In this document: positions 1 to 64,000 of the stretch, piece by piece
Layout: the number at the start of each line of letters is the position of its first letter
Numbering within the stretch: position 1 is the first letter of the stretch
From: Schmidtea polychroa
Taxonomy: Eukaryota
Assembly (NCBI GenBank): GCA_044892525.1
Contig: CM097886.1
Location: 77,996,001 to 78,060,000, forward strand
Direction of reading: 5' to 3'
Length of the DNA: 64,000 nt
Program-made: the position numbers and the translations under genes
Notes under the pieces: generated by a model
What the model was told of the DNA's origin: nothing
What the model saw: only the letters and a program-made list of their open reading frames with translations
The model's database searches: none

Positions 1-2347
1 AAGTTTTTCCAAAATATTACATTTTTGTATTTTAAATTTGTATTTTACCTTATTATCAATGCTGCAAGTTGATTATTTTTTGATTATTTTTCTACAAAGA
101 AATAAACTTTTTAATAGATTTTATTAAATAATTTTAATAGTGAAGCTGGACATAGACAACAATTTCTAAGCAAAATTTTTAGGTACATTAAATATAAAAT
201 ATGAGCACTAACACTTTTGTTTATTTGAAGTATGATAGCTATAGGTTACTTTATAAGTTACTTTATTAATTACAGGAGATGGAGTTTGGTTTCAGTGCCC
301 TGGCTGCAGGAACGTGAGTTGTTAGTTAAGTGCTCTGTATTAATCTTTTAATACTTGTCTAAAATCTACATTTCAAATGATTGAATTATTTATCTTTTTA
401 AATTTATTATTGTAATTAAATCGGTGCTACACTCTGGAGGGGATGCAAATAATCTTGGTCCATGTCATTCAGTAGTATAAATAATTTTAAATACAACACG
501 CTTTGAAAGATTTGTATTATTTTACATGTTAAATTACTATAATATTAAGGATCATAAATATTGATTTTAAATAAAAATAGTTTACCACGTTCATTAATAT
601 AAAAACTGTATATAATATAAAAAATAATTAAAAAATTATAAACTCAAACTGTGTTGAAAATTCATTAGCAGCTACATTCACGTTACGCCAATATATGACG
701 CATAATTTATGACAAATTACTATTTACAGATTATGAATTGACAAAATTTTGTGTTTTTTGCAATTTTTTCAAAATAAAATTATTTTTATTTATTTTCAAC
801 TTAAATTGGCTGTTTCATTATTATTCGCCACATATTTTCATTTTGTTTATGCCTTTTGGGAAAAATTTGCAAATATTCACAAAATTGTATTTCTATTTTT
901 TATAATAAATTTTAGTTTTTTTCTAAATTTTTATATTATAATCTAAATGAACTTTTTGGTATTCAATAATCGCCTAAATGAAATTCGTCTTTATTATTTA
1001 TGTTTATTTTCTCGACATCTCTCGAGTAGTTAGTAGTAGGATTCAGTAGAGCTTTTGGCATTAAATTTTAAATTTTAAAATTTAAATGTTATTATTCCAT
1101 ACAATATTTCTACAAGTATATTTTATTATATGTTTTTGCATGTTGAATATGAAACAAAACAACTGAATTATTAGTTATATTTGTTTGAATGCGAAACGAA
1201 TTTTGAATTTTCACCTTTGTGTTTTTCTTTCAATTTATACGCTATAATAGCGTCGCTATTAGAGAAGTTTTTCGAATGTATTTAATATTTGAGGGCCCAG
1301 TGCGATTCCACATCTTGCACTTGTAATAGTATAGCACTGTTTTAAACACAGGTTATAAAAAGAAATAAAAATGATATTAGTTGACCTCAAGACGGTTGTG
1401 ATGTCAGAACTTCAAGTGCATATTCCAATGAAACTATTTCTGGTTTCTATTTTCATTTCTGTCAAAGTGTATTAAGTAAAATATATGAAGTTAGGTTGAA
1501 ACAGGCCTATGAAACTAACGCAATCATTTATATGCTCTTATCACTGAACCTTTTGGTGGTACTTACAGATGGCATCGGTGAAGTATGCGAGCGAATTTAG
1601 GAGTTTTTGTCATATTTCGAATATTCTTCTATTCGTAGACGACAAAGCGCTGGACCAACTACTCTCTATAGACTGATATTTTCTCTATCCAAAGTTGGAA
1701 TGACCATTCTAGGATAACTGTAAATGATACTTGTTTGAAATGATATCATTGCATATTGAATGTGTATGTCTGAATGTCTAAGGTGTAATATTGCATTATT
1801 GACGCATGTGTGTATCTTGCTCAAGATACTTACAATATAATTATTTCCTACGATGGGATAATCAGTTTTTGATATTTAATAAATTATATGTCTCCAAAGT
1901 CTTCTAATATGGTGACCATGCCAGGACCCACGAGAAATAACCCTTTAAATGCTCTTATTCCAACGCCGAAAATCTTTAGCATTTGTGACAGCCTGGAAAT
2001 TTTCTTAGAAGAAATTAGAAGATTTTATGATTTAACTCAAACTCAATTCAATTACAAAAATCGTTTATAAGAGCATTCATGTCAACGGAAGCGGCTAAAT
2101 TATATGAACGAGTCAATGAAGAAATTGACAGTTGTAAAGAATAAGAATAATTGATAAATTCCAAATTGTGGTACTATTTATAGTACCCGGTGTGTCGACA
2201 CCAACACAATCAGCAATAGCTTTTTGGGAAATAATTATCAGTGATATAATTTGAGGACCTAGACAATCAAAAAAAGTAAATCACACGTGCAGCATTTCAT
2301 AATATAGGGTAAAGGTTAGGGAAATCAAATATCCCATTATAATTACA

Positions 2348-5250
2348 TCACATCCCCTTCGTTTTAAATGGCTTTAGCCATTCCACATTTCTAGTAATAC
2401 ATTTATTATCAGCATTCCTTAATAAATAACTATTTTTATTATATTTTCTCATTATTTCAAAAGGTCCACAATACCTGTTATCTTGCTTGTTTCTGTTATA
2501 TTCCTTGACAAGTACCAATTTACTAACTCTGAAAGATCTATGTATTTGATTTTCTTGATTATAATTATTTATACGGTTCAATGATTTAATTTTCAATGCT
2601 ATTTCATGCTTCTTTGATTCTTTAGTATCAATTTCTGGACCATCAGTAAAACCCTCTTTGCAAAATTTCCTTCCATATATTACTTCAACAGGACTAACTT
2701 TTATACTTGACTGCACGGTTGAATTCATTGCAAATTCTATATGAGGCAATGCTTCTTCCCATGTCTTAAATTGTTTCTCTTCCAGACAGCATGAAATCCA
2801 GTCTCTTAGCGTTCTAAATTGTCTTTCAATTTGTCCATTAGATTGATGATGATAAGGGCTTGAATAAACTATTTTCCAGTGATACTTTACTGCCATATTT
2901 TTAGAAACTTGGGATTCGAAACATTTTCCTTTATCAACATGAATTTCCTTTGGCGGTCCAAACTTCAATATTCACGAACTTTTCACGTTATCAATTAATG
3001 TCTTTTCTTCTTGTGTTCTTACAGCTTTTAATACTATATATTTACTAAAATGATCTATTATAGCCATCACATACCTTTTGCCAGATGGTGTCATTTTAAA
3101 GGGGCCACAAAAATCAATATATATTTTTTCAAATGGTTTATGCGCAATTAATTTTTCAATAACTTCTTTTGTTTTCCCAGTGAATGCTTTACGTTTCTGG
3201 CAAATTTCACAAGTTGTGATAATTCTCTTGATACTTTTATCCATTTCTTGGAAATTGAAATAATTCTTTATGTAATTTTTAGTTTTGTTGATTCCTGCAT
3301 GACACAATTCTTTATGGATTTCTAGAATAAAATCGTTTTTCATATATGAAGGAATATATATTTTATTATTATGAGTCATAATAATTCCATTGTCCACATA
3401 ATAATCTTTAGTTTTGCCGTTCTGGATATTTTCTTTTATTTTCATTATTTCTTCAGAATTATTTTGCCATTTAAATTTTTGATCTTCTATTGACATTGCT
3501 AAAATTTTAGTTTTAATTTTTTCTGCTTTAGCATCAATATGATTCATCTGACATTGTGTGCAATTTCCTATATTCAGTCGTGATAGTGCGTCGGCATTAA
3601 TGTGTTTCTCACCTTTGCGATATTCTAATTTCAAGTCCAAACTACTTAAAAAATTTATCCAATTTTGAAACTGAGCGGTAATTGTTATTTAGTAGTTAAC
3701 ATAAATGTGATTGCCTTATGATCAGTTCTTAAAATAAATTTTTTCCCGTAGAGATAATGTTTAAAATGCTGTGTAAAATGGAAAACAGATAATAATTCCT
3801 TTCTTGTTATAGAGTAACCAATTTCATGTTTATTCATACTTTTTGACTCATATGCGATTATCTTTTCTTCATTATCGTCATCTCTTTGCGATAAAACAAC
3901 GCCAATACAATCAAAACTAGCATCGGTATCTAAAATGAACGTTTTATTAAAATCCGGATGTCATAGTAATGGTGCACTGATCAAACTATGTTTTAGCTCG
4001 CCAAAAGCTTTTTCACATTGTGATGTCCAAATAATACTTTTGTTTTTACCTCCAATCAAAGATTCCAATGGACTAGCTATTTTTGAGTAGTTTTGAATAA
4101 ATTTTCTATAGTAATTACACAATCCTAAAAAACTCCTAAGATATTTCCCACAATTAGGCTGCTTTACATTTTTAATTGTATCAATCTTAGAATTATCTGT
4201 TTTGATACCTTTTTCATTTATTATATGTCCAAGAAACTTTAATTCAGATAATAAGAACTTGCATTTCTCAGGGTTAATTTTTAGTCCTGATTTCCTAATT
4301 CTAAGGAAAAGTTTATTTATTCTTTCTTTTTGTTCTTCAATAGTTTTCGAAAAGATTAATATGTCATCTAAATAGACTAATGCTTCATTCCACATCATAT
4401 CTCCAATTATTAATGTCATAAGTTTTTGAAACGTTGATGGTGCGGCAGCTATTCCAAAAAGCATCCTATTAAAACAAAATTAGCCCTGTCTTGTAGAAAA
4501 TGCTGTTTTCAATTTACTCTCCTCATCCAATTCAACTTGATAATAGGCATTTCCTAAGTCGATAGACGAAAAATATTTGGCCCCATACAAAGAATCAACC
4601 ATTTCATCAACATTGGGAATTGGAAAAGCTGGTCTTACTGTATTTGAATTTAAAATCCTAAAATCCAAACACATCCGAATTTCAGAAGTTCCCTTTTTGG
4701 CACACATACTATTGGTGAATTCCAAGGTGATTCGCATTTCTCTATAATTTTATTTTCCTCTGGGTTTTTAACAATTTCCTCTAGTTTTTCCTCATAATGC
4801 ATTGGTTGTCGTCGCGGCTTAATTGGTATTGGGTTGCAATTAGTTTCTATTCTGTGCTTTAAAATATCTGTTTTGCCTACATCCCATTTATTATACATAA
4901 AAATATCTGAGAATTCAACAACTATTTCATATATCGGATTGCATTTTTCTATTTTCAATATTTCATTCATAAATTTATTATTATTTATTTTTAAATTATT
5001 ACCAAATTTTGCTTGCAAACTGAGGACATTTTCATTACAAAATTCAACAAACTTAATATTTAAAGAATTCAATATATCTATTCCTACAATTACTTCTGGG
5101 TATATTTCCTCAGCAACGAAAAATTCTCCAGTTATTTCTTCATTGTTAAACTCTAAACTTAGAGAAACTTTTCCTAAAATCCATAACATACTACCGTTTG
5201 CGCATGATATCTTTCTATTTCCTTCATTGGTAGATTGGCATAAAATTTCT
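2348..5250 (-). mobile_element. pol: Degraded Ty3/gypsy LTR retrotransposon pol region (PR-RT-RH-INT), frameshifted
   Basis: Minus-strand ORF pieces: protease-like SCANGSMLWILG (4650-5189), RT RMCLDFRILN/YYQVEL/MLFGIAAAPSTFQ/YLDD (3961-4737), RNase H end HINADALSR and INT zinc finger H..H..C..C (2972-3640), INT core SSPYHHQSNGQIER and GPF motif (2348-2968). Purine tract AAAACGAAGGGGA then TG at about 2352 suggests the 3' LTR start. Confidence 0.93.
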
Positions 5251-5251
5251 T

Positions 5252-5830
5252 AAGTCAAGATTTATCGAAAGAGAAATTAACTGACTTTTTATTGCAAAAT
5301 GCAATAGAAGATAAAGAAATAAAAAGAGAAATCAAAATGAGAAATATTTCTAATGTAAATGAGATTATATGAGATCATTATGAAGATAGAAGAGCTTAAT
5401 AAAGAAATGAAAAATGTAGAGATTGCGACTATGAAATTATTCAAAAGAAGTTATGCAAATGTGATCCAAAATCTGATCTATTTTCTAGCTCAACAATATC
5501 GACAATCACAACTACAACAACAACAAAGATTTAGAGAAAACAGCCTACAACGCAGAAAACCATTTAGAAATACTAATATAATTTTAGATCAAAAAAGTTT
5601 GCCTCGTTGACCATCAATGCACACATCGCAAAACAGATTGGATTTTTTATATTCATTTGATCAGTCAAATCGAAATATGAACAACCACGATCAAAACAAT
5701 GTTTAGGAATTAGGACATATAAATGCTTTATTTCTGAACATAAAATGCTCTTATTGCAAGAAGGTAGGCCATTTCAAATTCCAATGCTCCGATTTAAGAG
5801 GAACTCAAAGCTACAGATATCATGATAGAA
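5252..5830 (+). pseudogene. gag: Retrotransposon gag fragment with CCHC zinc knuckle, opposite orientation to the adjacent pol
   Basis: Plus strand encodes KCSYCKKVGHFKFQC (about 5742-5790) preceded by a gag-like helical region (FLLQNAIEDKEIKREIKMRNI), broken by frameshifts. Confidence 0.7.
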
Positions 5831-7009
5831 AATTATTTTATAAATACAATGCCAATTTCCAAGCTGTCACTTTGGTCATTTATGTGAATGATGGCGGCAG
5901 CACAACAACGATAAGTGGAAGAATTTTTGTTGGATTCCAACATTTTTAAAATATTTTTCCAATCTGAACAAACACGCTTTCCAGAAAAAGAATTTCTTCC
6001 GTTAAACAAAAACCAAGGAATGCAAAGAATGCAAGGGCGTTAACGACTCTGAATTTGTTACCATCAGATCAATCGTAAATGACCGCTAATAAAAATTTTA
6101 AAATTCATTATTTTTAATACACACGAAAACCGACAAATTTATTATTTTAATAAATTTTTAACATTATTTATTCTTATTTCTTTAATATTTTATAATTTTT
6201 CTATATTTTTACTTTCTTCTATTTGAACTAAAATTATTTGGAATTGGAATTCTTTATAATTTTAAATTTGAAAATGAAAATGTGATTTATTATTATTTTG
6301 GAAAAATATTTTTATAGAAATGATAACATGTTATAACTGTGATTCAAACGAAAATAAGAGTGCATGTAACAATGATTTTATGTGGAATAAAGAAGTGAAT
6401 GATTCCTTGCCAACAGTTAGTTGCTGGAAAGGAGGGTGCGTAAAGTGGACTTATATGAATAATGGTAAATTCATCATTTTTAAACATTTCTGATATATAC
6501 AGTATTTCATAATTTATTTTCATTAATATAAACAAGGTTTGTTAAATGAAAATTGGAAATCTGATTACCTGTTTCAAAAACCACAATTAGTTTTCTTTTC
6601 TACAACCGATAATCGATTTCGCAAAAAACAATATAAAAAACGTTAATATTATGTCTATTTAAATCTCTAAGTAGAAAGTAAACAACTTGTTATGCTTGTT
6701 TTGCTTGTAGTTATGTTACAATAAATAACAATCATTAAATAAAGATTTTTTATTAGTTTGTCATAAATTTACATTTATTTTTATGGAAATTTTAAATGTT
6801 ATTTATGTAAAATTATAGTAAAAGTTTCTCATCAACTGTTATAAGATTCTGTAAGATTCAGTTCCATATGTTTTATAAATGGAAAGGTTATAATTATAGG
6901 CTTTCCATCGATTTCCATACATTTCTAGGTTAAGGAACCTTAAGACGAAGGGAAATTGTGGTCCCACTAAGCCTTTGGAGACCTCTAGTGCGTATCCACC
7001 AGCTGTCAG

Positions 7010-7290
7010 GTCGATATTGAACGATTCCTAAGTACTTTTTCTCAATTTTTCTTTATTCTTATCATTTGTCAAGGATGTAGTACGCCCTTCTCTTTCTTCA
7101 TCATTCACACTTTGACGTCTCTTAAATTCTGCAATCCAGAATTTAATTTTTGACTTTGAGGGATATTTATCTCAATCGGTTGTGTCAAATTTTCAATAAT
7201 TTCCTGGCTGTTTTGACCAAGAAAGCAAACCCGAATGATACTTCGATACTACATTTTATGCACAACTTCCACTTGCATTGACATAATTGT
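7010..7290 (-). pseudogene. Mariner-like transposase N-terminal HTH remnant
   Basis: Minus-strand translation with frameshifts gives SIIRVCFLGQNSQEIIE...WIAEFKRRQSVNDEE, resembling mariner HTH regions. Confidence 0.4.
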
Positions 7291-7523
7291 GTGTTGCACC
7301 TAAAAATAAAAAGTAAAAATCAATAATATATTATTACCCAAACATTCAATAAATTATCTATAAAAATGATGACAAAAAAGTTTAAAAAGTCAATTTCTAA
7401 CTGGGGTAGATAGTAAACATGAACTCTACTCGATATCTACATAGCTATCATATTTCCCTATTCAATAACTTTTAAAAAGAGTTTGAAATGGCAGATTTTC
7501 TACCGGAATGGTAGGTAGATATT

Positions 7524-9138
7524 CAAGGGATAGCCATATTTTTCCGTACACATAAAAAATGTTTAAAAATAAAACTTCCATAAGTTTTTATTTTATAATT
7601 TTATCTCTGAAATTCTAAACTTAATCTACCCACACAATGAGGCAAACACATTTATTAATCAAATACGATACAATAATGCATATTAATGTAAAATCAAAAT
7701 TTTCCGTACATTTAATAGTTTATGCGTTTTCCTCCTTTAACAATTACTCAAACCAGTCTAGAGGGCATGGATTTATATAAATTCTTGACTACTTCTCTAT
7801 TTTCTTCATTAAATTCATGTACGGCGCATCTGATGCGATCATTTAACTCCATAATTGATTTAATGGTTGGGCCTTGATACACCTTAACCGATAAAAGATA
7901 CCAAATATTTTCGATTGAGTTTAAATCAGGACTGTACGGTGGCCATGACAAACAATTGATATTTTTACTTTGGATAAATTTTATAGACTCTTTAGACCAG
8001 GGGTGGGGAACCTTTTTATTTCCATAGGCCACATTGAAATTTGTCGCCTTCAAATGAGGCCTCAGTCAAAAAGTATTTCGTTTATATTTCGTTCTTTGTA
8101 CTCGGCGGGATGCTTGTACAGTACGGTATATATACAATTCAGTAGTTACAAGCATTTTTATTTGTAAATCCTCAAAATTCATGGTTTTTATATAAATTAA
8201 GATTTATTTTGATAAGGCTCCGGAGGCCGCAGGTTCCCCACCCCTGCTTTAGACACATGGATTGGGGCGTTGTCTTGTTGAAAATTCATTTCATTTTCAA
8301 AATTAAGTTTAATTAATGGAATTGCAAAATTTTTAAAAATTTCTATATATTTCAATGATGATTGACGACCTTTCATGATTTAATAAGACACTAATCCGTT
8401 TGCAAAGACCATACCCCAAACCGTAAGACCAGGAGATTTTAATACTTTCTTTATTCTTTTTGGAGATCTTCCGTTTTCTATCCAACAATTATAACTATCA
8501 CTACCATTCAAGGTAAATATCTTTTCGTCTGAAAATACGACATTATGCCAGTTAATTCCATTTATTAACCATTGCTTGCATTGATTGACTCTCTTTTCTT
8601 TGACCTTTTTATTTAGATAACATTTTCTTTGTATATTTGTATCTTAAAGTACCTCAAAGTTCTATGAATTGTTGATAAAGAGGCCAGAATATTTAATTTC
8701 TGCTTTAAATCTCGAGCAGTGCATTTTTCATTTAACTTAGAAGAGTGTTATAACTCTGTTTTCATATGCCTTACTTCACTTTTTTGAAATTTTTGGCTTT
8801 GGTCCTCTTCTCCTTTTTAATTTTGTCCAATTTCGGATAATATATTGTACGGATGATCGTAAGATAATAAAATCAAAAATATATAATATGTATAAAACTA
8901 TTAACCATTTATATGCTAACCATATAACCATATATATGCTAAAGTTGAATCTGTATGGAAAAATATGATTTTATTAAGAGTAAATTTATGAAATTAAAAA
9001 AACCTACTTAACTTTATACTAAAATTGTACATTAAAACAAACACACTAATACCATGTTGGTCAATTAAATAACAACACTTTTATTTATTACAACGGATTT
9101 AAATAAATCTAGTGTACAGAAAAATTTGATTACCCCTG
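7524..9138 (-). mobile_element. Tc1-family DNA transposon, degraded, interrupted by a hAT MITE
   Basis: Catalytic motifs FSDEK, QQDNAPIH, WPPYSPDLNSIEN on the minus strand. Right TIR revcomp CAGGGGTAATCAAATTTTTCTGTACAC ends at 9138 followed by TA. Similar motifs at about 7524-7551, 7688-7711 and 8950-8965. The left end is degenerate. Confidence 0.85.
7998..8246. mobile_element. hAT (Buster/Charlie-type) MITE, 249 bp
   Basis: 16-bp perfect TIR CAGGGGTGGGGAACCT; perfect 8-bp TSD CTTTAGAC (7990-7997, 8247-8254) with central TA; splits the Tc1 transposase. Confidence 0.95.
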
Positions 9139-9164
9139 TATCTCTCTGCAACATAACAATCCGA

Positions 9165-9683
9165 TGTACCCCCCTCTCCCTCTCCCTCTCCCTCCCCTCT
9201 GCAGAAGGGTAATCGGCTTTTTGGCTAAAAATATTTTTTGATTTGCAGTGAATAATATTACATGTCCATATCAGTATGAATGCTGCCGAGATTATAAGAA
9301 GAAAGAAATATTTTACTGGCTAAATTAGGATTGTCTTATTATAAAAAAATATGTGATGAATTTGTAATGCATTTTTGTATTGTTTTCTTTTATTGTATCT
9401 TTTTATGTGTTTGTTAGTACTTAGTTGTCTAGTACAAAAATCCTGGGATCAAAAATACTCCCTGACTATAGTATTTCACATTAACAAAAAACCAATTGGC
9501 CCTCTGCACTGTAGTTTATTCTGCCCTGAAAAAATTATAGCCTAAAATACCCCCTGACTATAGTTCTTCACATTAACAAAAAACCAATGGGTCTGTTGCA
9601 CCGTATTTCATTTTGATCTGAAAAATCTTTAGCTAAAAAACATATTACCCTTCTGCAGCAGGGGAGAGAGAAGGCTGGGTACA
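9165..9683. mobile_element. MITE-like element with imperfect terminal inverted repeats
   Basis: 15-bp perfect inverted core CTGCAGAAGGGTAAT (9199-9213 / 9644-9658) inside longer imperfect arms; internal ~47-bp direct repeat at about 9452 and 9543. No TSD confirmed. Confidence 0.6.
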
Positions 9684-10425
9684 CCAGATGCACATGCGCG
9701 AAGAGTCAATATCTACCTACTCGGACTCACTTAATTAACACTTTTCGTTTCCTTTTGAAAAATATTGCACAATAACTCTCAGCTCAATGTTGAAAAATAA
9801 ATACATCTCAAGGTCTTTGGATCAATTTTATAGCATTTAAATCTTTCAAGAAGTTTAAAATACATCCTCGCTTTTTGCAGTGATAAATTAGAGGTCTCTA
9901 GATCGTCAAGGTCGTTTTCATTTCAAACCCTAACCACTTACCTCATTATTGTCCATTGAAATAATGTTCAAATATAGCATCTCAAATTATATTATCAAGT
10001 CAAAAGATATTTTCTTTAAGGGCTTTGGTTCAGGCAATAAAATTCAAGTTTAATCTAAAAAATTAATTTGAAAGCTATTAATTTAATTAATAATTTAGAG
10101 AAACAAGTAATAAAAAAAACATGCTCTTTACTTATGGATCTCAAAATGTCATTGGTGGATGCATGTTTTTCAAATAGACACGAAAAAGCTCTTTTATGTA
10201 TATGTTCTGGTAGTTATTGCAATTCACATCCTGTAATTACAACTTCTTCTTTATTATATATAATAATAATTTTTAAAATATTTATCACATATGAATACAT
10301 GTAATAAAGGTATTGTTTTGTATCTATACTTTTTTAATAAAAATTTTGTTTGTCAGTATTAAGTTAATTATATTATTTTCCTATATGATTTAAACAATTA
10401 TAAATTTGGCATAGTCAAAAAAGTA

Positions 10426-10482
10426 ATAGCAGGCCTCAATAAATTATATTATATTATAATATCATTTATTGAGGCCTGCTAT
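10426..10482. repeat. Perfect 19-bp inverted repeat with 19-nt AT spacer
   Basis: ATAGCAGGCCTCAATAAAT (10426-10444) and its exact reverse complement (10464-10482). Confidence 0.9.
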
Positions 10483-13400
10483 AGCAATTATAATAATTTT
10501 GCAATAAATATATCAATATTATTTCCACTTGTAGAGGAGAATTTTTATTTTTCCATGGAAATTAGATTCCAAAGTTATTCCAAATGTTATATTTGTGAAA
10601 TTATTTACAGCAAACTTTCCATGAGTACAATTATTCCTAGGGTTACCACTTTTTTCTCGATCGATATACGAACACTCAAACCAATTAAAAAAAAATAATA
10701 ATTTTAAAAAAAATCAATTTTATAATAAGTGTATCTATAATATTTATTTAAATATTAATATTAATAAATGTATAAAACGAAAAAATGAAAAAAAATTAAA
10801 ATTAGCACTTTATTTCATAATATATGAAATAAATACATCAGTCATTATGAAAGAATTATCACTTCATCAACATATTTTTAAGCTAAATTAATTTTTTTTT
10901 ATTTTTTTACATGGAATTTAATTAATTGATACAATAACCGAACATTTTAACGTTCGGTCTGGGTGCCAAACGAACAACGAACAATTCATTTGATTACCGA
11001 ACTGTTTGTGCGAAAACCGAACGGGTGGTTTTTCCGTATAGACTTTAAAGGATTTTTCACGAGTTTTGGAGTTATCATAATGATATACTTAAAATTTTTT
11101 ATATTTTTTCAGTTTTTTTATAATTTTCCGTATATAAAGAATGAAGGAAAATTATTTTCAAATAAATCAATATAACGATTATAGCATAAAAATATTTTAC
11201 CGACATATTGCTGTTATGTCCGTAAATATACGTTTTCTAAGGAATGAATGAAGTTTGCTACTCCAATAAATATAATTAAATATACACTTATTCCATGTTA
11301 TGTCGGTATTTTTACGTACGAAACTAGTCCAATGTGCTACTTCTGTATATTTACTTTTACAGGTTTCCTAACGGCACTCTCTCTTTCTTTAACTTCACAT
11401 CGAAAGGGTTAAGCACATAAAATTCTAATACACTTTAGTTTTCAGTATTTCTCATATACAGACTTTTTGAAAAATTTTCTTATGGTGCAATTTTTATATA
11501 ATTTGTTGGTTCTTAATTACCAATTAAATATTTCATTGATTCATCATCAACTTTCATTTTTATCCAATAAACATCATTGATAACATTGTTGGCGCTACTC
11601 AAAAATGCGTAAAACAAAATTAATTAAAAACTAATTAAATATTAAAAAAAGTAAAAATTGATATTTTTCGGAGGACAAGTGGTAAATGGGGACAAATGTA
11701 AAACTGTAGACGGATAAAATAATAATTAAATGATTAGAGGTCTTTATGAGGGTCTAAAAAGGTAAAACACATTAATTTATTTATTTTAAAATATTCATAA
11801 GACAGTGGAAATTCTCAAAGGCTGTAAACTTAAATAGTTAATAAATCGAATGGAAGAAGCTATCACAATGTTCATATAGTTATTTCAATAAACGGGATGA
11901 CAACTACCATAAGTAACAAAATCTAAAATTCTTAGTTGGTCAAGCGAGAAAATTTAAATTAAAAATATTTTACTAAGCTGGAGAGGAAAATTCAGTGACA
12001 CATTGAAAGCGATTTATTCGAATAAAGTTATCTAAGCCAGATTTGTATTTGATATTTTAGTGATATCCATTGGGTGTCTAACTCGAAATTGTTAATTATT
12101 GATTTTTCAAAGTGTATTCAATTTTGTTTAAATAAAAGCTATTTTTTGGGATTCGGTCATTAATTTTGGCTGAACATGAAGAGCCAGATCGAGATAGAAT
12201 TCCTTTGCAACATTATTAATTTAATTCTTACCACTATTTTACTCTGAACGTCAGTAATTTTAAGTTTCATTAGTTAATATATCATATCATATTTGGCTTT
12301 ATTTTAATAATTTTCATGACCAGTTATTATTATTTTAATTTTTGTATTAATTTGAAATATTTTTTTTAATTCTTAATTTTTTTTAATTCATTATTTTATT
12401 AGTATTATTGGGGGGTAATAAACATTTTACTCCATCAGGTTCCCAACGCAACTCACGATACCACCGATACTCAATGATTGAATGTGTCAAAAAGGGGAGT
12501 ACTCATGAAAAATGAGTGCATCTCAGTGCACTACAATCAACAAGTATTCGAACGAGTTCGCGGATTACCGATAGAATATATATTTTCGTCTTAATTTTAG
12601 GTCCCAAAATAATTAACACCTTCCCTAAAATTGAAGAACCTATGATTTCCAATACATTAATGATATTTTTTATTATTACACTAAGCAACATTCGAATTCT
12701 ATTGTATTCGAAATGTCAAATTTAACTCTTGAACGCTCTTACATTCAACTGGGACTTCTCCACTTGTCTGGATTATGAGTATTATCGAAACTTTGGTAAT
12801 CGTGAAAACGTCATTTTATATGTATTGGAAGTAAGGAATTATTATTTATGTTATGTTATTTCGTAGTATGATTAAAGTGTTTGCTATTAGTTTTTGATTC
12901 TTTTGTTTTTCGGAAACGAGATTATTTTCAATGTGTAGAATCCACAATGTGTAAAAAAGCACGACAATAATTTTTCGGCGCCCAGTAACCAACATAAAAT
13001 ACAAGTAAGTAAAATGATTTATACCACGACTTATGCAGAGTGAAGTAGTTCATCTACACTGTAACTCCTTGCACTCACTGTGGGTGATGGCAAGTGAAGG
13101 GTTGGATGCTCTAACGCTCCGTGCTATGTTCACGAAAGGTAAGACTAGTAACCACCTAACCTCAACGGGCAGGACTTTAATCAGATAAAAAGATCGGGAA
13201 TTGTCACTAGTGTTCAGTGGGCCAAGTGGTGCATGCAAGTTTTATTAAATACAACTTATAATGTATTCATCAACTCATATACTTAAGATCAACATTAAAA
13301 GTTGATTAATTTTGTAATTAGAGCAAAGAGCTTGACTCTTCTAATGTCCAATGGGCTATGGGTAGCAAGCAGTTATTGGGGCACCACTAGGTCGACACAA

Positions 13401-16400
13401 GTTTTTCCACCTGCCCACGGGATAAAGGTCATTCACTCAGAAACTCAATACCGATTGCCTGCCAATAGTCGTACTCCACACGATTTTTCTCACGTCATGA
13501 CACCCATGATCTGCATCATGTTGGAGATGTGCCATGGCGGCGAAATATAGTGAAGCAGATGAGCCCCTGCATTAGGACTACTCCTTCACCATATTCCGAC
13601 TTATCCATTTCTGTCGGCCGATAGAAGGTCATACGTCTCGTCTCATTTCATTTAAGCCCTTATGAAAAACCAATCTTCCTTTCTATTAAGAATCTCTATA
13701 TTTTGCCTATTATCGAAAATGCATTACATAAAGATTTACCAACTCAAATAGGGAGGAGAATTAGTAATTTTATTTTACATGAACATGCATACATGATAGA
13801 TCTAGTTAAATGATGACACACAGATTTAGCATCTAGTAGAGATGGAAAGATAGAAAAATATGATTTACACAGTTTAGTAATTCGACTCAATGATGAGTCA
13901 ATTTACAAAGTAGTTGATGTAACTTCGGCAAAAGATTCCTCAAGATTAAAGAAATCCACCACATTATCCTCCCATGTGGTACTCGAGGGCGGTACGACTC
14001 GAAATTGGTGAGCCGGAGGAACAGAAGCCACTTTCTGAGCTTGTAACGGGGTCTGGACATTATCGGTAATTAACTTGGCTTCTCGTTCTGCCTGTAGTAC
14101 CTTCATTTGTTATATTTGTCGAAGTACTCAAAAATTGGAATAGATGCTCATGACGCTGAAATAAAGCTAGACGATAAAGTGGATGGTTGATTGATTTCCT
14201 ATGAAAAAACAATGGGTGTCATGTCCCGATGGTGATGAACGACATATGATTTTGGAACGCCTTAGTCATTGCGATTTGGTCTTCGCTGTGTGCACTATCT
14301 CTGATCAAAATACTTTCAAACTTCCATTTTAGACTTCAAGATGATTTTCCGATGGTGAGAGACTGGTAGGGAAATTTCAACTCTACAGCCTTATCAACTC
14401 CGTGGTTGTTTACAGGTAGTCAAACATCTTACCTTTTCGTGCTGTTTCCAGCGTAACTCAGAATACAGTGATAATTCTACCAATTGATAGCCGATGAGTA
14501 ATCATCGTTGATAATGTATCAACTGGGTGAGTACTCGCAAAAGGTGAGCGCGTTATCGTACTATAATTGCCGGGTACTCTTTGGGTCCACGGACTATCTA
14601 TAGAAGTTATACGTCCAATTTCACTCTGGTCCCTTAACTCTATTGTTTCCCCAAATTTCAAAACTCTTCTTCTTATCAAAGTACTACAATTTTATTTACA
14701 AGTTCATCATTTGTTCATTTATTAATCACAAAGCGGTTTGAGTTACGACGATCCTGATTCGACTAAAGGACCTTGTTAAGGCAGCCGCAGTTGTTTTAAC
14801 CGCTCTCTTCCGTCTTGCCCTAGCCGTTTGCGCTTGGTCTTGATGGTTTTGGCTCAGTGGATTTCGGCCAGCTCCGTAGACATTGGTCGGATGGCTGCCG
14901 TAACATGTTCATCTACGGTTTTCTTATTCAGGGTGTCTCCATTGCACGCATTTGCAACCTCAGGGCGTGGATTTCGGTTTTGTCCTGAGTGTTTTGGAGT
15001 TGCAATTGTTCGATTTGTTTCATACGTTTGTGCATGACTTCGGGACTAAACCAAGTCCGTTCCATCTCTCTGCATCGCTCTTTGAACTTAGCAATACTGA
15101 CTTGAAGATTCTCGACTTGTCGTTAGGCTTGTTCCCTGTCTTTCCTGGGGTTCTCGAATAGCTTGTACACTAAATAACAACCACAATTAAAAGGATTTCT
15201 TATGTATTATTCTCCACTTCCGTTTGAGGCATTATCAAACTCAGATCTCTACGGATACTCGATGAATATTAAGCCCTTGCGCCAAATCTCTGTATTTAAG
15301 CTTCAAAAAGTTTAATCGGATGCGATGATTTATGACAATATTGTTTATTAATAATAAAGGTATTACAAACTATGAGATCACTATATTATAATTAGGAATA
15401 TAATTCACAAATTATTCATCAGGCACACAGATAAGAGTGTAAATTCACAAATTATCGTTATCATTATTGTCATCACAAAATTATTAGCTTGATTTTTAAC
15501 TTCGTGGAGTCGTCTAGCACTTTTATTTTCTAGGTGGTCAATTTTAATTATAACTTATAAGTTAACTGCAATATATCAAAATCGAAGATCAATCAATTCG
15601 ATTTTAACCCCTCTTACTAAATGAAAAAATAAAAATATAAAATCGATCATTAATATTATATTAATAGTTGTATTATAATAATATGACAATAGACAACATA
15701 TCATGGTAACTTTCCAATAAAATCGATAGTTATAATTTCGACAAAAGAAAATTTGGCATAAAGAGTGTTTTTGTGACTAGAATGCATCGGTATATATACC
15801 TATTTTTGCGTATGCAATTACACGTGTGCGCGTTGATGCATTAAAACAAACTCGAACTCTTTTTATTCTAGAATTTTCTATTTTCGATTATTTTCATGGC
15901 AATTTTAGTGCGGTAATTTTTATTTTAAAATTTTTATTTTTTAATTATTTTCTGTTAATGTTGCCTCCATGATAAATTTGGACAATTCCAGAACATTCCA
16001 TATTAAATTAAAGTTAATTTTTATTTTAATATTGTTTTTTCTAAATTCTTTTTTCAAATTTTTATTTTTAAAACTAATTTATTTATTTTTATTAACTTTT
16101 GTTGATTTACATGGCTTTTATGATGGATGTCGCCATTTTAATTAATTGTTCTGGAATTTCATCTAGAATTTAGTATTTTACTGTCTTCCGATGTCATTCG
16201 AGTCTGTTTTTGTAATTTTTTATGTTTTTGTTATGTTTGAGTTAATTTTCTTGCAATACTTCTTGCATTTGTGAGATTTTATATAATTTCAGTGTTTTTA
16301 TTTTCTGTTGTATTTCTCTTAATTAATATTATTTATTTGGTATTTTTATCTTTGTATTTAGCTAAACTTATTGTTAGCTATGCATGCTATTACCAACACA

Positions 16401-18327
16401 TTTTGTCACATTAATAAGGTTTTGGGTCTAGAAATCAGTTCTAGCCCAATATCCGCATGATACTGAAACTCCTTCCGACCTACTCGTAAGAGAAACCATA
16501 AATGTCCCTCATGCTGTGGCCTACTGGGTGCCAGTCTAACACTTTTAAAAAAACGCATAATGTCATATATAATAAAATGTCTTTATAACTTGTTTCATGC
16601 AGTATAATTTATTATGAAAAAGGTAATTATCATTATTCATTTAATTTAAATATAGGGTGTTCGATAAAATATTCGTTACGATTTACTTGTGAAAAGAGAA
16701 AGCCGAGCATTACGTTTACAAAGCTTTTAATTAAAGAAATATATTACAATTATTTGGACCAATCAGAACAAAATAGCTGTATTTTATTTTTAAATATATA
16801 TATTATTGTTGGATTTGTTGTCTTTATCGGTTTATTTTTTATTATTTTATAATTTTTTCCTTATTCTTATTTAATTGGTAGTTTTGGTTCTTTAATGCTT
16901 TTTATTGGTATTCTTTGTCATTGATTATTTTTTTCAATTTTATTTAAATTTTATGTTTCATTTTTCTTACATTTTGTTTTCCAAATGTAATTTTCTCATT
17001 TTTACGTTATTCCTATTTTTAATATTTTTGATTGCTTCCTACTGTTATCTCCTTTTATTTACTTATACTATCATTTCGGCTATTTTATTCTATTTCCTAT
17101 TCTTAGCCCAACACAGTTAAAATACAAAACGACTTAATTTTTCGTCAGAAATTTAACATAGTAAACAACCTCGTTAAAAATTCGCAATGACATATTCTAA
17201 TGGACTAAATAATTCGTTTTCACAAAATGATGTCTGAAACAGCTATAGTCAAGAACATTTATCATTAAAAAGTTCGAATCAGTAAGATATATAGGACAAT
17301 TTAAATTAGGATTTCGTCAACAACACCGATCATCGTTAAACTCTATTAACTATCGTCAATCATCATAGTTCTTCATAGATTATTGTAATAAGTCGTAAAA
17401 TCTCGTAAGCCTCATAATTCTAGACTAAGGTTGAACTGAATCCACAGATTTTTGGAAACAACACCACTAAATTCTATAAGATAGGCATCATTACACACCA
17501 CTACACTCATAAATAAAACCGATTTCTCCATAGGTCACAAAATAAACACAGAGATTCGAGACCATATAATTCGAGATACATCTGGATGACGACGAAGGTA
17601 ATGATGGTTCGACGATTATAAGATGAAAGAAGTCCAGAAGCCAACCATATTCAATATAGTATCCGATGGCTGGTTCCGATGAAAACTGTTAAACCGCTCA
17701 TGAACGACACATTGATGCCATGAAATTCAATTGATTCTAAATCAAATTGAAAACGACGATGAAAATTACTGTGTTCCGCTGAGCGGGTAAAAGAATTGAA
17801 CGACATAAGCAATCCACATCCTTTCCTGTGGAAAGAGAAGATTCTCGAAAATTCGAGATGAATAATACCGCATGGAATGAACACCGTCATGGTTAGACAC
17901 ACTCTACTAACAGACAGGCACACACCCATATCAGGACAATATATTAGCCGCGAGTCAGTTCACGAATTGTCATTTTACTGAAACTCAAATTTCAAACGCG
18001 CCGAATTAAGTATATGCTAGAGCGAGTTAAGATGGTAAATGATTTAATGAACATATTTAATTGTCGAACTTGTATATGATTTCATGACGGAAAATGGAGG
18101 ACTAAAGTGAAATGAGACACTCCCTAAGCACCAACAGGTAGATTCTGTGAAAATAACGTTGTTCAACAACAAAGTTTAACATCCCTAATCACACAGTCAC
18201 ACATTTCAATTGTTTAAATATTAATGTATTGTCATTAGTGGATCGGAATTAAAATTACAAACGAATCAACGCTAAGAATTTAAGTCATTTAATTAATAAC
18301 ATAATATAAATTAAATATATACATATT

Positions 18328-18795
18328 TCAAATATTAAAACTTTCACCACATCCACATGTTCCTTTAATATTAGGATTATAAAAAATAAATTCACTGTTT
18401 ATCTTTCCTTCATGATAATCCATTTCCGTACCTAGAAGAGTTAACTGAGCTTTAGCAGCGATAAAAACTTTAATTCCATCTTGCACCACTTCTTCGTCAT
18501 TCGGTATTTTGTTCATACAATAATCCAGAGTATATGATAATCCATTACAACCTCGCGTTTTTACTCCAATACGAACACCGATAGCATTTTGATTCTTTAA
18601 TAATAAATATTTAATTCTCTCAACCGCAACAGGAGTCAATAGCAAAGGAGTCTTAGTAGATATTGGAATTCTACTCTTTGCAGTTTTAATACTGCCAGAA
18701 ATAGTAGAAAACAAATTTTTGCAATCCTTTAATAAAACAGGTTGAGATGTCAAGATAAAATATATTTGATGATAACTTTTCTGAATATAATTCAT
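18328..18795 (-). CDS. ISCA1: Iron-sulfur cluster assembly 1 homolog, mitochondrial (A-type carrier), single exon
   Basis: GVRIGVKTRGCNGLSYTLDY, DEEVVQDGIKVFI, KAQLTLLGTEMDY and C-terminal GTCGCGESF motif; N-terminal extension compatible with a mitochondrial targeting peptide. Confidence 0.96.
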   Translation of the reverse strand: MNYIQKSYHQIYFILTSQPVLLKDCKNLFSTISGSIKTAKSRIPISTKTPLLLTPVAVERIKYLLLKNQNAIGVRIGVKTRGCNGLSYTLDYCMNKIPNDEEVVQDGIKVFIAAKAQLTLLGTEMDYHEGKINSEFIFYNPNIKGTCGCGESFNI

Positions 18796-19337
18796 CGTGA
18801 AATAAAGAAAAACAAATTAATTAATAAATCTAATTGTATAACAATTATAAATTCAAACTTCTAATAACTCTTAGAAGTAACTAGTTAAAACTGTAATATT
18901 TAAAATTTATCTAAAAAATTAAGTTACCTTTCCATATAGATTATTTATTACTATATAGATTTAAAAAAGTTAATATACAAAAAATTAATATTTTTCAACC
19001 TAAATTTTTATTAGATATTGAGTAAATTTAGTATAATTTTATCTTGTAAAATAAACAAATAAATATTGTGTTTATACAGATTTGACCTGAATAACATTAT
19101 ATTTCAATAAAAATTTAAATCGATTTTGGTTGAATTAAACAAAATTTTAATGTTATTACTAATTATATTTTCTTTGTAAGTTGCAAACTTTTATAACAGT
19201 AAAATCCATCTTTAAATCCATCTTTAAATTTCTCAGCAAAAATCTTGAAACCAACAATATATATTTAATCAAAAGGATTTATAAATAATAAGTTTTTACT
19301 TTTTTTTTTGCTTCCTGATATCTCGGCTTGTTTCAGG

Positions 19338-19564
19338 CAGCGCCGTACTATCGCAAGTGCAACAAGTGCAATCGCACTGGGCCCCCTATTTTTGAGGGGC
19401 CCCAAATATTAAATACATTAGAAAAACTTCTCCAATACGATCGTTTTCAAAATTAAAATTAATTGAAAATTATCTACGGTCTACTATGTCGCAGGAAAGA
19501 CTTTCTGGATTAGCAAATTTTTTTAGTTTCTGCACAGGGCCCCAAAAGTTACAGCATGGCGTTG
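19338..19564. mobile_element. hAT-type MITE, 227 bp
   Basis: Imperfect TIR CAGCGCCGTACT / AGCATGGCGTTG; perfect 8-bp TSD GTTTCAGG (19330-19337, 19565-19572). A related end fragment lies at about 1292-1339 (minus). Confidence 0.9.
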
Positions 19565-20353
19565 GTTTCAGGTTAGAGTGAAGGTTTGTCGACTGCTATT
19601 TATAGTGAACTCTATTCTGGGTAAAAGTTTGTGCCAGTTTCTCTCTTCATAAACCATTTGATTGGTTCTGGTAAGGTGAGCTGAATTCCTGTTTGATTCC
19701 AAGTTTCTGTAGCTTCTGTCTTAGGAAATTCCCTTCTAATTTCGGTCTCTATCTGTTAAAATGCTCTTCCGTTTTCCAAATCTTTTTCCAAGTATTGTTT
19801 TGAAAATTGTCCCTTCGTCTTGCTTTGTGATTTCAGTTAAAGAAATCAGTTTGCTAAAACGGTCCACCATTACTACCCTATATTTTTTATGGCGTTTATT
19901 TCCATGCAAGCCACATCCATAACAATCTGTTCTAGGAATTCAGAACTATATCTAGGAATAAATGTTTCCTTGGTTTTGGTCTGATCGATCTTTCTCTTAG
20001 CGCAGATCTCGCAACATCGCAAACAGAGTTGGATTGTTTCTTGCATTTTCGGCCAATAAAATATCTTTTCCATATAATGAAAAAATTTCTTAACTCCAAT
20101 GTGACATAGTTCTTCATGTAGCGTTGTTGTTAACATGCCTGCAAATGTTTCTGAGACTAACATTAAGATATTTTTGGTCTAACTCCTAACCCTAATCCTC
20201 AATCCTCCATCAATTTGTGTATTGTTTACATTAAAAGGAAAACAATTCTTTTTCTCCCGTGTACATCCATTTTCCAATATCTCTCGCAGCTCTCAAAAAC
20301 GAATGTCCTTTTGTTGTTGTTCCCATACTTTTTCCATAGCTTCTGTTCTTTGG

Positions 20354-20356
<3 letters not shown>

Positions 20357-20441
<85 letters not shown>
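20357..20441. repeat. (TA)n microsatellite of about 42 units inside gypsy pol coding sequence
   Basis: Near-pure AT dinucleotide run with one GT interruption; source of the spurious YIYIYI ORFs. Confidence 0.98.
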
Positions 20442-21688
20442 ATCTTTGATTTTCCTTCCTTAGCTTCTTCATGTCTTGTTTGACACTGGGTGCAAATCAT
20501 ACTTTTCAATCTTGATAGTCCATCTGCATTCAAGTGTTCTTCGCCTTTCCGATATTTTAGTTCAAAATCATATTGCGACAGGTTAGTTAACCATGTTTGG
20601 AACTGCGGACTGATTGGCGTTTTTTAGTGTTCATGAAAATTAATAATTTGTGGTCGGTGCGAATTATGAATTTTTTCACGTACAGATATTCTCTAAAATG
20701 CATGACATATTCATGTACGGCGAGCAGTTCTTTCCTGGTTACACAGTATCTCTTTTCATGTGATGACATATGTCTCGAGCCATAAGCTATGACAGATTCT
20801 TTTTCATCTTCTGTAATTTGACTCAAAACTGCACCAATGGCTCCGAAACTAGCGTCTGTGTCTAAGATAAAAGTCCTATCTTCTCTTGGAAAATCAAGGA
20901 TAGGTGCTTCGCACAACCGTCTCTTCAGAGTTTGAAAGCTCTCATTGCATTCTTTAGTCCAATTTATATCTTTATCGCATCCAGATGTTGCAGCGTATAA
21001 TAGTTCGGCGATTTTGGCATAGTCTTTGATGAATCTTCTATAGTAGTTCGTTAATCCGAGAAACGATCTCAATTGTTTTGAACATGTTGGTACTTCTGCT
21101 TTCTCGATCTCTTCCACTTTCTTCCTGTTTGTCTGGATACCCTTCTCGTTAACTGTGTGACCAAGGAAACACAACACAATTCTGTTTAATGAATTTGCAT
21201 TTTTCTGGATTTATCTTTAGTCCTGCCATTTGAATTCTTCTGAATATTTCCCTTAATAGCTCTTCGTGGTCTTTTTGACTTTTACCATATACCAAGATAT
21301 CATCTAGATAAACCACTACTCCCTTGAATAGCATTCCTTCTAGCACTGTGTGCATCAGTCTCTGGAATATCACAGGGGCTGTTGCTAAGTCAAACGGTAG
21401 TCTATTGAAGCAAAATTGTTCTGCTCTTGTACTGAATGCAGTCATTTCTTGAATTTCTGGAGCCAACTCCACTTGATAATACGCCTGACCTAAATCGATT
21501 GACGAAAATATTTTTGCATTCGTGAGACATTCTAGTAAGAATTTGGTATTTAATTTTGCTTAAACATTTAATACTGAATATAATTAAATTTTTAATTATT
21601 TAACTGAAAAAAATTCATTAAAAATTAAATATATTTAAATAAAAGTTGTTTAAATAATATTTAGATTTGTAATATATATTTTAATATT

Positions 21689-22675
21689 ATGCTTTTTTTA
21701 ATTGGATTAGGACTTGGAGGAATTCGGGATATAACTCTTAGGGGATTTGATGTATTGAAGTCATGTGATAAAATTTATTTGGAAAACTATACTTCCGTTA
21801 TCTTTAATGAGAATGGTGTTGTAATTGATATTGTGGAGGAATTGAGAAAACTCTTAGCAACAAATGCTGAATACGTCTTTGCAGACAGAGAAATTGTTGA
21901 ATCCGGAACTGATATAATACATGATGCTAAAATTGGGTTAAGAACAGCTTTCGTAGTTGTTGGTGATCCGTTGTCAGCAACTACACATACAGGTTTCTAA
22001 AGTTAACTAAAGTAATTTAATTTATTATTTAAGATTTAATTTTAAGAGCTGTTGACAATAATATTGACTATGAAGTTATTCATAATACATCTATAATGAC
22101 AGCAGTAGGAAGTTCTGGATTACAGTTATATAATTTTGGTGAAACCATTTCCGTATCTTTTTGGGATGATTATTTTAAACCCACTAGTTATGTCAGTAAA
22201 ATATGCAAGAATTTAGCTTCTGGATTACACACTCTATGTTTGTTGGATATTAAAGTGATTTAGTTATATAACATATTTTTTAATATAAATTTTATAGGTT
22301 AAAGAACAAAATGTAGAGAACCTCATGAAAGGGAAATTAATTTTTGAACCACCAAGATATATGACTTGTACAAATGCTGCTACTCAAATTTTGAACATAA
22401 TAAGCAGTAACCCAAATAACTTTCTAACAGAAAGTGCGATGTGCATTGGTTTGGCAAGATTAGGTAGCAAATGTCAATCTATATTTGCTGGTTCACTAGT
22501 TGATGTAATGGATTCTTCTGATAAGAAGTTAGGTGGGCCTTTACATAGCTTGATTATTGTTGGAAGGTGCCATCCAATTGAACTGTCATATATCAGTCAT
22601 GCAGCTGGTATAGACAGTGAAACCATAAAGTCCATTTATCGAAATCATGAGGCAATTTTAGATGCAAATGTTTGA
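21689..22675 (+). CDS. DPH5: Diphthine methyl ester synthase; exons 21689-21992, 22034-22254, 22298-22675 (300 aa)
   Basis: MLFLIGLGLG..DITLRG, IYLENYTS, VVGDPLSATTH|DLILRA, IHNTSIMTAVG.SGLQLYNFGETIS, GLHTLCLLDIK|VKEQ, FEPPRYMT, LGGPLHSLII. Two GT-AG introns of 41 and 43 nt restore one 903-nt frame. Confidence 0.96.
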
Positions 22676-23825
22676 TAAGATCTTTATTTTGGCAAAAATA
22701 TGTTATTTGAATAAAATATTAATTTGTATTTATTAAGTTCTAATAAAGTTAAAATTAACCAATAAGAATGAGTTTAGGAATTTTTTGCTATGATTCGATT
22801 GGTTATTTCAATGTTTATTTATTATCAAAAAATGCGAATATTTTAAACATCGATTTATAATTTTACTAAACAATAATTTCACTACATATTCTATACGAGG
22901 GGTCATTGCATGATTACATTACGAGTGCTGCTTCCAGCGTAACCCAGAATACAATTGAACATTCGACCGCTTGGTACCCTCAGGTAATCAACGTTGGTAC
23001 TGTACCAAGGGTTGGAGTGCCAACAAAAGGTGAGCATACTGTAATTGTCTGGCACTCACCTAGTTCCATGGACTGGCGAAATGAGGCCTGTCCGATTTCC
23101 CTTAGTCCCTTCCGTGTTAATTTGTGTTACCAATAATCAGAATACATGCAGGCATACTAGTTAATATAATAATGAACGCTAATTTTATTTGGATCATATA
23201 TTTCATTGTGGAAGTTCATACTGCCCTAGTGGACTCTCCCGGGGTAGTTATTGGTGGTGTCAAGTTGATTGATTATTGGGCTAAGCTGGCTTGACGTAAT
23301 CTGGCTCGGGCAACCTTACCGGGCCGAATCTTTTTCCGAGGGGGAGTAGGAGATGCGGGTACGTTGGGCTTGTTAAGTAGCTCCGACAGAGGTCGAATTC
23401 TGATGATCACGTCTCGATCAATTGTCTGTTGATGGACCTGAGTCTCGAGTTCCCTCACTCTCAGACGGAGAAATTAAAATTAACCAATAAGAATGAGTTT
23501 AGGAATTTCTTGCTATGATTTGATTGGCTATTTCAATGTTTATTTATTCTTATCTTGAGCGCTCTGAAGTTGTAGCTGTGAAATCAGCTTCAGGCATTTT
23601 TGCATTTTCGCCGGCGGAAACCATGTGCTCTCAAAGTTCCGGCAGTGTTCTTTGATCCGCATCAGCTTAGCCCTATATACCTCTGTCTGTTGTTGCGCCT
23701 GTTCATGGTCCTGACGCATATTTTCCAAGAGCTTTAGCACTAAATCAAAGGTATAGTTTAAGGTTGTGTTCTTTCATACACTCGTCAAGTGACTACACCC
23801 TGTCGCCATAATTATCATTATACAG

Positions 23826-24715
23826 CAGGGGTGCCCACTAATTTTTCTAGGAGAGCTACATTCACATCCAAAATGTGTATGCGATCTACTTTTTTAATAC
23901 TTACATAATATTTACCTACAATGCAATAAATTCATCACAATAAAACAAATATATGTCAAAATATGGAAAATTAAACTATATAACTATTTATTATAAAAAA
24001 ATGTAACTTAGGAAGATATCATTTTGAAGTGTGATTATTTCCATTTCAAGTATAGGGATATCCATTTTAAACAAAGTTGAAATTGAATCTGCAACAATTT
24101 CTGGTTTTATTTTTGGATTAAACGGAAAGGACATAAATGCAGCCACAATTTCAAGTTTCTTGAAGTCTTGAAAACGTCTCTCGAACTCTAAAACCAAAAT
24201 TTTGATCTGTTCCGCATATCTCGTAATATTAAAGTTGACATTTTCAGATTCTTTTAATTGTGACAACATATTTGGAAAATAACTTAAATTTTTGTCTTCT
24301 ATTTTGGTAATAAGTAAATGAAGCTTTTGTATAAATGCATTGATTGAACTTATCATATCGAATATCAATTTATCCTTACCTTGTAAGTCGAGATTTAATT
24401 CATTCAGAATTGCAGTAATATCTACTAAAAATGCCAAATCCAAGAGCCAAACATCATCTTCCAATTGCTTGAACTCATCACCTCTTGCGGCAAGGAACAA
24501 CTTAATCTCAGAAAGCAAATCTCTAAATCTTTGTAAGAATTTTCCTCTACTTAGCCACCTTACATCTGAATGCATCAGTAATTCAGCAGGACCTTCGCTA
24601 TTACTTTCTTCAATTTGTAATTTGAAAAGTCGTCTCTGAAGACTTCTTGCACGAATCGAGGTGAAGAGTGACATAATGTTCAGCACATCTGTCAGAGACA
24701 CATATGGACTTTTGG
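23826..24715 (-). mobile_element. hAT Buster/GTF2IRD2-like transposon, 3' fragment
   Basis: ORF 23991-24701 has LLMHSDVRWLSRGKFLQRF, WLLDLAFLVDIT, LNELNLDLQGK, EFERRFQDF; terminal CAGGGGTGCCC at 23826. Confidence 0.88.
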
Positions 24716-27700
24716 TTATTAGTAAGTAGTTCTTTTATCCATTGGAGAAGGCGGTTGTTAATCAGTGAAGAAAAGATTCGGTATAAGGTGTTTATAATAG
24801 AGATAGGTCGCCAGGAGCTAGCTTCATGACTTACTTCAGATTTTCCGCCTCTAGGATTAATTTAGAGCGAAATATTTTCCAGGGTGATGGAAATGTTACT
24901 TTAAAGAGGAGATTGTTAAATAGAGAGAGAAGAAATTTATAATCAGGTGATAGTTTTCTCAGGTAAAACAAATATATGTTGTCCATCTGGGGCGGTGTTT
25001 TTAAGTTGAGCGAATATTTGTTTTATTTCATCGATGTCGAAAGAATCAGAGGAGAAAGTTTCCGAAGAATACGGTAATTTAATTAATGAGCTAGGTGAGC
25101 ATACTGTAAGTTTTCCTGCAAAATTTTTCAGGATATTGCATATAGTCGGTTTCTGGAAATGAGGATCATCTTTAAGGATTTTAGCAATTTCGTCCTTTGG
25201 AATAAAAGTTTATTTTTTGATTTTAATAAAATGTAGTTCATTTTGGTTTTTGTTTTTTTGTGAATAATGTCAAAGGGCTTTTTAATTGAATATTTCAATG
25301 GGTTGATTTTTCCATTGATCTTTTCCATTTTAGAGAGGGTTGAATCACTGTCAATTTTATTTTCTGTGAGATTAAATATAATATTGGTAATGGATTGGCG
25401 GTATTTTCGTATGTCGGTGTTGGTTTATCTATTTTTAATATATATACTGATGATTGATTTTATTTTAGAGGTCATAGAAGGGATCTTTGGTGCAGTAAAG
25501 GAAGTTTTATTAATAAGGCATTCGATTAGATGAAATATAAAGAAGGCAGATTCAAATGTGTCATTGCAGCGGGGGTATTCAAGTTTTTTTAGCTCAATAG
25601 AAATAAGCATAACAAGTTTTTGGAGGTCCAGAATAGTTTCAAGTACGTTTTTGGCTAAATTTGAGTGTGAAGATAAGCTATTGTCAAGTAGTGGGTCAAT
25701 ACTAAGTAGGGTTGGCAATCCCGTGCTATATTTTCAATCCCGGGATTTTTAAATACATGTTCTTGAAATATATTAACATACTATTTTAACCAAATTAAAA
25801 GAAAAAGAAAGAGATTAATTTTGTTAAAATAATATGTTAATATATTTCAAGAACAGGTATTTAAAAAAAATGACACATTCAAAAATAAGTTTATAAAAAA
25901 TAGTTTATTAAATTATAAAGAAAATAAATGTTTTTATAATATTATACATCAAATTCATTATGTTTATAATATTCTTAATTAATAAATTATAAAGAGTTCA
26001 TTGTTAAAGTTACATTTTTAATTATTAAATAATTATAAAAAAATACCTAATTATTCTTTGTTATTTTTAAAATAACTTTTAAGAAAGCATAGTGCATCCA
26101 AAGTTTCATCGCCCATACGACTTCTTATTTTCGTTGCAAAAAGTCCGGCCGCAGAAAAGGCACGTTCGGACTCTACACTGGTTGGTTTGATTGTCATTTG
26201 AAAATCATACGCTCTTTGCAAAAAATCACCACGTGTTCCTCCATTTTCAAACAATACCATTTCCTTTTGAATTTTCGCTGACAGCATCTCACATCGAATT
26301 GGCATCTTCGGAAAATGTGCTTGTTTTATAGCTTTATTGAGCTCGTCTGCAATAGTTAAAGGTTGTTCAAGAGAAAAGGAAAGAGATTCAGATGGAGAAT
26401 CAGAAGAATCTGAAACAATTTCGATAGGTGCCTCATTTGAAACAGAAGATTCAACTTCGGACTCATGAGCTGTTAGTGTTGTAGCTGGATTTGCAGCATC
26501 TAGTCTTTCGAGTAACTCAACTATTATTTTGCGACATTTTACGGCAGATGGAACTGTTACGAGCGCTATTTCAGATTCGGACTGAACGTTTGTCCTACCA
26601 TTATGTAAATACTGAAGTACACCACTGATATCTGTCCGCCTTTGTTGCATGCGAAGAATGAGAGCTGAATGCAATTTTTGACATATAACGTTGTTAGAAT
26701 CTTTAAGTTTTTTTAACATATAAGTTATAGCAACATCGGCTGTGAACAGACTAGCATCCCGACGAAAAAGGGCCTCGACTGTTGCTTTTACTGGTACTAG
26801 AGCACTAATGATAGAAGATATCATTTTAAGCTCATCATTAGATAAAGCAAATGATTCACCTTCAGGTAGACTTTGTCTATCAATGCCTTTTGAATACAAT
26901 TTTTTAATAAATAGATATGTTCAAGCATTGACAAAAGGCTGTTCCACCTAGTCTTGCAATCTTTTATTAGATTTATTTGCTTCCCAAATTCAGTCGCAAC
27001 ATATTTCTGCAAGATATCGTTTTTTGTTGGCGATCGTCTGAACATTACTATCAATTTTCGTACCTTTTTGATCACTGGAGCGGAATTTATCTCAGTAACA
27101 TCACTTTGGTTTCCTCCATGCCTATGACCAGAATCGAGATCAACCAATTCTTCGTTGTCAGAAAAAATTTCATCGTCGTTACTCTCCGAAAAATCGTGTT
27201 CTACTTCTGATTGTTCGTCTTCGTCGAATTGCTCATCTGTTTCTATATTTTGCTTTTGATATAGTACTTCAATTACGGCCAGTTGCACACCAGGGGAAAA
27301 CATAATTGTTGATTTACAGGTAATAATCTCCAAACTTTTTTCATTACACTTGCTCCGTCAGTCATAATTCCGACGATATCTTTTCGCAAATCAAGTCCAT
27401 ATTCTGCGAGCTTTTGTTCTAGGAGCTCAATACATTTATCTGCAGGCATTGATCCTGTTATTCGAATTAAGCCTAAGCTCCAGAACTGACAATTTTGAGC
27501 ATGTAAATTAATATTCATGTACCGACGGTTACGTAGTGATGTCCATTCATCAAACGATAAGGAAAATCTCTCACCAACACCGAATTGTGGGTTTTTTTTG
27601 CCATCTATTTCCGTAATTAATGAATTCTTAATTTTTTTGCTGTAATCTACAACTATTTTGCGCACTGTGTTGACTGTTGTAGGTAAACTATTGAATCCTG

Positions 27701-30530
27701 TTGCTATAAGACCTGCATGTAAATCAGAAGAACGGCATATAACGTTAAATGAAATCCCATCAAGTGCGGTTAACCTTGCAAGTGTAGCAGGAAGTGATTT
27801 TTCTTCTCGTTCCAGCATTGGAAAATACTTGGTTAACGTTTTCGATTTTTTTGTTGGTGGTTCATCTGATGTGTTAGCCGAAGTAGTAGCTGTTGTGATG
27901 TTAATTTTATGGAAGGAAAGTAGATGCGTATGGAGACCTTTCGTTGACCCACCCCCAATTTTTAGAATTTTTTTGCAGTCAGTATACTTACACATCGCTG
28001 TCTGCCCTTTTTCTTCTCGTAAAAAATGTTTCCAAACAGCAGAATTTTCTTTTCATGGTCTATGTAAGAAGCCATTATATTTTTAAAATTTGTTGTTCAA
28101 ATAGTGCGAATGATAATTTAATTAAATCTACACTTTAAAATAATCAAAAACAATAACACGTGAAAACAATTATATACTAATTACGTCTGAGCGCCAACAA
28201 AAAATTTTAAGAATATAATTACAAATTGAATATTGAAAAAAAAAGTTCCAAGAATTTCGATTTTTAAAATTTATATATTTTAAGAATTTGAATGCAAAAA
28301 AAATTCCAAGTATTTTCTATATGACAAAATTCAAATCTCAACCGAAAAAATTTAAATTTGAAAATGTTCAACCAAAAACGATTGTTTTAAAGAATTTTTA
28401 AGGAAACTGTAAGGTATTTTTCCTTTTAGGCTTAAAAGTCAAATCCCGGGATCAAGTGCTCGATCCCGGGATTTCGGGATTGCTAAAAATTGCGGAATCC
28501 CGGGATTCCGAACCCTAATACTAAGTGCAAGTTTTCGTCGTTTATCGAGGAAAAAGAAAAGCCTGCAATTCTGTCCATTACCCATGGGCATAGTAATTTC
28601 ATTCCATTTTGCAAATTCATTAAAAGGAAAAGTGGAGAAGAAAGTTCTATAGTTATGCTGGATAAGATCATTTCCGATGAAGGGGTCTACAATGATGGTA
28701 AATTTTTTAAGGACATAGGAATCGATGTAGGCTTTAATTGCATACTGTTACCATCATGCTTATTCGCCTTCTATATTGGGTGAGAATAGAATGTCATCAG
28801 GTAAGGAGCGTTTTGTGGTTTCACTGTCCGAGATATCGAAAGTACTCTTGAGTTTCAAGTATAGGGCCCAGTAAATTTTCGTTATTTAGGTCATCGATTT
28901 CAACACTGCATTTGACAGTGGGTGGGGGTTTGGTAAAGGTGTGAGAACAAGGTTGCCGATGGGTGGAGTTTATATGATCTCTGATCATATCGAAAGGTAT
29001 CCATAGACCACAGAAGCAATAGATTTCCGGATATGTCAAGTCGTAGGTGAATTTTTTGTGGAATTTTGTGATATGATGTGAGATGGTTTTGGTAGAGGAG
29101 TTGGGATCAAGTTAAATAAGGCATCTAGCACAAGTTTTATTATAAAAGTGACAGGTGATTTTGTTGGTGATATTCAGATACTTACTCGTTTTAACAGCTT
29201 TCTGTCAGTTTGTATTAGATGGTCAAAGTAGTCGATACCATGGATATCTCGTGCATGTGTGATCAAACTGGATCTATCGTACAGGGATATTGATATTGAA
29301 TCGCAACACGGTACTTTGAAATTTGGTCTGCGTCTGCATTTGCCTCTACCTTCAAGATAGAACAAGTTAGTATCGTTTTGTTGGCGTTCAATATCATTTT
29401 TAGGGTAGTAGTACTACGCATATGCTTTAAAGGCGTTTCTGAGTGAGATAGTCAGGAGGAGGTTATGGCATTTGATCTGTAACTATCTGTACTTCTTTGT
29501 TTTAGACTTCCATTTAAGAATCCAGCCAAAAGAGGATTTGTGCTTCATCTCCTAGGTCAGTGACTTGAAGTTCCATCAGGTAAGATATGGTTTATGGGAG
29601 TTGGAGTTATTGGGGTGGATGTCTGAAGGAGAGTTGATACAATGGGGTTTTGGAAAGAGGGGGTGGAGTTGTCAGAAAGTATTATGTCATCAAAATCTGT
29701 TGTTTTTGATGTTTTTGAATTATGGAGGTCAGGGTTTATGAAGGAAGATGTATTTTCAGGAGATGATGGTAGTATGGCAGTATTATTAAGGTTTTGTAGA
29801 GTGGGGCAATCAAAATCACAAGAGGGAGATTGTTGGTTATATATTTGTAGAGTTTTCATCTAGCGGTGAAGGTTTAATAAGTGTAGACATTGTACAGGGA
29901 TCTTCGTAAGCATTGTCATTATCAGACGATTGAGATTTATAGTAGGAATTCTATAATTTATTAAATTTATTATAATATGAATATTTGTATTTAATTTTAT
30001 TCAATATGTTAATTTTATACTAGAATTTATTTTAATCTTGCATTGGGAATCTGAGTTTATTTATTTTATTAATGTCTTTATCATGACATTTATTAGTTAG
30101 ATTATTAGTTGTTTTATTAATTATAGGTGCGTTGGTTGGAGGTTTATTTATAGTAGGTATTGGGATTGGTTTTGAAAAATGGGGTCTAAGTGAGATATTA
30201 AATGTCTATACATGTCTATTGTCTGTTACTGATAGTTGAGTATTGTTAATGATGCTATTTTTATAGGATTGGTGATTATGGTATTGTCTTTGGAAGATGT
30301 AAGGCAAGTATTATCAGTAGTAGATGTTTGTTGTAGGTCAAGAGGTGAGCAGGTTGTTCAAAGATTTAGTGAAAGGTTTCATTGATATTCATAAGGGTCA
30401 AAATATGATCTGGAATTTTTTTTGAAAGTTTGCCAATACAGGTTGTTGAATTTAGTCATATGTTTCTTGAATTGTTTATTTGAGTATTTATTGGTGTTTG
30501 GTTACGGCTTCTGTACGTGTATGTCATGGT
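24716..30530 (-). mobile_element. Degraded early-branching (R2/NeSL/R4-like) non-LTR retrotransposon, 3'-truncated and split by a hAT insertion
   Basis: RT N-terminal motifs LFNNLL..FPSPW and SSWRPISIINTLYRIFSSLINNRLLQWI (about 24720-24930). Upstream fragments with C2H2-like zinc fingers (PCC...DRSSLITHARDIH, 29174-29365; YCFCG...RDHINSTH, 28821-29039) and a S/T/P/N-rich N-terminal region. Boundaries approximate. Confidence 0.65.
25707..28517 (-). mobile_element. hAT DNA transposon, 2811 bp, with frameshifted BED-finger transposase
   Basis: TIRs TAGGGTTGGCAATCCCG / CGGGATTCCGAACCCTA; perfect 8-bp TSD ATACTAAG (25699-25706, 28518-28525); subterminal ATCCCGGGA repeats; BED finger VWKHF..CKYTDC..HLLSFH; LSFDEWTS, TDGASVM, DCKTRWNSL, PTSVESERAFS in three overlapping ORFs (27273-27995, 26821-27333, 26051-26899). 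Confidence 0.96.
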
Positions 30531-32679
30531 CTATAGGTGGTTGATTGCTATTAGCGTTTGGTAAAGTGGTAGGGCTATTGTTTTGGGGTCTATGTAGATT
30601 AGCGAATCAGCCAGAGGTCGATGAACTGCGTTTGTTAACACTAAATTGGTATCCTGCACACCATCATCGATCAAGTTACCCGTGCATAACGTCGGAATCA
30701 ACCTGCAAAGGGTGCGTGGAGACCGCTTCTTTTCCGTCACCTCAGAAATTGTTAACACGGGTACAAGTCTATTATAACCAAATATTGTTCAACAACCAAC
30801 TGCAAACAAGCCACAGTAGCTACAATGAAACCAAAACGGAAGCAATAAACGCGAGCCAGACGTAGTAAACGCCGGAAAATCAGGCAAGCGAAGGCCGAAA
30901 CACATATAGCGCCACGGCAGCAGCAGAAGTAATCGAAGCAATGAGTGCTAACAAGTCCGATAAGTTCCGGATAAAAGCAGCCACGGGAACTCCATGGCAT
31001 GAATAGTTCAATCAGGAGTCAGACTTAGATACTCTGCTTGCGGAGGCCGAAGCCAGTAGCTTCTGAGAAGTTCATCCAACATAGAGCTCATCATTGTGAA
31101 CTGATTTTTAACTTCGTAGTAATTGAAATCCACCTCTGACTATCTCTTAAATGTTGTTGTCATAATGTAAATAAAGTTTTGTGTTATACACCTTTAAATT
31201 TTCCGAAGCGGTTCAGTATAATTATTTTCCTTTGTCATAAAAGTTTGGGAAACTCCTGAGAAGTAGGTCATAGTCAGACCCTCTTGAACTTGAATGACGT
31301 AAGTCCTTCTATCGGAAATTGGAAAGATAGAGTAGAAACGCCGTCGAGGAGTAGTCCTAAGACAGGGGCTCACCTGCTCAACGAGTTTCGCCAGCTTGGT
31401 AGAGTACCAACATGATGCGAATCATAGGTACCTCGTCGTTAAGAACAACCATTTGGAGTCCCATTAGCGCATGACATCTGGGATTATATGTTATGGTAAA
31501 AGACATTCATCCGGTAGGGTCAGGTCAGTGATGAGTCGACCTGATAGTGCTCCAGCAATAGAGAATTTCTGCGCGGATCGGAAAGCGGAACTGTTGCAAA
31601 TGGAGATCACTGAGAGCGAGCAAAAAGACTCAAGGACCAGGTTTCAATCGAGAGTCATAACAAACACAATCAATTGATTGAGCAACTGCAAGCACACGCC
31701 ACCCAAGACTGAGCAGAAATCAGGGCTTTAAAGGTAAAGATTCATCAACTGGAAATCTAATTCAACCAGGAGGATATAGACCAATAGATGGTGAATCAAG
31801 TGCATCTGATGGTTGACTTGGAACCTCTTTAGCGAATCGACTGAACCATCAAGAGGTGAAACCAAGAACAGGGTCAGTTCAAACAGGAAGTCAATGCAAT
31901 TCAAAGTTGTACTATACAATTTTTCATGTATAAATAGTTCATTTCTCATTGATTTTCTGACGTCAATCGAAAATTTATTTTTAGTATCCACTTATAAATT
32001 TTCCAGATCTCATGAATTCACCTCTTTTCCATTGAGAACTTCTAGGATAATACAAACATTGTCGTGAATCGCTTGTAAAGGACGTCAACATTTCCATGTT
32101 CAATTATCAATTATTCTCTATTTGAGTTAGTACTATTTTTATTTCATTTTTTGAGAAATAACAAAAATACTATTTTTACCCGCGTAAATGGTTGATTTAA
32201 AATTTGTTGAAGAAAATGTGTATTTGTTTTTTCTTTTATTTTTTGATATTCTTCCTTCTTTAATTTGATATGTTCGTTGGGACTAGTCAAATAATACTTT
32301 GGATATTTGTAGCTTTAATTCTCACTTTGTGTAGATGTTTTATCTTATTTCATCGATGGTGCTATATACTGATATGTATTTTGGGGCATGTATAGGAAAT
32401 GAATCCTTTTCAGTGGCTAGTCATGACAAATACATGACAAATATGATCTTGTGAAAACGATTTACAAAATATTCTAAAAATTTTTATCATTAAACTAGTT
32501 TTTATATATCTTAAATATAAATAAAATACTTTACTGCTTGATCATATTTCTGTGTTTTAATACATCAATTCATATTTTTGAAGTCAAATATTTCAAATGA
32601 TATAATTTTAAGTAATTTAAATGATAATTATATTATTTATGATAATATTCTTTTAATATTGCATCTATCTCAAATAAAT

Positions 32680-33534
32680 ATGTTCAAATATCAAGATAAA
32701 GAAAATGTATTAAATGATTTTCTATGTGGTGGAGCAGCAGCAATGATAAACATATGCATATTGTATCCATTTTATAAAACTATTTTCTTTCAGCAATTAG
32801 ATAATTTAACATGGAATCAAGCTGCTCTGAGATTGTTCAAAGAAGGACCGAACAATTTATATAGAGGATTATTACCTCCATTAATTCAAACTTCAGCTAC
32901 TAGATCAATAATGTTTGGTGGGTATGGGAAAACTAAATTAACTTTAGATAATAAAGAAATTATAAAAAATCCTATTATGAAAGTGCTTATATCAGCTATT
33001 TCTGCTGGGATTTTAGAGGCTATGATGATGCCATTTGAACGAGTTCAGGTTCTTTTACAAAATAAAATGTATAATGATAAATTTAAACATACATATCATA
33101 CATTTAAAGTTTTGGTTAGTAATCATGGATTTAAAGAGTTATATAGAGGATTTAGAGTTGTATTGCTTCGAAATTCTATTGGAAATGCAATCTATTTTAA
33201 CGCATGTGACAGATTTATTTCTAAATCTAAATTGATATTCAAACATAATGCTATTGCTTGTCATTTTAATAATTTCCTAATTGGTGGGATTTTGGGAGCC
33301 TGTATTAGTCTTTTTATTTATCCATTGAATGTTGTTAAAACCAGACAACAGAGTTCTATCGGTGGAACTTTTCAATCAGGAATAACTGTTGTTTGTAAAA
33401 TCTATTCAGAAAGAGGAAGATCTATTACTCAGTTATACAGAGGTTCTCCTGCGAATTGTGTGAGATCTCTTGTGTCTTGGGGTATTATAACAATGGCCAA
33501 TGAATTTTTGAGAGATAGTAAAATTTTTTTATAA
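32680..33534 (+). CDS. SLC25A51: Mitochondrial carrier, SLC25A51/MCART1-like (NAD+ transporter family), single exon, 284 aa from ATG 32680
   Basis: Three carrier repeats: DFLCGGAAAMINICILYPFYKTIFFQQ, LYRGLLPPL..SIMFG, MPFERVQVLLQ, YPLNVVKTRQQ, LYRG...RSLVSWGIITMANE. The ORF-track TTG start at 32578 is probably UTR. Confidence 0.88.
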   Translation: MFKYQDKENVLNDFLCGGAAAMINICILYPFYKTIFFQQLDNLTWNQAALRLFKEGPNNLYRGLLPPLIQTSATRSIMFGGYGKTKLTLDNKEIIKNPIMKVLISAISAGILEAMMMPFERVQVLLQNKMYNDKFKHTYHTFKVLVSNHGFKELYRGFRVVLLRNSIGNAIYFNACDRFISKSKLIFKHNAIACHFNNFLIGGILGACISLFIYPLNVVKTRQQSSIGGTFQSGITVVCKIYSERGRSITQLYRGSPANCVRSLVSWGIITMANEFLRDSKIFL

Positions 33535-35255
33535 TTATAAAAACTTGGAAATCGATGTTAAGCCATTTTCTAATTTGTAGAATATTTTTTTACTTTATCT
33601 GTAAATTGTGAATCTTTTGAAAACAAATGTGGCTTGTATGATTCGGCTATGTAAATGATACATTTTTATTAATAATTTTTCTAGTAATTTAATTAAAATA
33701 TTTGTCAAAATAGTAAATTCTGTTTTGAGTATATATTAGAGATTAGCAAACGGAATATATTGACTATTATTTAATTCTAATCAATGTGAAATTTACAAAT
33801 TAAATGGAAATTGAATATCGACTAAGTTCCAAATAACAAAAATGATTTAATTGTATTGATTATAAATTTGATTGTTAATTGGAAGGTTAAGCCGTATTTG
33901 AGAACGAAGATAACAGGAACACAAGTAACACTGGTGATGTCAAGTTTGGTGGAGCCAGAAAACAAAGGTGAGAGCCTCTGAATTAATATTCCCTGGTTAA
34001 ACGGGTCGATAGAAGGTTCCTTAGCGGTGTCCAATTAAACCTGTCCGTTATTAATCAATAAAGTCGGTTAATTTCTGACTTCCCGTTTCCCTTTTATAAA
34101 ATCATATAGCTAAAACCCAGCACAACAAATTGATTAATTCAACGATTAACAAGATAACCAATGGAATGTCGCCATGTCTGGAATGTTACACTGATTTCAA
34201 TAAGATCTAATTGATACACAATTAGCTTAGTTTCTTTTCAAATAGTTCGTTTAATTGCTGTTGTCATCGCCCAAATGAAAATTTGCTTCTCGACTTCTCT
34301 CCTCGTTGAAAAGAATTTAATTATCTGCGAACAATTTTTTAGCTCTTTCGGGCTATTTCGACCACATCGAAAATTGAACAGTTTCAATTATGGAAATCTT
34401 TTTAACCAATTTAGGCAATAAACAACAGAGTAATGACATAGTCTGAGTATTTTGACCCCCTATGGGTACCATGGGGACTCGTACTTCACACACAACCAAT
34501 TTTTTGGTGCAATATTAATAAAAAATTGGTTCAAATTCTATTAATTCGGTGCGTCATTAAGGGGCAGTCATTAATTTTGTATTTCAAAATATATATATTA
34601 TTATAGTAGCATGCGGTATTATGTAATATATTTGTGTTGATGAGTGCGTGTGTCTGTTAGGAAATTTGATGAACCCGACAGAGTCTCCGTTAAAATTTGT
34701 GGCGGGACAATCGGGGTGCGTGTGTATCTGCGTGCTTACCAAACACAAATAAAAATGAATAATAAATCAACAATAACTGATACCAAACAATAACAAATTT
34801 TATTAATAAAATAAATAAAATAATACGCACTTATGTGGAGCTTAATACGAAGGGATTTTCGTAAATTGACAGAAGATGTTGATTAGGAATGTTATTTATA
34901 ATAGGTAAGCTACTGATACTAGTAAGACAATCGCCAGTGAAAATTTGCTATAGGATTCTATAAAGGATCCTGAGATTAGAAAGTTCTACGACTAATCTTC
35001 TACGAGAATTGATTTGGGCAATTGTATTTCTTAATGTTTCTTTTTCTATAGCTTTTTTTCGAGTTATATTCCTTTTTGATTGTTTTGAAATTGGAAGTTT
35101 TAATCTAATTGCTTCCTCGGATTGTATACCTTTTTATTCTTTTGAAATTATAAACTTTGATTTAATTGTCTTATCGGATTGTATTCCTTTTCGTTAGCTT
35201 GAAATTTTAACTTTGTATTCTTTTGTTATTGATTTTTTTCCGATTTGTCAATTTT

Positions 35256-35295
35256 TATATAGCGATAATTTACCATAGTAAATTATCGCTATATA
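35256..35295. repeat. Perfect 18-bp hairpin with 4-nt loop
   Basis: TATATAGCGATAATTTAC-CATA-GTAAATTATCGCTATATA. Confidence 0.92.
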
Positions 35296-36545
35296 GTATT
35301 TTTTATTCCTTTGCCATTACGGCTTACCCTCAATAAAATAACAAGATGTCGCGAAACCTTGTTTAAAAATAAATAAAATATATGACTGTACATTACATAT
35401 ATGTATATAATCGATTTTATTTAGAGGAGTTTAATGACGTATTTATCATTTTCAATTTTTTTTGATGTATGTTGAGTACAACCAGTCCCCATGTGACCAG
35501 GTCTTTAAGCTTAATTAAGTATTGATATGAGCTTGAGTCATCTAATAATTAATCCATACATCAGATAGGTATATCCAGGGCCGTGGAAAGCATGGCCGGG
35601 CCCTTTATCGATTTTTATAATATTTTTCATTAATCTAAATTGTTATGTGTTTTGTATCATATTATACACTATAATACTAATTCGTCAATATTTCTAATGT
35701 CAACCGGAAATTAGATCGACCATTTCTTTACGATAGTTGGCCATTGTATAGTCATTTTTTCAGTTCTATTTTCATTAATTCGGAATTATCGACAGTTAGG
35801 TGTGGGGAAAATGTCAGATGAGATCCATTTCTCTATTACGACAAAAGTCTGAGTCCTAAAGCGAATCCCATGATATGATTAGATCCTCGATTGGTGGTTC
35901 CTAAAATAGCGCTGGTATTTGTTCTGACGATGGCAGCAGGGTAAACAGATTAAGTTTAAAAGAAACTTTCCTTGGTGCACTTTATCTTAGTCGTATCCTT
36001 ATGACATCCAAAAAAATTGGTCACTGAAAACTCTATTTCACACTCGTTGTGTTTCAAACGGTTGTCGTAAATAAAATTTTAATCATGGCTAGGTTTTGCA
36101 CTCGTCTATGCACTGGTGGTTATTACGACGGTCATACCTATAATAAATATTTTTCTATTGTTTGCTGTGGAAATCTATCTAGTGGTTTGATCGTGTGTAT
36201 TTCTCTTTCCTAGAAAATTCCCCTTATTCTGAACTTCTACCTATCATCTCTTTGACACTGATGAATATAAATTGTCCTAATTATCATTTCCCTGTACTAA
36301 TGATTTTTCCCGAGACAAATTCTTTCCTACTCTTTTTAATAAAAGGTCTGTCGCTGATGTGATTTTAGCCTTTTTCTACTACTCTTTTAGAACTTCAATC
36401 ACTCATGCGACACAAACATTTTAGGGGGTCAATCACAAGGTGTCCTCCACCTGGCTGATCTGTCGGTCATCCAGGATTTTTACCTTCACGGGTTATCCGT
36501 TTCTGTTGGTCGGGCCTCAGGTGGACAGACGTGTTCTCTAACTAA

Positions 36546-36961
36546 AGGTTCACAGACAAAAGGTTCACGACAAAATGTTCACAGACAAAAGGTTCATGGA
36601 CAAAGGGTTCATGGACAATAAATCCAAAATAAATAAATCCAAATGTGAATGAATTGTTGTTGTTATACATTTTATTTTCTAAAAGCATGCTTTGTTTATT
36701 TTACAATACCTATAAATCAAAATATTATTTAATGCTGGTGGTAAATAAAGTTTTGTTAACGAAAACATTACAATTTCTATTTTTTTGCATAATATATTTT
36801 GTGTTATTGTCATCTATATACTGATTTTGATACAAATAAAGTTTATTATGTTCAAAATGACTAAAAGTCAAACCCACTTTTTAAAATTTTATTTTGTAGA
36901 CCATTTGTCCATGGCCCATTTGTCTTGAACCATTTGTCTGTGAACATTTTGTCGTGATACC
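36546..36961. mobile_element. MITE whose long inverted ends are built of ~15-bp tandem subrepeats
   Basis: Left end GGTTCACGACAAAATGTTCACAGACAAAAGGTTCATGGACAA mirrors right end TTGTCTGTGAACATTTTGTCGTGATACC; AT-rich core. Confidence 0.75.
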
Positions 36962-39905
36962 TAGTCAAAGGCACGCTTTGAGTCAGAGTAAGAATTCTAA
37001 TTTTATCACTAACCCAATAACCCAACAATAATTATAATAATAATAACGTGTTTAACGATATTAATGATAGAGATAAATATAATTACAAATCTTATTCATT
37101 TCTAAAAGCTCTTTTCTCTACGTGTGGAAAAGTTGACGTATTCCTTGACAAAGTGTGATTACTTAATTGAATAAATCATAATTCCAATTTCGATGCGAAG
37201 CACATTAAAGGATCTTTAATTAGACATAATGAGAGACAAATTGGACTCAGAGTTAGATCTTCTATCGACAGTCCACCCGTCCACCCATGGTGCGTCAAAG
37301 CATCAACAGTTACTAAAAGGGTGCTTATTTTTTGTTGGCAGTCACTCACTTGGGATTTTACTAACACTGCTTAGAAATGTGTTTCAGGCGCAAAATAACA
37401 AGGTTATATGAGGTTACAACGGAAGCACTAAGTAGGCAACTTCTTATCAATAACCCACCTATTATTTACAAAAATTTTGAGTCTAAGTATATATTGGAAA
37501 ATTAAATACCGTGTTTTGCCTAATAAAAGTCATACTCCCAATACAAGCCCATTGTTCGTTTTTTAAAAAATAAATAATTACAAGCCCTACTCCTATTACA
37601 AATCCTATTTTAATTCATACACCATTTATACGTTTACTTTATTGTATTATTGTTTTTTATAATGATTTTTAAATGTCGTTGATTCAATATTCATTAAGTA
37701 GACATTTTTTAACCCATGAACGCACAGAAGAGTTCCAGAAAGGCTTATACAATAGATTATATGCTTAGAATCTTCAGTGAATCCCGTACATCCGGCATGA
37801 CCCTTGCAAAGTTTTATGCAAAAGTAAATCTTGATCTGCGAGTTGTTCGTCGTTGGAAAGCAGAGGAAGAGAATCTCCAATCGCTAAAGAATGCGGGGAG
37901 ACAGACCAGAGCTCAAGGCGGAGGAAGAAAATTGGTAATTTCTGACATTGAGGAACACATATTTGACTGGATTATCGAGCGCAGATCTAAAAGTTTAGTC
38001 GTAAAGCGTTCTGACATCCAAGAATATGCACTTAGATTGGCACAACAAAATTCTAGTAATCCCGAATCGAGTTTCTCCGCCTCTGGGAAGTGGTTGTCTG
38101 GCTTTATGAAACGATATGACCTCTCATTGAGGCGATCAACGACGCTATTCAAACTGTCCGATGATGATATAGTCGAGGGTACTCTGTCTTATAAAGCTTT
38201 TATTGATAGCTTGGATATATCAAAATATGATCCCGAATTTTGTATTTCAATGGATGAAACGGCCATTTTCTATGGTGAAAGTTCGCAGACAACCATTGAA
38301 ATGCGAGGAGCTTCATTAATAAGAGTTCCATCCACAGGTTATGAAAGTTGCCGACTAACTTGTATACTGGGTGTACGATTAAATGGAACCAAGATATCTC
38401 CCACAGCCATTATTAAGGGGAAAAAGGATACTGTTATAGTTAGGAATGGTTTACATATAATGGAGTCGAAGAAAGCATGGTCCACCCAGGACATTCTCAA
38501 AAAATGGATTGACATCAATTTCCCATTGGTGCTTAGGGGACAAAAAAGAGGTTTGCTAATTTGGGATTCGGCCTCTACGCATCGAGCTACCCAGATGAAA
38601 TCATTTTTGCAGACCAGAAACATTGATCAAGTAATGATTCCGTCGGGGATGACTGGTTATTTGCAACTTATGGATGTGGAATTTCTGGAATTTCATGCCA
38701 TATACGTTCCTGCCTGTCTTATCAAATTGGAAATACGTATCAAAGAATGTACGGTAGATTGCGTTCACAGAGTTCCGGAATATGAAAGTGGAAATAATTA
38801 TTTCGAGAGAATCCTGCTTTCAGGTGAAGTATACTATAATATGACACCAAATTCTCGACTAATTTACTGAAGCATTATATGGATATTTTCCGGGTAACGG
38901 AGAAGTCATTAAGTTCACAAAGACGACTCGATGAACGAATAGTGCGACGCCCTCAATCACTGTGTGAATTCTCAAACACTACTTTCATTTAGTTATACAT
39001 CTATCCTGTCGATCACTGTCTCGCTATCATTTCACTAGAATACTCTGTTTATATAATTTAGTCGCATCTTCAGCAATTGGACCCGTGAAGAAGCCTTCAC
39101 ATTTCGGCCCAATCTAGCTGCGTGATTGAAATACTCCATGTCCACCGGCTGAGCTCCCGAAGGCACATCACACCATGACATGGAGTATCTCAACTCCACG
39201 TTACTCAACAAATAAAAATTCATAAAAGATTTAATGCAATCAATAAAACAGAAATCTAGATAAAAATCATTTATTAATTCTATGATACTCAGACATGTAA
39301 ATTTTGTTAAACATTAAAAATTACTAAATGTGGAATCAAATGAAAAGTTGTTTAATAAAGAATTTACTATAATTCAGCCTTCATAATTACTTTAATGTAA
39401 ACTAAAATTCTAAACAAAAGTTCGGCTTACCAATATACTAGATGCTGAGCTGAGTCAAAAATTCAAATCGAATGTTCCTGAAAATTAGGCTGTTCGCTGT
39501 AAATCTGGATAGTTCTCAAATGTTGTCTCGGTTCCTCGTAGTTTTCTGTAAGTAGTTGCTGTCGTCGGTAAAGTGTTTGAGTTAACTGTGATCTATTGAA
39601 TGTTGAAATTAACGGTCTTTCTAATAAATTTGCTTACCTATTGAATGTTGAAATTAACGGTAAGTTTATGATTTTTATGTCTGCTTATATAGTAATTTTT
39701 GATGTATGCGGACCAATCAGAATTGAGTACCGCTTATTTTCTTAATTTAATTTATTTTTTTCCTGTTTTCTGGTTATTTTTCCCTCCTTTCTTATTTTTA
39801 TTATATTTTTTATTTATTTCTTTAATTTTCTCATTATTTGTTGCATTTTTCAGTACTTTGTTCGTCATTCTATTGTCCTATTTTAATTTTTCTTATTTTT
39901 ATTTT

Positions 39906-40945
39906 TGTTGGGGTTCAGTAGGAACCGGAAATAAACGTTCGAAATTAGATAATAAATAAAATAATAATTAATTACCAAAATTAGGATTAAAATAAAAATA
40001 GTATTTTAAAATTACCAAAAATAGAAATTAAATACTAAAATTAAAATGAAAACATAATTAGTAATAAATAATTACTAAAAATAGAATTGTAGGAATTATT
40101 TAAAATATATAATAAAAATAGTAATTAAACAATTACTATTAATAGAATTACGTAAAATAAATTTGTATAAATAGCAGATAAAAAATTAGATGAAGGGACG
40201 AAGATAGGAGTGAGAAAAAACCGCAGTGACTAAAATTAGGAACCAATTCTATTTATAGTAACGATCAAGTTTCATCAAGTGATAAGAATCGTATCGATTG
40301 AAAGAAAATTAGTTTCGTAAATTTTTGGGAATTTATTTCTGTGCACATAGACAGTTGGATTACAGAAATCGTGATAATTATTGGAAATATCAAATCGATA
40401 GTTAATTTGTGGAATAATTATTGAAACTCTCTTCAGTACTATTTAAGGAATATCAGTTAGTTTTATCAATATTTTAATTATTAATATTTGAATAATTGTA
40501 AAGGTATTTATAAAGGGTTTATTTGCTTTAAATAAATTTAGGGGATATCCTGACGTCAGCACGAATTTTGTGTTGTCTCGTTAGTAATATTTATTAAAAA
40601 GAATTAACCAATTTCTGGGTTAATTCTATAGCGTAAATTTTGGTGATTGTCCCGTTCTCTTTTCCTTTCACCTACATCGGGCTGTTGGCACATTTAGGGC
40701 CAGCCTTGATACTTAGTAACACTCTTCAGGGCGGTTTGAATAACCGTTTTCTATACTTAGAGAAAGCAGCGCGGTGTAACTATATTTATACATATTTAAA
40801 CGTGTAACTAACTTTTAATTGAAAATAAATATTTGAAACATATCTCTTATTTATTTATTTGATTACCTACGCGCATAAATTATTTACTTTGAGTCAGATA
40901 GAACATTTTTGTGTTAGTTCGAAGACATACCCATCGAACCTAACA
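39906..40945 (+). repeat. 5' LTR (1040 bp)
   Basis: TGTTGGGG...CCTAACA; matches 53698-54737 with six substitutions spotted by eye; contains palindromic TGACGTCA (40551-40558) and AATAAA near 40824. Confidence 0.97.
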
Positions 40946-40948
40946 TTT

Positions 40949-40966
40949 TGGTGAGCCCGACGTGAT
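40949..40966 (+). promoter_or_regulatory. Primer binding site complementary to tRNA-Trp 3' end
   Basis: TGGTGAGCCCGACGTGAT, 3 nt after the 5' LTR; its reverse complement ATCACGTCGGGCTCACCA is nearly identical to the animal tRNA-Trp 3' end (ATCACGTCGGGGTCACCA). Confidence 0.85.
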
Positions 40967-41044
40967 AAAATTATCAGCGGGTAGATATTGAATTAAAACA
41001 AAATAGCGTTAGGAACTAGAGCCAGAGTAAAACTGGAAAATCAA

Positions 41045-43696
41045 ATGGCAGAGGAAGCTAATGTAAATGCATTTGCCAGATATCCCGCTCTGCCCGTAAA
41101 GGCATTCAGCGGTGATCCGGGAGAATTCCCAGAGTTTATGTCTGAATATTATCAGATGGCCAAAGCATATGCCTATCCAGATAATATCATGATACAAAGG
41201 CTACCTATATATTTGAAGGGGCTGGCAAGAGAAAAATATAATGACATTATGGCATTACCAATTGCCCAAGTTCCAAAAACATGGGCTGAAATGAGAGAAC
41301 AAATGACTGCTCGAATATTGCCCGGAGATGCGGGAAGAATATTTAGACAACAATTTTATCACCGAAAACAGAATGCCAATGAACATGTAGGGGAATTTGC
41401 ACACCAGCTATCACTAATTGCTGAAAGAGCATTCGGACCAAAAACCACATGGGCAAAGCCCACAGAATTGTTAGTTAAGGATCAGTTATGGGCAGGACTT
41501 ACTCCTACAATGAGGAACGCTCTAATATTACATACTAGTGATGATTTTGATGAATTGACTCGGAAAGCTGTCGTAATTGAAAGCAGCTTGGAAAAGTCAA
41601 CCATGTTCCTCGTAAACAGTGAAAGAACACCCGTAGAATGTTTCAATTGCCATAGAAAAGGGCATATAGCGAAGGATTGTACCAGCAGGAAAATTATGGA
41701 CAATCGCAAAAGTATGCAATGCACCAAATGTGGACGGAATAACCATGGTGCGGAAAATTGTAGAGTACAGAATTTGCAATGCGAAAAATGTAAACGAAAG
41801 GGACATGTTGCTGCGGTCTGCAAGACTAGAAGTCCTCAGAACAGCAATAATTTTAGCACAATTAAAAGAGATGATGTAAATTCATCAGGAAAGATAAAAT
41901 GTCACGGATGTGGGAAATTCGGACATATGATGAGGTCATGTCCTCAGAACCAGAGTGGAAATACGAGTCAGTTCAATAAAAATACCGATAAGGGTAATGT
42001 GAACAAGTCTAAGACCACTTTCATGGTTAACCAGGATCAAGGGTTAACGTATTTGCAACAACTGGAAATGGAAATCCAGGAGGAAAAGAATAGGTTGGCT
42101 AGATTGACCGACCAAGAAGGCACCATCTTCATGGTAGAAGTTGGAAGAGATGAATATCTCAGAAAAAAGGACTCCGTTAGAGAGGACCTTCAGGAAACGG
42201 AATCAGAGGAGAGTTCCGATGATGAACCTAGTATGGCCACCATACTAAGCGAGTTCGATAGAACCTTGCCAGGGAAAGCAAAGGTAAAAGAAGGGTCGGA
42301 TACCCTAACAAAATGTTTAAAACTGGTGGATTCCAGATATGAGTACCAGCAGAAGCTGGCCAGACAATTGGGAAAATTGGGAGAAACAGAAATTAAAATT
42401 CACGAAATCGATACAGTAGTAAAACTGATATCGCAGGTCGAAGATGATCCAAAGTATCATAACGACACGTACAAAATCCTAAGGAAATTAGGAAAACTCT
42501 TGGAACATGAGTGGGATCTCCAAGATGCCCAGCTCAATATAAAACTCCCACAGGATAAAGAGTATAATCTCGATATAAATGTAAGAAGTCGAGCCGATAA
42601 ATTAAAGGAAACATTGACAAGTATTAAGCATCAAGGATATGACTTATACTTATGTGGAATAAAATTAGAAGCAAATCAAACACTTCTACAGAACGGGATA
42701 CTCCCAGGTAGAGTGACAAAGCTCACAGCAAAGAGAGCACAGAAGCCAGTAGCAGTAATGGATCAAGATAGCGTATTCTTGATTACTCAAATGGAAATAG
42801 AGAGATTGGAAGAAACCCAACAATTAACCCAGCGACTAGGGTTGGAATTGCAGAAATCTCCACGAGATGGAGAAACTATAAAGGAAATACTTGACTGGAT
42901 GTTAGTATTGCGTATACCAGTAGATTTGTTGGAAGCAATAATTCCACTTATACTACCAGTGGTAAAGGAAACAAGCCCATTCCAGACGCAAATTGAAGCT
43001 CTGATGAGGAAAAATGGGAAAGCTATCCGAAGTCAGCCTGATAGACAAGGCAACATTAATCTAGACGTGCGAATGATGGGAAAAGAACCATTAACAATGA
43101 TTTATAATTGCTATATCAAGGTTAAAATATTGAGGAGAGATGTAATTGCCACCGATCAAACTACAGGTATATTCCTGATAATGGTCCATGGCAGGCAGGT
43201 GGATGATGATGAATATTTAGTGGATGTGGGTTGTCTACCGCTGGCAACAACCACGGTAATGATCATCCCAGTAACTCCACCAGAGTCCCAGTGGTCATTA
43301 ATGAGACTGCCAGATATAGCAAACGAAATTGCGGAAGAGATTGAGGAAATAAGATTAGAGGAAATTAATCCCTGTCCAATGGTGGACATTGACGAGGAAG
43401 ATTACTTCTCAGAATACGTCAGATTAAATCCAGGAGAAACAAACATAGGAGCTACTACGTCACAAGCAGTAACAAATCTGGAGACTGAAAAACCTCCGGA
43501 GAAAGTGAAAAAAGATGCACGAGGACGTCCTAGAAAGGATCAAATGAAACCTCCACCCAAGGAGCAGTTAAATCCGGAAACGATCCGGAAAATTCAGTTA
43601 AAAACATTAGCAGGGATAGCTCAAGAAATGGACGACCAGGCGGAGATGAGACAACGTCAGAAAGGTCGTTATTGTGGCAACGTATACAAAAAATGA
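41045..43696 (+). CDS. gag: Extended Gag (883 aa): capsid-like domain, four CCHC zinc knuckles, ~550-aa unknown extension with AT-hook-like motif
   Basis: FSGDPGEFPEF, IYLKGLAREKY, KQNANEHVGEF (retrotransposon gag pattern); CFNCHRKGHIAKDC, CTKCGRNNHGAENC, CEKCKRKGHVAAVC, CHGCGKFGHMMRSC; RGRPRK at 43520-43537. Confidence 0.92.
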   Translation: MAEEANVNAFARYPALPVKAFSGDPGEFPEFMSEYYQMAKAYAYPDNIMIQRLPIYLKGLAREKYNDIMALPIAQVPKTWAEMREQMTARILPGDAGRIFRQQFYHRKQNANEHVGEFAHQLSLIAERAFGPKTTWAKPTELLVKDQLWAGLTPTMRNALILHTSDDFDELTRKAVVIESSLEKSTMFLVNSERTPVECFNCHRKGHIAKDCTSRKIMDNRKSMQCTKCGRNNHGAENCRVQNLQCEKCKRKGHVAAVCKTRSPQNSNNFSTIKRDDVNSSGKIKCHGCGKFGHMMRSCPQNQSGNTSQFNKNTDKGNVNKSKTTFMVNQDQGLTYLQQLEMEIQEEKNRLARLTDQEGTIFMVEVGRDEYLRKKDSVREDLQETESEESSDDEPSMATILSEFDRTLPGKAKVKEGSDTLTKCLKLVDSRYEYQQKLARQLGKLGETEIKIHEIDTVVKLISQVEDDPKYHNDTYKILRKLGKLLEHEWDLQDAQLNIKLPQDKEYNLDINVRSRADKLKETLTSIKHQGYDLYLCGIKLEANQTLLQNGILPGRVTKLTAKRAQKPVAVMDQDSVFLITQMEIERLEETQQLTQRLGLELQKSPRDGETIKEILDWMLVLRIPVDLLEAIIPLILPVVKETSPFQTQIEALMRKNGKAIRSQPDRQGNINLDVRMMGKEPLTMIYNCYIKVKILRRDVIATDQTTGIFLIMVHGRQVDDDEYLVDVGCLPLATTTVMIIPVTPPESQWSLMRLPDIANEIAEEIEEIRLEEINPCPMVDIDEEDYFSEYVRLNPGETNIGATTSQAVTNLETEKPPEKVKKDARGRPRKDQMKPPPKEQLNPETIRKIQLKTLAGIAQEMDDQAEMRQRQKGRYCGNVYKK

Positions 43697-46410
43697 TCGG
43701 GATTATCAGGCCCGAATGGAGAATTCCAAAAATCAAGGGAATCGAAGTAAAGAAAATAACAAAAGAGGTCAAGAAGACAATGGACAGAGTATCCAAAGAT
43801 GTATCAACAAGAGATACCCAGGAGGCCATAGAAGCATTCGTGCAGCAAGGGTTAACAAGAGGGAAAGTGGTAACATCTTTATCATTGTTAATCCAAAATG
43901 CCTTAGCCCGGATAGGGGACGATAAAAGGCTTATAGAACGAGAAATCGATCGAATAGTCGAAATGGTAGATTATTACCTAGAGGTATGGATGACCGTAAA
44001 CAAATTGTGGGAAAAGGAAATAATTCCAAAACCACGATTTGAAGTCGTAGAAGAAGCCATAAATAATGGTAGTCCAGGCACCGGAAACATGACAAGCATG
44101 ATCCTGATGTTCCTAGTGATGATGGGCATATTAAAACAAACAAATTCATTAACAGTATTTGACTGTGGAAATCCTAAACTATCTCGGGTATATTCGCTAG
44201 TAGATGCAATCGAGTGCAAAGAGGCGTATCCCGAGAAGGTTCATCAAGGGGAAAAGGTAGAATATTATGTCTACCAAGAGAGTGAATTTTATAGAACCAC
44301 GATAAAGGAATGTAGAGTTCAGAGAGCTACGTTCGAATATTATTGCGGTAGTAATAGCTATTCTGCTTTTCTATCCGCAACATTAATACCAAGGCCGGTA
44401 AACATAATGCCCGAAGATTGCTTAGATGCATTTCGAAAAGGAAGCATGAGGATAGACAACGAGGTATCAATCTCAGCAGAAATAGGGAAAACATTGGGAA
44501 TAACAATCACCCGAGGAGGAACAATTGCCTCAGATGGAACCTGCGAAGGTAGAAAGAAAATTCGCGGTAGCAATCTGGTTTCCTATGTAGTAGACATAGA
44601 AGATTACTCAGTGGAGCTACGAGAATATGAGGGAACATTCGATGTGGCCACAGGAAAATTAATGGCACATCCGCAATGCAATGCCAAGTTCGGTAGTTGT
44701 AAAACGGGAACCACTACGTTAATTTACGAACAAATGAGAGATCATTGTGAGTTGGCTTTCCTCAAGAAAATTCCTTTTAGAAAATTAAATGGAACTAAAT
44801 ATCGGGACTCCCAGAATCCAGAAAAGGTTTGGGATAAAGCAAAAACGCTGAAGAAAATCAACAAACAAGAGAAGGAAGATATCGGAGAGGAAAACACACC
44901 TCTAGTGTTAATATCGGAAGACAAGACGGAAGCAATTCGATTTGTCCGAAAAGATAAAAAGACTAAATGTGGGAAAAGAGTATACGAGACGAACTATAAA
45001 GGAATTTTCCTGTCAAGAGAATATATCCGGAATTCCAAGGTCCTACATGTAAAGGATATCAAAATCACGAATTATATAAATAATAAGGTAGTATATTTAT
45101 ATCATGATCTGCAGGGACAAATGCAAGATATGTATCAAGAAGTGATACTAAACGATTGTAAGCTAAATCGTGAAATAGTCCGAAATAGATTAGCAATATC
45201 TATCGTTAACCCAGAGTTGGTTACTCCAATGTTATTGGAAGATGGAATGTTTGGCAGAATCATGGGAGAAGCTATATATAGCTATGAGTGTAAACCAGTT
45301 GAAGTACAATTAGCCAGATTTAATCAATGCACTCTAGAACTGCCAGTATCTTACCAAGGAAAATTGAGATTTGTTATGCCAGTAACCAGAAAGTTACTTG
45401 AGGAAAACGCTAAACCTCAACCAGCTATATGCAACCCGGCAATATCACCATTATACAAAATAAATGACATGTGGATATCTCTGCCGGAAAGAAAACCATC
45501 TACACAACGGGTAGAGACCTTGGAGGTGACTAAATTAAAAGATAATCTGGAATTCAAGTCACTAGATGAATTAGCAAAAGGAGGGATCTATACTCCCGAC
45601 GATATCGAGGAAGCAAGGAGGACATTGCTATTCCCACAAATCAGAGACAGAGGTATCACGGAAATTATAAGAACAATTTATCATGATAATTTGATACGAC
45701 CAGATTACAATTTATTATTTGGACCGGAACACTATAAAGAAGCAGCAAAGAACGTAATGATGAAAATATGGGGACGATTTACCAATTTTGGTATTTTCGT
45801 CGCGGGATGTTCAGGAATTTACGCAATATTTGTAATTTTAAAGCTGATAATTACACAACTGATGTCAACATATAGCATATTCAAAATTGGAGGATGGTCA
45901 TGGAAACTGCTATTAGGACTATGTCCTATGTGTGCAGAGTTTGCATTATTCAAACATCACAGAAAAGAAATTAAAGAAATTAGACAGAAACACTTGGTCA
46001 AACATGAAGTAATTGGAACAGAAATGGAGGAGTATTCGAGTTATCGGGACGATAACAATTCAAAGGGAGGAGGTAATGGAGGCTCTCGTGAGACATCTTC
46101 AAGATCAAATCAATCACGAAAACAGAACTACAACAAAAAACCGAATCAGCAACAAAGAAAATCGAGATTCAAGGAATATCTTCCTCCATATGACCAATCA
46201 AAGGAAATCTATGTGAGAAAACAGTCCTCAGAAGGAGAATATGACAGTTCCGACCAAAAATTCGACATAAGGTCACCCAGATTCAAGAGAAGTCCAAGAT
46301 ATGTACAATTGCCAACTTTGAGGAGTTTACCATCCGCACCAAACGAAGGGCGGGAACATTCCAGGGAAACAACACTCAGAACAGGACGACACCAATGGAA
46401 AATCGGTTAA
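43672..46410 (+). CDS. env: Env-like glycoprotein, chuvirus/gB-like (class III fusogen) family; frame open from 43534
   Basis: Signal-like segment MTSMILMFLVMMGILKQTNS (44089-44148) then LTVFDC..P...YSLVDAIEC, ECRVQR..FEYYCG, EDC, GTIASDGTCEG, LNDCKL, EGMFGRIMGEAIYSYECKPVEV, CTLELPV, RFVMPVTRKL, CNPAISPLYKINDMW; TM region IWGRFTNFGIFVAGCSGIYAIFVIL (about 45766-45870) and a second hydrophobic stretch. Confidence 0.8.
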   Translation: MWQRIQKMIGIIRPEWRIPKIKGIEVKKITKEVKKTMDRVSKDVSTRDTQEAIEAFVQQGLTRGKVVTSLSLLIQNALARIGDDKRLIEREIDRIVEMVDYYLEVWMTVNKLWEKEIIPKPRFEVVEEAINNGSPGTGNMTSMILMFLVMMGILKQTNSLTVFDCGNPKLSRVYSLVDAIECKEAYPEKVHQGEKVEYYVYQESEFYRTTIKECRVQRATFEYYCGSNSYSAFLSATLIPRPVNIMPEDCLDAFRKGSMRIDNEVSISAEIGKTLGITITRGGTIASDGTCEGRKKIRGSNLVSYVVDIEDYSVELREYEGTFDVATGKLMAHPQCNAKFGSCKTGTTTLIYEQMRDHCELAFLKKIPFRKLNGTKYRDSQNPEKVWDKAKTLKKINKQEKEDIGEENTPLVLISEDKTEAIRFVRKDKKTKCGKRVYETNYKGIFLSREYIRNSKVLHVKDIKITNYINNKVVYLYHDLQGQMQDMYQEVILNDCKLNREIVRNRLAISIVNPELVTPMLLEDGMFGRIMGEAIYSYECKPVEVQLARFNQCTLELPVSYQGKLRFVMPVTRKLLEENAKPQPAICNPAISPLYKINDMWISLPERKPSTQRVETLEVTKLKDNLEFKSLDELAKGGIYTPDDIEEARRTLLFPQIRDRGITEIIRTIYHDNLIRPDYNLLFGPEHYKEAAKNVMMKIWGRFTNFGIFVAGCSGIYAIFVILKLIITQLMSTYSIFKIGGWSWKLLLGLCPMCAEFALFKHHRKEIKEIRQKHLVKHEVIGTEMEEYSSYRDDNNSKGGGNGGSRETSSRSNQSRKQNYNKKPNQQQRKSRFKEYLPPYDQSKEIYVRKQSSEGEYDSSDQKFDIRSPRFKRSPRYVQLPTLRSLPSAPNEGREHSRETTLRTGRHQWKIG

Positions 46411-46428
46411 GATACCATATTTAATAAT

Positions 46429-49017
46429 TTGACATGCTCGACATTGCCAGAAGTACCTAAAGTGCACTATCCAAAGGAAGCGTTAGAGTCAATTAAAGCT
46501 AAATTCAAAGAGTATAATCCTCAACTGAGTGATCCTGAATTACTGGAAGCAGAACAAACGAGGGCAAATACAATAGGTATATCGCACGATACTATCTTGA
46601 TGGTCAACAACCCAGTGAACTTGGATAAAAAGCCAATGATAAAAATAAGAGTGAACCGACATACAGTTAATGCGGTGATAGACTCAGGAGCAGATGGTAC
46701 CATAATTGAAGCTAAATTGTTAAACCATCATGAACTGCAATCGCTAAAACCGGCAGGAGTAAAATTAACAGGAGCAAACGGATCCTCATTAAACGTAATA
46801 GGGTCATTATCATGCCAGATTAAGCTTTGTGACCAGGAGCTCCATCACGACATCATAGTGATGAGAAGTCTCCCAGCCGAATGTCTATTGGGTATGGACA
46901 TCCTAAAAAGACTACGAGGAGTAGTATTCGACTGTGCTTCTGGATTGTTAATCCGAGCGAGAGGTAAAAAGAGAAAAATTTACAATGATGATACAGCTTA
47001 TATTGATCATACAACTATCATACCACCCAGAGCAGAAACTGTATGCTTTGTAGCTACAAGCAATAATTGGGAAGGTGAAGTTGTATTCGAACCAGATGAA
47101 AAGTTTTCGGAGAAATACAACATACCAGTTACTCATAGCGTAGGCTTAATAGTCAATGGCAGAATACCAATCAGGGTAGCCAATCTGGACATTAAACCAC
47201 TTTACTTATATCCAGATACCAGAGTGGGCAGAATCTGGAAACAAAACGAACCACAAGCCACGGGAGAAGGGTCGATACTCACCGTAAAGGCAGAAGAAAG
47301 AGATCCAGACATTGAGTACTATGATGCACCTACAGCAAACAGCAAAGTGCTAACTAGAAAAGAAAATATTCAAGTAAATATGTTATTGAGGAAATATGAC
47401 CAGGTATTCGCGAAACATGAATACGATCTGGGAAAGACAAACTTGTTAGAACATGAGATTGTTCTCACCAATACAAAACCTATAAAGTTGAGACCATACC
47501 GTATTCCATTCAGTCTGGAGGAATCAGTAGATAAACAGGTGAAACTGATGTTAAAACATGGCATAATCAGGCATAGTAAATCACCATATCAATCACCAAT
47601 GATAGTGGTGGCCAAGAAGGATGGATCAGTACGATTATGTAACGACTATCGCATGGTTAACGAAGCAACATGCAAAGATAGCCATCCATTGCCATTGTTA
47701 GATTATATCTATGGACGCATGAGAGACGCTAGGTTCTTCTCAGTAATGGACGCCCAAAAGGGATTTTATCAAATTAAGTTAAAAGATGAGACTATACCAA
47801 TAACAGCGTTCTCTACGAGTATGGGTCATTACGAATATAACGTAATGCCATTTGGACTCACAGGAGCTCCAGCCACATTTCAAAGAGCAATGAATTTGAT
47901 GCTCATGGATGTACACCATGCGATGGTATACATTGACGACGTCATCGTATTCTCGCCAGATTTGGAAAAACACTTGGAACATTTGGAAGATGTGTTCAAG
48001 AGGTTGATAAATGCCAACATGAAAGTGAAACCCACCAAATGTAAATGGGCTGAACCGGAAGTGGTATATGTTGGCCATATCATATCACGAGACGGGGTTA
48101 AACCCGATCCAGCTAATGTCGAAAAGGTAAAGAATTTCCCGGAGCCTAAAACCGTTAAACATATCAAAGGGTTTTTAGGTCTAGTTGGATACTACAGAAA
48201 ATTCATTAGAAACTTTTCGGTTATAGCTTTTCCACTCACGCAGTTAGAAGGCAAAAATGTCAAATTTGTGTGGGGAACAGAACAGCAAGAAGCATTTGAT
48301 ATGCTCAAGGAAAAACTCATCAAGCCACCTATATTGCGATTTCCAGACTTTGAGAGACAATTTTTGGTTATGACAGATGCCAGCACTCGGGGCATAGGTG
48401 CTGTGTTAGGTCAGAGAGATGACCTAGGAGATGAGTATGCAATTGCATACGCTAGCAGAGGATTAAAACCGCACGAAAGAAACTACGCAGTAATAGAACT
48501 AGAAGCTTTAGCAATTGTGTATGCTATAACCCAGTTTAGGACTTATCTATGGGGTCGAAAGATCATAGTGTATACCGATCATAGACCATTACAGTGGTTG
48601 ACGAAACACACAATGGATACATCACAACTGGTCAGATGGGCATTAATTTTACAGCCATATGACATAGAAATTCATTATAGAAAAGGAGATCATAATGGAA
48701 ATGCAGACGCTTTATCGAGAATGGACCAGGAGGAGGAAGCAGAAGATGTGAAGGAAGGACGTCTTGAAGGGACTATCTTCACACTGACTCGAGAAGCCAA
48801 CCGGCTAGCTGATTTAATGGAGGCACAAAAATCTGACGAAGAAATCAATGTTATTCGTCAAGCCCTGGAAGCGAAATACGTGCCCACAGAATTCGCGAAA
48901 TATTGGGAAAAGAATAAAGACAAATTTGTGCTGGAAGAGGGATTAGTGAAATACTCAGATGTAAGAGATAACGTTATAATGGTTCCTAAGAAATACCGTG
49001 AAGCACTCATGTTGTAG
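46429..49017 (+). CDS. pol: Pol part 1: aspartic protease, dUTPase-like spacer domain, reverse transcriptase, RNase H; ends at TAG 49015-49017 within the integrase N-terminal region
   Basis: VIDSGAD; RLCNDYR, GFYQI, YNVMPFGLTGAPATFQ, YIDD; MTDASTRGIGAVL, ELEALAI, YTDHRPL, NADALSR. Confidence 0.96.
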   Translation: MTCSTLPEVPKVHYPKEALESIKAKFKEYNPQLSDPELLEAEQTRANTIGISHDTILMVNNPVNLDKKPMIKIRVNRHTVNAVIDSGADGTIIEAKLLNHHELQSLKPAGVKLTGANGSSLNVIGSLSCQIKLCDQELHHDIIVMRSLPAECLLGMDILKRLRGVVFDCASGLLIRARGKKRKIYNDDTAYIDHTTIIPPRAETVCFVATSNNWEGEVVFEPDEKFSEKYNIPVTHSVGLIVNGRIPIRVANLDIKPLYLYPDTRVGRIWKQNEPQATGEGSILTVKAEERDPDIEYYDAPTANSKVLTRKENIQVNMLLRKYDQVFAKHEYDLGKTNLLEHEIVLTNTKPIKLRPYRIPFSLEESVDKQVKLMLKHGIIRHSKSPYQSPMIVVAKKDGSVRLCNDYRMVNEATCKDSHPLPLLDYIYGRMRDARFFSVMDAQKGFYQIKLKDETIPITAFSTSMGHYEYNVMPFGLTGAPATFQRAMNLMLMDVHHAMVYIDDVIVFSPDLEKHLEHLEDVFKRLINANMKVKPTKCKWAEPEVVYVGHIISRDGVKPDPANVEKVKNFPEPKTVKHIKGFLGLVGYYRKFIRNFSVIAFPLTQLEGKNVKFVWGTEQQEAFDMLKEKLIKPPILRFPDFERQFLVMTDASTRGIGAVLGQRDDLGDEYAIAYASRGLKPHERNYAVIELEALAIVYAITQFRTYLWGRKIIVYTDHRPLQWLTKHTMDTSQLVRWALILQPYDIEIHYRKGDHNGNADALSRMDQEEEAEDVKEGRLEGTIFTLTREANRLADLMEAQKSDEEINVIRQALEAKYVPTEFAKYWEKNKDKFVLEEGLVKYSDVRDNVIMVPKKYREALML

Positions 49018-51105
49018 TATCACGATGGAGCCTTAGGAGGCCACCTGTCATCTAGAAAAACATTGTCAAGGTTAAAACAGAAATACTTTTGGCCCGGTAT
49101 GAAATCAGATGTTAAAACCTGGTGTCAGACATGTAAGATCTGTATCACCAGAAGAAATACCGGAAAGAAGCCACACGTACCAATGAAGCCGATGCCAGTA
49201 CCATCTACACCTATGGAAATGACGGCAATGGACGTTTTGGGACCATTCAAAGAATCTAATAGCGGAAACAAATACATATTAGTTTTCTGCAACTACTTGA
49301 CTAAGTGGCCAGAGGCCTACCCGATGCCTAATCACAAAGCTGATACAATAGCTAGAATTTTCGTTGAACAAATTGTCTTTAGGTATGGAGTACCTACAAA
49401 GCTATTAACGGATCGGGGAGCTGATTTCATGAGTAATCTGCTCAAAGGAATAAATGATTATTTTGGAGTTCTAAAGTTGAACACTTCCCCATATCACCCA
49501 CAGACGGATGGGCTAGTAGAGCGATTTAATGGAACATTAGCTAATATGTTAGCATCATATGTAAATTCAGGGCAAACGGATTGGGACATCCACATTCCAT
49601 CCTGTTTATTTGCATACAGGAATGCAGTACACGAAGGAACAGGTGAGACACCATTTTACTTAATGTATCTGAGGCAAAGCAAAATGCCAGTAGATCTGTT
49701 GTTCTTCCCTAAAGCAACACAGTATTTAGATCAGGAAGATTATCTAATGGAAATGAGGGAAAGAATGCAGGAAGCATGGGCTAGAGCAGGTCTCAGTATA
49801 AAATATAATCAGGAGGCATCCAAAGATTATCATGACCGAAAAGCCAAGGATCATGGTATATTGGTTGGAGACCAGGTGATGTTGGAAAGTCATTATAACA
49901 AGAAAGGCTTATCACCAAAACTCATGCGAAATTTCAAAGGGCCATATGAGGTATTGAGAACCACGGATACAAATCTCATATTACAATTGTTGGCCAACAG
50001 AAAAGCAGAACCAATAATGGTGCATGCTAATCGGTGTAAAAAGTGCGAAATCTCAACAAAGGGAGCCTCTGGAAATCCAAAAGTAAAAGCACCAGAGAAA
50101 CAAGTGAAACCAAACACTACCGAAGAACCACAAGAACACCGATACCCATTGAGATCAAGGGGTGTTCCAAAATCGGTAACCATTTTGTTAATAATAAGCT
50201 GTATGATGACTTTGGCAATGGCAAAAAGGGATAGAAAGGCATACTTTCAGCCTATGGCGATGCAAGTGAAACATTTACACTTTATAAGAACGTATAACGG
50301 AATTAGCATTCTCACAACGTGCGATAATGCCACAAAATTCAGTTTACATTTCTACAACAAGTACTTGCGGGTCCGCCAACTCGATTCAGAAGAAAAAGAG
50401 TGGGATTTATATGATTTAAAAGCCGAGACGGATTATAAACTGCATATTGCAGCATCAAAGTTATATCAGAGTGGTTGGTATACCTATCACGTATCTAATT
50501 GGATCCTACGGACGGCAGATTTCACAAATCGCATATCGATATCCTACGAGAAGGAGAAAGTAAAGTTTAGCCAGCAAATTAACAGGGAGGAGAAGGTGAA
50601 AATCAGCATTCTAGACGGATCTACCACGAGAGGAACATTATGGTTAGATCAGAACTCCCCCTCCCAAGAAATGTATCTAAATCAGTCCGTAGAATATTCG
50701 GTTCTAGTTATATACTATAGTCCGAGGAAACGGGAGGACGATAGGTGGTTCGAGGTATTTGAGGAGATATTACCTCTGAGACAACCTGTTATAACGAAAA
50801 CACCACCAAAAGTCGTCAAGGAGAACATGGTGATACATCCCGCAATGTGGCAACATCTTAGACAGTTGCCACCTATCCAACAAATATCTTGCCAAACGCC
50901 CCCAAATCTGACAAACTGTTGTGACTGTAATGCCATCACGAACTTTAATGTTGGATATATTCTGAAAATACCCATAGGGGTATGGATTACGGTGTCGGCC
51001 GTACTATCGCTAGTAACTACACTAATAGCTATGGGTATTTGGACCAAGCTATATTTTAGACAAGCCATAAGGGCCTACGATGGAGTACTGATGTCGCAAT
51101 TATGA
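49018..51105 (+). CDS. pol: Pol part 2: integrase (same frame, after the stop) fused C-terminally to a signal peptide + FN3-like ectodomain + TM protein
   Basis: YHDGALGGH...CQTCKIC zinc finger, MDVLGPF, TDRGADF, SPYHPQTDGLVERFN, KGPY; integrase-type end RYPLRSR (50140-50160); then VTILLIISCMMTLAMA, LYDLKAETDYKLHIAA, and TM IPIGVWITVSAVLSLVTTLIAMGIW (about 50968-51043). Confidence 0.9.
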   Translation, partial: YHDGALGGHLSSRKTLSRLKQKYFWPGMKSDVKTWCQTCKICITRRNTGKKPHVPMKPMPVPSTPMEMTAMDVLGPFKESNSGNKYILVFCNYLTKWPEAYPMPNHKADTIARIFVEQIVFRYGVPTKLLTDRGADFMSNLLKGINDYFGVLKLNTSPYHPQTDGLVERFNGTLANMLASYVNSGQTDWDIHIPSCLFAYRNAVHEGTGETPFYLMYLRQSKMPVDLLFFPKATQYLDQEDYLMEMRERMQEAWARAGLSIKYNQEASKDYHDRKAKDHGILVGDQVMLESHYNKKGLSPKLMRNFKGPYEVLRTTDTNLILQLLANRKAEPIMVHANRCKKCEISTKGASGNPKVKAPEKQVKPNTTEEPQEHRYPLRSRGVPKSVTILLIISCMMTLAMAKRDRKAYFQPMAMQVKHLHFIRTYNGISILTTCDNATKFSLHFYNKYLRVRQLDSEEKEWDLYDLKAETDYKLHIAASKLYQSGWYTYHVSNWILRTADFTNRISISYEKEKVKFSQQINREEKVKISILDGSTTRGTLWLDQNSPSQEMYLNQSVEYSVLVIYYSPRKREDDRWFEVFEEILPLRQPVITKTPPKVVKENMVIHPAMWQHLRQLPPIQQISCQTPPNLTNCCDCNAITNFNVGYILKIPIGVWITVSAVLSLVTTLIAMGIWTKLYFRQAIRAYDGVLMSQL

Positions 51106-51228
51106 CAATTACAGACTCCCCCGAGGGAAAAATCATATATAAATATTTATATATATCTTAAAATCTATATTTACGTAGAGCTCCAGGTAGCATTAAAATT
51201 CAGCATATGTAGATCTTTTATAAGACTC

Positions 51229-53391
51229 ATGCATATCTTTTTAGCCTATTATGGCATATCAGTATATCTGATATTATGGTTAATGATTTTTATTTCAGGA
51301 ATGCAGAGCCACCCAATATCCCAATATCAAGGAAGACATAGCATTATACGTGCTACAACCTTACTAAAAGAAAAACTTATTTATAAAAACCTGGAGAAGC
51401 AGGTTATGGAGCAAAGTAGAAAAGGCCAAAGGCACTGGTTTTACGGACATTGTTCAGGCATACCCAATAATTTTAAATTTGACGAGGCCCCAAAGCGTCA
51501 AATGATCATCTCAAGAATCCCGGGTAAGCATAATGGTAGTTTTAGGCTTACCGATGTCATGCTTGAGTTTGGCAGACATAGTCTGACCAACCACCTGTGG
51601 ATACACGCCATTAACAAACCATTTACGGTTTATGTTCCTGGCGCCACAAACCCCATTTTGCTGCAAAAGCACACAACCGTCGAGATAGAAAATGGGGATG
51701 GAAGGGAAAAGAACATCTCACTGTTATGTGAAGGTATAGATACCATCATAGCAATGGAAATTCTGGAACCTCACAGAGAAACACAAACAAGATGGGTTAA
51801 TGACCCAAACTGGACATATAATGTCAACGATAACGACATTAAAACATTTAAGTCTTTCGTTAGACAGCGTTTGAACCCTAGACAAGAGGATAACCTCACC
51901 ATTTTCGTAGCAGCTCACTACGCTACACTACGACAATTCCTGAAACCGGCAATCGTGGCCATCTCGATCTCACACTTCAATGGTGATCTAATACTCAACA
52001 CGAGAGTTACCCCCAGAGCACAGGTCAAACATTACCAATCGCATGCGCATGGTATGACCGAGAAACAAATAACAGGACAGTTCGACGGAGAAGACTGTGC
52101 CGAAAGAATTAGAAAAATCTGCGATGGGAAGATCATCGTGGGATTGCTAGTAAAGGACCTATTAGAAGTAATCAGATTCCCAATGCAGCGCGCACTCGGA
52201 ATTCGTGAGTTAGGCGCAGCTAAATGCCTCGAAAGTAGGGAACTAAAGAAATGCAACGGGTATTACCGTTTGGCATATCTAGCAAAAGCAGTCACCGGTA
52301 AAGAGGCACATCACTTCTCGGACCTACAAACGGAGAATGATGTCACAACCATTAAGGAGATTTACGACAATTTACGAGACATCTGGGTTGATGACATTTC
52401 AACAGACACCCGGAAAGAGGTGGTGTCTTCACAAATAAAGCAGATGGAACCCGGAACCTCAAGCAGGCAGAAACCTCTAGCTATGGAGAGCTATGTGAAA
52501 GAAGATATCCCCAGGTCAAAGTTGTTGAAAATAGTGGAAGAAGATTCCTTGTCGCCGCCAGCCATTTCAATTGCTGATGAAGACGACTATGCCACTTGTG
52601 AGAGTGCAGACGATAACTGCCTCCAAGTCACCCTTACCAATGACGGTAGAGTGGTGAATTCGGCTAAAATGGAAATAGACAAACCACAGCCAGCAGAAAA
52701 ATTAGTTGAACGGGTCACCAAGATCCTGAAAGCATTGGCCCCGTTGGGTGAACCCAAACAAGGAGCAGAAGGAGGAACGTTACCCCAAGCTGTAGCACCA
52801 TTACTTAAGCTACAAGATTTGAAGTTTAAAAAGAAAACAACGGAGAAACTCCCCCAGAAAGAGGACAAGGAGAAAAATGTCCCTATCTCCGCAAAAAGGA
52901 AAAAGGAGATTCCTAAGAGTACGAAAAAGAAAATGCCTAGGATATCCATCCAGGATGAGGATGACGATCTCCTCGAAACCCACTATCAGCCACCAGATCC
53001 TGCGTTGACCAAGATATTGGCAACAAAGAGTGAACCCACGATTGCAGGAGAACCGATCGTCGTGAAGGAAGGCGAGTTCGTCGGAAGGGGCAACTCAATC
53101 AAAATACGGGAAGATCTCGACAGAGAAGATCCTAGTTGGTGGCAGAGACCCGACAGCAAATGGAAACCGCGTATCAAGGAATACGACGGAGGCCCAATCC
53201 ATGAAGTAGCCGTATCCAATTTCCCCGATTACGGAGTATTGGAGGCTAATGAGGGCTCATATATCATCTCCTCAATTGTGTACAAAGAGGTAAGTACACG
53301 GGAGACTTTGGTGGTCAGTTACAGACCTGACATTGTAGAACAAAGGATCCGTAACGAAAGTGCCAAGGTCATGAAAAGGAGAAAATACTAG
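51229..53391 (+). CDS. Accessory ORF4 (probably 696 aa from ATG 51301) with DEDDh/REX4-ISG20-like exonuclease fold, catalytic residues apparently altered
   Basis: Segment 51898-52375 follows the REX4/ISG20 pattern (AISISHFNGDLILNTRVTP, VKHY...HGMT, GKIIVG, IRE, RLAYLAKAVTG, ENDVTTIKEIY). Long stop-free ORF inside the element before the PPT. Confidence 0.7.
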   Translation: MHIFLAYYGISVYLILWLMIFISGMQSHPISQYQGRHSIIRATTLLKEKLIYKNLEKQVMEQSRKGQRHWFYGHCSGIPNNFKFDEAPKRQMIISRIPGKHNGSFRLTDVMLEFGRHSLTNHLWIHAINKPFTVYVPGATNPILLQKHTTVEIENGDGREKNISLLCEGIDTIIAMEILEPHRETQTRWVNDPNWTYNVNDNDIKTFKSFVRQRLNPRQEDNLTIFVAAHYATLRQFLKPAIVAISISHFNGDLILNTRVTPRAQVKHYQSHAHGMTEKQITGQFDGEDCAERIRKICDGKIIVGLLVKDLLEVIRFPMQRALGIRELGAAKCLESRELKKCNGYYRLAYLAKAVTGKEAHHFSDLQTENDVTTIKEIYDNLRDIWVDDISTDTRKEVVSSQIKQMEPGTSSRQKPLAMESYVKEDIPRSKLLKIVEEDSLSPPAISIADEDDYATCESADDNCLQVTLTNDGRVVNSAKMEIDKPQPAEKLVERVTKILKALAPLGEPKQGAEGGTLPQAVAPLLKLQDLKFKKKTTEKLPQKEDKEKNVPISAKRKKEIPKSTKKKMPRISIQDEDDDLLETHYQPPDPALTKILATKSEPTIAGEPIVVKEGEFVGRGNSIKIREDLDREDPSWWQRPDSKWKPRIKEYDGGPIHEVAVSNFPDYGVLEANEGSYIISSIVYKEVSTRETLVVSYRPDIVEQRIRNESAKVMKRRKY

Positions 53392-53685
53392 CAATTCGGC
53401 TATGTGTTCAATGGACCTAGCAATTTGCTATACGTCCTCAATCCCAACGCCTTCGACAACTCAATCCAATCCAGATATTCAAATTGATAGACATTATGAA
53501 CAACATTTGATTAATCTGATTCTTGATTTTGTTTAACAATTTTTGATTATTTTGATTTTGACTTTGATTGCTTTATATATATATTTTAATCAGTTGATTC
53601 ATTTTATTTTTATTTTTATTTTTTATGTATCTGCTGCAAATTGTCTTACCTTTACCGCTTTAATTTTCGGGACGAAAATCTTGTT

Positions 53686-53695
53686 AGGGGGAAGA
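53686..53695 (+). other. Polypurine tract
   Basis: AGGGGGAAGA two bases before the 3' LTR start at 53698. Confidence 0.85.
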
Positions 53696-53697
53696 CA

Positions 53698-54737
53698 TGT
53701 TGGGGTTCAGTAGGAACCGGAAATAAACGTTCGAAATTAGATAATAAATAAAATAATAATTAATTACCAAAATTAGGATTAAAATAAAAATAGTATTTTA
53801 AAATTACCAAAAATAGAAATTAAATACTAAAATTAAAATGAAAACATAATTAGTAATAAATAATTACTAAAAATAGAATTGTAGGAATTATTTAAAATAT
53901 ATAATAAAAATAGTAATTAAACAATTACTATTAATAGAATTACGTAAAATAAATTTGTATAAATAGCAGATAAAAAATTAGATGAAGGGACGAAGATAGG
54001 AGTGAGAAAAAACCGCAGTGATTAAAATTAGGAACCAATTCTATTTATAGTAACGATCAAGTTTCGTCAAGTGATAAGAATCGTATCGATTGAAAGAAAA
54101 TTAGTTTCGTAAATTTTTGGGAATTTATTTCTGTGCACATAGACAGTTGGATTACAGAAATCGTGATAATTATTGGAAATATCAAATCGATAGTTAATTT
54201 GTGGAATAATTATTAAAACTCTCTTCAGTACTATTTAAGGAATATCAGTTAGTTTTATCAATATTTTAATTATTAATATTTGAATAATTGTAAAGGTATT
54301 TATAAAGGGTTTATTTGCTTTAAATAAATTTAGGGGATATCCTGACGTCAGCACGAATTTTGTGTTGTCTCGTTAGTAATATTTATTAAAAAGAATTAAC
54401 CAATTTCTGGGTTAATTCTATAGCGTAAATTTTGGTGATTGTCCCGTTCTCTTTTCCTTTCACCTACATCGGGCTGTTGGCGCATTTAGGGCCAGCCTTG
54501 ATACTTAGTAACACTCTTCAGGGCGGTTTGAATAACCGTTTTCTATACTTAGAGAAAGCAGCGCGGTGTAACTATATTTATACATATTTAAACGTGTAAC
54601 TAACTTTTAATTGAAAATAAATATTGGAAACATATCTCTTATTTATTTATTTGATTACCTACGCGCATAAATTATTTACTTGGAGTCAGATAGAACATTT
54701 TTGTGTTAGTTCGAAGACATACCCATCGAACCTAACA
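53698..54737 (+). repeat. 3' LTR (1040 bp)
   Basis: Direct repeat of 39906-40945. Confidence 0.97.
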
Positions 54738-55106
54738 TTTTGTTTTAATTCTTATTTTCTAATTATTGTTTCTCTTATTTCTTATTCTATTTATTCCTGA
54801 ATTTATTTATTTTATTTTTATTTTCCTTTAATATCTTACTATCTCATTGTTTATATTTTTGAAAGTTCAGTTTTTGACTCAGCCCAATAAATGCCATAAA
54901 ACCGCCTTTGGTTGAAGTAGAGAGTTGGATTCGGCATTCTTGGGGAAAAATTAATACGAATATTATCAATAATGGGCTACGCGCATCATATCTATTATAC
55001 AATCAGAATTTTAGTGAAACTTTAATTTACAATCAAGAAATATACGGCGAAAAAATCAGAGCTGCACTTGATAATTTACGTAATCAGGATATCAGTGCAT
55101 CCAGTC

Positions 55107-58088
55107 TAGGGATGGCAATCCGGATAATATTCGGTTTGAACTATCCGGATATTTTCTGAATTACGGATAATTCGAAATCCGGATATTTTGAATCAATTAT
55201 CCGGATATTTGATTTTCGAAAAAGTAAATTTTTATCGTTTCAAAAATTTAAATTTTACAGGGTTTTTCATCGTATTTTGACAATGTGTCAACCAATTTTG
55301 ACATTGTGTCACCGTATTTTGACAAGTAAAAAAACTATTATAAATATTTGTAGATGAATTATTTATATAAAATATTTTATTTCTTATAGTTAAAAAAGTC
55401 ATTTACAACAATTAAATCAAAAAAAACATTATATTGGTATTTTCACAATTTTTAATTAAAAAAACAAATATAGTCGAAATATGGAATAAATTGTTTTTAA
55501 TAATGGCATATATACTGGTTCTCCTGAAGCTAAGGATCTTGGAAATTTCAGATGCGTTATGTCCATTTAAATACGCATCCAAAATCCTTTTCCGATCATG
55601 ATTATTGATATGTTGATTGACCATTAAGGGTGTATTAAAAAATTTTTCATTTGTCAAAATACGGTGACACAATGTCAAAATTGATTGACACTATGTCAAA
55701 ATACGGTGACACAATGTCAAAATTGGTTGACACAATGTCAAAATACGATGACAAAATGTCAAAATACGGTGAAAAACCCTGTATAATCAGACTTGGCTGT
55801 GCACTAACATTACATTTAGAGATTTTTGTTTTACTCGTATTTAAATCAAATCAGAGTTAGTTGTGCAGTGCACTTTGTTTTGGTGGTATTTCTGTGCTGA
55901 AAAACGAATTTAAATCAAATTAAAGGTATGTATGAATATATTTAAAATTTTAAAAATTTATATATTAGTTTGTATTTTGTAGGGTTATCGTTATAATAAT
56001 GTCTTCAAAAAAATCGGAGGTTTGGATTCACTTTGAAAAACATAGTTCTGAGGAGGCGACATGTAGAAAATGTGGTAATAATATCAAATGTAAAGGATCT
56101 TCTACAACTCCACTCATAAATCATTTGAAAAGACATGAAATTTATATCAACAAAAGAACGTCGAATCAAGAAGAAACTACAAGTGTCAAATCTTCAAAAA
56201 TTGTAAATTCACAACAAATTTTAAAGTTTGTTAAGAGAGAAAGCTTAGGTGAGTTATTAGCAAAATGTGCTGCAAAAGATGGATTTTCAATCCACGCAAT
56301 AACTAATTCATCAGCAATTAGAGAATTTATACATAAAAGAGGATTCGAAATGCCACGTAGTCGAAACACAGTTAAAAACTTATAATTCAGTTTTACGAAC
56401 AGAAACGAGAAGAACTTAAAAACAATCTAAATACAAAAAAAAACAATGAACAAAAATTCAGTATTACAGTCGATGAATGGACGGACATAAATATGAAGCG
56501 TTATATGAATGTTACACTACATAGCAAGAGTATCTGTTATAAATTAGGATTGGCAAAAATCGATGGATCTTGTGACGCTGAAAAAACTAAAAAAATAGTG
56601 AAAGATAAACTTTTAGAATTCGGTATTCAGTTTTCAGATATTGTTGCCTCCACGCATGATGGTGCTGCTCTTATGCAGAAGTATGGACGAAATATTTCTG
56701 CAATCAGTCAATTGTACTACAATCACGCCATTCATTTGGCCGTGATTGGTGTTTTTTTTTAAAAAAACAGGAACGGTTACGACATCTGATGATGAAAATA
56801 ATAGCGAATTTGATGAGCAGTCTGAAAACGATTCTGATTATGATTATGAAAATAGTGATATTGAACACGAAAATATGAATTTAGGATTTGATAATACTGG
56901 TGTTAATAATATACTTATGAGACCTGACATTAATGTTGTTATATCTGAATCACGGAGGCTTATAAAATTTTTTAAATTTTCTGCTGTTCGAAAAAATGTT
57001 CTTCAAAAATATGTTATGGAACAAGAAAAAAAAGAATTACATTTACTGTTGGATTGCAAAACCAGGTGGAACTCATTGGTCCCTATGATTGAGCGACTCC
57101 TAAAGTTAAAAAAATGTATTAAACAATCATTGATTGACTTATTAGGAACGGAAAAAGAATATTACAATGAACAAAATTTCGTAATCCTAGAAAATATGTT
57201 AAATATCTTAAAACCACTTGAATTAGGTGTAAAAGAGTTGAGTAACGAACAAGCAACACTTTTATCTAGCGAAGGTGTTTTTAAATTTATGTTTAAAAAA
57301 TTACACGATATTGATTCAGATTTGAGCAATGAAATGTTGACGTCATTAAAAACAGAAATTTTAAAACGAAGAAATAAAGAAGTAGTATCTTTGATGAAAT
57401 TTCTACAAAATTCATCAATCTCCCGAGATGATAATTTTGATGATATTACATATGCTTCGAAACCAGCAATCTATGCCTATGCAAAAGATACAATGAGTCG
57501 ATTGTATGCAATTCCAGAAGATGAAAATCATGTGTCTTCGTCCGGATCTGAGGATGAAATTTGCGAACCGATTACATTGGTTATGGGATTGAAAAAATCT
57601 ATAGCTTCCATGAGCAGTGAAAATCCAACAAAATTTCAAAAAAATAATTTTGACTCTTTACAAAAAGAATTTAAACTTCTTGAAGGCAATGGAAAACTAA
57701 CTCACAACTTAGAAAAACTTTTGAATGCTCTTAATACGATTCAACCAACCTCCACTAGCAATGAGAGAGTTTTCTCGGTGGCTGGTACATTTTCAACAAA
57801 ATTAAGAAGTAGACTTCAGTTTCCATTGTTGAACGCTTTGGTAATCTTGAAATATTATTTCAATAATGAATAATAAATTAATAATGATTAAAAATAATAA
57901 AACTATATTATTATATACTTTCTTTTTCTTGAATTAAATAAAATGAACTTAAAAACTAAAATATTTTGATTTTTTTATCTAAATTTCAGAATTGGCAAAT
58001 ATCCGAATAGTATCCGGATATCCGGATATTTCATTTTTAAGCTATTTGATATCCGGATACCAGAAAGTCCGGATAATTGACATCTCTA
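55107..58088 (+). mobile_element. hAT DNA transposon with frameshifted BED-finger transposase, inserted in the pogo element
   Basis: Imperfect TIRs TAGGGATGGCAAT / ATTGACATCTCTA; perfect 8-bp TSD ATCCAGTC (55099-55106, 58089-58096); ATCCGGAT subterminal repeats; SEVWIHF..CRKC..HLKRH, DEWT, STHDGAA, LLLDCKTRWNSL, PTSTSNERVFS (55999-57873 in three frames). Confidence 0.95.
55258..55781 (-). mobile_element. Tc1/mariner-derived non-autonomous element, 524 bp, with 21-bp subterminal tandem repeats
   Basis: TIR CAGGGTTTTTCA(T/C)CGTATTTTGAC flanked by TA on both sides; GACACAATGTCAAAAT(ACGGT/TGGTT) repeats; HTH remnant DRKRILDAYLNGHNASEISKIL on the minus strand. Confidence 0.9.
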
Positions 58089-59312
58089 ATCCAGTCAGAT
58101 TATTGAAGATGATATGGACGACGAAACGGCTATTTTTGAATAAAAAAACTACTCCCAATACAAGTCTTTTTTGTATTTTTAAACAATTTTACGCAAAAAA
58201 ACAAATACAAGTCATGACTTTTATTCGGCAAAACACGGTATATAAAAAATTTTAAAATAGTATTTTCAAATTAACATTTTAAATTCATAATGTAAAATGT
58301 TTATAAATTTAAAATTATAAATTTAGGGTATCCAAACTGTAATTATTGTATTATTCACTTTAATTTAAAACTTTCGTTGCAAATTTTCATTTACTGCTCC
58401 ATTTTTTCCCATTTCCTTGCCCTAAAATTTTAACTGAATTTTTCTTTAATTATTTTTTATTTCAGCTATCAATTAGTATATTTTTAACCTTTGATTTTAC
58501 TGATTCTGCTCGATTTGGTACGATTTACCCATTACTTTATCTTAAATTATTTTTCAGTTTATTTTGTTTTTCACTGCTATCATATCTAATTTATTGTTTA
58601 AATCGATATAATCTTTATATGACTTTATATGATTTCTGTTGCCAATTTCCGTTGGAATTCTGAACTAAACTTTATTCGGGTATTTTACTAAAAATACCAT
58701 TTCATCTTGATAAATTTGGTTCTCTCCACTTAATAAAATATTAATCACATTTTTGTACTATAATTTCCGTTTTTAATACTTTGTTCACACTTGCATTTCG
58801 AATTTAATAATATTTATTTTCGAATTTAATATTTAATAGTATTTTTTAGTATTTAATAGCATTTAATAGTCCTACAAACATTTTTCAATTCTTTGAACAT
58901 TATTTACATTTTTCTTTCATATGTTTTTATCTTTCTTATGTTGAAGTTTTTCATTAGAAGTGAACCCTTTAGCGTACACCCCTGTTGACTATAATCAACC
59001 GTAGAAAAAGGGATTGTCTGTGACGTAATTAACCATTTAAAAATTATTTAATCAAAATAACTAAATGAATTAATATAATTAAAACTTAGTTTCAAATAGC
59101 GTTCTATTATTATTTAATATAACAGTTGAAAAGATTTTTTACTTTAAAATTACTCTGATTAATATTTTATCTGAATTGTATGCAGTTTCAGAAATCTCTA
59201 TTCTCTGAATTTAACAAAAGAAGCTTCCCATTTTTATTAATTATTCAAGAATTTCATTTGGTTACTTGGCTATTGGTACTTATTAATTCATAAATATCTT
59301 TTATATAATAGA

Positions 59313-60470
59313 ATGAATTTTATTCCAGTTATTTTATGGTATTATATTATGGTAATGAATGCACGATTTAAAGTTAAAAAGAAGTATGAATTTTCACCGA
59401 TTATGTTGTCAAATGGTCGTAGAGTCTCCTTCGAAATATACGAAACATCTAATAGTTGTAAAATAATTTATAATAATTCGTATGTAAATAACTTATCGAC
59501 AATTAAACGCTTTCCCTATTTCTTAAATAGTGAAAAGTTGCTGTCAACACTCTACGATCAAGAAGGAGATGAAATTCGAACTTATAATGGTAACGAGTCG
59601 AATTTAGTATTAAAAAGAAGACATTATTTTGATATTGCGAAAGATAAAAGAGATATGTCAGATTTAAATAAATTTAGTTTAAAAGAATACACTCCATATT
59701 CCTGCTGGGAACTTCAAACAAAACCATTTTCAGTACAAGAACTTTCCGATAAATTCGAAACCATTAATGAATCCTCTAACTCCTCTTTGACTTTTAAATC
59801 TGTTTCAAAGTTTATGAATAGAAAATTAACATTTTTAATATCATCCAGTAAAAGTGATAATTCAAATAACAAATCCGTTGAGTTGCCTTCTAAAAAGGAA
59901 TTTTATCCATACAGAAACAAAACTCTTGGGTTGACTATTTGTGAACGAAATATCATCAAATCACACGAAAATTTAAGTAAATCTGTAATTTTCAAATCAC
60001 CATTATGTAAAAATAATAGAAATTATTTAGTCTATGGATCAACTCCAATATTTTCTTCAACTATATGTATTCCTCTGAAATTCACCAGAAATAATTTGCT
60101 CCAAGATGCATCATTTTCGCCGAAGTTTACTCCAAAATTTTGGTTTTCCAATACAAATATCTCTCAAATTGATAATAAAATAAATAATAAGAATTATGAA
60201 AATGAATATATCACTAAATATGATTCTTACAAAAGTATTGAGTCGTTATTTTGCAACAGTCAACTTACCGAAGCGGATATTGGAAATGAAAGTAAACCTA
60301 AATTCGAGAAGGAAAACATTCATTCATTATCATCAGAAAAAGATATATTTACTTTTAATATTAAAAAAGTCAAATCTCAACTGCGACCAATTGAAAATGC
60401 AAAAATATTTAATCATGGCCGAATGTATATATTTAAACAATTTCCAAGCAATAAATTTAATAGAAATTAA
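59313..60470 (+). CDS. Orphan ORF, 385 aa, S/N/K-rich, unknown function
   Basis: 1158-nt stop-free frame in very AT-rich DNA, unlikely by chance; no family motif recognised; start uncertain. Confidence 0.55.
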   Translation: MNFIPVILWYYIMVMNARFKVKKKYEFSPIMLSNGRRVSFEIYETSNSCKIIYNNSYVNNLSTIKRFPYFLNSEKLLSTLYDQEGDEIRTYNGNESNLVLKRRHYFDIAKDKRDMSDLNKFSLKEYTPYSCWELQTKPFSVQELSDKFETINESSNSSLTFKSVSKFMNRKLTFLISSSKSDNSNNKSVELPSKKEFYPYRNKTLGLTICERNIIKSHENLSKSVIFKSPLCKNNRNYLVYGSTPIFSSTICIPLKFTRNNLLQDASFSPKFTPKFWFSNTNISQIDNKINNKNYENEYITKYDSYKSIESLFCNSQLTEADIGNESKPKFEKENIHSLSSEKDIFTFNIKKVKSQLRPIENAKIFNHGRMYIFKQFPSNKFNRN

Positions 60471-62458
60471 TTTTTCGAAAATTTTTTATCTGACCATTTG
60501 CCACTATTTCAAAAAATGAAATATTAGACAGAAACTTTCATTAAAAATTAAATTCATGAATGAAAGTGCATCAGAAATAAACTTACCTCAATTTGCACTA
60601 CTTTCATTCAATATATATGCCTCAACTGTTATTTTCATTTGTAGATACTATTTGATTTTTTTTCACCTATTATTTATTATTAAATGTGCTTTATTTTTCA
60701 TTAATATAATTGTATTTTTTTAACAATATTCTTTATTAAAAAGTTAGCATTAACGAAAATTTGCATAATATAAACTGTCTATGCTTAAAAATAATAATAA
60801 CCACATATGATACCAAAAATTATTGATATTTGTGTTTAATAGTGTAATTATTCACAAATTTTTAAAACATGTCACAAATTACATATATAAACTTTTAGAC
60901 TCAAGTCAAAACCGCAAATATTGCAATATTTAGTGAAGATTTCTTAAAATTTGTTAATAAACCAATACAAAATGGATTCCGATATGATTTCACAGTTTTT
61001 TAAAGCTGATATTGAAAAGCCAAAGTCTATTTTACCTACTTCGAAAAAGACCTTATTGGAATTATCAAAGAAATTAGCAATCAATGTTACAGATAAGTAT
61101 GACATGGATACACTCATATCTATTACACTCGAAAAACAGCGCGGTTTTGATGTTAAACCTTTCTCTGCCAGATGTTTATGATTCATTTCCATTTCACGAT
61201 TTCAGAAGAAGCTATTTTTAAAATTTCAATGATTCGAAAATTGATTTTAAAAGTTTTTAATATTTGTTTTAATTATGAAAATGGGTAATTTTAAACATAC
61301 AATCAATAAACCATTTTGAATACTTGATTTAAAACAAAATTTAATTTATGAAATTCTCTTAACGAATTTAAAAATTCGATTTAATACTTTAATGGTATGA
61401 AGAGTTTAGTCAAATTTATAATACTATGGAAAAATATTTGATCATTAATTTAATTAGATATTACTTGGTAACTATTTAATCATTGAATCTTAGTTAATCT
61501 AAGTGACGTGATGAATCAAACAGAATTAAAGAGATACACGAAGAGATATCTTTAGTCCACGACTTTAGATGTCAAAGGTCAAAGTATGTTCTAGTCCCAC
61601 AGGCTTGACCTCAGGTGATCCTTCACAAAATTTAGAAAAATTAAACAGCGTACTTTGAACATGCAATTACTCTAAGACAATATACAAATTACACTACCGG
61701 CATGCGTTTCTTTTTGTTGCTAAATTTAGCAAGAAATCCATACTTAGAAACCCTGTTGGTAATCTTCAAGATAAAAAATTGTTTATTCTATAACATGCGT
61801 CGACGTGCTATTTGTTTTGCTGTTACATTTTTGTATTGATATGCACAAATTTCTATGTTTTTAATTTTTGATTAAATTGTTTGATAGGAGCTTCCATTTA
61901 TTGTACCATCTGTTATATCGATGCTCCACCTAACTTATAAACTCATATAATAAAAATTTTGTAGTGAAAATAAAATAAAATTTATCAACTACTTATTTTA
62001 ATAAAATTAATGAAGTTTGACAATATACATCTTATTTAACATCCAAAAAATTAAGGATAAAATGATGCCAATAAAAATTTCTAGCAATGGTTACAGTTTC
62101 TTCGCTAAATTTAAAAGAGGGCAACTCTTAATTTCTGGTTTTTGTCCAACAGCCATTTAGAATCTAAATTTTAGATTACCACCAGTCCATTCGTATGAAA
62201 TGTTGGAGTTATCTAAATCAGCTGTTCTAAATTTGTGGTACCCGTACCGGTAAAGTCAAGCTGATAACCTAAGAAACCTTTATCAATAATCCGCGAGGAT
62301 ATTTTCGGTCGACCGAAATTTTATTTTGCTGTTTAGAGTTAGTTGTTAATTTGAAGATAACAAATTTAACAATTTACTGAGATTATAAAATGTATTTTCT
62401 TATTTCAAATTTTCTTGTTTTTCAAACTATTTAAACAAATTAATTTTTCTAATTATAT

Positions 62459-63444
62459 TGTTGAGGATACCTAAATAACAAATTTATGAATAAATAAATA
62501 AAATTACTTGGGGGTGGGTGGAATCGTCTTGACAAACGGGACGATTTAGGGGAACTCGGAGAAGGAAACGAAAGTAAAAAGAAATGGAAAATGAGAAAAA
62601 GAAACCAAACAAAAGAAAACAAAAATGAAAGCAAAACAAAGGTCTGTACTAATTAATTAGTACAAAGGAGAAAAGGAATTTCAAATTCCAAAAACAGAAC
62701 AAGAGGAAAAAGGAATATCTTGACAGCTTGTCAGAGATATCAGAATTGTCGGGAGAAGTCGGCCTAACAAAAAGAGAAAAAGCAAAACATTTTTGGACAT
62801 GTCAGATAATAAATGGAAACAGTCGGGAAATTTGTGAGAAAGAGAAGTGGGAAACATTAGATTATCTCTAGTGTCACAAATGAAACGAGCTATATAAAGA
62901 GGAACTGTTGACCGAGATAGTGAGACATAAAGCCAGATAAATATTTAGACAAAATTTAAACGGATAACGAGGCAAGAGTCTACGGAAAAGGAGACTAAAG
63001 TATTGAGAAAATTAACGAGGAAATTGTGGGAAAAATTTACAGAAGTCATTGAGACGAGTATTTATTGGAAAACGATTTATTGGAGAAAAATTGTTAGAGA
63101 TAATTGTGAAGAATAATTGTGGGAGAAGATTTTCAGAAAAGAATTAGTTGAGAAATAAACGAAAAGTTATTTGAATATTTGAATAAAGTTGTCGAAGAAC
63201 GTCAAAGAAAACAATCAACTCAAAGTCCCAGTCAATAAACCAATAAGTAGTTAGTGATCTTTCAATCCGGTGTTGTACTCGAGTGCTATTCATCACTGAA
63301 TTGATTGTCATTGAAAATTATTTGTGATTATCAATAAAGATTTCTGTTGTCAAGTGTTATTTGTGGGTCAATCAAAGACACGCTTGGAGTCATCTTTGAG
63401 AATTTTAACTTTAAAAATATTATCACCAACCCAATAACCCAACA
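62459..63444 (+). mobile_element. Solo LTR (986 bp) of a second LTR family
   Basis: TGTTG...CAACA termini, 4-bp TSD ATAT on both sides, no PBS or PPT. Its 3' end has a diverged 64-bp copy at 36964-37027. Confidence 0.8.
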
Positions 63445-64000
63445 ATATTATTATTTCTATAGTTATAGGATACTACATAGGCCTCTTTTATTTTAAATGG
63501 AGCAGCCAACTTCACCTGTTTCATCTGAATTTTCTTTCCTATATTCTTCGATTAAAGCAGGTTTTACCCTTTGCATATTCACTTCAACTTATTTTGAGTC
63601 TTTGTTTATTGGTATTATGTTTCCTTGCATTGTATCTCAGCATTTAATTAAGTGCTTCAGATGCTTCTAGTCATACCAATTTCGTGAATACCCAATTTCT
63701 CGAAATATTGCTTTTATCTTAAATTAGAGTTGGTATTCAGTGCATTGAGACTTTGACTAACCTCTTCCAATGCCTTCGACTTTATTTCATTAGATGGTAA
63801 CATTGTATTGCTACCAAATAACATTTACGATAGTGATATGTTGGTTGGAGCGTTTTGGAAAGTTTCTTCATCTGAGCTGTAATATTAGTAGAATTTGGTC
63901 CATCTACAATTTTGTACCATGCATCTTAGTGAGATTTTCAAAGAGCGATGAAATCTTTCAATCAATCCATTTTATTGTGGATGATACACAGTTTTATGAA

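Follow-up and report, generated by a model that had tools for sequence, protein, structure and literature searches.

The locus described here raises the question of whether an LTR element with a fusogen-like gene ahead of pol, another membrane protein after it and a nuclease-like open frame at its 3' end is a new type of element, as an earlier note on this DNA had proposed, and of what its reading frames encode in the family as a whole. The window, i.e. the whole stretch of 64,000 nucleotides analysed, has a G+C content of about 30%. The element spans positions 39906..54737 (14,832 nt) on the + strand, the strand of all features given below, and this copy contains five long open frames. It is bounded by LTRs of 1,040 nt of the form TG...CA (5' LTR, 39906..40945; 3' LTR, 53698..54737). 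The two LTRs differ at only six positions and the insertion is therefore young. Sequence inspection identified an 18-nt PBS-like stretch starting with TGG, 3 nt past the LTR (40949..40966), which may match tRNA-Trp. A polypurine tract lies just before the 3' LTR (53686..53695), and the intact LTRs, PBS and PPT of the earlier note are confirmed. The candidate 4-nt target duplication is uninformative because it is made of a T run, both flanks being T runs.

Paired TG...CA LTRs, a PBS-like stretch and a polypurine tract are hallmarks of Ty3/gypsy (Metaviridae) elements. Pfam and profile searches revealed an aspartic protease (PR), a reverse transcriptase (RT; YIDD at 47929) and RNase H (RH) at 46639..48660 and an integrase (IN) with H2C2, core and GPY module at 49018..50157; the PR-RT-RH-IN order and the GPY module fit Ty3/gypsy. 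Ty3 is the nearest solved relative of the RT (E 2.4e-87), the next other group following at E 4.1e-57. Gag (41045..41951) consists of a capsid domain (PF03732, E 0.0011, below cut-off) and four CCHC knuckles (PF00098, E 1e-8, and cysteine spacing). Between Gag and pol lies the ectodomain of a class III (gB/chuvirus-type) fusion glycoprotein (44149..45777; dN/dS 0.06), matched by PF24664 (Monjiviricetes fusion glycoprotein) at E 3.9e-89, in agreement with the fusogen that had been placed ahead of pol. Internal signal peptide 1 (44089..44148) precedes it, recognised by hydropathy and found at the same place in the related sequences L036 and P0003 described below; a transmembrane segment (45778-45882) and a cytoplasmic tail follow (together 45778..46407), the tail being continuous with pol in the family. 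No solved relative of this env was found by sequence search, and a word-based protein search for long env relatives returned one protein only, a weak negative. A BEL/Pao-type element with a chuvirus glycoprotein is ruled out, as pol is not of the BEL/Pao type and env does not lie after pol.

On sequence features, the position of a gB/class III env, with its signal and its anchor, after gag and before pol fits the GAG-ENV-POL group of HSV/gB-type errantiviruses described from Platyhelminthes, Nematoda and Bryozoa (Chary and Hayashi 2026, PMC13524379). Like the present element, those have a Ty3/gypsy pol, a gB-type env between gag and pol and many recent copies. They include six elements from Schmidtea mediterranea, for which the part of that paper covered gives no LTR or PBS; its survey of 1,512 elements did not seek other arrangements. 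Compared by eye only, domain I-II of our env is nearest to Smed_errantivirus_4 and that of L036 and L037 is close to Smed_errantivirus_1. This resemblance suggests a host of planarian type. An in-frame env between gag and pol was also described for planarian Burro elements (Arkhipova and Yushenova 2019, PMC6431247). The earlier note had put forward a new type of element by virtue of this order, unless the arrangement was already catalogued; the order is published for flatworms in both papers, so that headline does not stand. The element belongs to Ty3/gypsy and falls within the published group of GAG-ENV-POL elements with a gB-type env.

Analysis of the region between Gag and env revealed two imperfect, internally repeated units of about 175 amino acids (42230..43291), also present in the sister family represented by L037, each with a helical part and a part that resembles ubiquitin-like sequence. 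Directly before the env signal peptide lies a degenerate Bcl-2-like domain (43702..44070), missed by the earlier note, for which the evidence is weak but consistent. Pfam gave no PF00452 match in the window's own segment; in L037 and L036 the match was found at E 0.019 and 0.0036, both below the Pfam cut-off. A profile of three sequences gave a best E of 0.0015, with Bcl-2 proteins making up 59 of the 60 among the matches listed. The env signal peptide may occupy the place of the Bcl-2 tail anchor. Burro (GYPSM1) likewise encodes one polyprotein with Gag, a BCL2-like motif, an in-frame env and then PR-RT-RH-IN (PMC6431247), the Bcl-2 evidence here being weak and strongest in the sister families. 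Burro, however, exceeds 30 kb and has a 4,873-aa ORF with MATH, BIR and ankyrin domains according to the section available, whereas our element has 14,832 nt and none of those domains by Pfam. Burro also has a Ubi/SUMO-like motif before BCL2 and a dUTPase-like one between PR and RT; here look-alike segments are present at both places, and searches matched neither a ubiquitin fold in the repeats nor a dUTPase between PR and RT. Neither a DEDDh ORF nor a further membrane protein behind integrase is mentioned in the Burro section of PMC6431247. The Bcl-2-like domain before env makes the element a compact relative of Burro, and a relative is what it is, not a member. The locus as a whole is probably best explained as a recently mobile, envelope-bearing Ty3/gypsy element of this compact, Burro-related kind.

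Non-canonical ERVs of nematodes reportedly have a continuous ORF and accessory ORFs. They resemble the present element in having env before pol (Sacco et al. 2022, as cited in PMC13524379) and differ from it in their nematode host; they are not known to encode a further membrane protein.

Comparison of copies was carried out in a genome of 781 Mb with four very large contigs. The env stretch gave 388 candidates genome-wide; all 40 scored match at full length with 96-100% identity, and ten of these 40, the window's own locus included, are at least 98% identical. The 3' 10 kb was compared in 20 of the 39 other scored copies, taken from the top of the list, and stretches of 5.1 kb around env were compared for 11 of the other copies. 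Pol, the second membrane protein (MP2) and the nuclease-like frame (ORF5) follow in the same order in 18 of the 20 copies, the remaining two ceasing to match inside pol. The 3' modules are thus no one-off insertions, and they occur in other families too. The breaks between the frames of the window copy proved to be its own. Near the gag/env border the frame differs from that of all 11 other copies (frameshift at approximately 43600..43700), seven of the 11 having one stop-free frame across all 1,700 compared codons. The stop between env and pol (46408..46410) is open in 20 of 20 other copies, and the stop between RH and IN (49015..49017) in all 18 copies covering the site. The stop at 51103 before ORF5 is the only break common to the copies (18/18). 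The damage to the window copy is therefore private at all three places, and what the family encodes is a single chain. On the same ground we reject five separate ORFs that a programmed frameshift or a readthrough event would connect at the three borders (gag/env, env/pol and RH/IN); of the five coding modules of the earlier note the contents stand (gag, fusogen, PR-RT-RH-IN, membrane protein and nuclease-like ORF), but the division into five genes does not.

By coordinate arithmetic, the family frame has about 3,350 codons, with Gag, env, pol and MP2 in one chain. Its order is Gag, two repeats, Bcl-2-like domain, signal 1, gB-type fusogen, anchor 1, tail, PR-RT-RH-IN, signal 2, MP2 ectodomain and anchor 2. 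All 12 tested segments, including MP2 and ORF5, are under purifying selection, with a pooled pairwise dN/dS of 0.05-0.22 from pairs that are not independent of one another. Hydropathy analysis revealed four hydrophobic segments, arranged alike in the window and in L036; P0003 has the first three, and pol has none.

According to membrane topology rules, this chain would likely thread the ER membrane four times, which would place both ectodomains in the lumen and Gag and Pol in the cytosol. Signal peptidase would then free the fusogen and MP2, and the element's protease would cut the cytosolic parts at a recurring motif. A five-residue motif does occur at seven domain borders, all in cytosolic parts, the pattern having been written from those same sites. 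Pol would enter the particle attached to the tail of the fusogen and not as Gag-Pol, and the chain would yield one MP2 for every fusogen. A one-to-one ratio of Gag to Pol is unusual, and this speaks for another reading, in which the single frame is real, Pol is made mostly from a spliced RNA that skips env, as an ordinary Gag-Pol, and the membrane-threaded precursor is minor. Against it, no stop interrupts the env tail ahead of pol and selection on it is purifying (dN/dS 0.13), all 20 copies as well as sister families and P0003 preserve the continuous frame, and a candidate protease site with the motif lies directly before PR. We therefore regard Pol made in this way as improbable. The threaded layout offers a testable route for the loading of Pol without Gag-Pol.

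As far as is known, a retrovirus or errantivirus has a single env. The membrane protein encoded after integrase here (MP2, 50161..51102) consists of signal peptide 2 (50161-50223), an ectodomain with stalk of about 240 residues (50224-50949), one C-terminal anchor (50950-51045) and a short tail, as judged by hydropathy. The claim that a different membrane protein fills the usual env slot holds for the protein, but no separate env-slot gene exists: MP2 forms the in-frame C-terminus of integrase. Its ectodomain is probably an Ig/FN3-like beta-sandwich; every comparison made points to such a fold, each of them weakly. ESM Atlas features place FN3 proteins nearest to MP2 of both the window and the sister-family copy L033, both below the recognition threshold. 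A model built from three sequences is poor (pLDDT 42.6), and its residues 113-208 compare with Ig-like sandwiches at Z up to 8.6. MP2 has no Pfam match and no solved relative by sequence, and a word-based search with the MP2 alignment found nothing, a weak negative. Relatedness of the window's MP2 to the MP2s of the sister families is marginal (11.0 bits; none of 1,000 shuffles reached that, the best being 9.9). The ectodomain has a dN/dS of 0.17, and no diversifying selection on MP2 was seen in the dN/dS comparison of copies.

Related elements of the same genome carry the same arrangement. PF24664 gave 2,581 candidates in the genome, and 68 loci were scored. In the large sister family, env lies in an open frame of at least 3,200 amino acids at no fewer than 13 of these loci, and at least 46 of the 68 have one of the 108 scored MP2 matches within 9 kb downstream. 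The spacing between env and MP2 in these 46 is 4,931-5,010 nt at 40 loci, exactly 2,100 nt at five and 2,089 nt at one. The five 2,100-nt loci are shorter than usual by 2,904 nt, a multiple of three; as their sequence reads, they represent an amplified derivative that has lost most of pol and keeps env and MP2 in frame. L036 and L037 are internally deleted copies of another family with gag, env, MP2 and an ORF5 with full catalytic motifs; L036 represents a second, independent in-frame pol deletion. L033 has an integrase end, a signal peptide, an ectodomain longer than the window's and an anchor, and internal repeats in this ectodomain did not exceed those of shuffles. P0003, a distant polyprotein of 2,974 amino acids (env 34% and RT 54% identical to the window), has the order Gag, signal, gB-type env, anchor, pol, second signal and Ig domain (PF13927, E 1.5e-5, below cut-off); hydropathy showed no clear second anchor, and no relatedness between the window's MP2 and this Ig domain was detectable. 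The continuity of the frame from env into pol is found in the sister families and in P0003 as well. The MP2 slot is thus occupied in three families of this genome, and in P0003 by an Ig domain; the slot after integrase is common to the lineages and its cargo may differ.

Two functions of MP2 were weighed. We give a little short of an even chance to the division of labour proposed in the earlier note, in which MP2 sits on the particle surface and attaches to the target cell, and fusion is left to the class III protein. The other function, which we hold tentatively, is that of a host-cell surface modulator, i.e. a superinfection block, a receptor decoy or a mimic of adhesion or signalling, as a further domain captured from the host besides the Bcl-2-like one. 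The nearest, though weak, feature matches of MP2 are single-pass FN3 proteins of hosts (FNDC5/9/10 and cytokine receptors), the cargo of the slot varies by lineage (Ig domain in P0003, longer ectodomain in L033) and the element bears other host-modulating domains. Binding and fusion are achieved by one protein in the case of class III fusogens like VSV G and GP64, which also favours a modulator; the one-to-one production of MP2 with the fusogen from a shared chain and its retention with env in pol-deleted copies of two families count against it. If MP2 is a surface protein of the particle, a second, selected protein made one-to-one with the fusogen would bear on the triggering of class III fusogens and on the spread of retroelements between the cells of planarians, animals whose stem cells depend on transposon control.

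ORF5 (51301..53391) comprises a cupin-like double-stranded beta-helix (51301-51777), an ISG20/REXO4-like DEDDh domain (51895-52395) and a low-complexity tail. The window's ORF5 has no Pfam match, and a word-based protein search with it found nothing, a weak negative. Phmmer identified 79 relatives at E up to 0.001; RNase_T (PF00929) was matched by 24 of 53 ORF5 homologues scanned at E up to 0.01. One relative is named RNA exonuclease 4, and nine of ten looked up have no useful name. Model and alignment were built with 42 of the 79 relatives (43 rows). The model has a pLDDT of 91.6, with residues 199-365 matching ISG20 (Z 18.8, rmsd 2.7, 161 aligned) and residues 1-159 folding into a double-stranded beta-helix (Z 10.9 against a prolyl hydroxylase). 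An AlkB or 2OG-Fe(II) oxygenase (demethylase) identity of the N-terminal domain was rejected: a single histidine is conserved and the HxD...H triad is lacking. The D-E-D-H-D catalytic set is complete in 25 of the 43 aligned rows; the window's ORF5 keeps only the last D, and an active nuclease is rejected here as four of the five catalytic residues are absent. A host-defence modulator, as proposed in the earlier note, is a possible role of ORF5, whose nuclease site is degenerate in this family. Because the catalytic residues are lost and yet dN/dS in the nuclease domain is 0.09, ORF5 in the window is a maintained pseudo-nuclease. A tree of ORF5 made with a quick method (46 rows) requires at least three changes on its starred branches for the loss of the active site, the window's row lying inside no starred set; L036 and L037, of a sister family, keep the full set.

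The loss of these residues, and the lack of ORF5 before the next LTR-like start in one sister-family copy (L033), could suggest that neither MP2 nor ORF5 has a function, both being passengers or nested insertions. Both have a dN/dS of 0.08-0.19, both are carried by 18 of 20 copies and ORF5 has its 79 relatives; purifying selection already largely refutes such passengers, and we consider them very improbable.

The way in which ORF5 is reached was analysed at the shared stop. A TGA in CAR-YYA context is followed by an open, in-frame linker of 65 codons (51103..51300) in 18 of 18 copies. In tobacco mosaic virus (TMV), CAR-YYA is by itself sufficient for readthrough, according to the part of PMC2194720 covered. 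Suppression of the pol-env stop in soybean SIRE1 is similar to our case in the in-frame stop before a 3' ORF and in CAR-YYA. The downstream ORF of SIRE1 is env-like and belongs to a copia element, whereas here a pseudo-nuclease follows a membrane protein. The linker has 195 nt (198 in six of the 18 copies) and is in frame with both neighbours, the other frames holding 2-12 stops; the length variant is the only one and preserves the frame. The 18 copies are 91-99% alike and for this reason are not independent tests of the signal. In the window, CAR-YYA follows 17 of 8,351 stop triplets (0.2%), and shuffled linkers are open in 0.4-0.6%. The linker ends in a splice-acceptor-like AG (51297-51298). 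A signal peptide at the N-terminus of ORF5 (51229-51300) is doubtful, since homologues start at 51301 and the stretch is A+T-rich linker.

ORF5 might instead be made only from spliced RNA (cis or leader trans-spliced) starting at 51301, with CAR-YYA and the open linker arising by chance. The acceptor-like AG three bases before the ATG at 51301 is present in 18 of 18 copies and the ATG itself in 17, L036 and L037 have a similar AG-ATG context, the closest homologues begin where the window has this ATG, and the TGA-CAR-YYA signal is absent in three sister families. The joint chance of hexamer (0.2%) and open linker (0.4-0.6%) is small, though noticed post hoc, and the sole length variant of the linker (6/18 copies) is in frame; both tell against splicing alone, which we rate as a real possibility, somewhat on the doubtful side. 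Of four runs compared as contigs, which cannot show level or ends, the three presumed to be RNA had no joint among the matches listed. Readthrough and splicing may both operate. We give even chances to an ORF5 that TGA readthrough, spliced RNA or both supply in smaller amounts and that shields the element's RNA, without catalysis, as an RNA-binding or decoy protein.

A 3' accessory 3'-5' exonuclease in an LTR element is also known from Juno and Vesta of bdelloid rotifers (Rodriguez et al. 2017, PMC5408684). Their ORF3, in the text available, is an intact DEDDy (RNase D-like) enzyme, whereas ORF5 is of the DEDDh (ISG20/REXO4-like) type, fused to a cupin domain and degenerate. The portion of PMC3985635 covered held nothing on retroelement DEDDh genes. 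The main text of PMC13524379, as far as covered, is free of the terms fibronectin, immunoglobulin, exonuclease, accessory and polyprotein and of any post-integrase membrane protein or ORF5; as it does not mention the post-integrase region, a check of this slot could cover all of its 1,512 elements. Nothing in the literature searched describes a membrane protein behind integrase or an ORF of the cupin-DEDDh kind; Repbase, figures or online sequence files may annotate them. MP2 within the polyprotein, the pseudo-nuclease ORF5 with candidate readthrough and the pol-less derivatives keeping both surface proteins appear to be new.

In its most far-reaching form, which we consider speculative and rather unlikely, this would be a widespread invertebrate LTR lineage, active in planarian tissue, that forms enveloped particles and whose one membrane-threaded polyprotein yields a class III fusogen and an Ig-fold attachment protein in equal amounts, with Pol packaged via the fusogen tail and a readthrough-tethered pseudo-ISG20 acting as RNA shield, and hence the first two-protein entry system in a reverse-transcribing element. 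The cupin-DEDDh family, with its full active site in 25 of 43 aligned sequences and its 79 relatives without names, represents an unstudied accessory gene. An intact ORF5 relative used as query gave 1,226 candidates in this genome, and both of the two loci inspected lie in env-bearing elements.

Comparison of the window element with the copies fetched from the S. polychroa genome (L013-L032) revealed that identity to the window differs module by module within single copies. The second membrane protein (MP2; window 50161-51102) showed an identity of 0.92 alongside 0.99 for env, and the LTR (window 53698-54737) an identity of approximately 0.80 in its second half. Because module identities differ within single copies, these sequences suggest that subfamilies recombined, swapping MP2 and LTR variants.

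Env and MP2 were retained, with most of pol lost in frame, at five genome loci and in an internally deleted sister-family copy (L036:1874-6175). These pol-less derivatives are non-autonomous, and in-frame pol loss with env and MP2 kept has at least two separate origins. One of the pol-less forms is amplified in the genome.

Genome-wide, 1,226 candidate ORFs of the cupin-DEDDh type represented by ORF5 were found, 84 of which were scored; env-bearing elements were the setting of both loci read (two of two, out of the 1,226 candidates). In the sister-family locus L033, the roughly 3.4 kb from the polyprotein stop to the next LTR-like start (L033:1463-4900) contain no long ORF, whereas ORF5 occupies this position in other families.

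On inspection by eye, the protease-RT interval (window 46966-47265) resembles a degenerate dUTPase fold, reminiscent of the dUTPase-like segment of Burro; it matched nothing in Pfam or PDB.

Elsewhere in the window, a Tc5/pogo-like DDE transposase ORF (37713-38870; PF03221, PF03184) lies just upstream of the element. A hAT-like transposase is split over three frames (55252-57873) and is accompanied by inverted subterminal repeats of 21 nt (55252-55793), and decayed gypsy pol and hAT-like transposase fragments occupy 2348-5249, 20587-21210 and 23991-28052. Two ORFs are host-like, presumably encoding an iron-sulfur cluster assembly (IscA-like) protein (18328-18816) and a mitochondrial carrier-like protein (32542-33534), the latter intronless across 330 codons.

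What the first reader, a model, noticed from the sequence alone, without database searches (positions are those of the whole stretch)
44089..45960. Chuvirus/gB-like class III fusion glycoprotein located upstream of pol
The cysteine and motif pattern (xFDC, SL.d..eC, C.v.r....yCG, G.i..dG.C.G, GEaiy...C.pv.V, C..eLPV, F..PvtR.l, C....splY.i...W, W..f..fG...aG) is the pattern I recognise from Jingchuvirales glycoproteins and their retroelement-captured relatives. The ORF is intact over more than 600 codons. Its position between gag and pol suggests an independent capture or a rearrangement.
Basis: partly seen in the sequence, partly recalled or inferred. Interest (0 to 1): 0.85.

Follow-up and report, generated by a model that had tools for sequence, protein, structure and literature searches.

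The report
Envelope gene inside a retrotransposon polyprotein
This is the virus-like fusion protein of a multi-copy flatworm retrotransposon whose gag-env-pol layout is already published; the less familiar part is a second membrane protein and a probably inactive nuclease that travel in the same element.

Summary
The glycoprotein is real: all nine motifs are present, Pfam Monjiviricetes_fusion matches at E 4e-89, and a family profile weakly matches herpesvirus gB. It is not a stand-alone gene or a fresh capture. It is the Env part of a 14.8-kb Ty3/gypsy element (LTRs 99.4% identical, tRNA-Trp primer site). This copy has three private breaks; its family encodes one frame of about 3,369 codons: Gag, two ubiquitin-like domains, Env, PR-RT-RH-IN and a second type I membrane protein (X2), followed by an ISG20-like nuclease ORF without its first catalytic acids. 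Env is under strong purifying selection (pN/pS 0.023). In-frame env between gag and pol in planarians is published (PMC6431247), and PMC13524379 lists a relative 67 of 100 residues identical. Not found in the papers I searched: X2 (4 of 4 families here, a fast-evolving beta-sandwich protein), the nuclease ORF, and the topology that would hang Pol between two membrane anchors. X2 is a candidate entry partner for the gB-like protein, untested. Earlier scan notes hold no look-alike sequence; one covers Burro in this genome.

The parts
39906..40945 (+). 5' LTR (TG...CA, 1,040 nt)
   Evidence: 6 mismatches to the 3' LTR
40949..40966 (+). Primer-binding site, complementary to the 3' end of host tRNA-Trp
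   Evidence: the matching genomic pattern lies in genes that ARAGORN calls tRNA-Trp(cca), 6 of 6 genes in L068
41045..42031 (+). Gag: capsid-like part and four CCHC zinc knuckles
   Evidence: zf-CCHC E 1e-8; Retrotrans_gag E 0.0011, below cut-off; cysteine spacing
42524..43270 (+). Two ubiquitin-like domains in the C-terminal half of Gag (about 42524-42724 and 43052-43270)
   Evidence: four-family profile hits ubiquilin UBL E 1.3e-4 and ISG15 E 0.0022; Pfam ubiquitin in 2 of 4 members, best E 1.1e-5, not in the window member alone
43640..43646 (+). Frameshift private to this copy (break 1)
   Evidence: not shared by 20 of 20 other copies
44077..44145 (+). Internal signal sequence before Env (cleavage site judged by eye)
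   Evidence: hydropathy peak 1.58; a peak at the same place in the sister families and database polyproteins
44146..45777 (+). Env ectodomain, Monjiviricetes/gB type: 14 cysteines, one N-glycosylation sequon, no R-x-K/R-R furin motif
   Evidence: each of the 14 cysteines is kept in at least 15 of 17 clade members and at least 46 of 51 other homologues; pN/pS 0.023
45793..45849 (+). Env transmembrane anchor, followed by a cytosolic linker that runs into the protease
   Evidence: hydropathy 2.28; anchor and protease site share one frame in 17 of 20 copies
46408..46410 (+). Stop codon private to this copy (break 2)
   Evidence: a stop in 0 of 20 other copies
46411..50070 (+). Pol: protease, reverse transcriptase, RNase H, integrase (Ty3/gypsy order), with a private stop at 49015-49017 (break 3)
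   Evidence: that position is a stop in 0 of 19 covered copies
50161..51105 (+). X2: second type I membrane protein in frame behind integrase (signal 50164-50220, beta-rich ectodomain, anchor 50974-51030, family-wide stop at 51103)
   Evidence: (stop in 19 of 19; pN/pS 0.16)
51229..53391 (+). ORF5: ISG20/REX4-like DEDDh nuclease domain (about 51856-52400) without the acidic residues of motif ExoI in this family
   Evidence: pN/pS 0.086 in the domain
53683..53697 (+). Polypurine tract
   Evidence: sequence directly before the 3' LTR
53698..54737 (+). 3' LTR
   Evidence: both flanks read TTTT, a possible but uninformative 4-bp target duplication

Best explanation
The ORF is the fusion-protein (Env) segment of a recently active Ty3/gypsy retrotransposon family of a flatworm (host inferred), a GAG-ENV-POL element with gB-type Env. 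SHOWN: the family has one reading frame Gag-UBL-UBL-signal-Env-anchor-PR-RT-RH-IN-signal-X2-anchor, then a separate ORF5; Env is as constrained as RT; the window copy is broken in three places. INFERRED (from hydropathy and standard signal-peptidase biology): the polyprotein is threaded through the ER membrane with four alternating hydrophobic segments, so that Gag and Pol stay cytosolic and Env and X2 are luminal. Signal peptidase separates Gag from Env, so Pol cannot be packaged as the usual Gag-Pol fusion and instead starts out tied to the tail of Env and to the signal of X2 until the element's protease frees it. Particles therefore assemble on the membrane that carries Env and bud as enveloped virus-like particles. 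Env trimers fuse membranes as uncleaved class III proteins do, moving the element between cells, for example from differentiated cells into stem or germ cells. X2 most likely rides on the same membrane as a host-facing accessory protein (attachment, receptor blocking or decoy); ORF5 most likely binds rather than degrades RNA.
For: One frame: 4 of 71 scored Env matches lie, with no stop in the match, in frames of 3,366-3,369 codons, the length from gag to 51103; gag end and Env signal share a frame in 16 of 20 copies, Env anchor and protease in 17 of 20, integrase core and X2 signal in 11 of 20; the three breaks are absent from 20 of 20, 20 of 20 and 19 of 19 copies. Selection on variants shared by at least two copies: Env ectodomain 7 non-synonymous to 82 synonymous (0.023), RT-RH 0.026, IN 0.032, X2 0.16. 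Same order in three sister families and Env upstream of protease or RT, or downstream of gag, in 11 of 13 database clade members. Signal plus anchor after integrase in 3 of 3 database polyproteins that run past integrase. Published: flatworm GAG-ENV-POL elements with gB-type Env and AlphaFold trimers (PMC13524379); in-frame env in Burro (PMC6431247).
Against: No particle, fusion, expression or processing data: no run on record as RNA was found. My Env model failed, and the gB profile match is weak and local (E 0.018). Topology rests on a Kyte-Doolittle scan: the Env signal peak is modest (1.58), two sister families show an extra hydrophobic peak 70-80 residues before it, the window Gag has two peaks of 1.7-1.8, and a mildly hydrophobic stretch follows the Env anchor; one more true membrane crossing would upset the scheme. 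A 1:1 ratio of Gag to Env and Pol is unusual, and spliced or truncated RNAs that supply extra Gag are not excluded. The 20 copies came from the 40 best-scoring hits, not a random draw.
Confidence: 0.8

Rival explanations
1. Recent, independent capture of a chuvirus glycoprotein by this element, or a rearrangement peculiar to it.
For: The protein belongs to the family built on Monjiviricetes glycoproteins; stand-alone-size homologues are 20-28% identical; chuvirus G capture is published for mosquito BEL/Pao elements (PMC7642597, search listing only).
Against: Env of the 4 families and 13 database proteins forms one clade on a long stem (support 0.996, stem 0.49, against 51 other homologues; midpoint root). 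Env and RT trees both give (window,(B,(C,D))), although three database elements sit differently in the two trees. Codon GC3 of env (0.34) is close to that of gag and pol (0.37-0.38). The order is lineage-wide and published. An ancient capture at the root of the clade is not excluded.
Confidence: 0.05
2. Env is kept for an intracellular or host-side role (membrane anchoring of assembly, blocking of related viruses, cell-cell fusion) and the element never leaves the cell as an infectious particle.
For: No infectivity data for any gB-type element; PMC13524379 says the entry mechanism is unknown. Being in frame upstream of Pol, Env must stay open for Pol to be made, which alone explains the lack of stops.
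Against: Staying open does not explain a pN/pS of 0.023, five times lower than the neighbouring spacer (0.12), nor 14 cysteines kept with distant homologues.
Confidence: 0.15
3. For X2 only: it is a host-manipulating cargo (decoy or receptor-masking protein) of the kind Burro carries, with no part in entry.
For: X2 looks like a generic Ig/FN3-like membrane protein; it sits among other host-like cargo (ubiquitin-like domains, ISG20-like ORF); Burro carries apoptosis and ubiquitin modules (PMC6431247); fast divergence (21-24% identity to sister families against 42-46% for Env) fits host conflict.
Against: It is made in frame and one-to-one with Env in 4 of 4 families and the slot is filled in 3 of 3 database polyproteins, whereas the nuclease ORF is missing from 3 of 3 loci of one sister family. 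Fast divergence fits a receptor-binding protein equally well.
Confidence: 0.45
4. The three breaks in the window are assembly errors or programmed recoding sites, and this copy is functional.
For: A run of A precedes the apparent gag stop, as at frameshift sites.
Against: None of the three is shared by any other covered copy, so none is programmed; independent runs do not show the first two as the family state; two are in-frame stops, like the other singleton stops seen across copies. An assembly error at one of them cannot be excluded.
Confidence: 0.05

Closest known systems
Platyhelminthes GAG-ENV-POL errantiviruses with HSV/gB-type ENV, closest Smed_errantivirus_4 (Chary and Hayashi, eLife 2026, PMC13524379)
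   Same: Ty3/gypsy pol, GAG-ENV-POL order, gB-type Env; 67 of the first 100 residues of the published domain I-II row are identical to the window protein (counted by eye from supplement file 3); multi-copy.
   Different: A different family member in another genome. The paper's table gives no LTRs and no primer tRNA for its six Schmidtea elements. Its main text has 0 hits for polyprotein, in-frame, exonuclease, fibronectin or Burro, so the single frame, X2, ORF5 and the ubiquitin-like domains are not described there; figures were not visible to me.
Burro/GYPSM1 giant gypsy elements of planarians (Arkhipova and Yushenova 2019, PMC6431247, section 7 read whole)
   Same: env in frame between gag and pol in one polyprotein, with hits to mononegavirus fusion proteins; a ubiquitin/SUMO-like domain before Env; accessory ORFs.
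   Different: 14.8 kb against over 30 kb; about 3,369 against 4,873 codons; no BCL2, BIR, MATH, ankyrin or dUTPase hit in the window ORFs; that section mentions no membrane protein behind integrase and no nuclease ORF.
Nematode non-canonical endogenous retroviruses (Sacco et al. 2022, PMID 35550022)
   Same: Flipped order of env and pol, glycoprotein of RNA-virus type (title and citing sentence in PMC13524379). I recall that they form one continuous gag-env-pro-pol frame with extra ORFs; recalled, not read.
   Different: Different host phylum, and a separate pol clade according to PMC13524379. The paper is not held, so I cannot say whether it describes an X2-like protein.
Chuvirus-glycoprotein BEL/Pao elements of mosquitoes (Dezordi et al. 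2020, PMC7642597; search listing only)
   Same: Same glycoprotein family in a retroelement; one database homologue carries DUF5641 in front of the glycoprotein (P0073), which I recall as a BEL/Pao pol C-terminal domain.
   Different: BEL/Pao rather than Ty3/gypsy; Env behind pol.
Bdelloid rotifer LTR elements with DEDDy exonuclease or small membrane-protein ORF3s (Rodriguez et al. 2017, PMC5408684; passages)
   Same: A DEDD nuclease ORF and membrane-protein ORFs downstream of pol.
   Different: Theirs is RNase D-like DEDDy with catalytic residues intact; ORF5 is ISG20/REX4-like and lacks the ExoI acids in this family; their membrane ORFs are separate ORFs, in elements without a gB-type Env.

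Membership tests
Ty3/gypsy LTR retrotransposon (Metaviridae) | Paired LTRs with TG...CA ends | tested here: met
   1,040 nt, 6 mismatches
Ty3/gypsy LTR retrotransposon (Metaviridae) | tRNA primer site and polypurine tract | tested here: met
   tRNA-Trp site at 40949; purine tract before 53698
Ty3/gypsy LTR retrotransposon (Metaviridae) | Domain order PR-RT-RH-IN with H2C2 integrase | tested here: met
Ty3/gypsy LTR retrotransposon (Metaviridae) | Target-site duplication | tested here: inconclusive
   TTTT on both sides in T-rich flanks
Monjiviricetes-type fusion glycoprotein (PF24664) | Score above the curated cut-off | tested here: met
   299.8 bits against 27
Class III fusion protein (gB/VSV G/gp64 fold) | Homology to a solved class III protein | tested here: inconclusive
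   profile match to herpesvirus gB, 33 of 35 hits, best E 0.018 over 74 columns; single-sequence search found none
Class III fusion protein (gB/VSV G/gp64 fold) | Five-domain fold, trimer, fusion loops | tested here: inconclusive
   single-sequence model pLDDT 32, search uninformative; AlphaFold trimers of relatives are reported in PMC13524379
Class III fusion protein (gB/VSV G/gp64 fold) | Membrane fusion activity | not testable with these tools
   needs a bench assay
GAG-ENV-POL errantivirus with HSV/gB-type ENV (PMC13524379) | Order gag-env-pol with Ty3/gypsy pol | tested here: met
GAG-ENV-POL errantivirus with HSV/gB-type ENV (PMC13524379) | Ectodomain between signal peptide and membrane anchor, conserved cysteines | tested here: met
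GAG-ENV-POL errantivirus with HSV/gB-type ENV (PMC13524379) | Uninterrupted ORFs and multiple similar copies | tested here: met
   met for the family; this copy itself has three breaks
GAG-ENV-POL errantivirus with HSV/gB-type ENV (PMC13524379) | C1a cysteine-bridge type of the Schmidtea elements | tested here: inconclusive
   cysteines align by eye with the C1a row of Smed_errantivirus_4; no usable model for the bridges
Endogenous chuvirus (Jingchuvirales) element | Linked L or N genes, no retroelement frame around the glycoprotein | tested here: not met
   no such hit among 15 window ORFs scanned; the protein is fused to Gag and Pol in the family
Burro/GYPSM1 | Giant size (over 30 kb) with BCL2, BIR, MATH, ankyrin cargo | tested here: not met
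   14.8 kb; none of these Pfam families at E<=0.1
Burro/GYPSM1 | In-frame env between gag and pol, ubiquitin-like domain before it | tested here: met
Burro/GYPSM1 | Same RT clade | not tested
   no Burro sequence in hand; two searches gave no answer
ISG20/REX4 DEDDh exonuclease (ORF5) | Homology to ISG20/ISG20L2 | tested here: met
   sister ORF E 6.8e-11 to ISG20L2; three-family profile E 9.7e-13; window to sister E 4e-21; window ORF alone has no Pfam hit
ISG20/REX4 DEDDh exonuclease (ORF5) | Catalytic acidic residues of motif ExoI | tested here: not met
   acidic in 0 of 18 covered copies at both positions; present in two sister families
Ig/FN3-like membrane protein (X2) | Beta-sandwich ectodomain of FN3 topology | tested here: inconclusive

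The most novel reading that the evidence does not exclude
These flatworm elements are retroelements with a two-protein entry system in one flavivirus-style polyprotein: a gB-like fusion protein paired one-to-one with a fast-evolving Ig/FN3-like attachment or trigger protein (X2), with the reverse transcriptase and integrase delivered to the budding membrane by being slung between the two anchors rather than by Gag. X2 would then be the missing partner for gB-type retrotransposon envelopes, whose entry mechanism PMC13524379 calls unknown, and ORF5 a catalytically dead ISG20 relative acting as an RNA-binding counter-defence protein.
Probability: 0.2. Interest if true: 0.75.

Novelty: new variant of a known kind. 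Interest (0 to 1): 0.42.

Why it matters
The value lies in the rest of the element. Herpesvirus gB needs partner glycoproteins, and the paper that catalogued gB-type retrotransposon envelopes leaves their entry mechanism open. A conserved slot for a second membrane protein in the same polyprotein names a concrete candidate. The single frame also predicts an unusual way to package Pol. Planarian retroelements can be de-silenced by piwi knockdown (PMC8532177), so particles, processing and cell-to-cell movement can be observed in the animal.

Tried and rejected
Env structure: single-sequence AlphaFold gave pLDDT 32; its Foldseek search had 0 matches at E<=0.001; phmmer against the PDB found nothing relevant. 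The second fold job went to X2, so Env was never folded with its alignment. X2: no Pfam hit, no homologue among 757 candidates in longer proteins, 0 viral structure matches at E<=0.001, no profile similarity to Env. Expression: no RNA holder listed; four runs laid were contigs only, none on record as RNA, and the two best-covered showed no joint with GT..AG ends among the 15 of 33 joints listed, all 15 from one run of unknown kind; this says nothing on expression or splicing. Metagenome scan: 23 pattern matches, 0 confirmed; phage collection: no match. Programmed frameshift or read-through between gag, env and pol: my first idea, rejected because no other copy shares these breaks. First Env tree had two sister sequences in the wrong frame and was discarded; one search is the repeat. 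The tree used every second one of 104 stand-alone-size homologues and left out matches under 480 residues. Whole-element genome search was not scored. A search for Burro-like Env in the genome gave no answer. Sacco 2022 and Grohme 2018 are not held; searches did not find the former. Claims that X2 and ORF5 are not in print rest on paper searches and text look-ups; figures, Repbase entries and those two papers were not seen and may describe them.
Full report
Observation. It matches Pfam PF24664 (Monjiviricetes fusion glycoprotein) at 299.8 bits, E 3.9e-89, and weakly the Borna disease virus G family. It has a hydrophobic N-terminal segment, 14 ectodomain cysteines, one N-glycosylation sequon in the ectodomain, no furin motif there, and a membrane anchor at 45793-45849. 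A profile of 104 homologues finds herpesvirus gB in 33 of 35 PDB hits, best E 0.018, on one 74-column stretch. That is weak but one-sided. My structure model had no alignment and failed, so the class III fold rests on the profile match and on published models of relatives.

Surroundings. The gene lies in a 14.8-kb LTR element, 39906-54737. The LTRs are 1,040 nt and differ at 6 positions, so the insertion is young; I give no date, having no substitution rate. The primer site matches host tRNA-Trp and a purine tract precedes the 3' LTR. Upstream is gag with four CCHC knuckles; downstream are protease, RT, RNase H and integrase in Ty3/gypsy order. The genome is 781 Mb, AT-rich, with four large contigs.

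One polyprotein, and a dead copy. In the window gag, env and pol look like separate ORFs. They are not so in the family. Of 182 candidate places 40 were scored, at 97-100% identity, and I fetched 20 of them. The frameshift near 43,640 is shared by none of 20. The stop at 46408 is a stop in 0 of 20, and the one at 49015 in 0 of 19 covered copies, while the stop at 51103 is present in 19 of 19. Gag end and Env signal share one frame in 16 of 20 copies, Env anchor and protease in 17 of 20, gag knuckle and protease in 7 of 20, protease and X2 anchor in 7 of 20; the rest carry breaks of their own or are not covered. Four of 71 scored Env matches lie, with no stop in the match, in frames of 3,366-3,369 codons. 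The '600-codon ORF' is thus an internal segment that happens to be unbroken in a broken copy.

Selection. Among variants carried by at least two of the 21 copies, the Env ectodomain has 7 non-synonymous and 82 synonymous changes (pN/pS 0.023), as low as RT-RNase H (0.026) and integrase (0.032); the spacer before Env gives 0.12, X2 0.16, the nuclease domain 0.086. Singletons give 0.16-0.38 and hold most of the stops. Env was therefore needed as a folded protein in the lineage that made these copies, not merely as an open frame. The copies were taken from the best hits and are not a random sample.

Not a private capture. At least three sister families exist in the genome; loci of all three show gag, Env, protease, RT and integrase in the same order, and 9 of the 68 places scored lie in frames of 3,334 codons or more. 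In the protein library 1,410 clusters match. In a tree of 68 ectodomains the four families and 13 database proteins form one clade (support 0.996, stem 0.49, midpoint root) apart from 51 stand-alone-size homologues; 11 of those 13 carry gag, protease or RT domains in the same chain and in the same order, and two (P0001, P0010) could not be checked. For nine elements with both domains, Env and RT trees agree on the four families and differ on three database elements. The database proteins are unnamed, so the tree cannot name a donor.

What else the element carries. (a) X2, 50161-51105: in frame behind integrase, with a signal-like segment, a beta-rich ectodomain and an anchor. The slot is filled in all four families and in 3 of 3 database polyproteins that extend past integrase, though those three show little or no sequence similarity to X2. 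X2 is 21-24% identical to its sister versions, against 42-46% for Env and 64-67% for integrase; the ectodomain scores were reached by 3, 0 and 1 of 500 shuffles. Language-model neighbours are FN3 membrane proteins at weak scores; a low-confidence model shows one beta-sandwich whose best matches are tied among Ig-like, C2 and FN3 domains. (b) ORF5, 51229-53391: homologous to sister ORFs that match ISG20L2 and ISG20. In this family the two acidic residues of motif ExoI are absent in 18 of 18 covered copies but present in two sister families; one sister family lacks the ORF within about 4.5 kb in 3 of 3 loci. (c) Two ubiquitin-like domains in the second half of Gag, seen only at profile level.

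Mechanism. Shown: domain order, single frame, four hydrophobic segments, selection. Inferred: co-translational insertion with Gag cytosolic, Env luminal, Pol cytosolic, X2 luminal; signal peptidase cuts before Env and before X2; the element's protease frees the enzymes. Since Gag is cut off from Pol, Pol would reach the particle through its tether to the Env tail, which ties replication to membrane budding. Env would act as an uncleaved class III fusogen. I put 0.8 on the element being an enveloped retroelement with this Env as its fusion protein; the packaging scheme and the role of X2 are less sure. Against the scheme: extra hydrophobic peaks in Gag and behind the anchor, an awkward 1:1 ratio, and no expression data.

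Comparison with what is known. PMC13524379 (abstract; first parts of sections 5, 6 and 9; passages; rows of supplement files 2, 3, 5, 6, 7) reports GAG-ENV-POL elements with gB-type Env in flatworms, nematodes and bryozoans and lists six in Schmidtea mediterranea; the row for Smed_errantivirus_4 is identical to the window protein at 67 of its first 100 residues, counted by eye. [quoted passage not shown] PMC5408684 (passages) describes DEDDy nuclease and membrane-protein ORFs in rotifer elements. PMC8532177 and PMC11410931 were seen as passages; PMC7642597 as a listing. Sacco 2022 and Grohme 2018 were not available; what I say of the former beyond its title and one citing sentence is recalled. 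In these sources I found no X2, no ISG20-like ORF and no discussion of topology; figures and Repbase were not seen.

Verdict. Observation confirmed; interpretation partly supported. The env-between-gag-and-pol layout is already known and this is a further member of it. With the second membrane protein and the probably inactive nuclease it is a new variant of a known kind. Interest 0.42. The boldest reading not excluded, a two-protein entry system in a membrane-threaded polyprotein, has a probability of about 0.2 and would deserve 0.75.

Noticed in passing
G000:C4, from about 55.02 Mb (L068, L069): Tandem array of tRNA-Trp genes with a 284-bp period; the pattern search gave 870 reverse and 18 forward matches genome-wide, and 99 of the first 100 listed lie in this array. 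It encodes the primer tRNA of the element.
   Followed up: partly
L059/L060 (G000:C52): Sister-family copy with an internal deletion: protease runs directly into the integrase tail and X2, RT-RNase H-integrase are gone, the nuclease ORF is kept. About 35 nuclease matches at 86-100% identity exist; whether they form a non-autonomous family was not checked.
   Followed up: partly
L066 (G000:C4): Sister-family copy in which a deletion fuses the X2 ectodomain in frame to the nuclease domain.
   Followed up: no
P0003, P0004, P0005, P0006, P0009, P0013: Several database relatives carry two or more aspartic-protease-like domains behind Env, and P0005 one more behind integrase.
   Followed up: no
P0022: Gag knuckle, weak ubiquitin (E 0.03) and Bcl-2 (E 0.055) hits before the same Env family: a Burro-like layout that would link this clade to Burro.
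   Followed up: partly
window:50140-50160: An RYPLRS motif ends the integrase just before the X2 signal in all four families and in P0005. I recall similar basic motifs as chromatin-binding or nuclear signals; recalled, not tested.
   Followed up: no
window:32542-33534: Open frame of 330 codons with three mitochondrial-carrier repeats (PF00153, E 1.6e-37), probably a host gene 6 kb from the insertion.
   Followed up: no
window:37713-38870; 26051-28052; 56746-57873: Tc5/pogo-like transposase and hAT/BED transposase remnants.
   Followed up: no
window:2348-3688 and 20587-21210 (- strand): Broken integrase and RNase H pieces of other gypsy-like elements.
   Followed up: no
window:55252-55793: Inverted repeats built of 21-bp tandem units, MITE- or foldback-like.
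   Followed up: no
window:59241-60470: Open frame of 409 codons with no Pfam hit.
   Followed up: no
L015, L017-L019 and others, LTR region: Many copies are 95-96% identical to the window inside but only about 79% over the last two-thirds of the LTR: subfamilies with divergent or exchanged LTR parts.
   Followed up: no

Follow-up and report, generated by a model that had tools for sequence, protein, structure and literature searches.

The window analysed here, a 64-kb stretch of DNA, carries a complete LTR element whose genes and other features are collected in Table 1. The sequence around the element is AT-rich and eukaryotic in character (GC about 0.3). The LTRs, target-site duplication, primer-binding site, polypurine tract, protease-reverse transcriptase-RNase H-integrase order and gB-type env located between gag and pol place the element among the Ty3/gypsy errantiviruses of the gag-env-pol type. 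Comparison of the 5' and 3' LTRs gave 99.42% identity (6 mismatches). The element is a recent insertion, and its fourth gene, ORF4, was open at the time it moved. Neither a second copy nor a solo LTR was found within the 64 kb, and no Rfam family and no tRNA were found. The pol gene of this copy is interrupted by an in-frame TAG (49015-49017), located where the integrase zinc-binding domain begins and without the CARYYA context, and owing to this stop the copy is probably not autonomous.

Table 1 Features of the LTR element and of ORF4 (window coordinates)
Feature	Position	Strand	Remarks
LTR element, complete, 14.8 kb	39906-54737	+	gene order gag, env, pol, ORF4
Target-site duplication	39902-39905 and 54738-54741		TTTT
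5' LTR, 1040 bp	39906-40945	+	TG...CA
Primer-binding site	40949-40966	+	tRNA-Trp-like; 1 mismatch in 12 nt versus Trp_CCA ends (PMC13524379 supplement 1)
gag, 883 aa	41045-43696	+	Retrotrans_gag, four CCHC knuckles
env, 905 aa	43693-46410	+	Monjiviricetes fusion glycoprotein PF24664, E 3e-89
pol	46411-51105	+	protease, RT, RNase H, integrase, GPY; same frame as env
pol tail, 311 aa	50170-51105	+	signal-peptide-like stretch, 3 N-glycosylation sequons, 6 Cys, C-terminal TM helix
pol/ORF4 junction	51103-51300	+	TGA then CAATTA; 65 open codons in frame with ORF4; acceptor-like TTTCAG/G at 51293-51299
ORF4, accessory gene, 696 aa	51301-53391	+	open frame; four closest relatives begin at equivalent Met
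N-terminal domain, aa 1-157	51301-51771	+	predicted degenerate 2OG-Fe(II) dioxygenase fold, AlkB/prolyl-hydroxylase type; conserved IPNxxK, His102, Ser/Thr126, Glu153
SFxR linker motif	51853-51864	+
REX4/ISG20-type DEDDh domain, aa about 198-365	51892-52395	+	1 of 5 catalytic residues present
Charged, poorly conserved region, residues about 370-640	52408-53220	+	KRKK at 52894
Short C-terminal beta-type motif, aa 652-674	53254-53322	+	recurs near C-terminus of some relatives; weak
KRRKY basic end	53374-53388	+	unconserved
Polypurine tract	53686-53695	+
3' LTR	53698-54737	+

The coding region upstream of ORF4 has several features of its own. Env, pol and ORF4 occupy a single reading frame. After an A-run, gag ends and env begins within a shared ATGA (43693-43696), which suggests termination-reinitiation or frameshifting, and gag extends about 550 aa beyond its four zinc knuckles (42050-43696, plus strand) into a region having no Pfam match. 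Env contains an internal signal-peptide-like stretch plus a TM helix. Between the env TAA and the first pol ATG, 63 codons are open (46408-46599, plus strand), and the stretch has 0 stops where the remaining forward frames have 4 and 8. The 311-aa pol tail gave no match in Pfam or the PDB; judged by its sequence features it resembles a type I membrane protein, and it may be a second protein associated with the envelope and joined to integrase. The sole primer-site mismatch to tRNA-Trp (40949-40960) yields the splice-donor-like G/GTGAG, which a donor scan gave as a candidate donor for a subgenomic RNA.

Other genes and repeats share the window. An uninterrupted frame for a mitochondrial carrier (PF00153; 32542-33534, plus strand) is likely a host gene. 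A Tc5/pogo-like transposase (37713-38870, plus strand) and two hAT/BED-finger transposase remnants (55999-57873, plus strand, and 26051-28052, minus strand) are present, and inverted repeat arms (37502-37533 and 58214-58245) flank the LTR element and suggest nested insertions. Other LTR elements have left decayed pieces of integrase and RNase H (2348-3688 and 20587-21210, both minus strand), which lack nucleotide similarity to the ORF4 element. MITE-like inverted repeats lie at 55252-55787 and 36541-36957, the first having 21-nt tandem subunits, and a 385-aa ORF (59313-60470, plus strand) has no Pfam match.

ORF4 belongs to a divergent two-domain family

The 696-codon open frame of ORF4 was confirmed as initially annotated. 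An in-frame ATG upstream (51229) gives a 720-aa form, but the start at 51301 is supported by the four closest relatives, which start at the equivalent Met. ORF4 alone was assigned to no family in Pfam or NCBIfam, phage genomes gave no match, and word-index homolog searches with either ORF4 or the family alignment returned nothing. The relatives emerged only from a full HMMER scan of the protein library. With an E cutoff of 0.001 there were 76; a cutoff of 1e-10 left 32 and one of 1e-30 left 4. The best are 28-35% identical to ORF4. These relatives are known as protein sequences only, and their retroelement origin is an assumption. The 720-aa form also matched GCN5 over aa 639-669 (E 0.14), which was dismissed as chance.

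ORF4 is a member of a divergent family whose proteins combine a degenerate AlkB/prolyl-hydroxylase-type domain, a REX4/ISG20-type DEDDh domain, a charged disordered region and a small C-terminal motif. We hold this architecture and the accompanying catalytic loss with high confidence. Judged from the alignments, two folds are present here without their canonical catalytic residues, and constraint at the protein level is kept across the divergent family. As both domains lack catalytic residues, this ORF4 copy would be a double pseudoenzyme.

The N-terminal domain models as a dioxygenase fold

Residues 1-195, modeled from an alignment with 51 relatives (pLDDT 87.4), form a double-stranded beta-helix core with N-terminal strands and a helix. 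The model was compared with 48,161 representative chains, and the best matches listed span residues 1-157. Best among these is an algal prolyl hydroxylase (2jij; Z 11.1, rmsd 2.5, 132 aligned); also listed are ALKBH3 (Z 11.0, rmsd 3.4, 146 aligned), E. coli AlkB (Z 10.9), and rice ALKBH1 and human ALKBH6 (both Z 10.6). Foldseek searches of PDB and viral libraries were in agreement. The fold matches share 4-12% identity with the domain, the top Z scores of the AlkB and prolyl hydroxylase matches are tied within 1, and the family profile gave no sequence-level match to either. The two best viral fold matches listed, BFVD A0A1L3KJH2_2 (E 1.4e-5) and A0A1L3KJL3_2 (E 1.6e-4), are unnamed 1100-aa proteins.

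The 2OG-Fe(II) dioxygenases carry an H-x-D/E motif plus a distal His and a 2OG-binding Arg. Within motif windows set by eye from AlkB motifs, without residue-level superposition, H-x-D/E was found in 2 of 52 rows, neither having the distal His, and R-x5-R in 0 of 52. Conserved instead among the 51 relatives are Pro55 (48), Asn56 (43), His102 (45), Ser/Thr126 (46) and Glu/Asp153 (48), and His102 and Glu153 may form a metal site of an alternative kind.

The initial annotation had likened this region to an FHA domain. FHA domains are marked by conserved G-R, S-x-x-H and N-G motifs. However, the FGR that had been quoted sits in an insertion missing from 41-44 of the 51 relatives, and the region models as a dioxygenase fold. 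Pfam gave no FHA match to the query or the family, and the fold matches listed, which are dioxygenase and cupin folds, include no FHA entry. On the strength of the model, a degenerate AlkB/prolyl-hydroxylase-type fold explains the domain better than does FHA.

The nuclease domain keeps the REX4/ISG20 scaffold but lacks the active site

The query alone matched only ISG20L2 (E 0.017-0.07). A profile of the query plus its 76 relatives matched ISG20L2 (2e-31), ISG20 (2.2e-20), SDN1 (8.4e-17), PAN2 (about 1e-4) and also PolC exonuclease, which bears out the REX4/ISG20 scaffold proposed earlier for this part of ORF4. Pfam RNase_T (PF00929) was matched by 32 of the 77 family members. The Atlas model of one relative (P0025) resembles REX4 clusters, and Atlas feature matches were RNase_T clusters (0.82-0.87), which are leads only. 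The nuclease fold of the query rests on the profile match plus the P0025 model, as a single-sequence model of aa 42-374 had a pLDDT of 33 and was unusable.

The domain had been called a probable pseudo-exonuclease, and alignment of the catalytic positions agrees, only one of the five residues being retained. Exo I is indeed IFVAAHY, where Ala (51910) stands in for the first Asp and His (51916) for the Glu. The His of Exo III is missing as described, Leu taking its place (52324). The acidic position of Exo II, which the initial annotation overlooked, is likewise Leu (52159), and the last Asp (52339) is the sole survivor. Numbered from 51301, the query thus has A204, H206, L287, L342 and D347 at the five catalytic columns.

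Catalytic residues could be scored in 59 of the 77 rows, the 18 having a gap at one or more catalytic columns having been dropped. All five residues were retained in 33 rows, none in 21, one in 4 (including the query) and two in 1, and no row had three or four. Glu occupies the Exo II position in 19 of the 33 full-site members. The full-site members carry the Exo III His and their best matches are DEDDh enzymes, which sets the family apart from the RNase D-like DEDDy subclass (Exo III Tyr). A profile of the 33 full-site members scored the query at 184 bits versus at most 4.4 for 200 shuffles, a dependent test in that those 33 members were themselves found with the query.

The site-lacking rows (n=24) keep many residues outside the catalytic positions: Pro238 and Arg239 are present in 24, Phe202, Asp262 and Gly300 in 23, Glu153 in 22, Arg302 in 21 and Trp362 in 20. 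Mean identity of the nuclease domain is relaxed in the site-lacking group (24.5% versus 34%), whereas that of the N-terminal domain is equal in both groups (18.8% versus 19.1%). In a tree that included the catalytic columns, all 33 full-site members lay on one side of one branch. The single origin of the dead forms that this tree implied was not upheld once those columns were removed: a tree of 53 rows lacking them and including the N-terminal domain gave four changes of state, at least two of them forced. Both trees were quick and unrooted and came with long-branch warnings. Given at least two forced changes, the active site may have been lost repeatedly while the gene persisted.

A captured host gene adrift without function would also lose catalytic residues, and indeed four of the five are gone in ORF4 and the pol gene of this element copy is broken. 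However, ORF4 remains open for 696 codons, and its closest relatives (28-35% identity) are also without the catalytic site yet retain the same scaffold motifs. Moreover, no member has three or four of the five residues, the pattern expected from gradual decay. Owing to this bimodal distribution, decay is most improbable.

The C-terminal part of ORF4

To judge from its composition, the charged region that follows the nuclease domain is probably disordered. The short motif beyond it was scored with profiles from 14 seeds chosen by eye: a whole-tail profile gave 6.8 bits (2 of 500 shuffles scored higher) and a narrower profile 8.1 bits (0 of 1000). The basic NLS-like end, KRRKY, reported in the initial annotation is present in ORF4 but is no family feature, a basic end being found in 2 of 45 proteins of at least 400 aa, the query included.

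Expression of ORF4

ORF4 is probably expressed by splicing, and reading through the pol stop may provide a second route: a spliced subgenomic RNA would give ORF4 from 51301, and a minor readthrough extension of pol would perhaps be made as well. The acceptor-like TTTCAG/G lies two bases ahead of the ORF4 ATG. The ORF3 genes of rotifer LTR elements are typically spliced, according to the available part of PMC5408684. In four relatives (P0011, P0038, P0045 and P0059) the N-terminal extensions that were predicted close with a hydrophobic stretch and a Gln immediately upstream of the conserved start. Seen at the protein level, such extensions could be a translated splice acceptor.

Alternatively, most ORF4 protein might come not from a spliced RNA but from ribosomes that read through the pol stop, which would append it to the pol tail in a membrane-anchored form. 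The TGA-CAATTA at the junction fits the CARYYA consensus. Of the stop triplets in the interior of the element, 2 of 639 have this context behind them; for the whole window the figure is 10 of 4103. The linker of 65 codons is hydrophobic and has 0 stops in the ORF4 frame versus 2-9 in the other five, and shuffling gave a linker this open 25 times in 5000 at the dinucleotide level and 50 times in 5000 at the trinucleotide level. Both CARYYA readthrough and suppression of the SIRE1 pol/env stop have been described in the parts of the literature available to us. However, 28 of 822 comparable AT-rich frames of the window are equally open, and the junction statistics were computed after the pattern had been noticed. 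RNA structure 3' of the stop is unremarkable (z -1.36), and both the acceptor two bases before the ATG and the equivalent Met of the four closest relatives argue against readthrough. As the main route, readthrough is therefore unlikely, and splicing remains the preferred one.

Possible functions of ORF4

The architecture of ORF4 is solid and unexpected, and it is from the architecture that we infer function. A role in counter-defence through RNA binding is our tentative reading, with a probability somewhat short of even. The two domains together would form a nucleic-acid clamp gripping RNA 3' ends. Relatives having the full site would trim RNA, whereas the ORF4 copy would bind without cutting. 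ORF4 would thereby shield the element RNA against host 3' exonucleases or sequester small-RNA substrates or partners. Both parent folds include nucleic-acid enzymes (AlkB among the fold matches, ISG20 and SDN1 by profile), which is in keeping with RNA binding. Maelstrom and EXD1 are inactive DEDD derivatives that have retained RNA binding and act in piRNA biogenesis, as given in the available text of PMC5408684. However, given the tie of AlkB and prolyl hydroxylase matches, the ligand of the N-terminal domain could be a peptide and not RNA.

A silencing-suppressor or decoy role, as the initial annotation put forward by analogy with arenavirus NP, would be plausible, but the analogy is a poor fit. 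The exonuclease activity of NP is reportedly essential for immune suppression, as the title of an arenavirus study is said to state, and because that activity is essential the comparison suits the active half of the family rather than the ORF4 copy.

Another role lies within replication itself. Inside the particle, active members would trim the 3' ends of RNA or cDNA while RNA matures or is reverse transcribed, site-lacking members would be a structural part of the ribonucleoprotein, and no counter-defence would be involved. Processing of the 3' ends of element RNA has been proposed for the rotifer DEDDy ORF3s (in the accessible part of PMC5408684), and the CARYYA context plus the open in-frame linker could bring ORF4 into particles as a pol extension. 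In contrast, if trimming were needed, 26 of 59 members should not be able to do without it, and a TM helix lies between pol and ORF4. We consider this role rather unlikely.

ORF4 might instead act on proteins, its degenerate dioxygenase domain binding a host protein and its dead nuclease, perhaps in the nucleus, mimicking REX4/ISG20-like enzymes of the host in a dominant-negative manner. The poxvirus proteins C16, C4 and C10 have a dioxygenase-like domain that binds a host protein, and Vaccinia C16 N-terminal domains are among the fold matches listed (8ag3; Z 8.5, rmsd 3.5, 132 aligned). Prolyl hydroxylases tie for the top match, and KRKK and KRRK motifs are present. However, C16 falls more than 2 Z units under the best rows listed and the basic C-terminal end is unconserved. 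Moreover, the same domain adjoins a full nuclease site in 33 members, suggesting substrate handling. Such a protein-protein decoy seems distinctly unlikely, and RNA binding in counter-defence remains the reading that we prefer.

A bolder form of the RNA-binding reading can be drawn. The dead AlkB-like domain would recognise RNA that carries methyl groups, such as m6A or methylated ends of small RNAs, and hand it to the ISG20/SDN1-like exonuclease. The proteins would be an unrecognised anti-silencing family of invertebrate endogenous retroviruses, half of which destroy RNA and half of which, after repeated site loss, sequester it. From the present element, a free protein and a membrane-anchored readthrough form might both arise. 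Taken as a whole, this scheme is a long shot.

Discussion

For most accessory genes carried by LTR elements of invertebrates no assignment exists, and the DEDDy proteins of rotifers and the AlkB of orchids raise the question of whether such genes counter piRNA, siRNA or m6A surveillance. As natural forms with and without the nuclease site exist in the ORF4 family, catalysis and binding are directly comparable in vitro. The ORF4 copy is invisible to Pfam and occurs in a gene layout whose survey, in the available text of PMC13524379, omits such a gene.

The gag-env-pol errantiviruses having an HSV/gB-type env are known from Nematoda, Bryozoa and Platyhelminthes, and their gene order and env class are identical to those of the present element (PMC13524379, available part). 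A host from among these three groups is therefore plausible. The Trp-primed rows seen there are from an annelid, a beetle and a tunicate. The main text of that survey, as available, mentions exonuclease, DEDD and nuclease 0 times. We did not find a dioxygenase-fold/DEDDh fusion in a retroelement in the literature, although subscription papers, Repbase or the supplements of PMC13524379 could describe one.

Among cellular proteins, REX4, ISG20, ISG20L2 and plant SDN1 (PDB 7yw5, 1wlj and 5z9x) resemble the ORF4 family over the whole nuclease domain (E 2e-31 to 8e-17), and 33 of 59 members keep their five-residue site. In contrast to those enzymes, ORF4 is encoded by an element, is fused to a dioxygenase-fold domain and has one of the five residues.

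Viral AlkB domains share the 2OG-dioxygenase fold with ORF4. Vaccinia C16 is reported to be catalytically inactive. It is also a virus-encoded dioxygenase-like fold (8ag3, Z 8.5), but it is a DNA-virus protein having no nuclease domain and 4% identity, and a common fold shows no common function.

Two retroelement systems are closer. ORF3 of the bdelloid rotifer Juno and Vesta elements is a DEDD-superfamily nuclease encoded, like ORF4, by a separate accessory ORF of an LTR element, and is typically spliced, with DEDD altered to DEED. However, it is RNase D-like (DEDDy) with intact residues, and its host elements are without env (PMC5408684, in the part available, which mentions DEDDh, AlkB and cupin 0 times). 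The AlkB ORF of Phalaenopsis orchid Ty3/gypsy elements is likewise a 2OG-dioxygenase fold carried as an extra ORF of a gypsy element, but its enzyme actively demethylates m6A and is close to AlkB proteins (PMC9289625, in the part available), whereas the ORF4 fold is seen by structure only, has lost the motifs and is fused to a nuclease. Rotifer LTR elements with DEDDy nucleases and orchid gypsy elements with active AlkB are thus known separately; in the ORF4 family both folds are joined.
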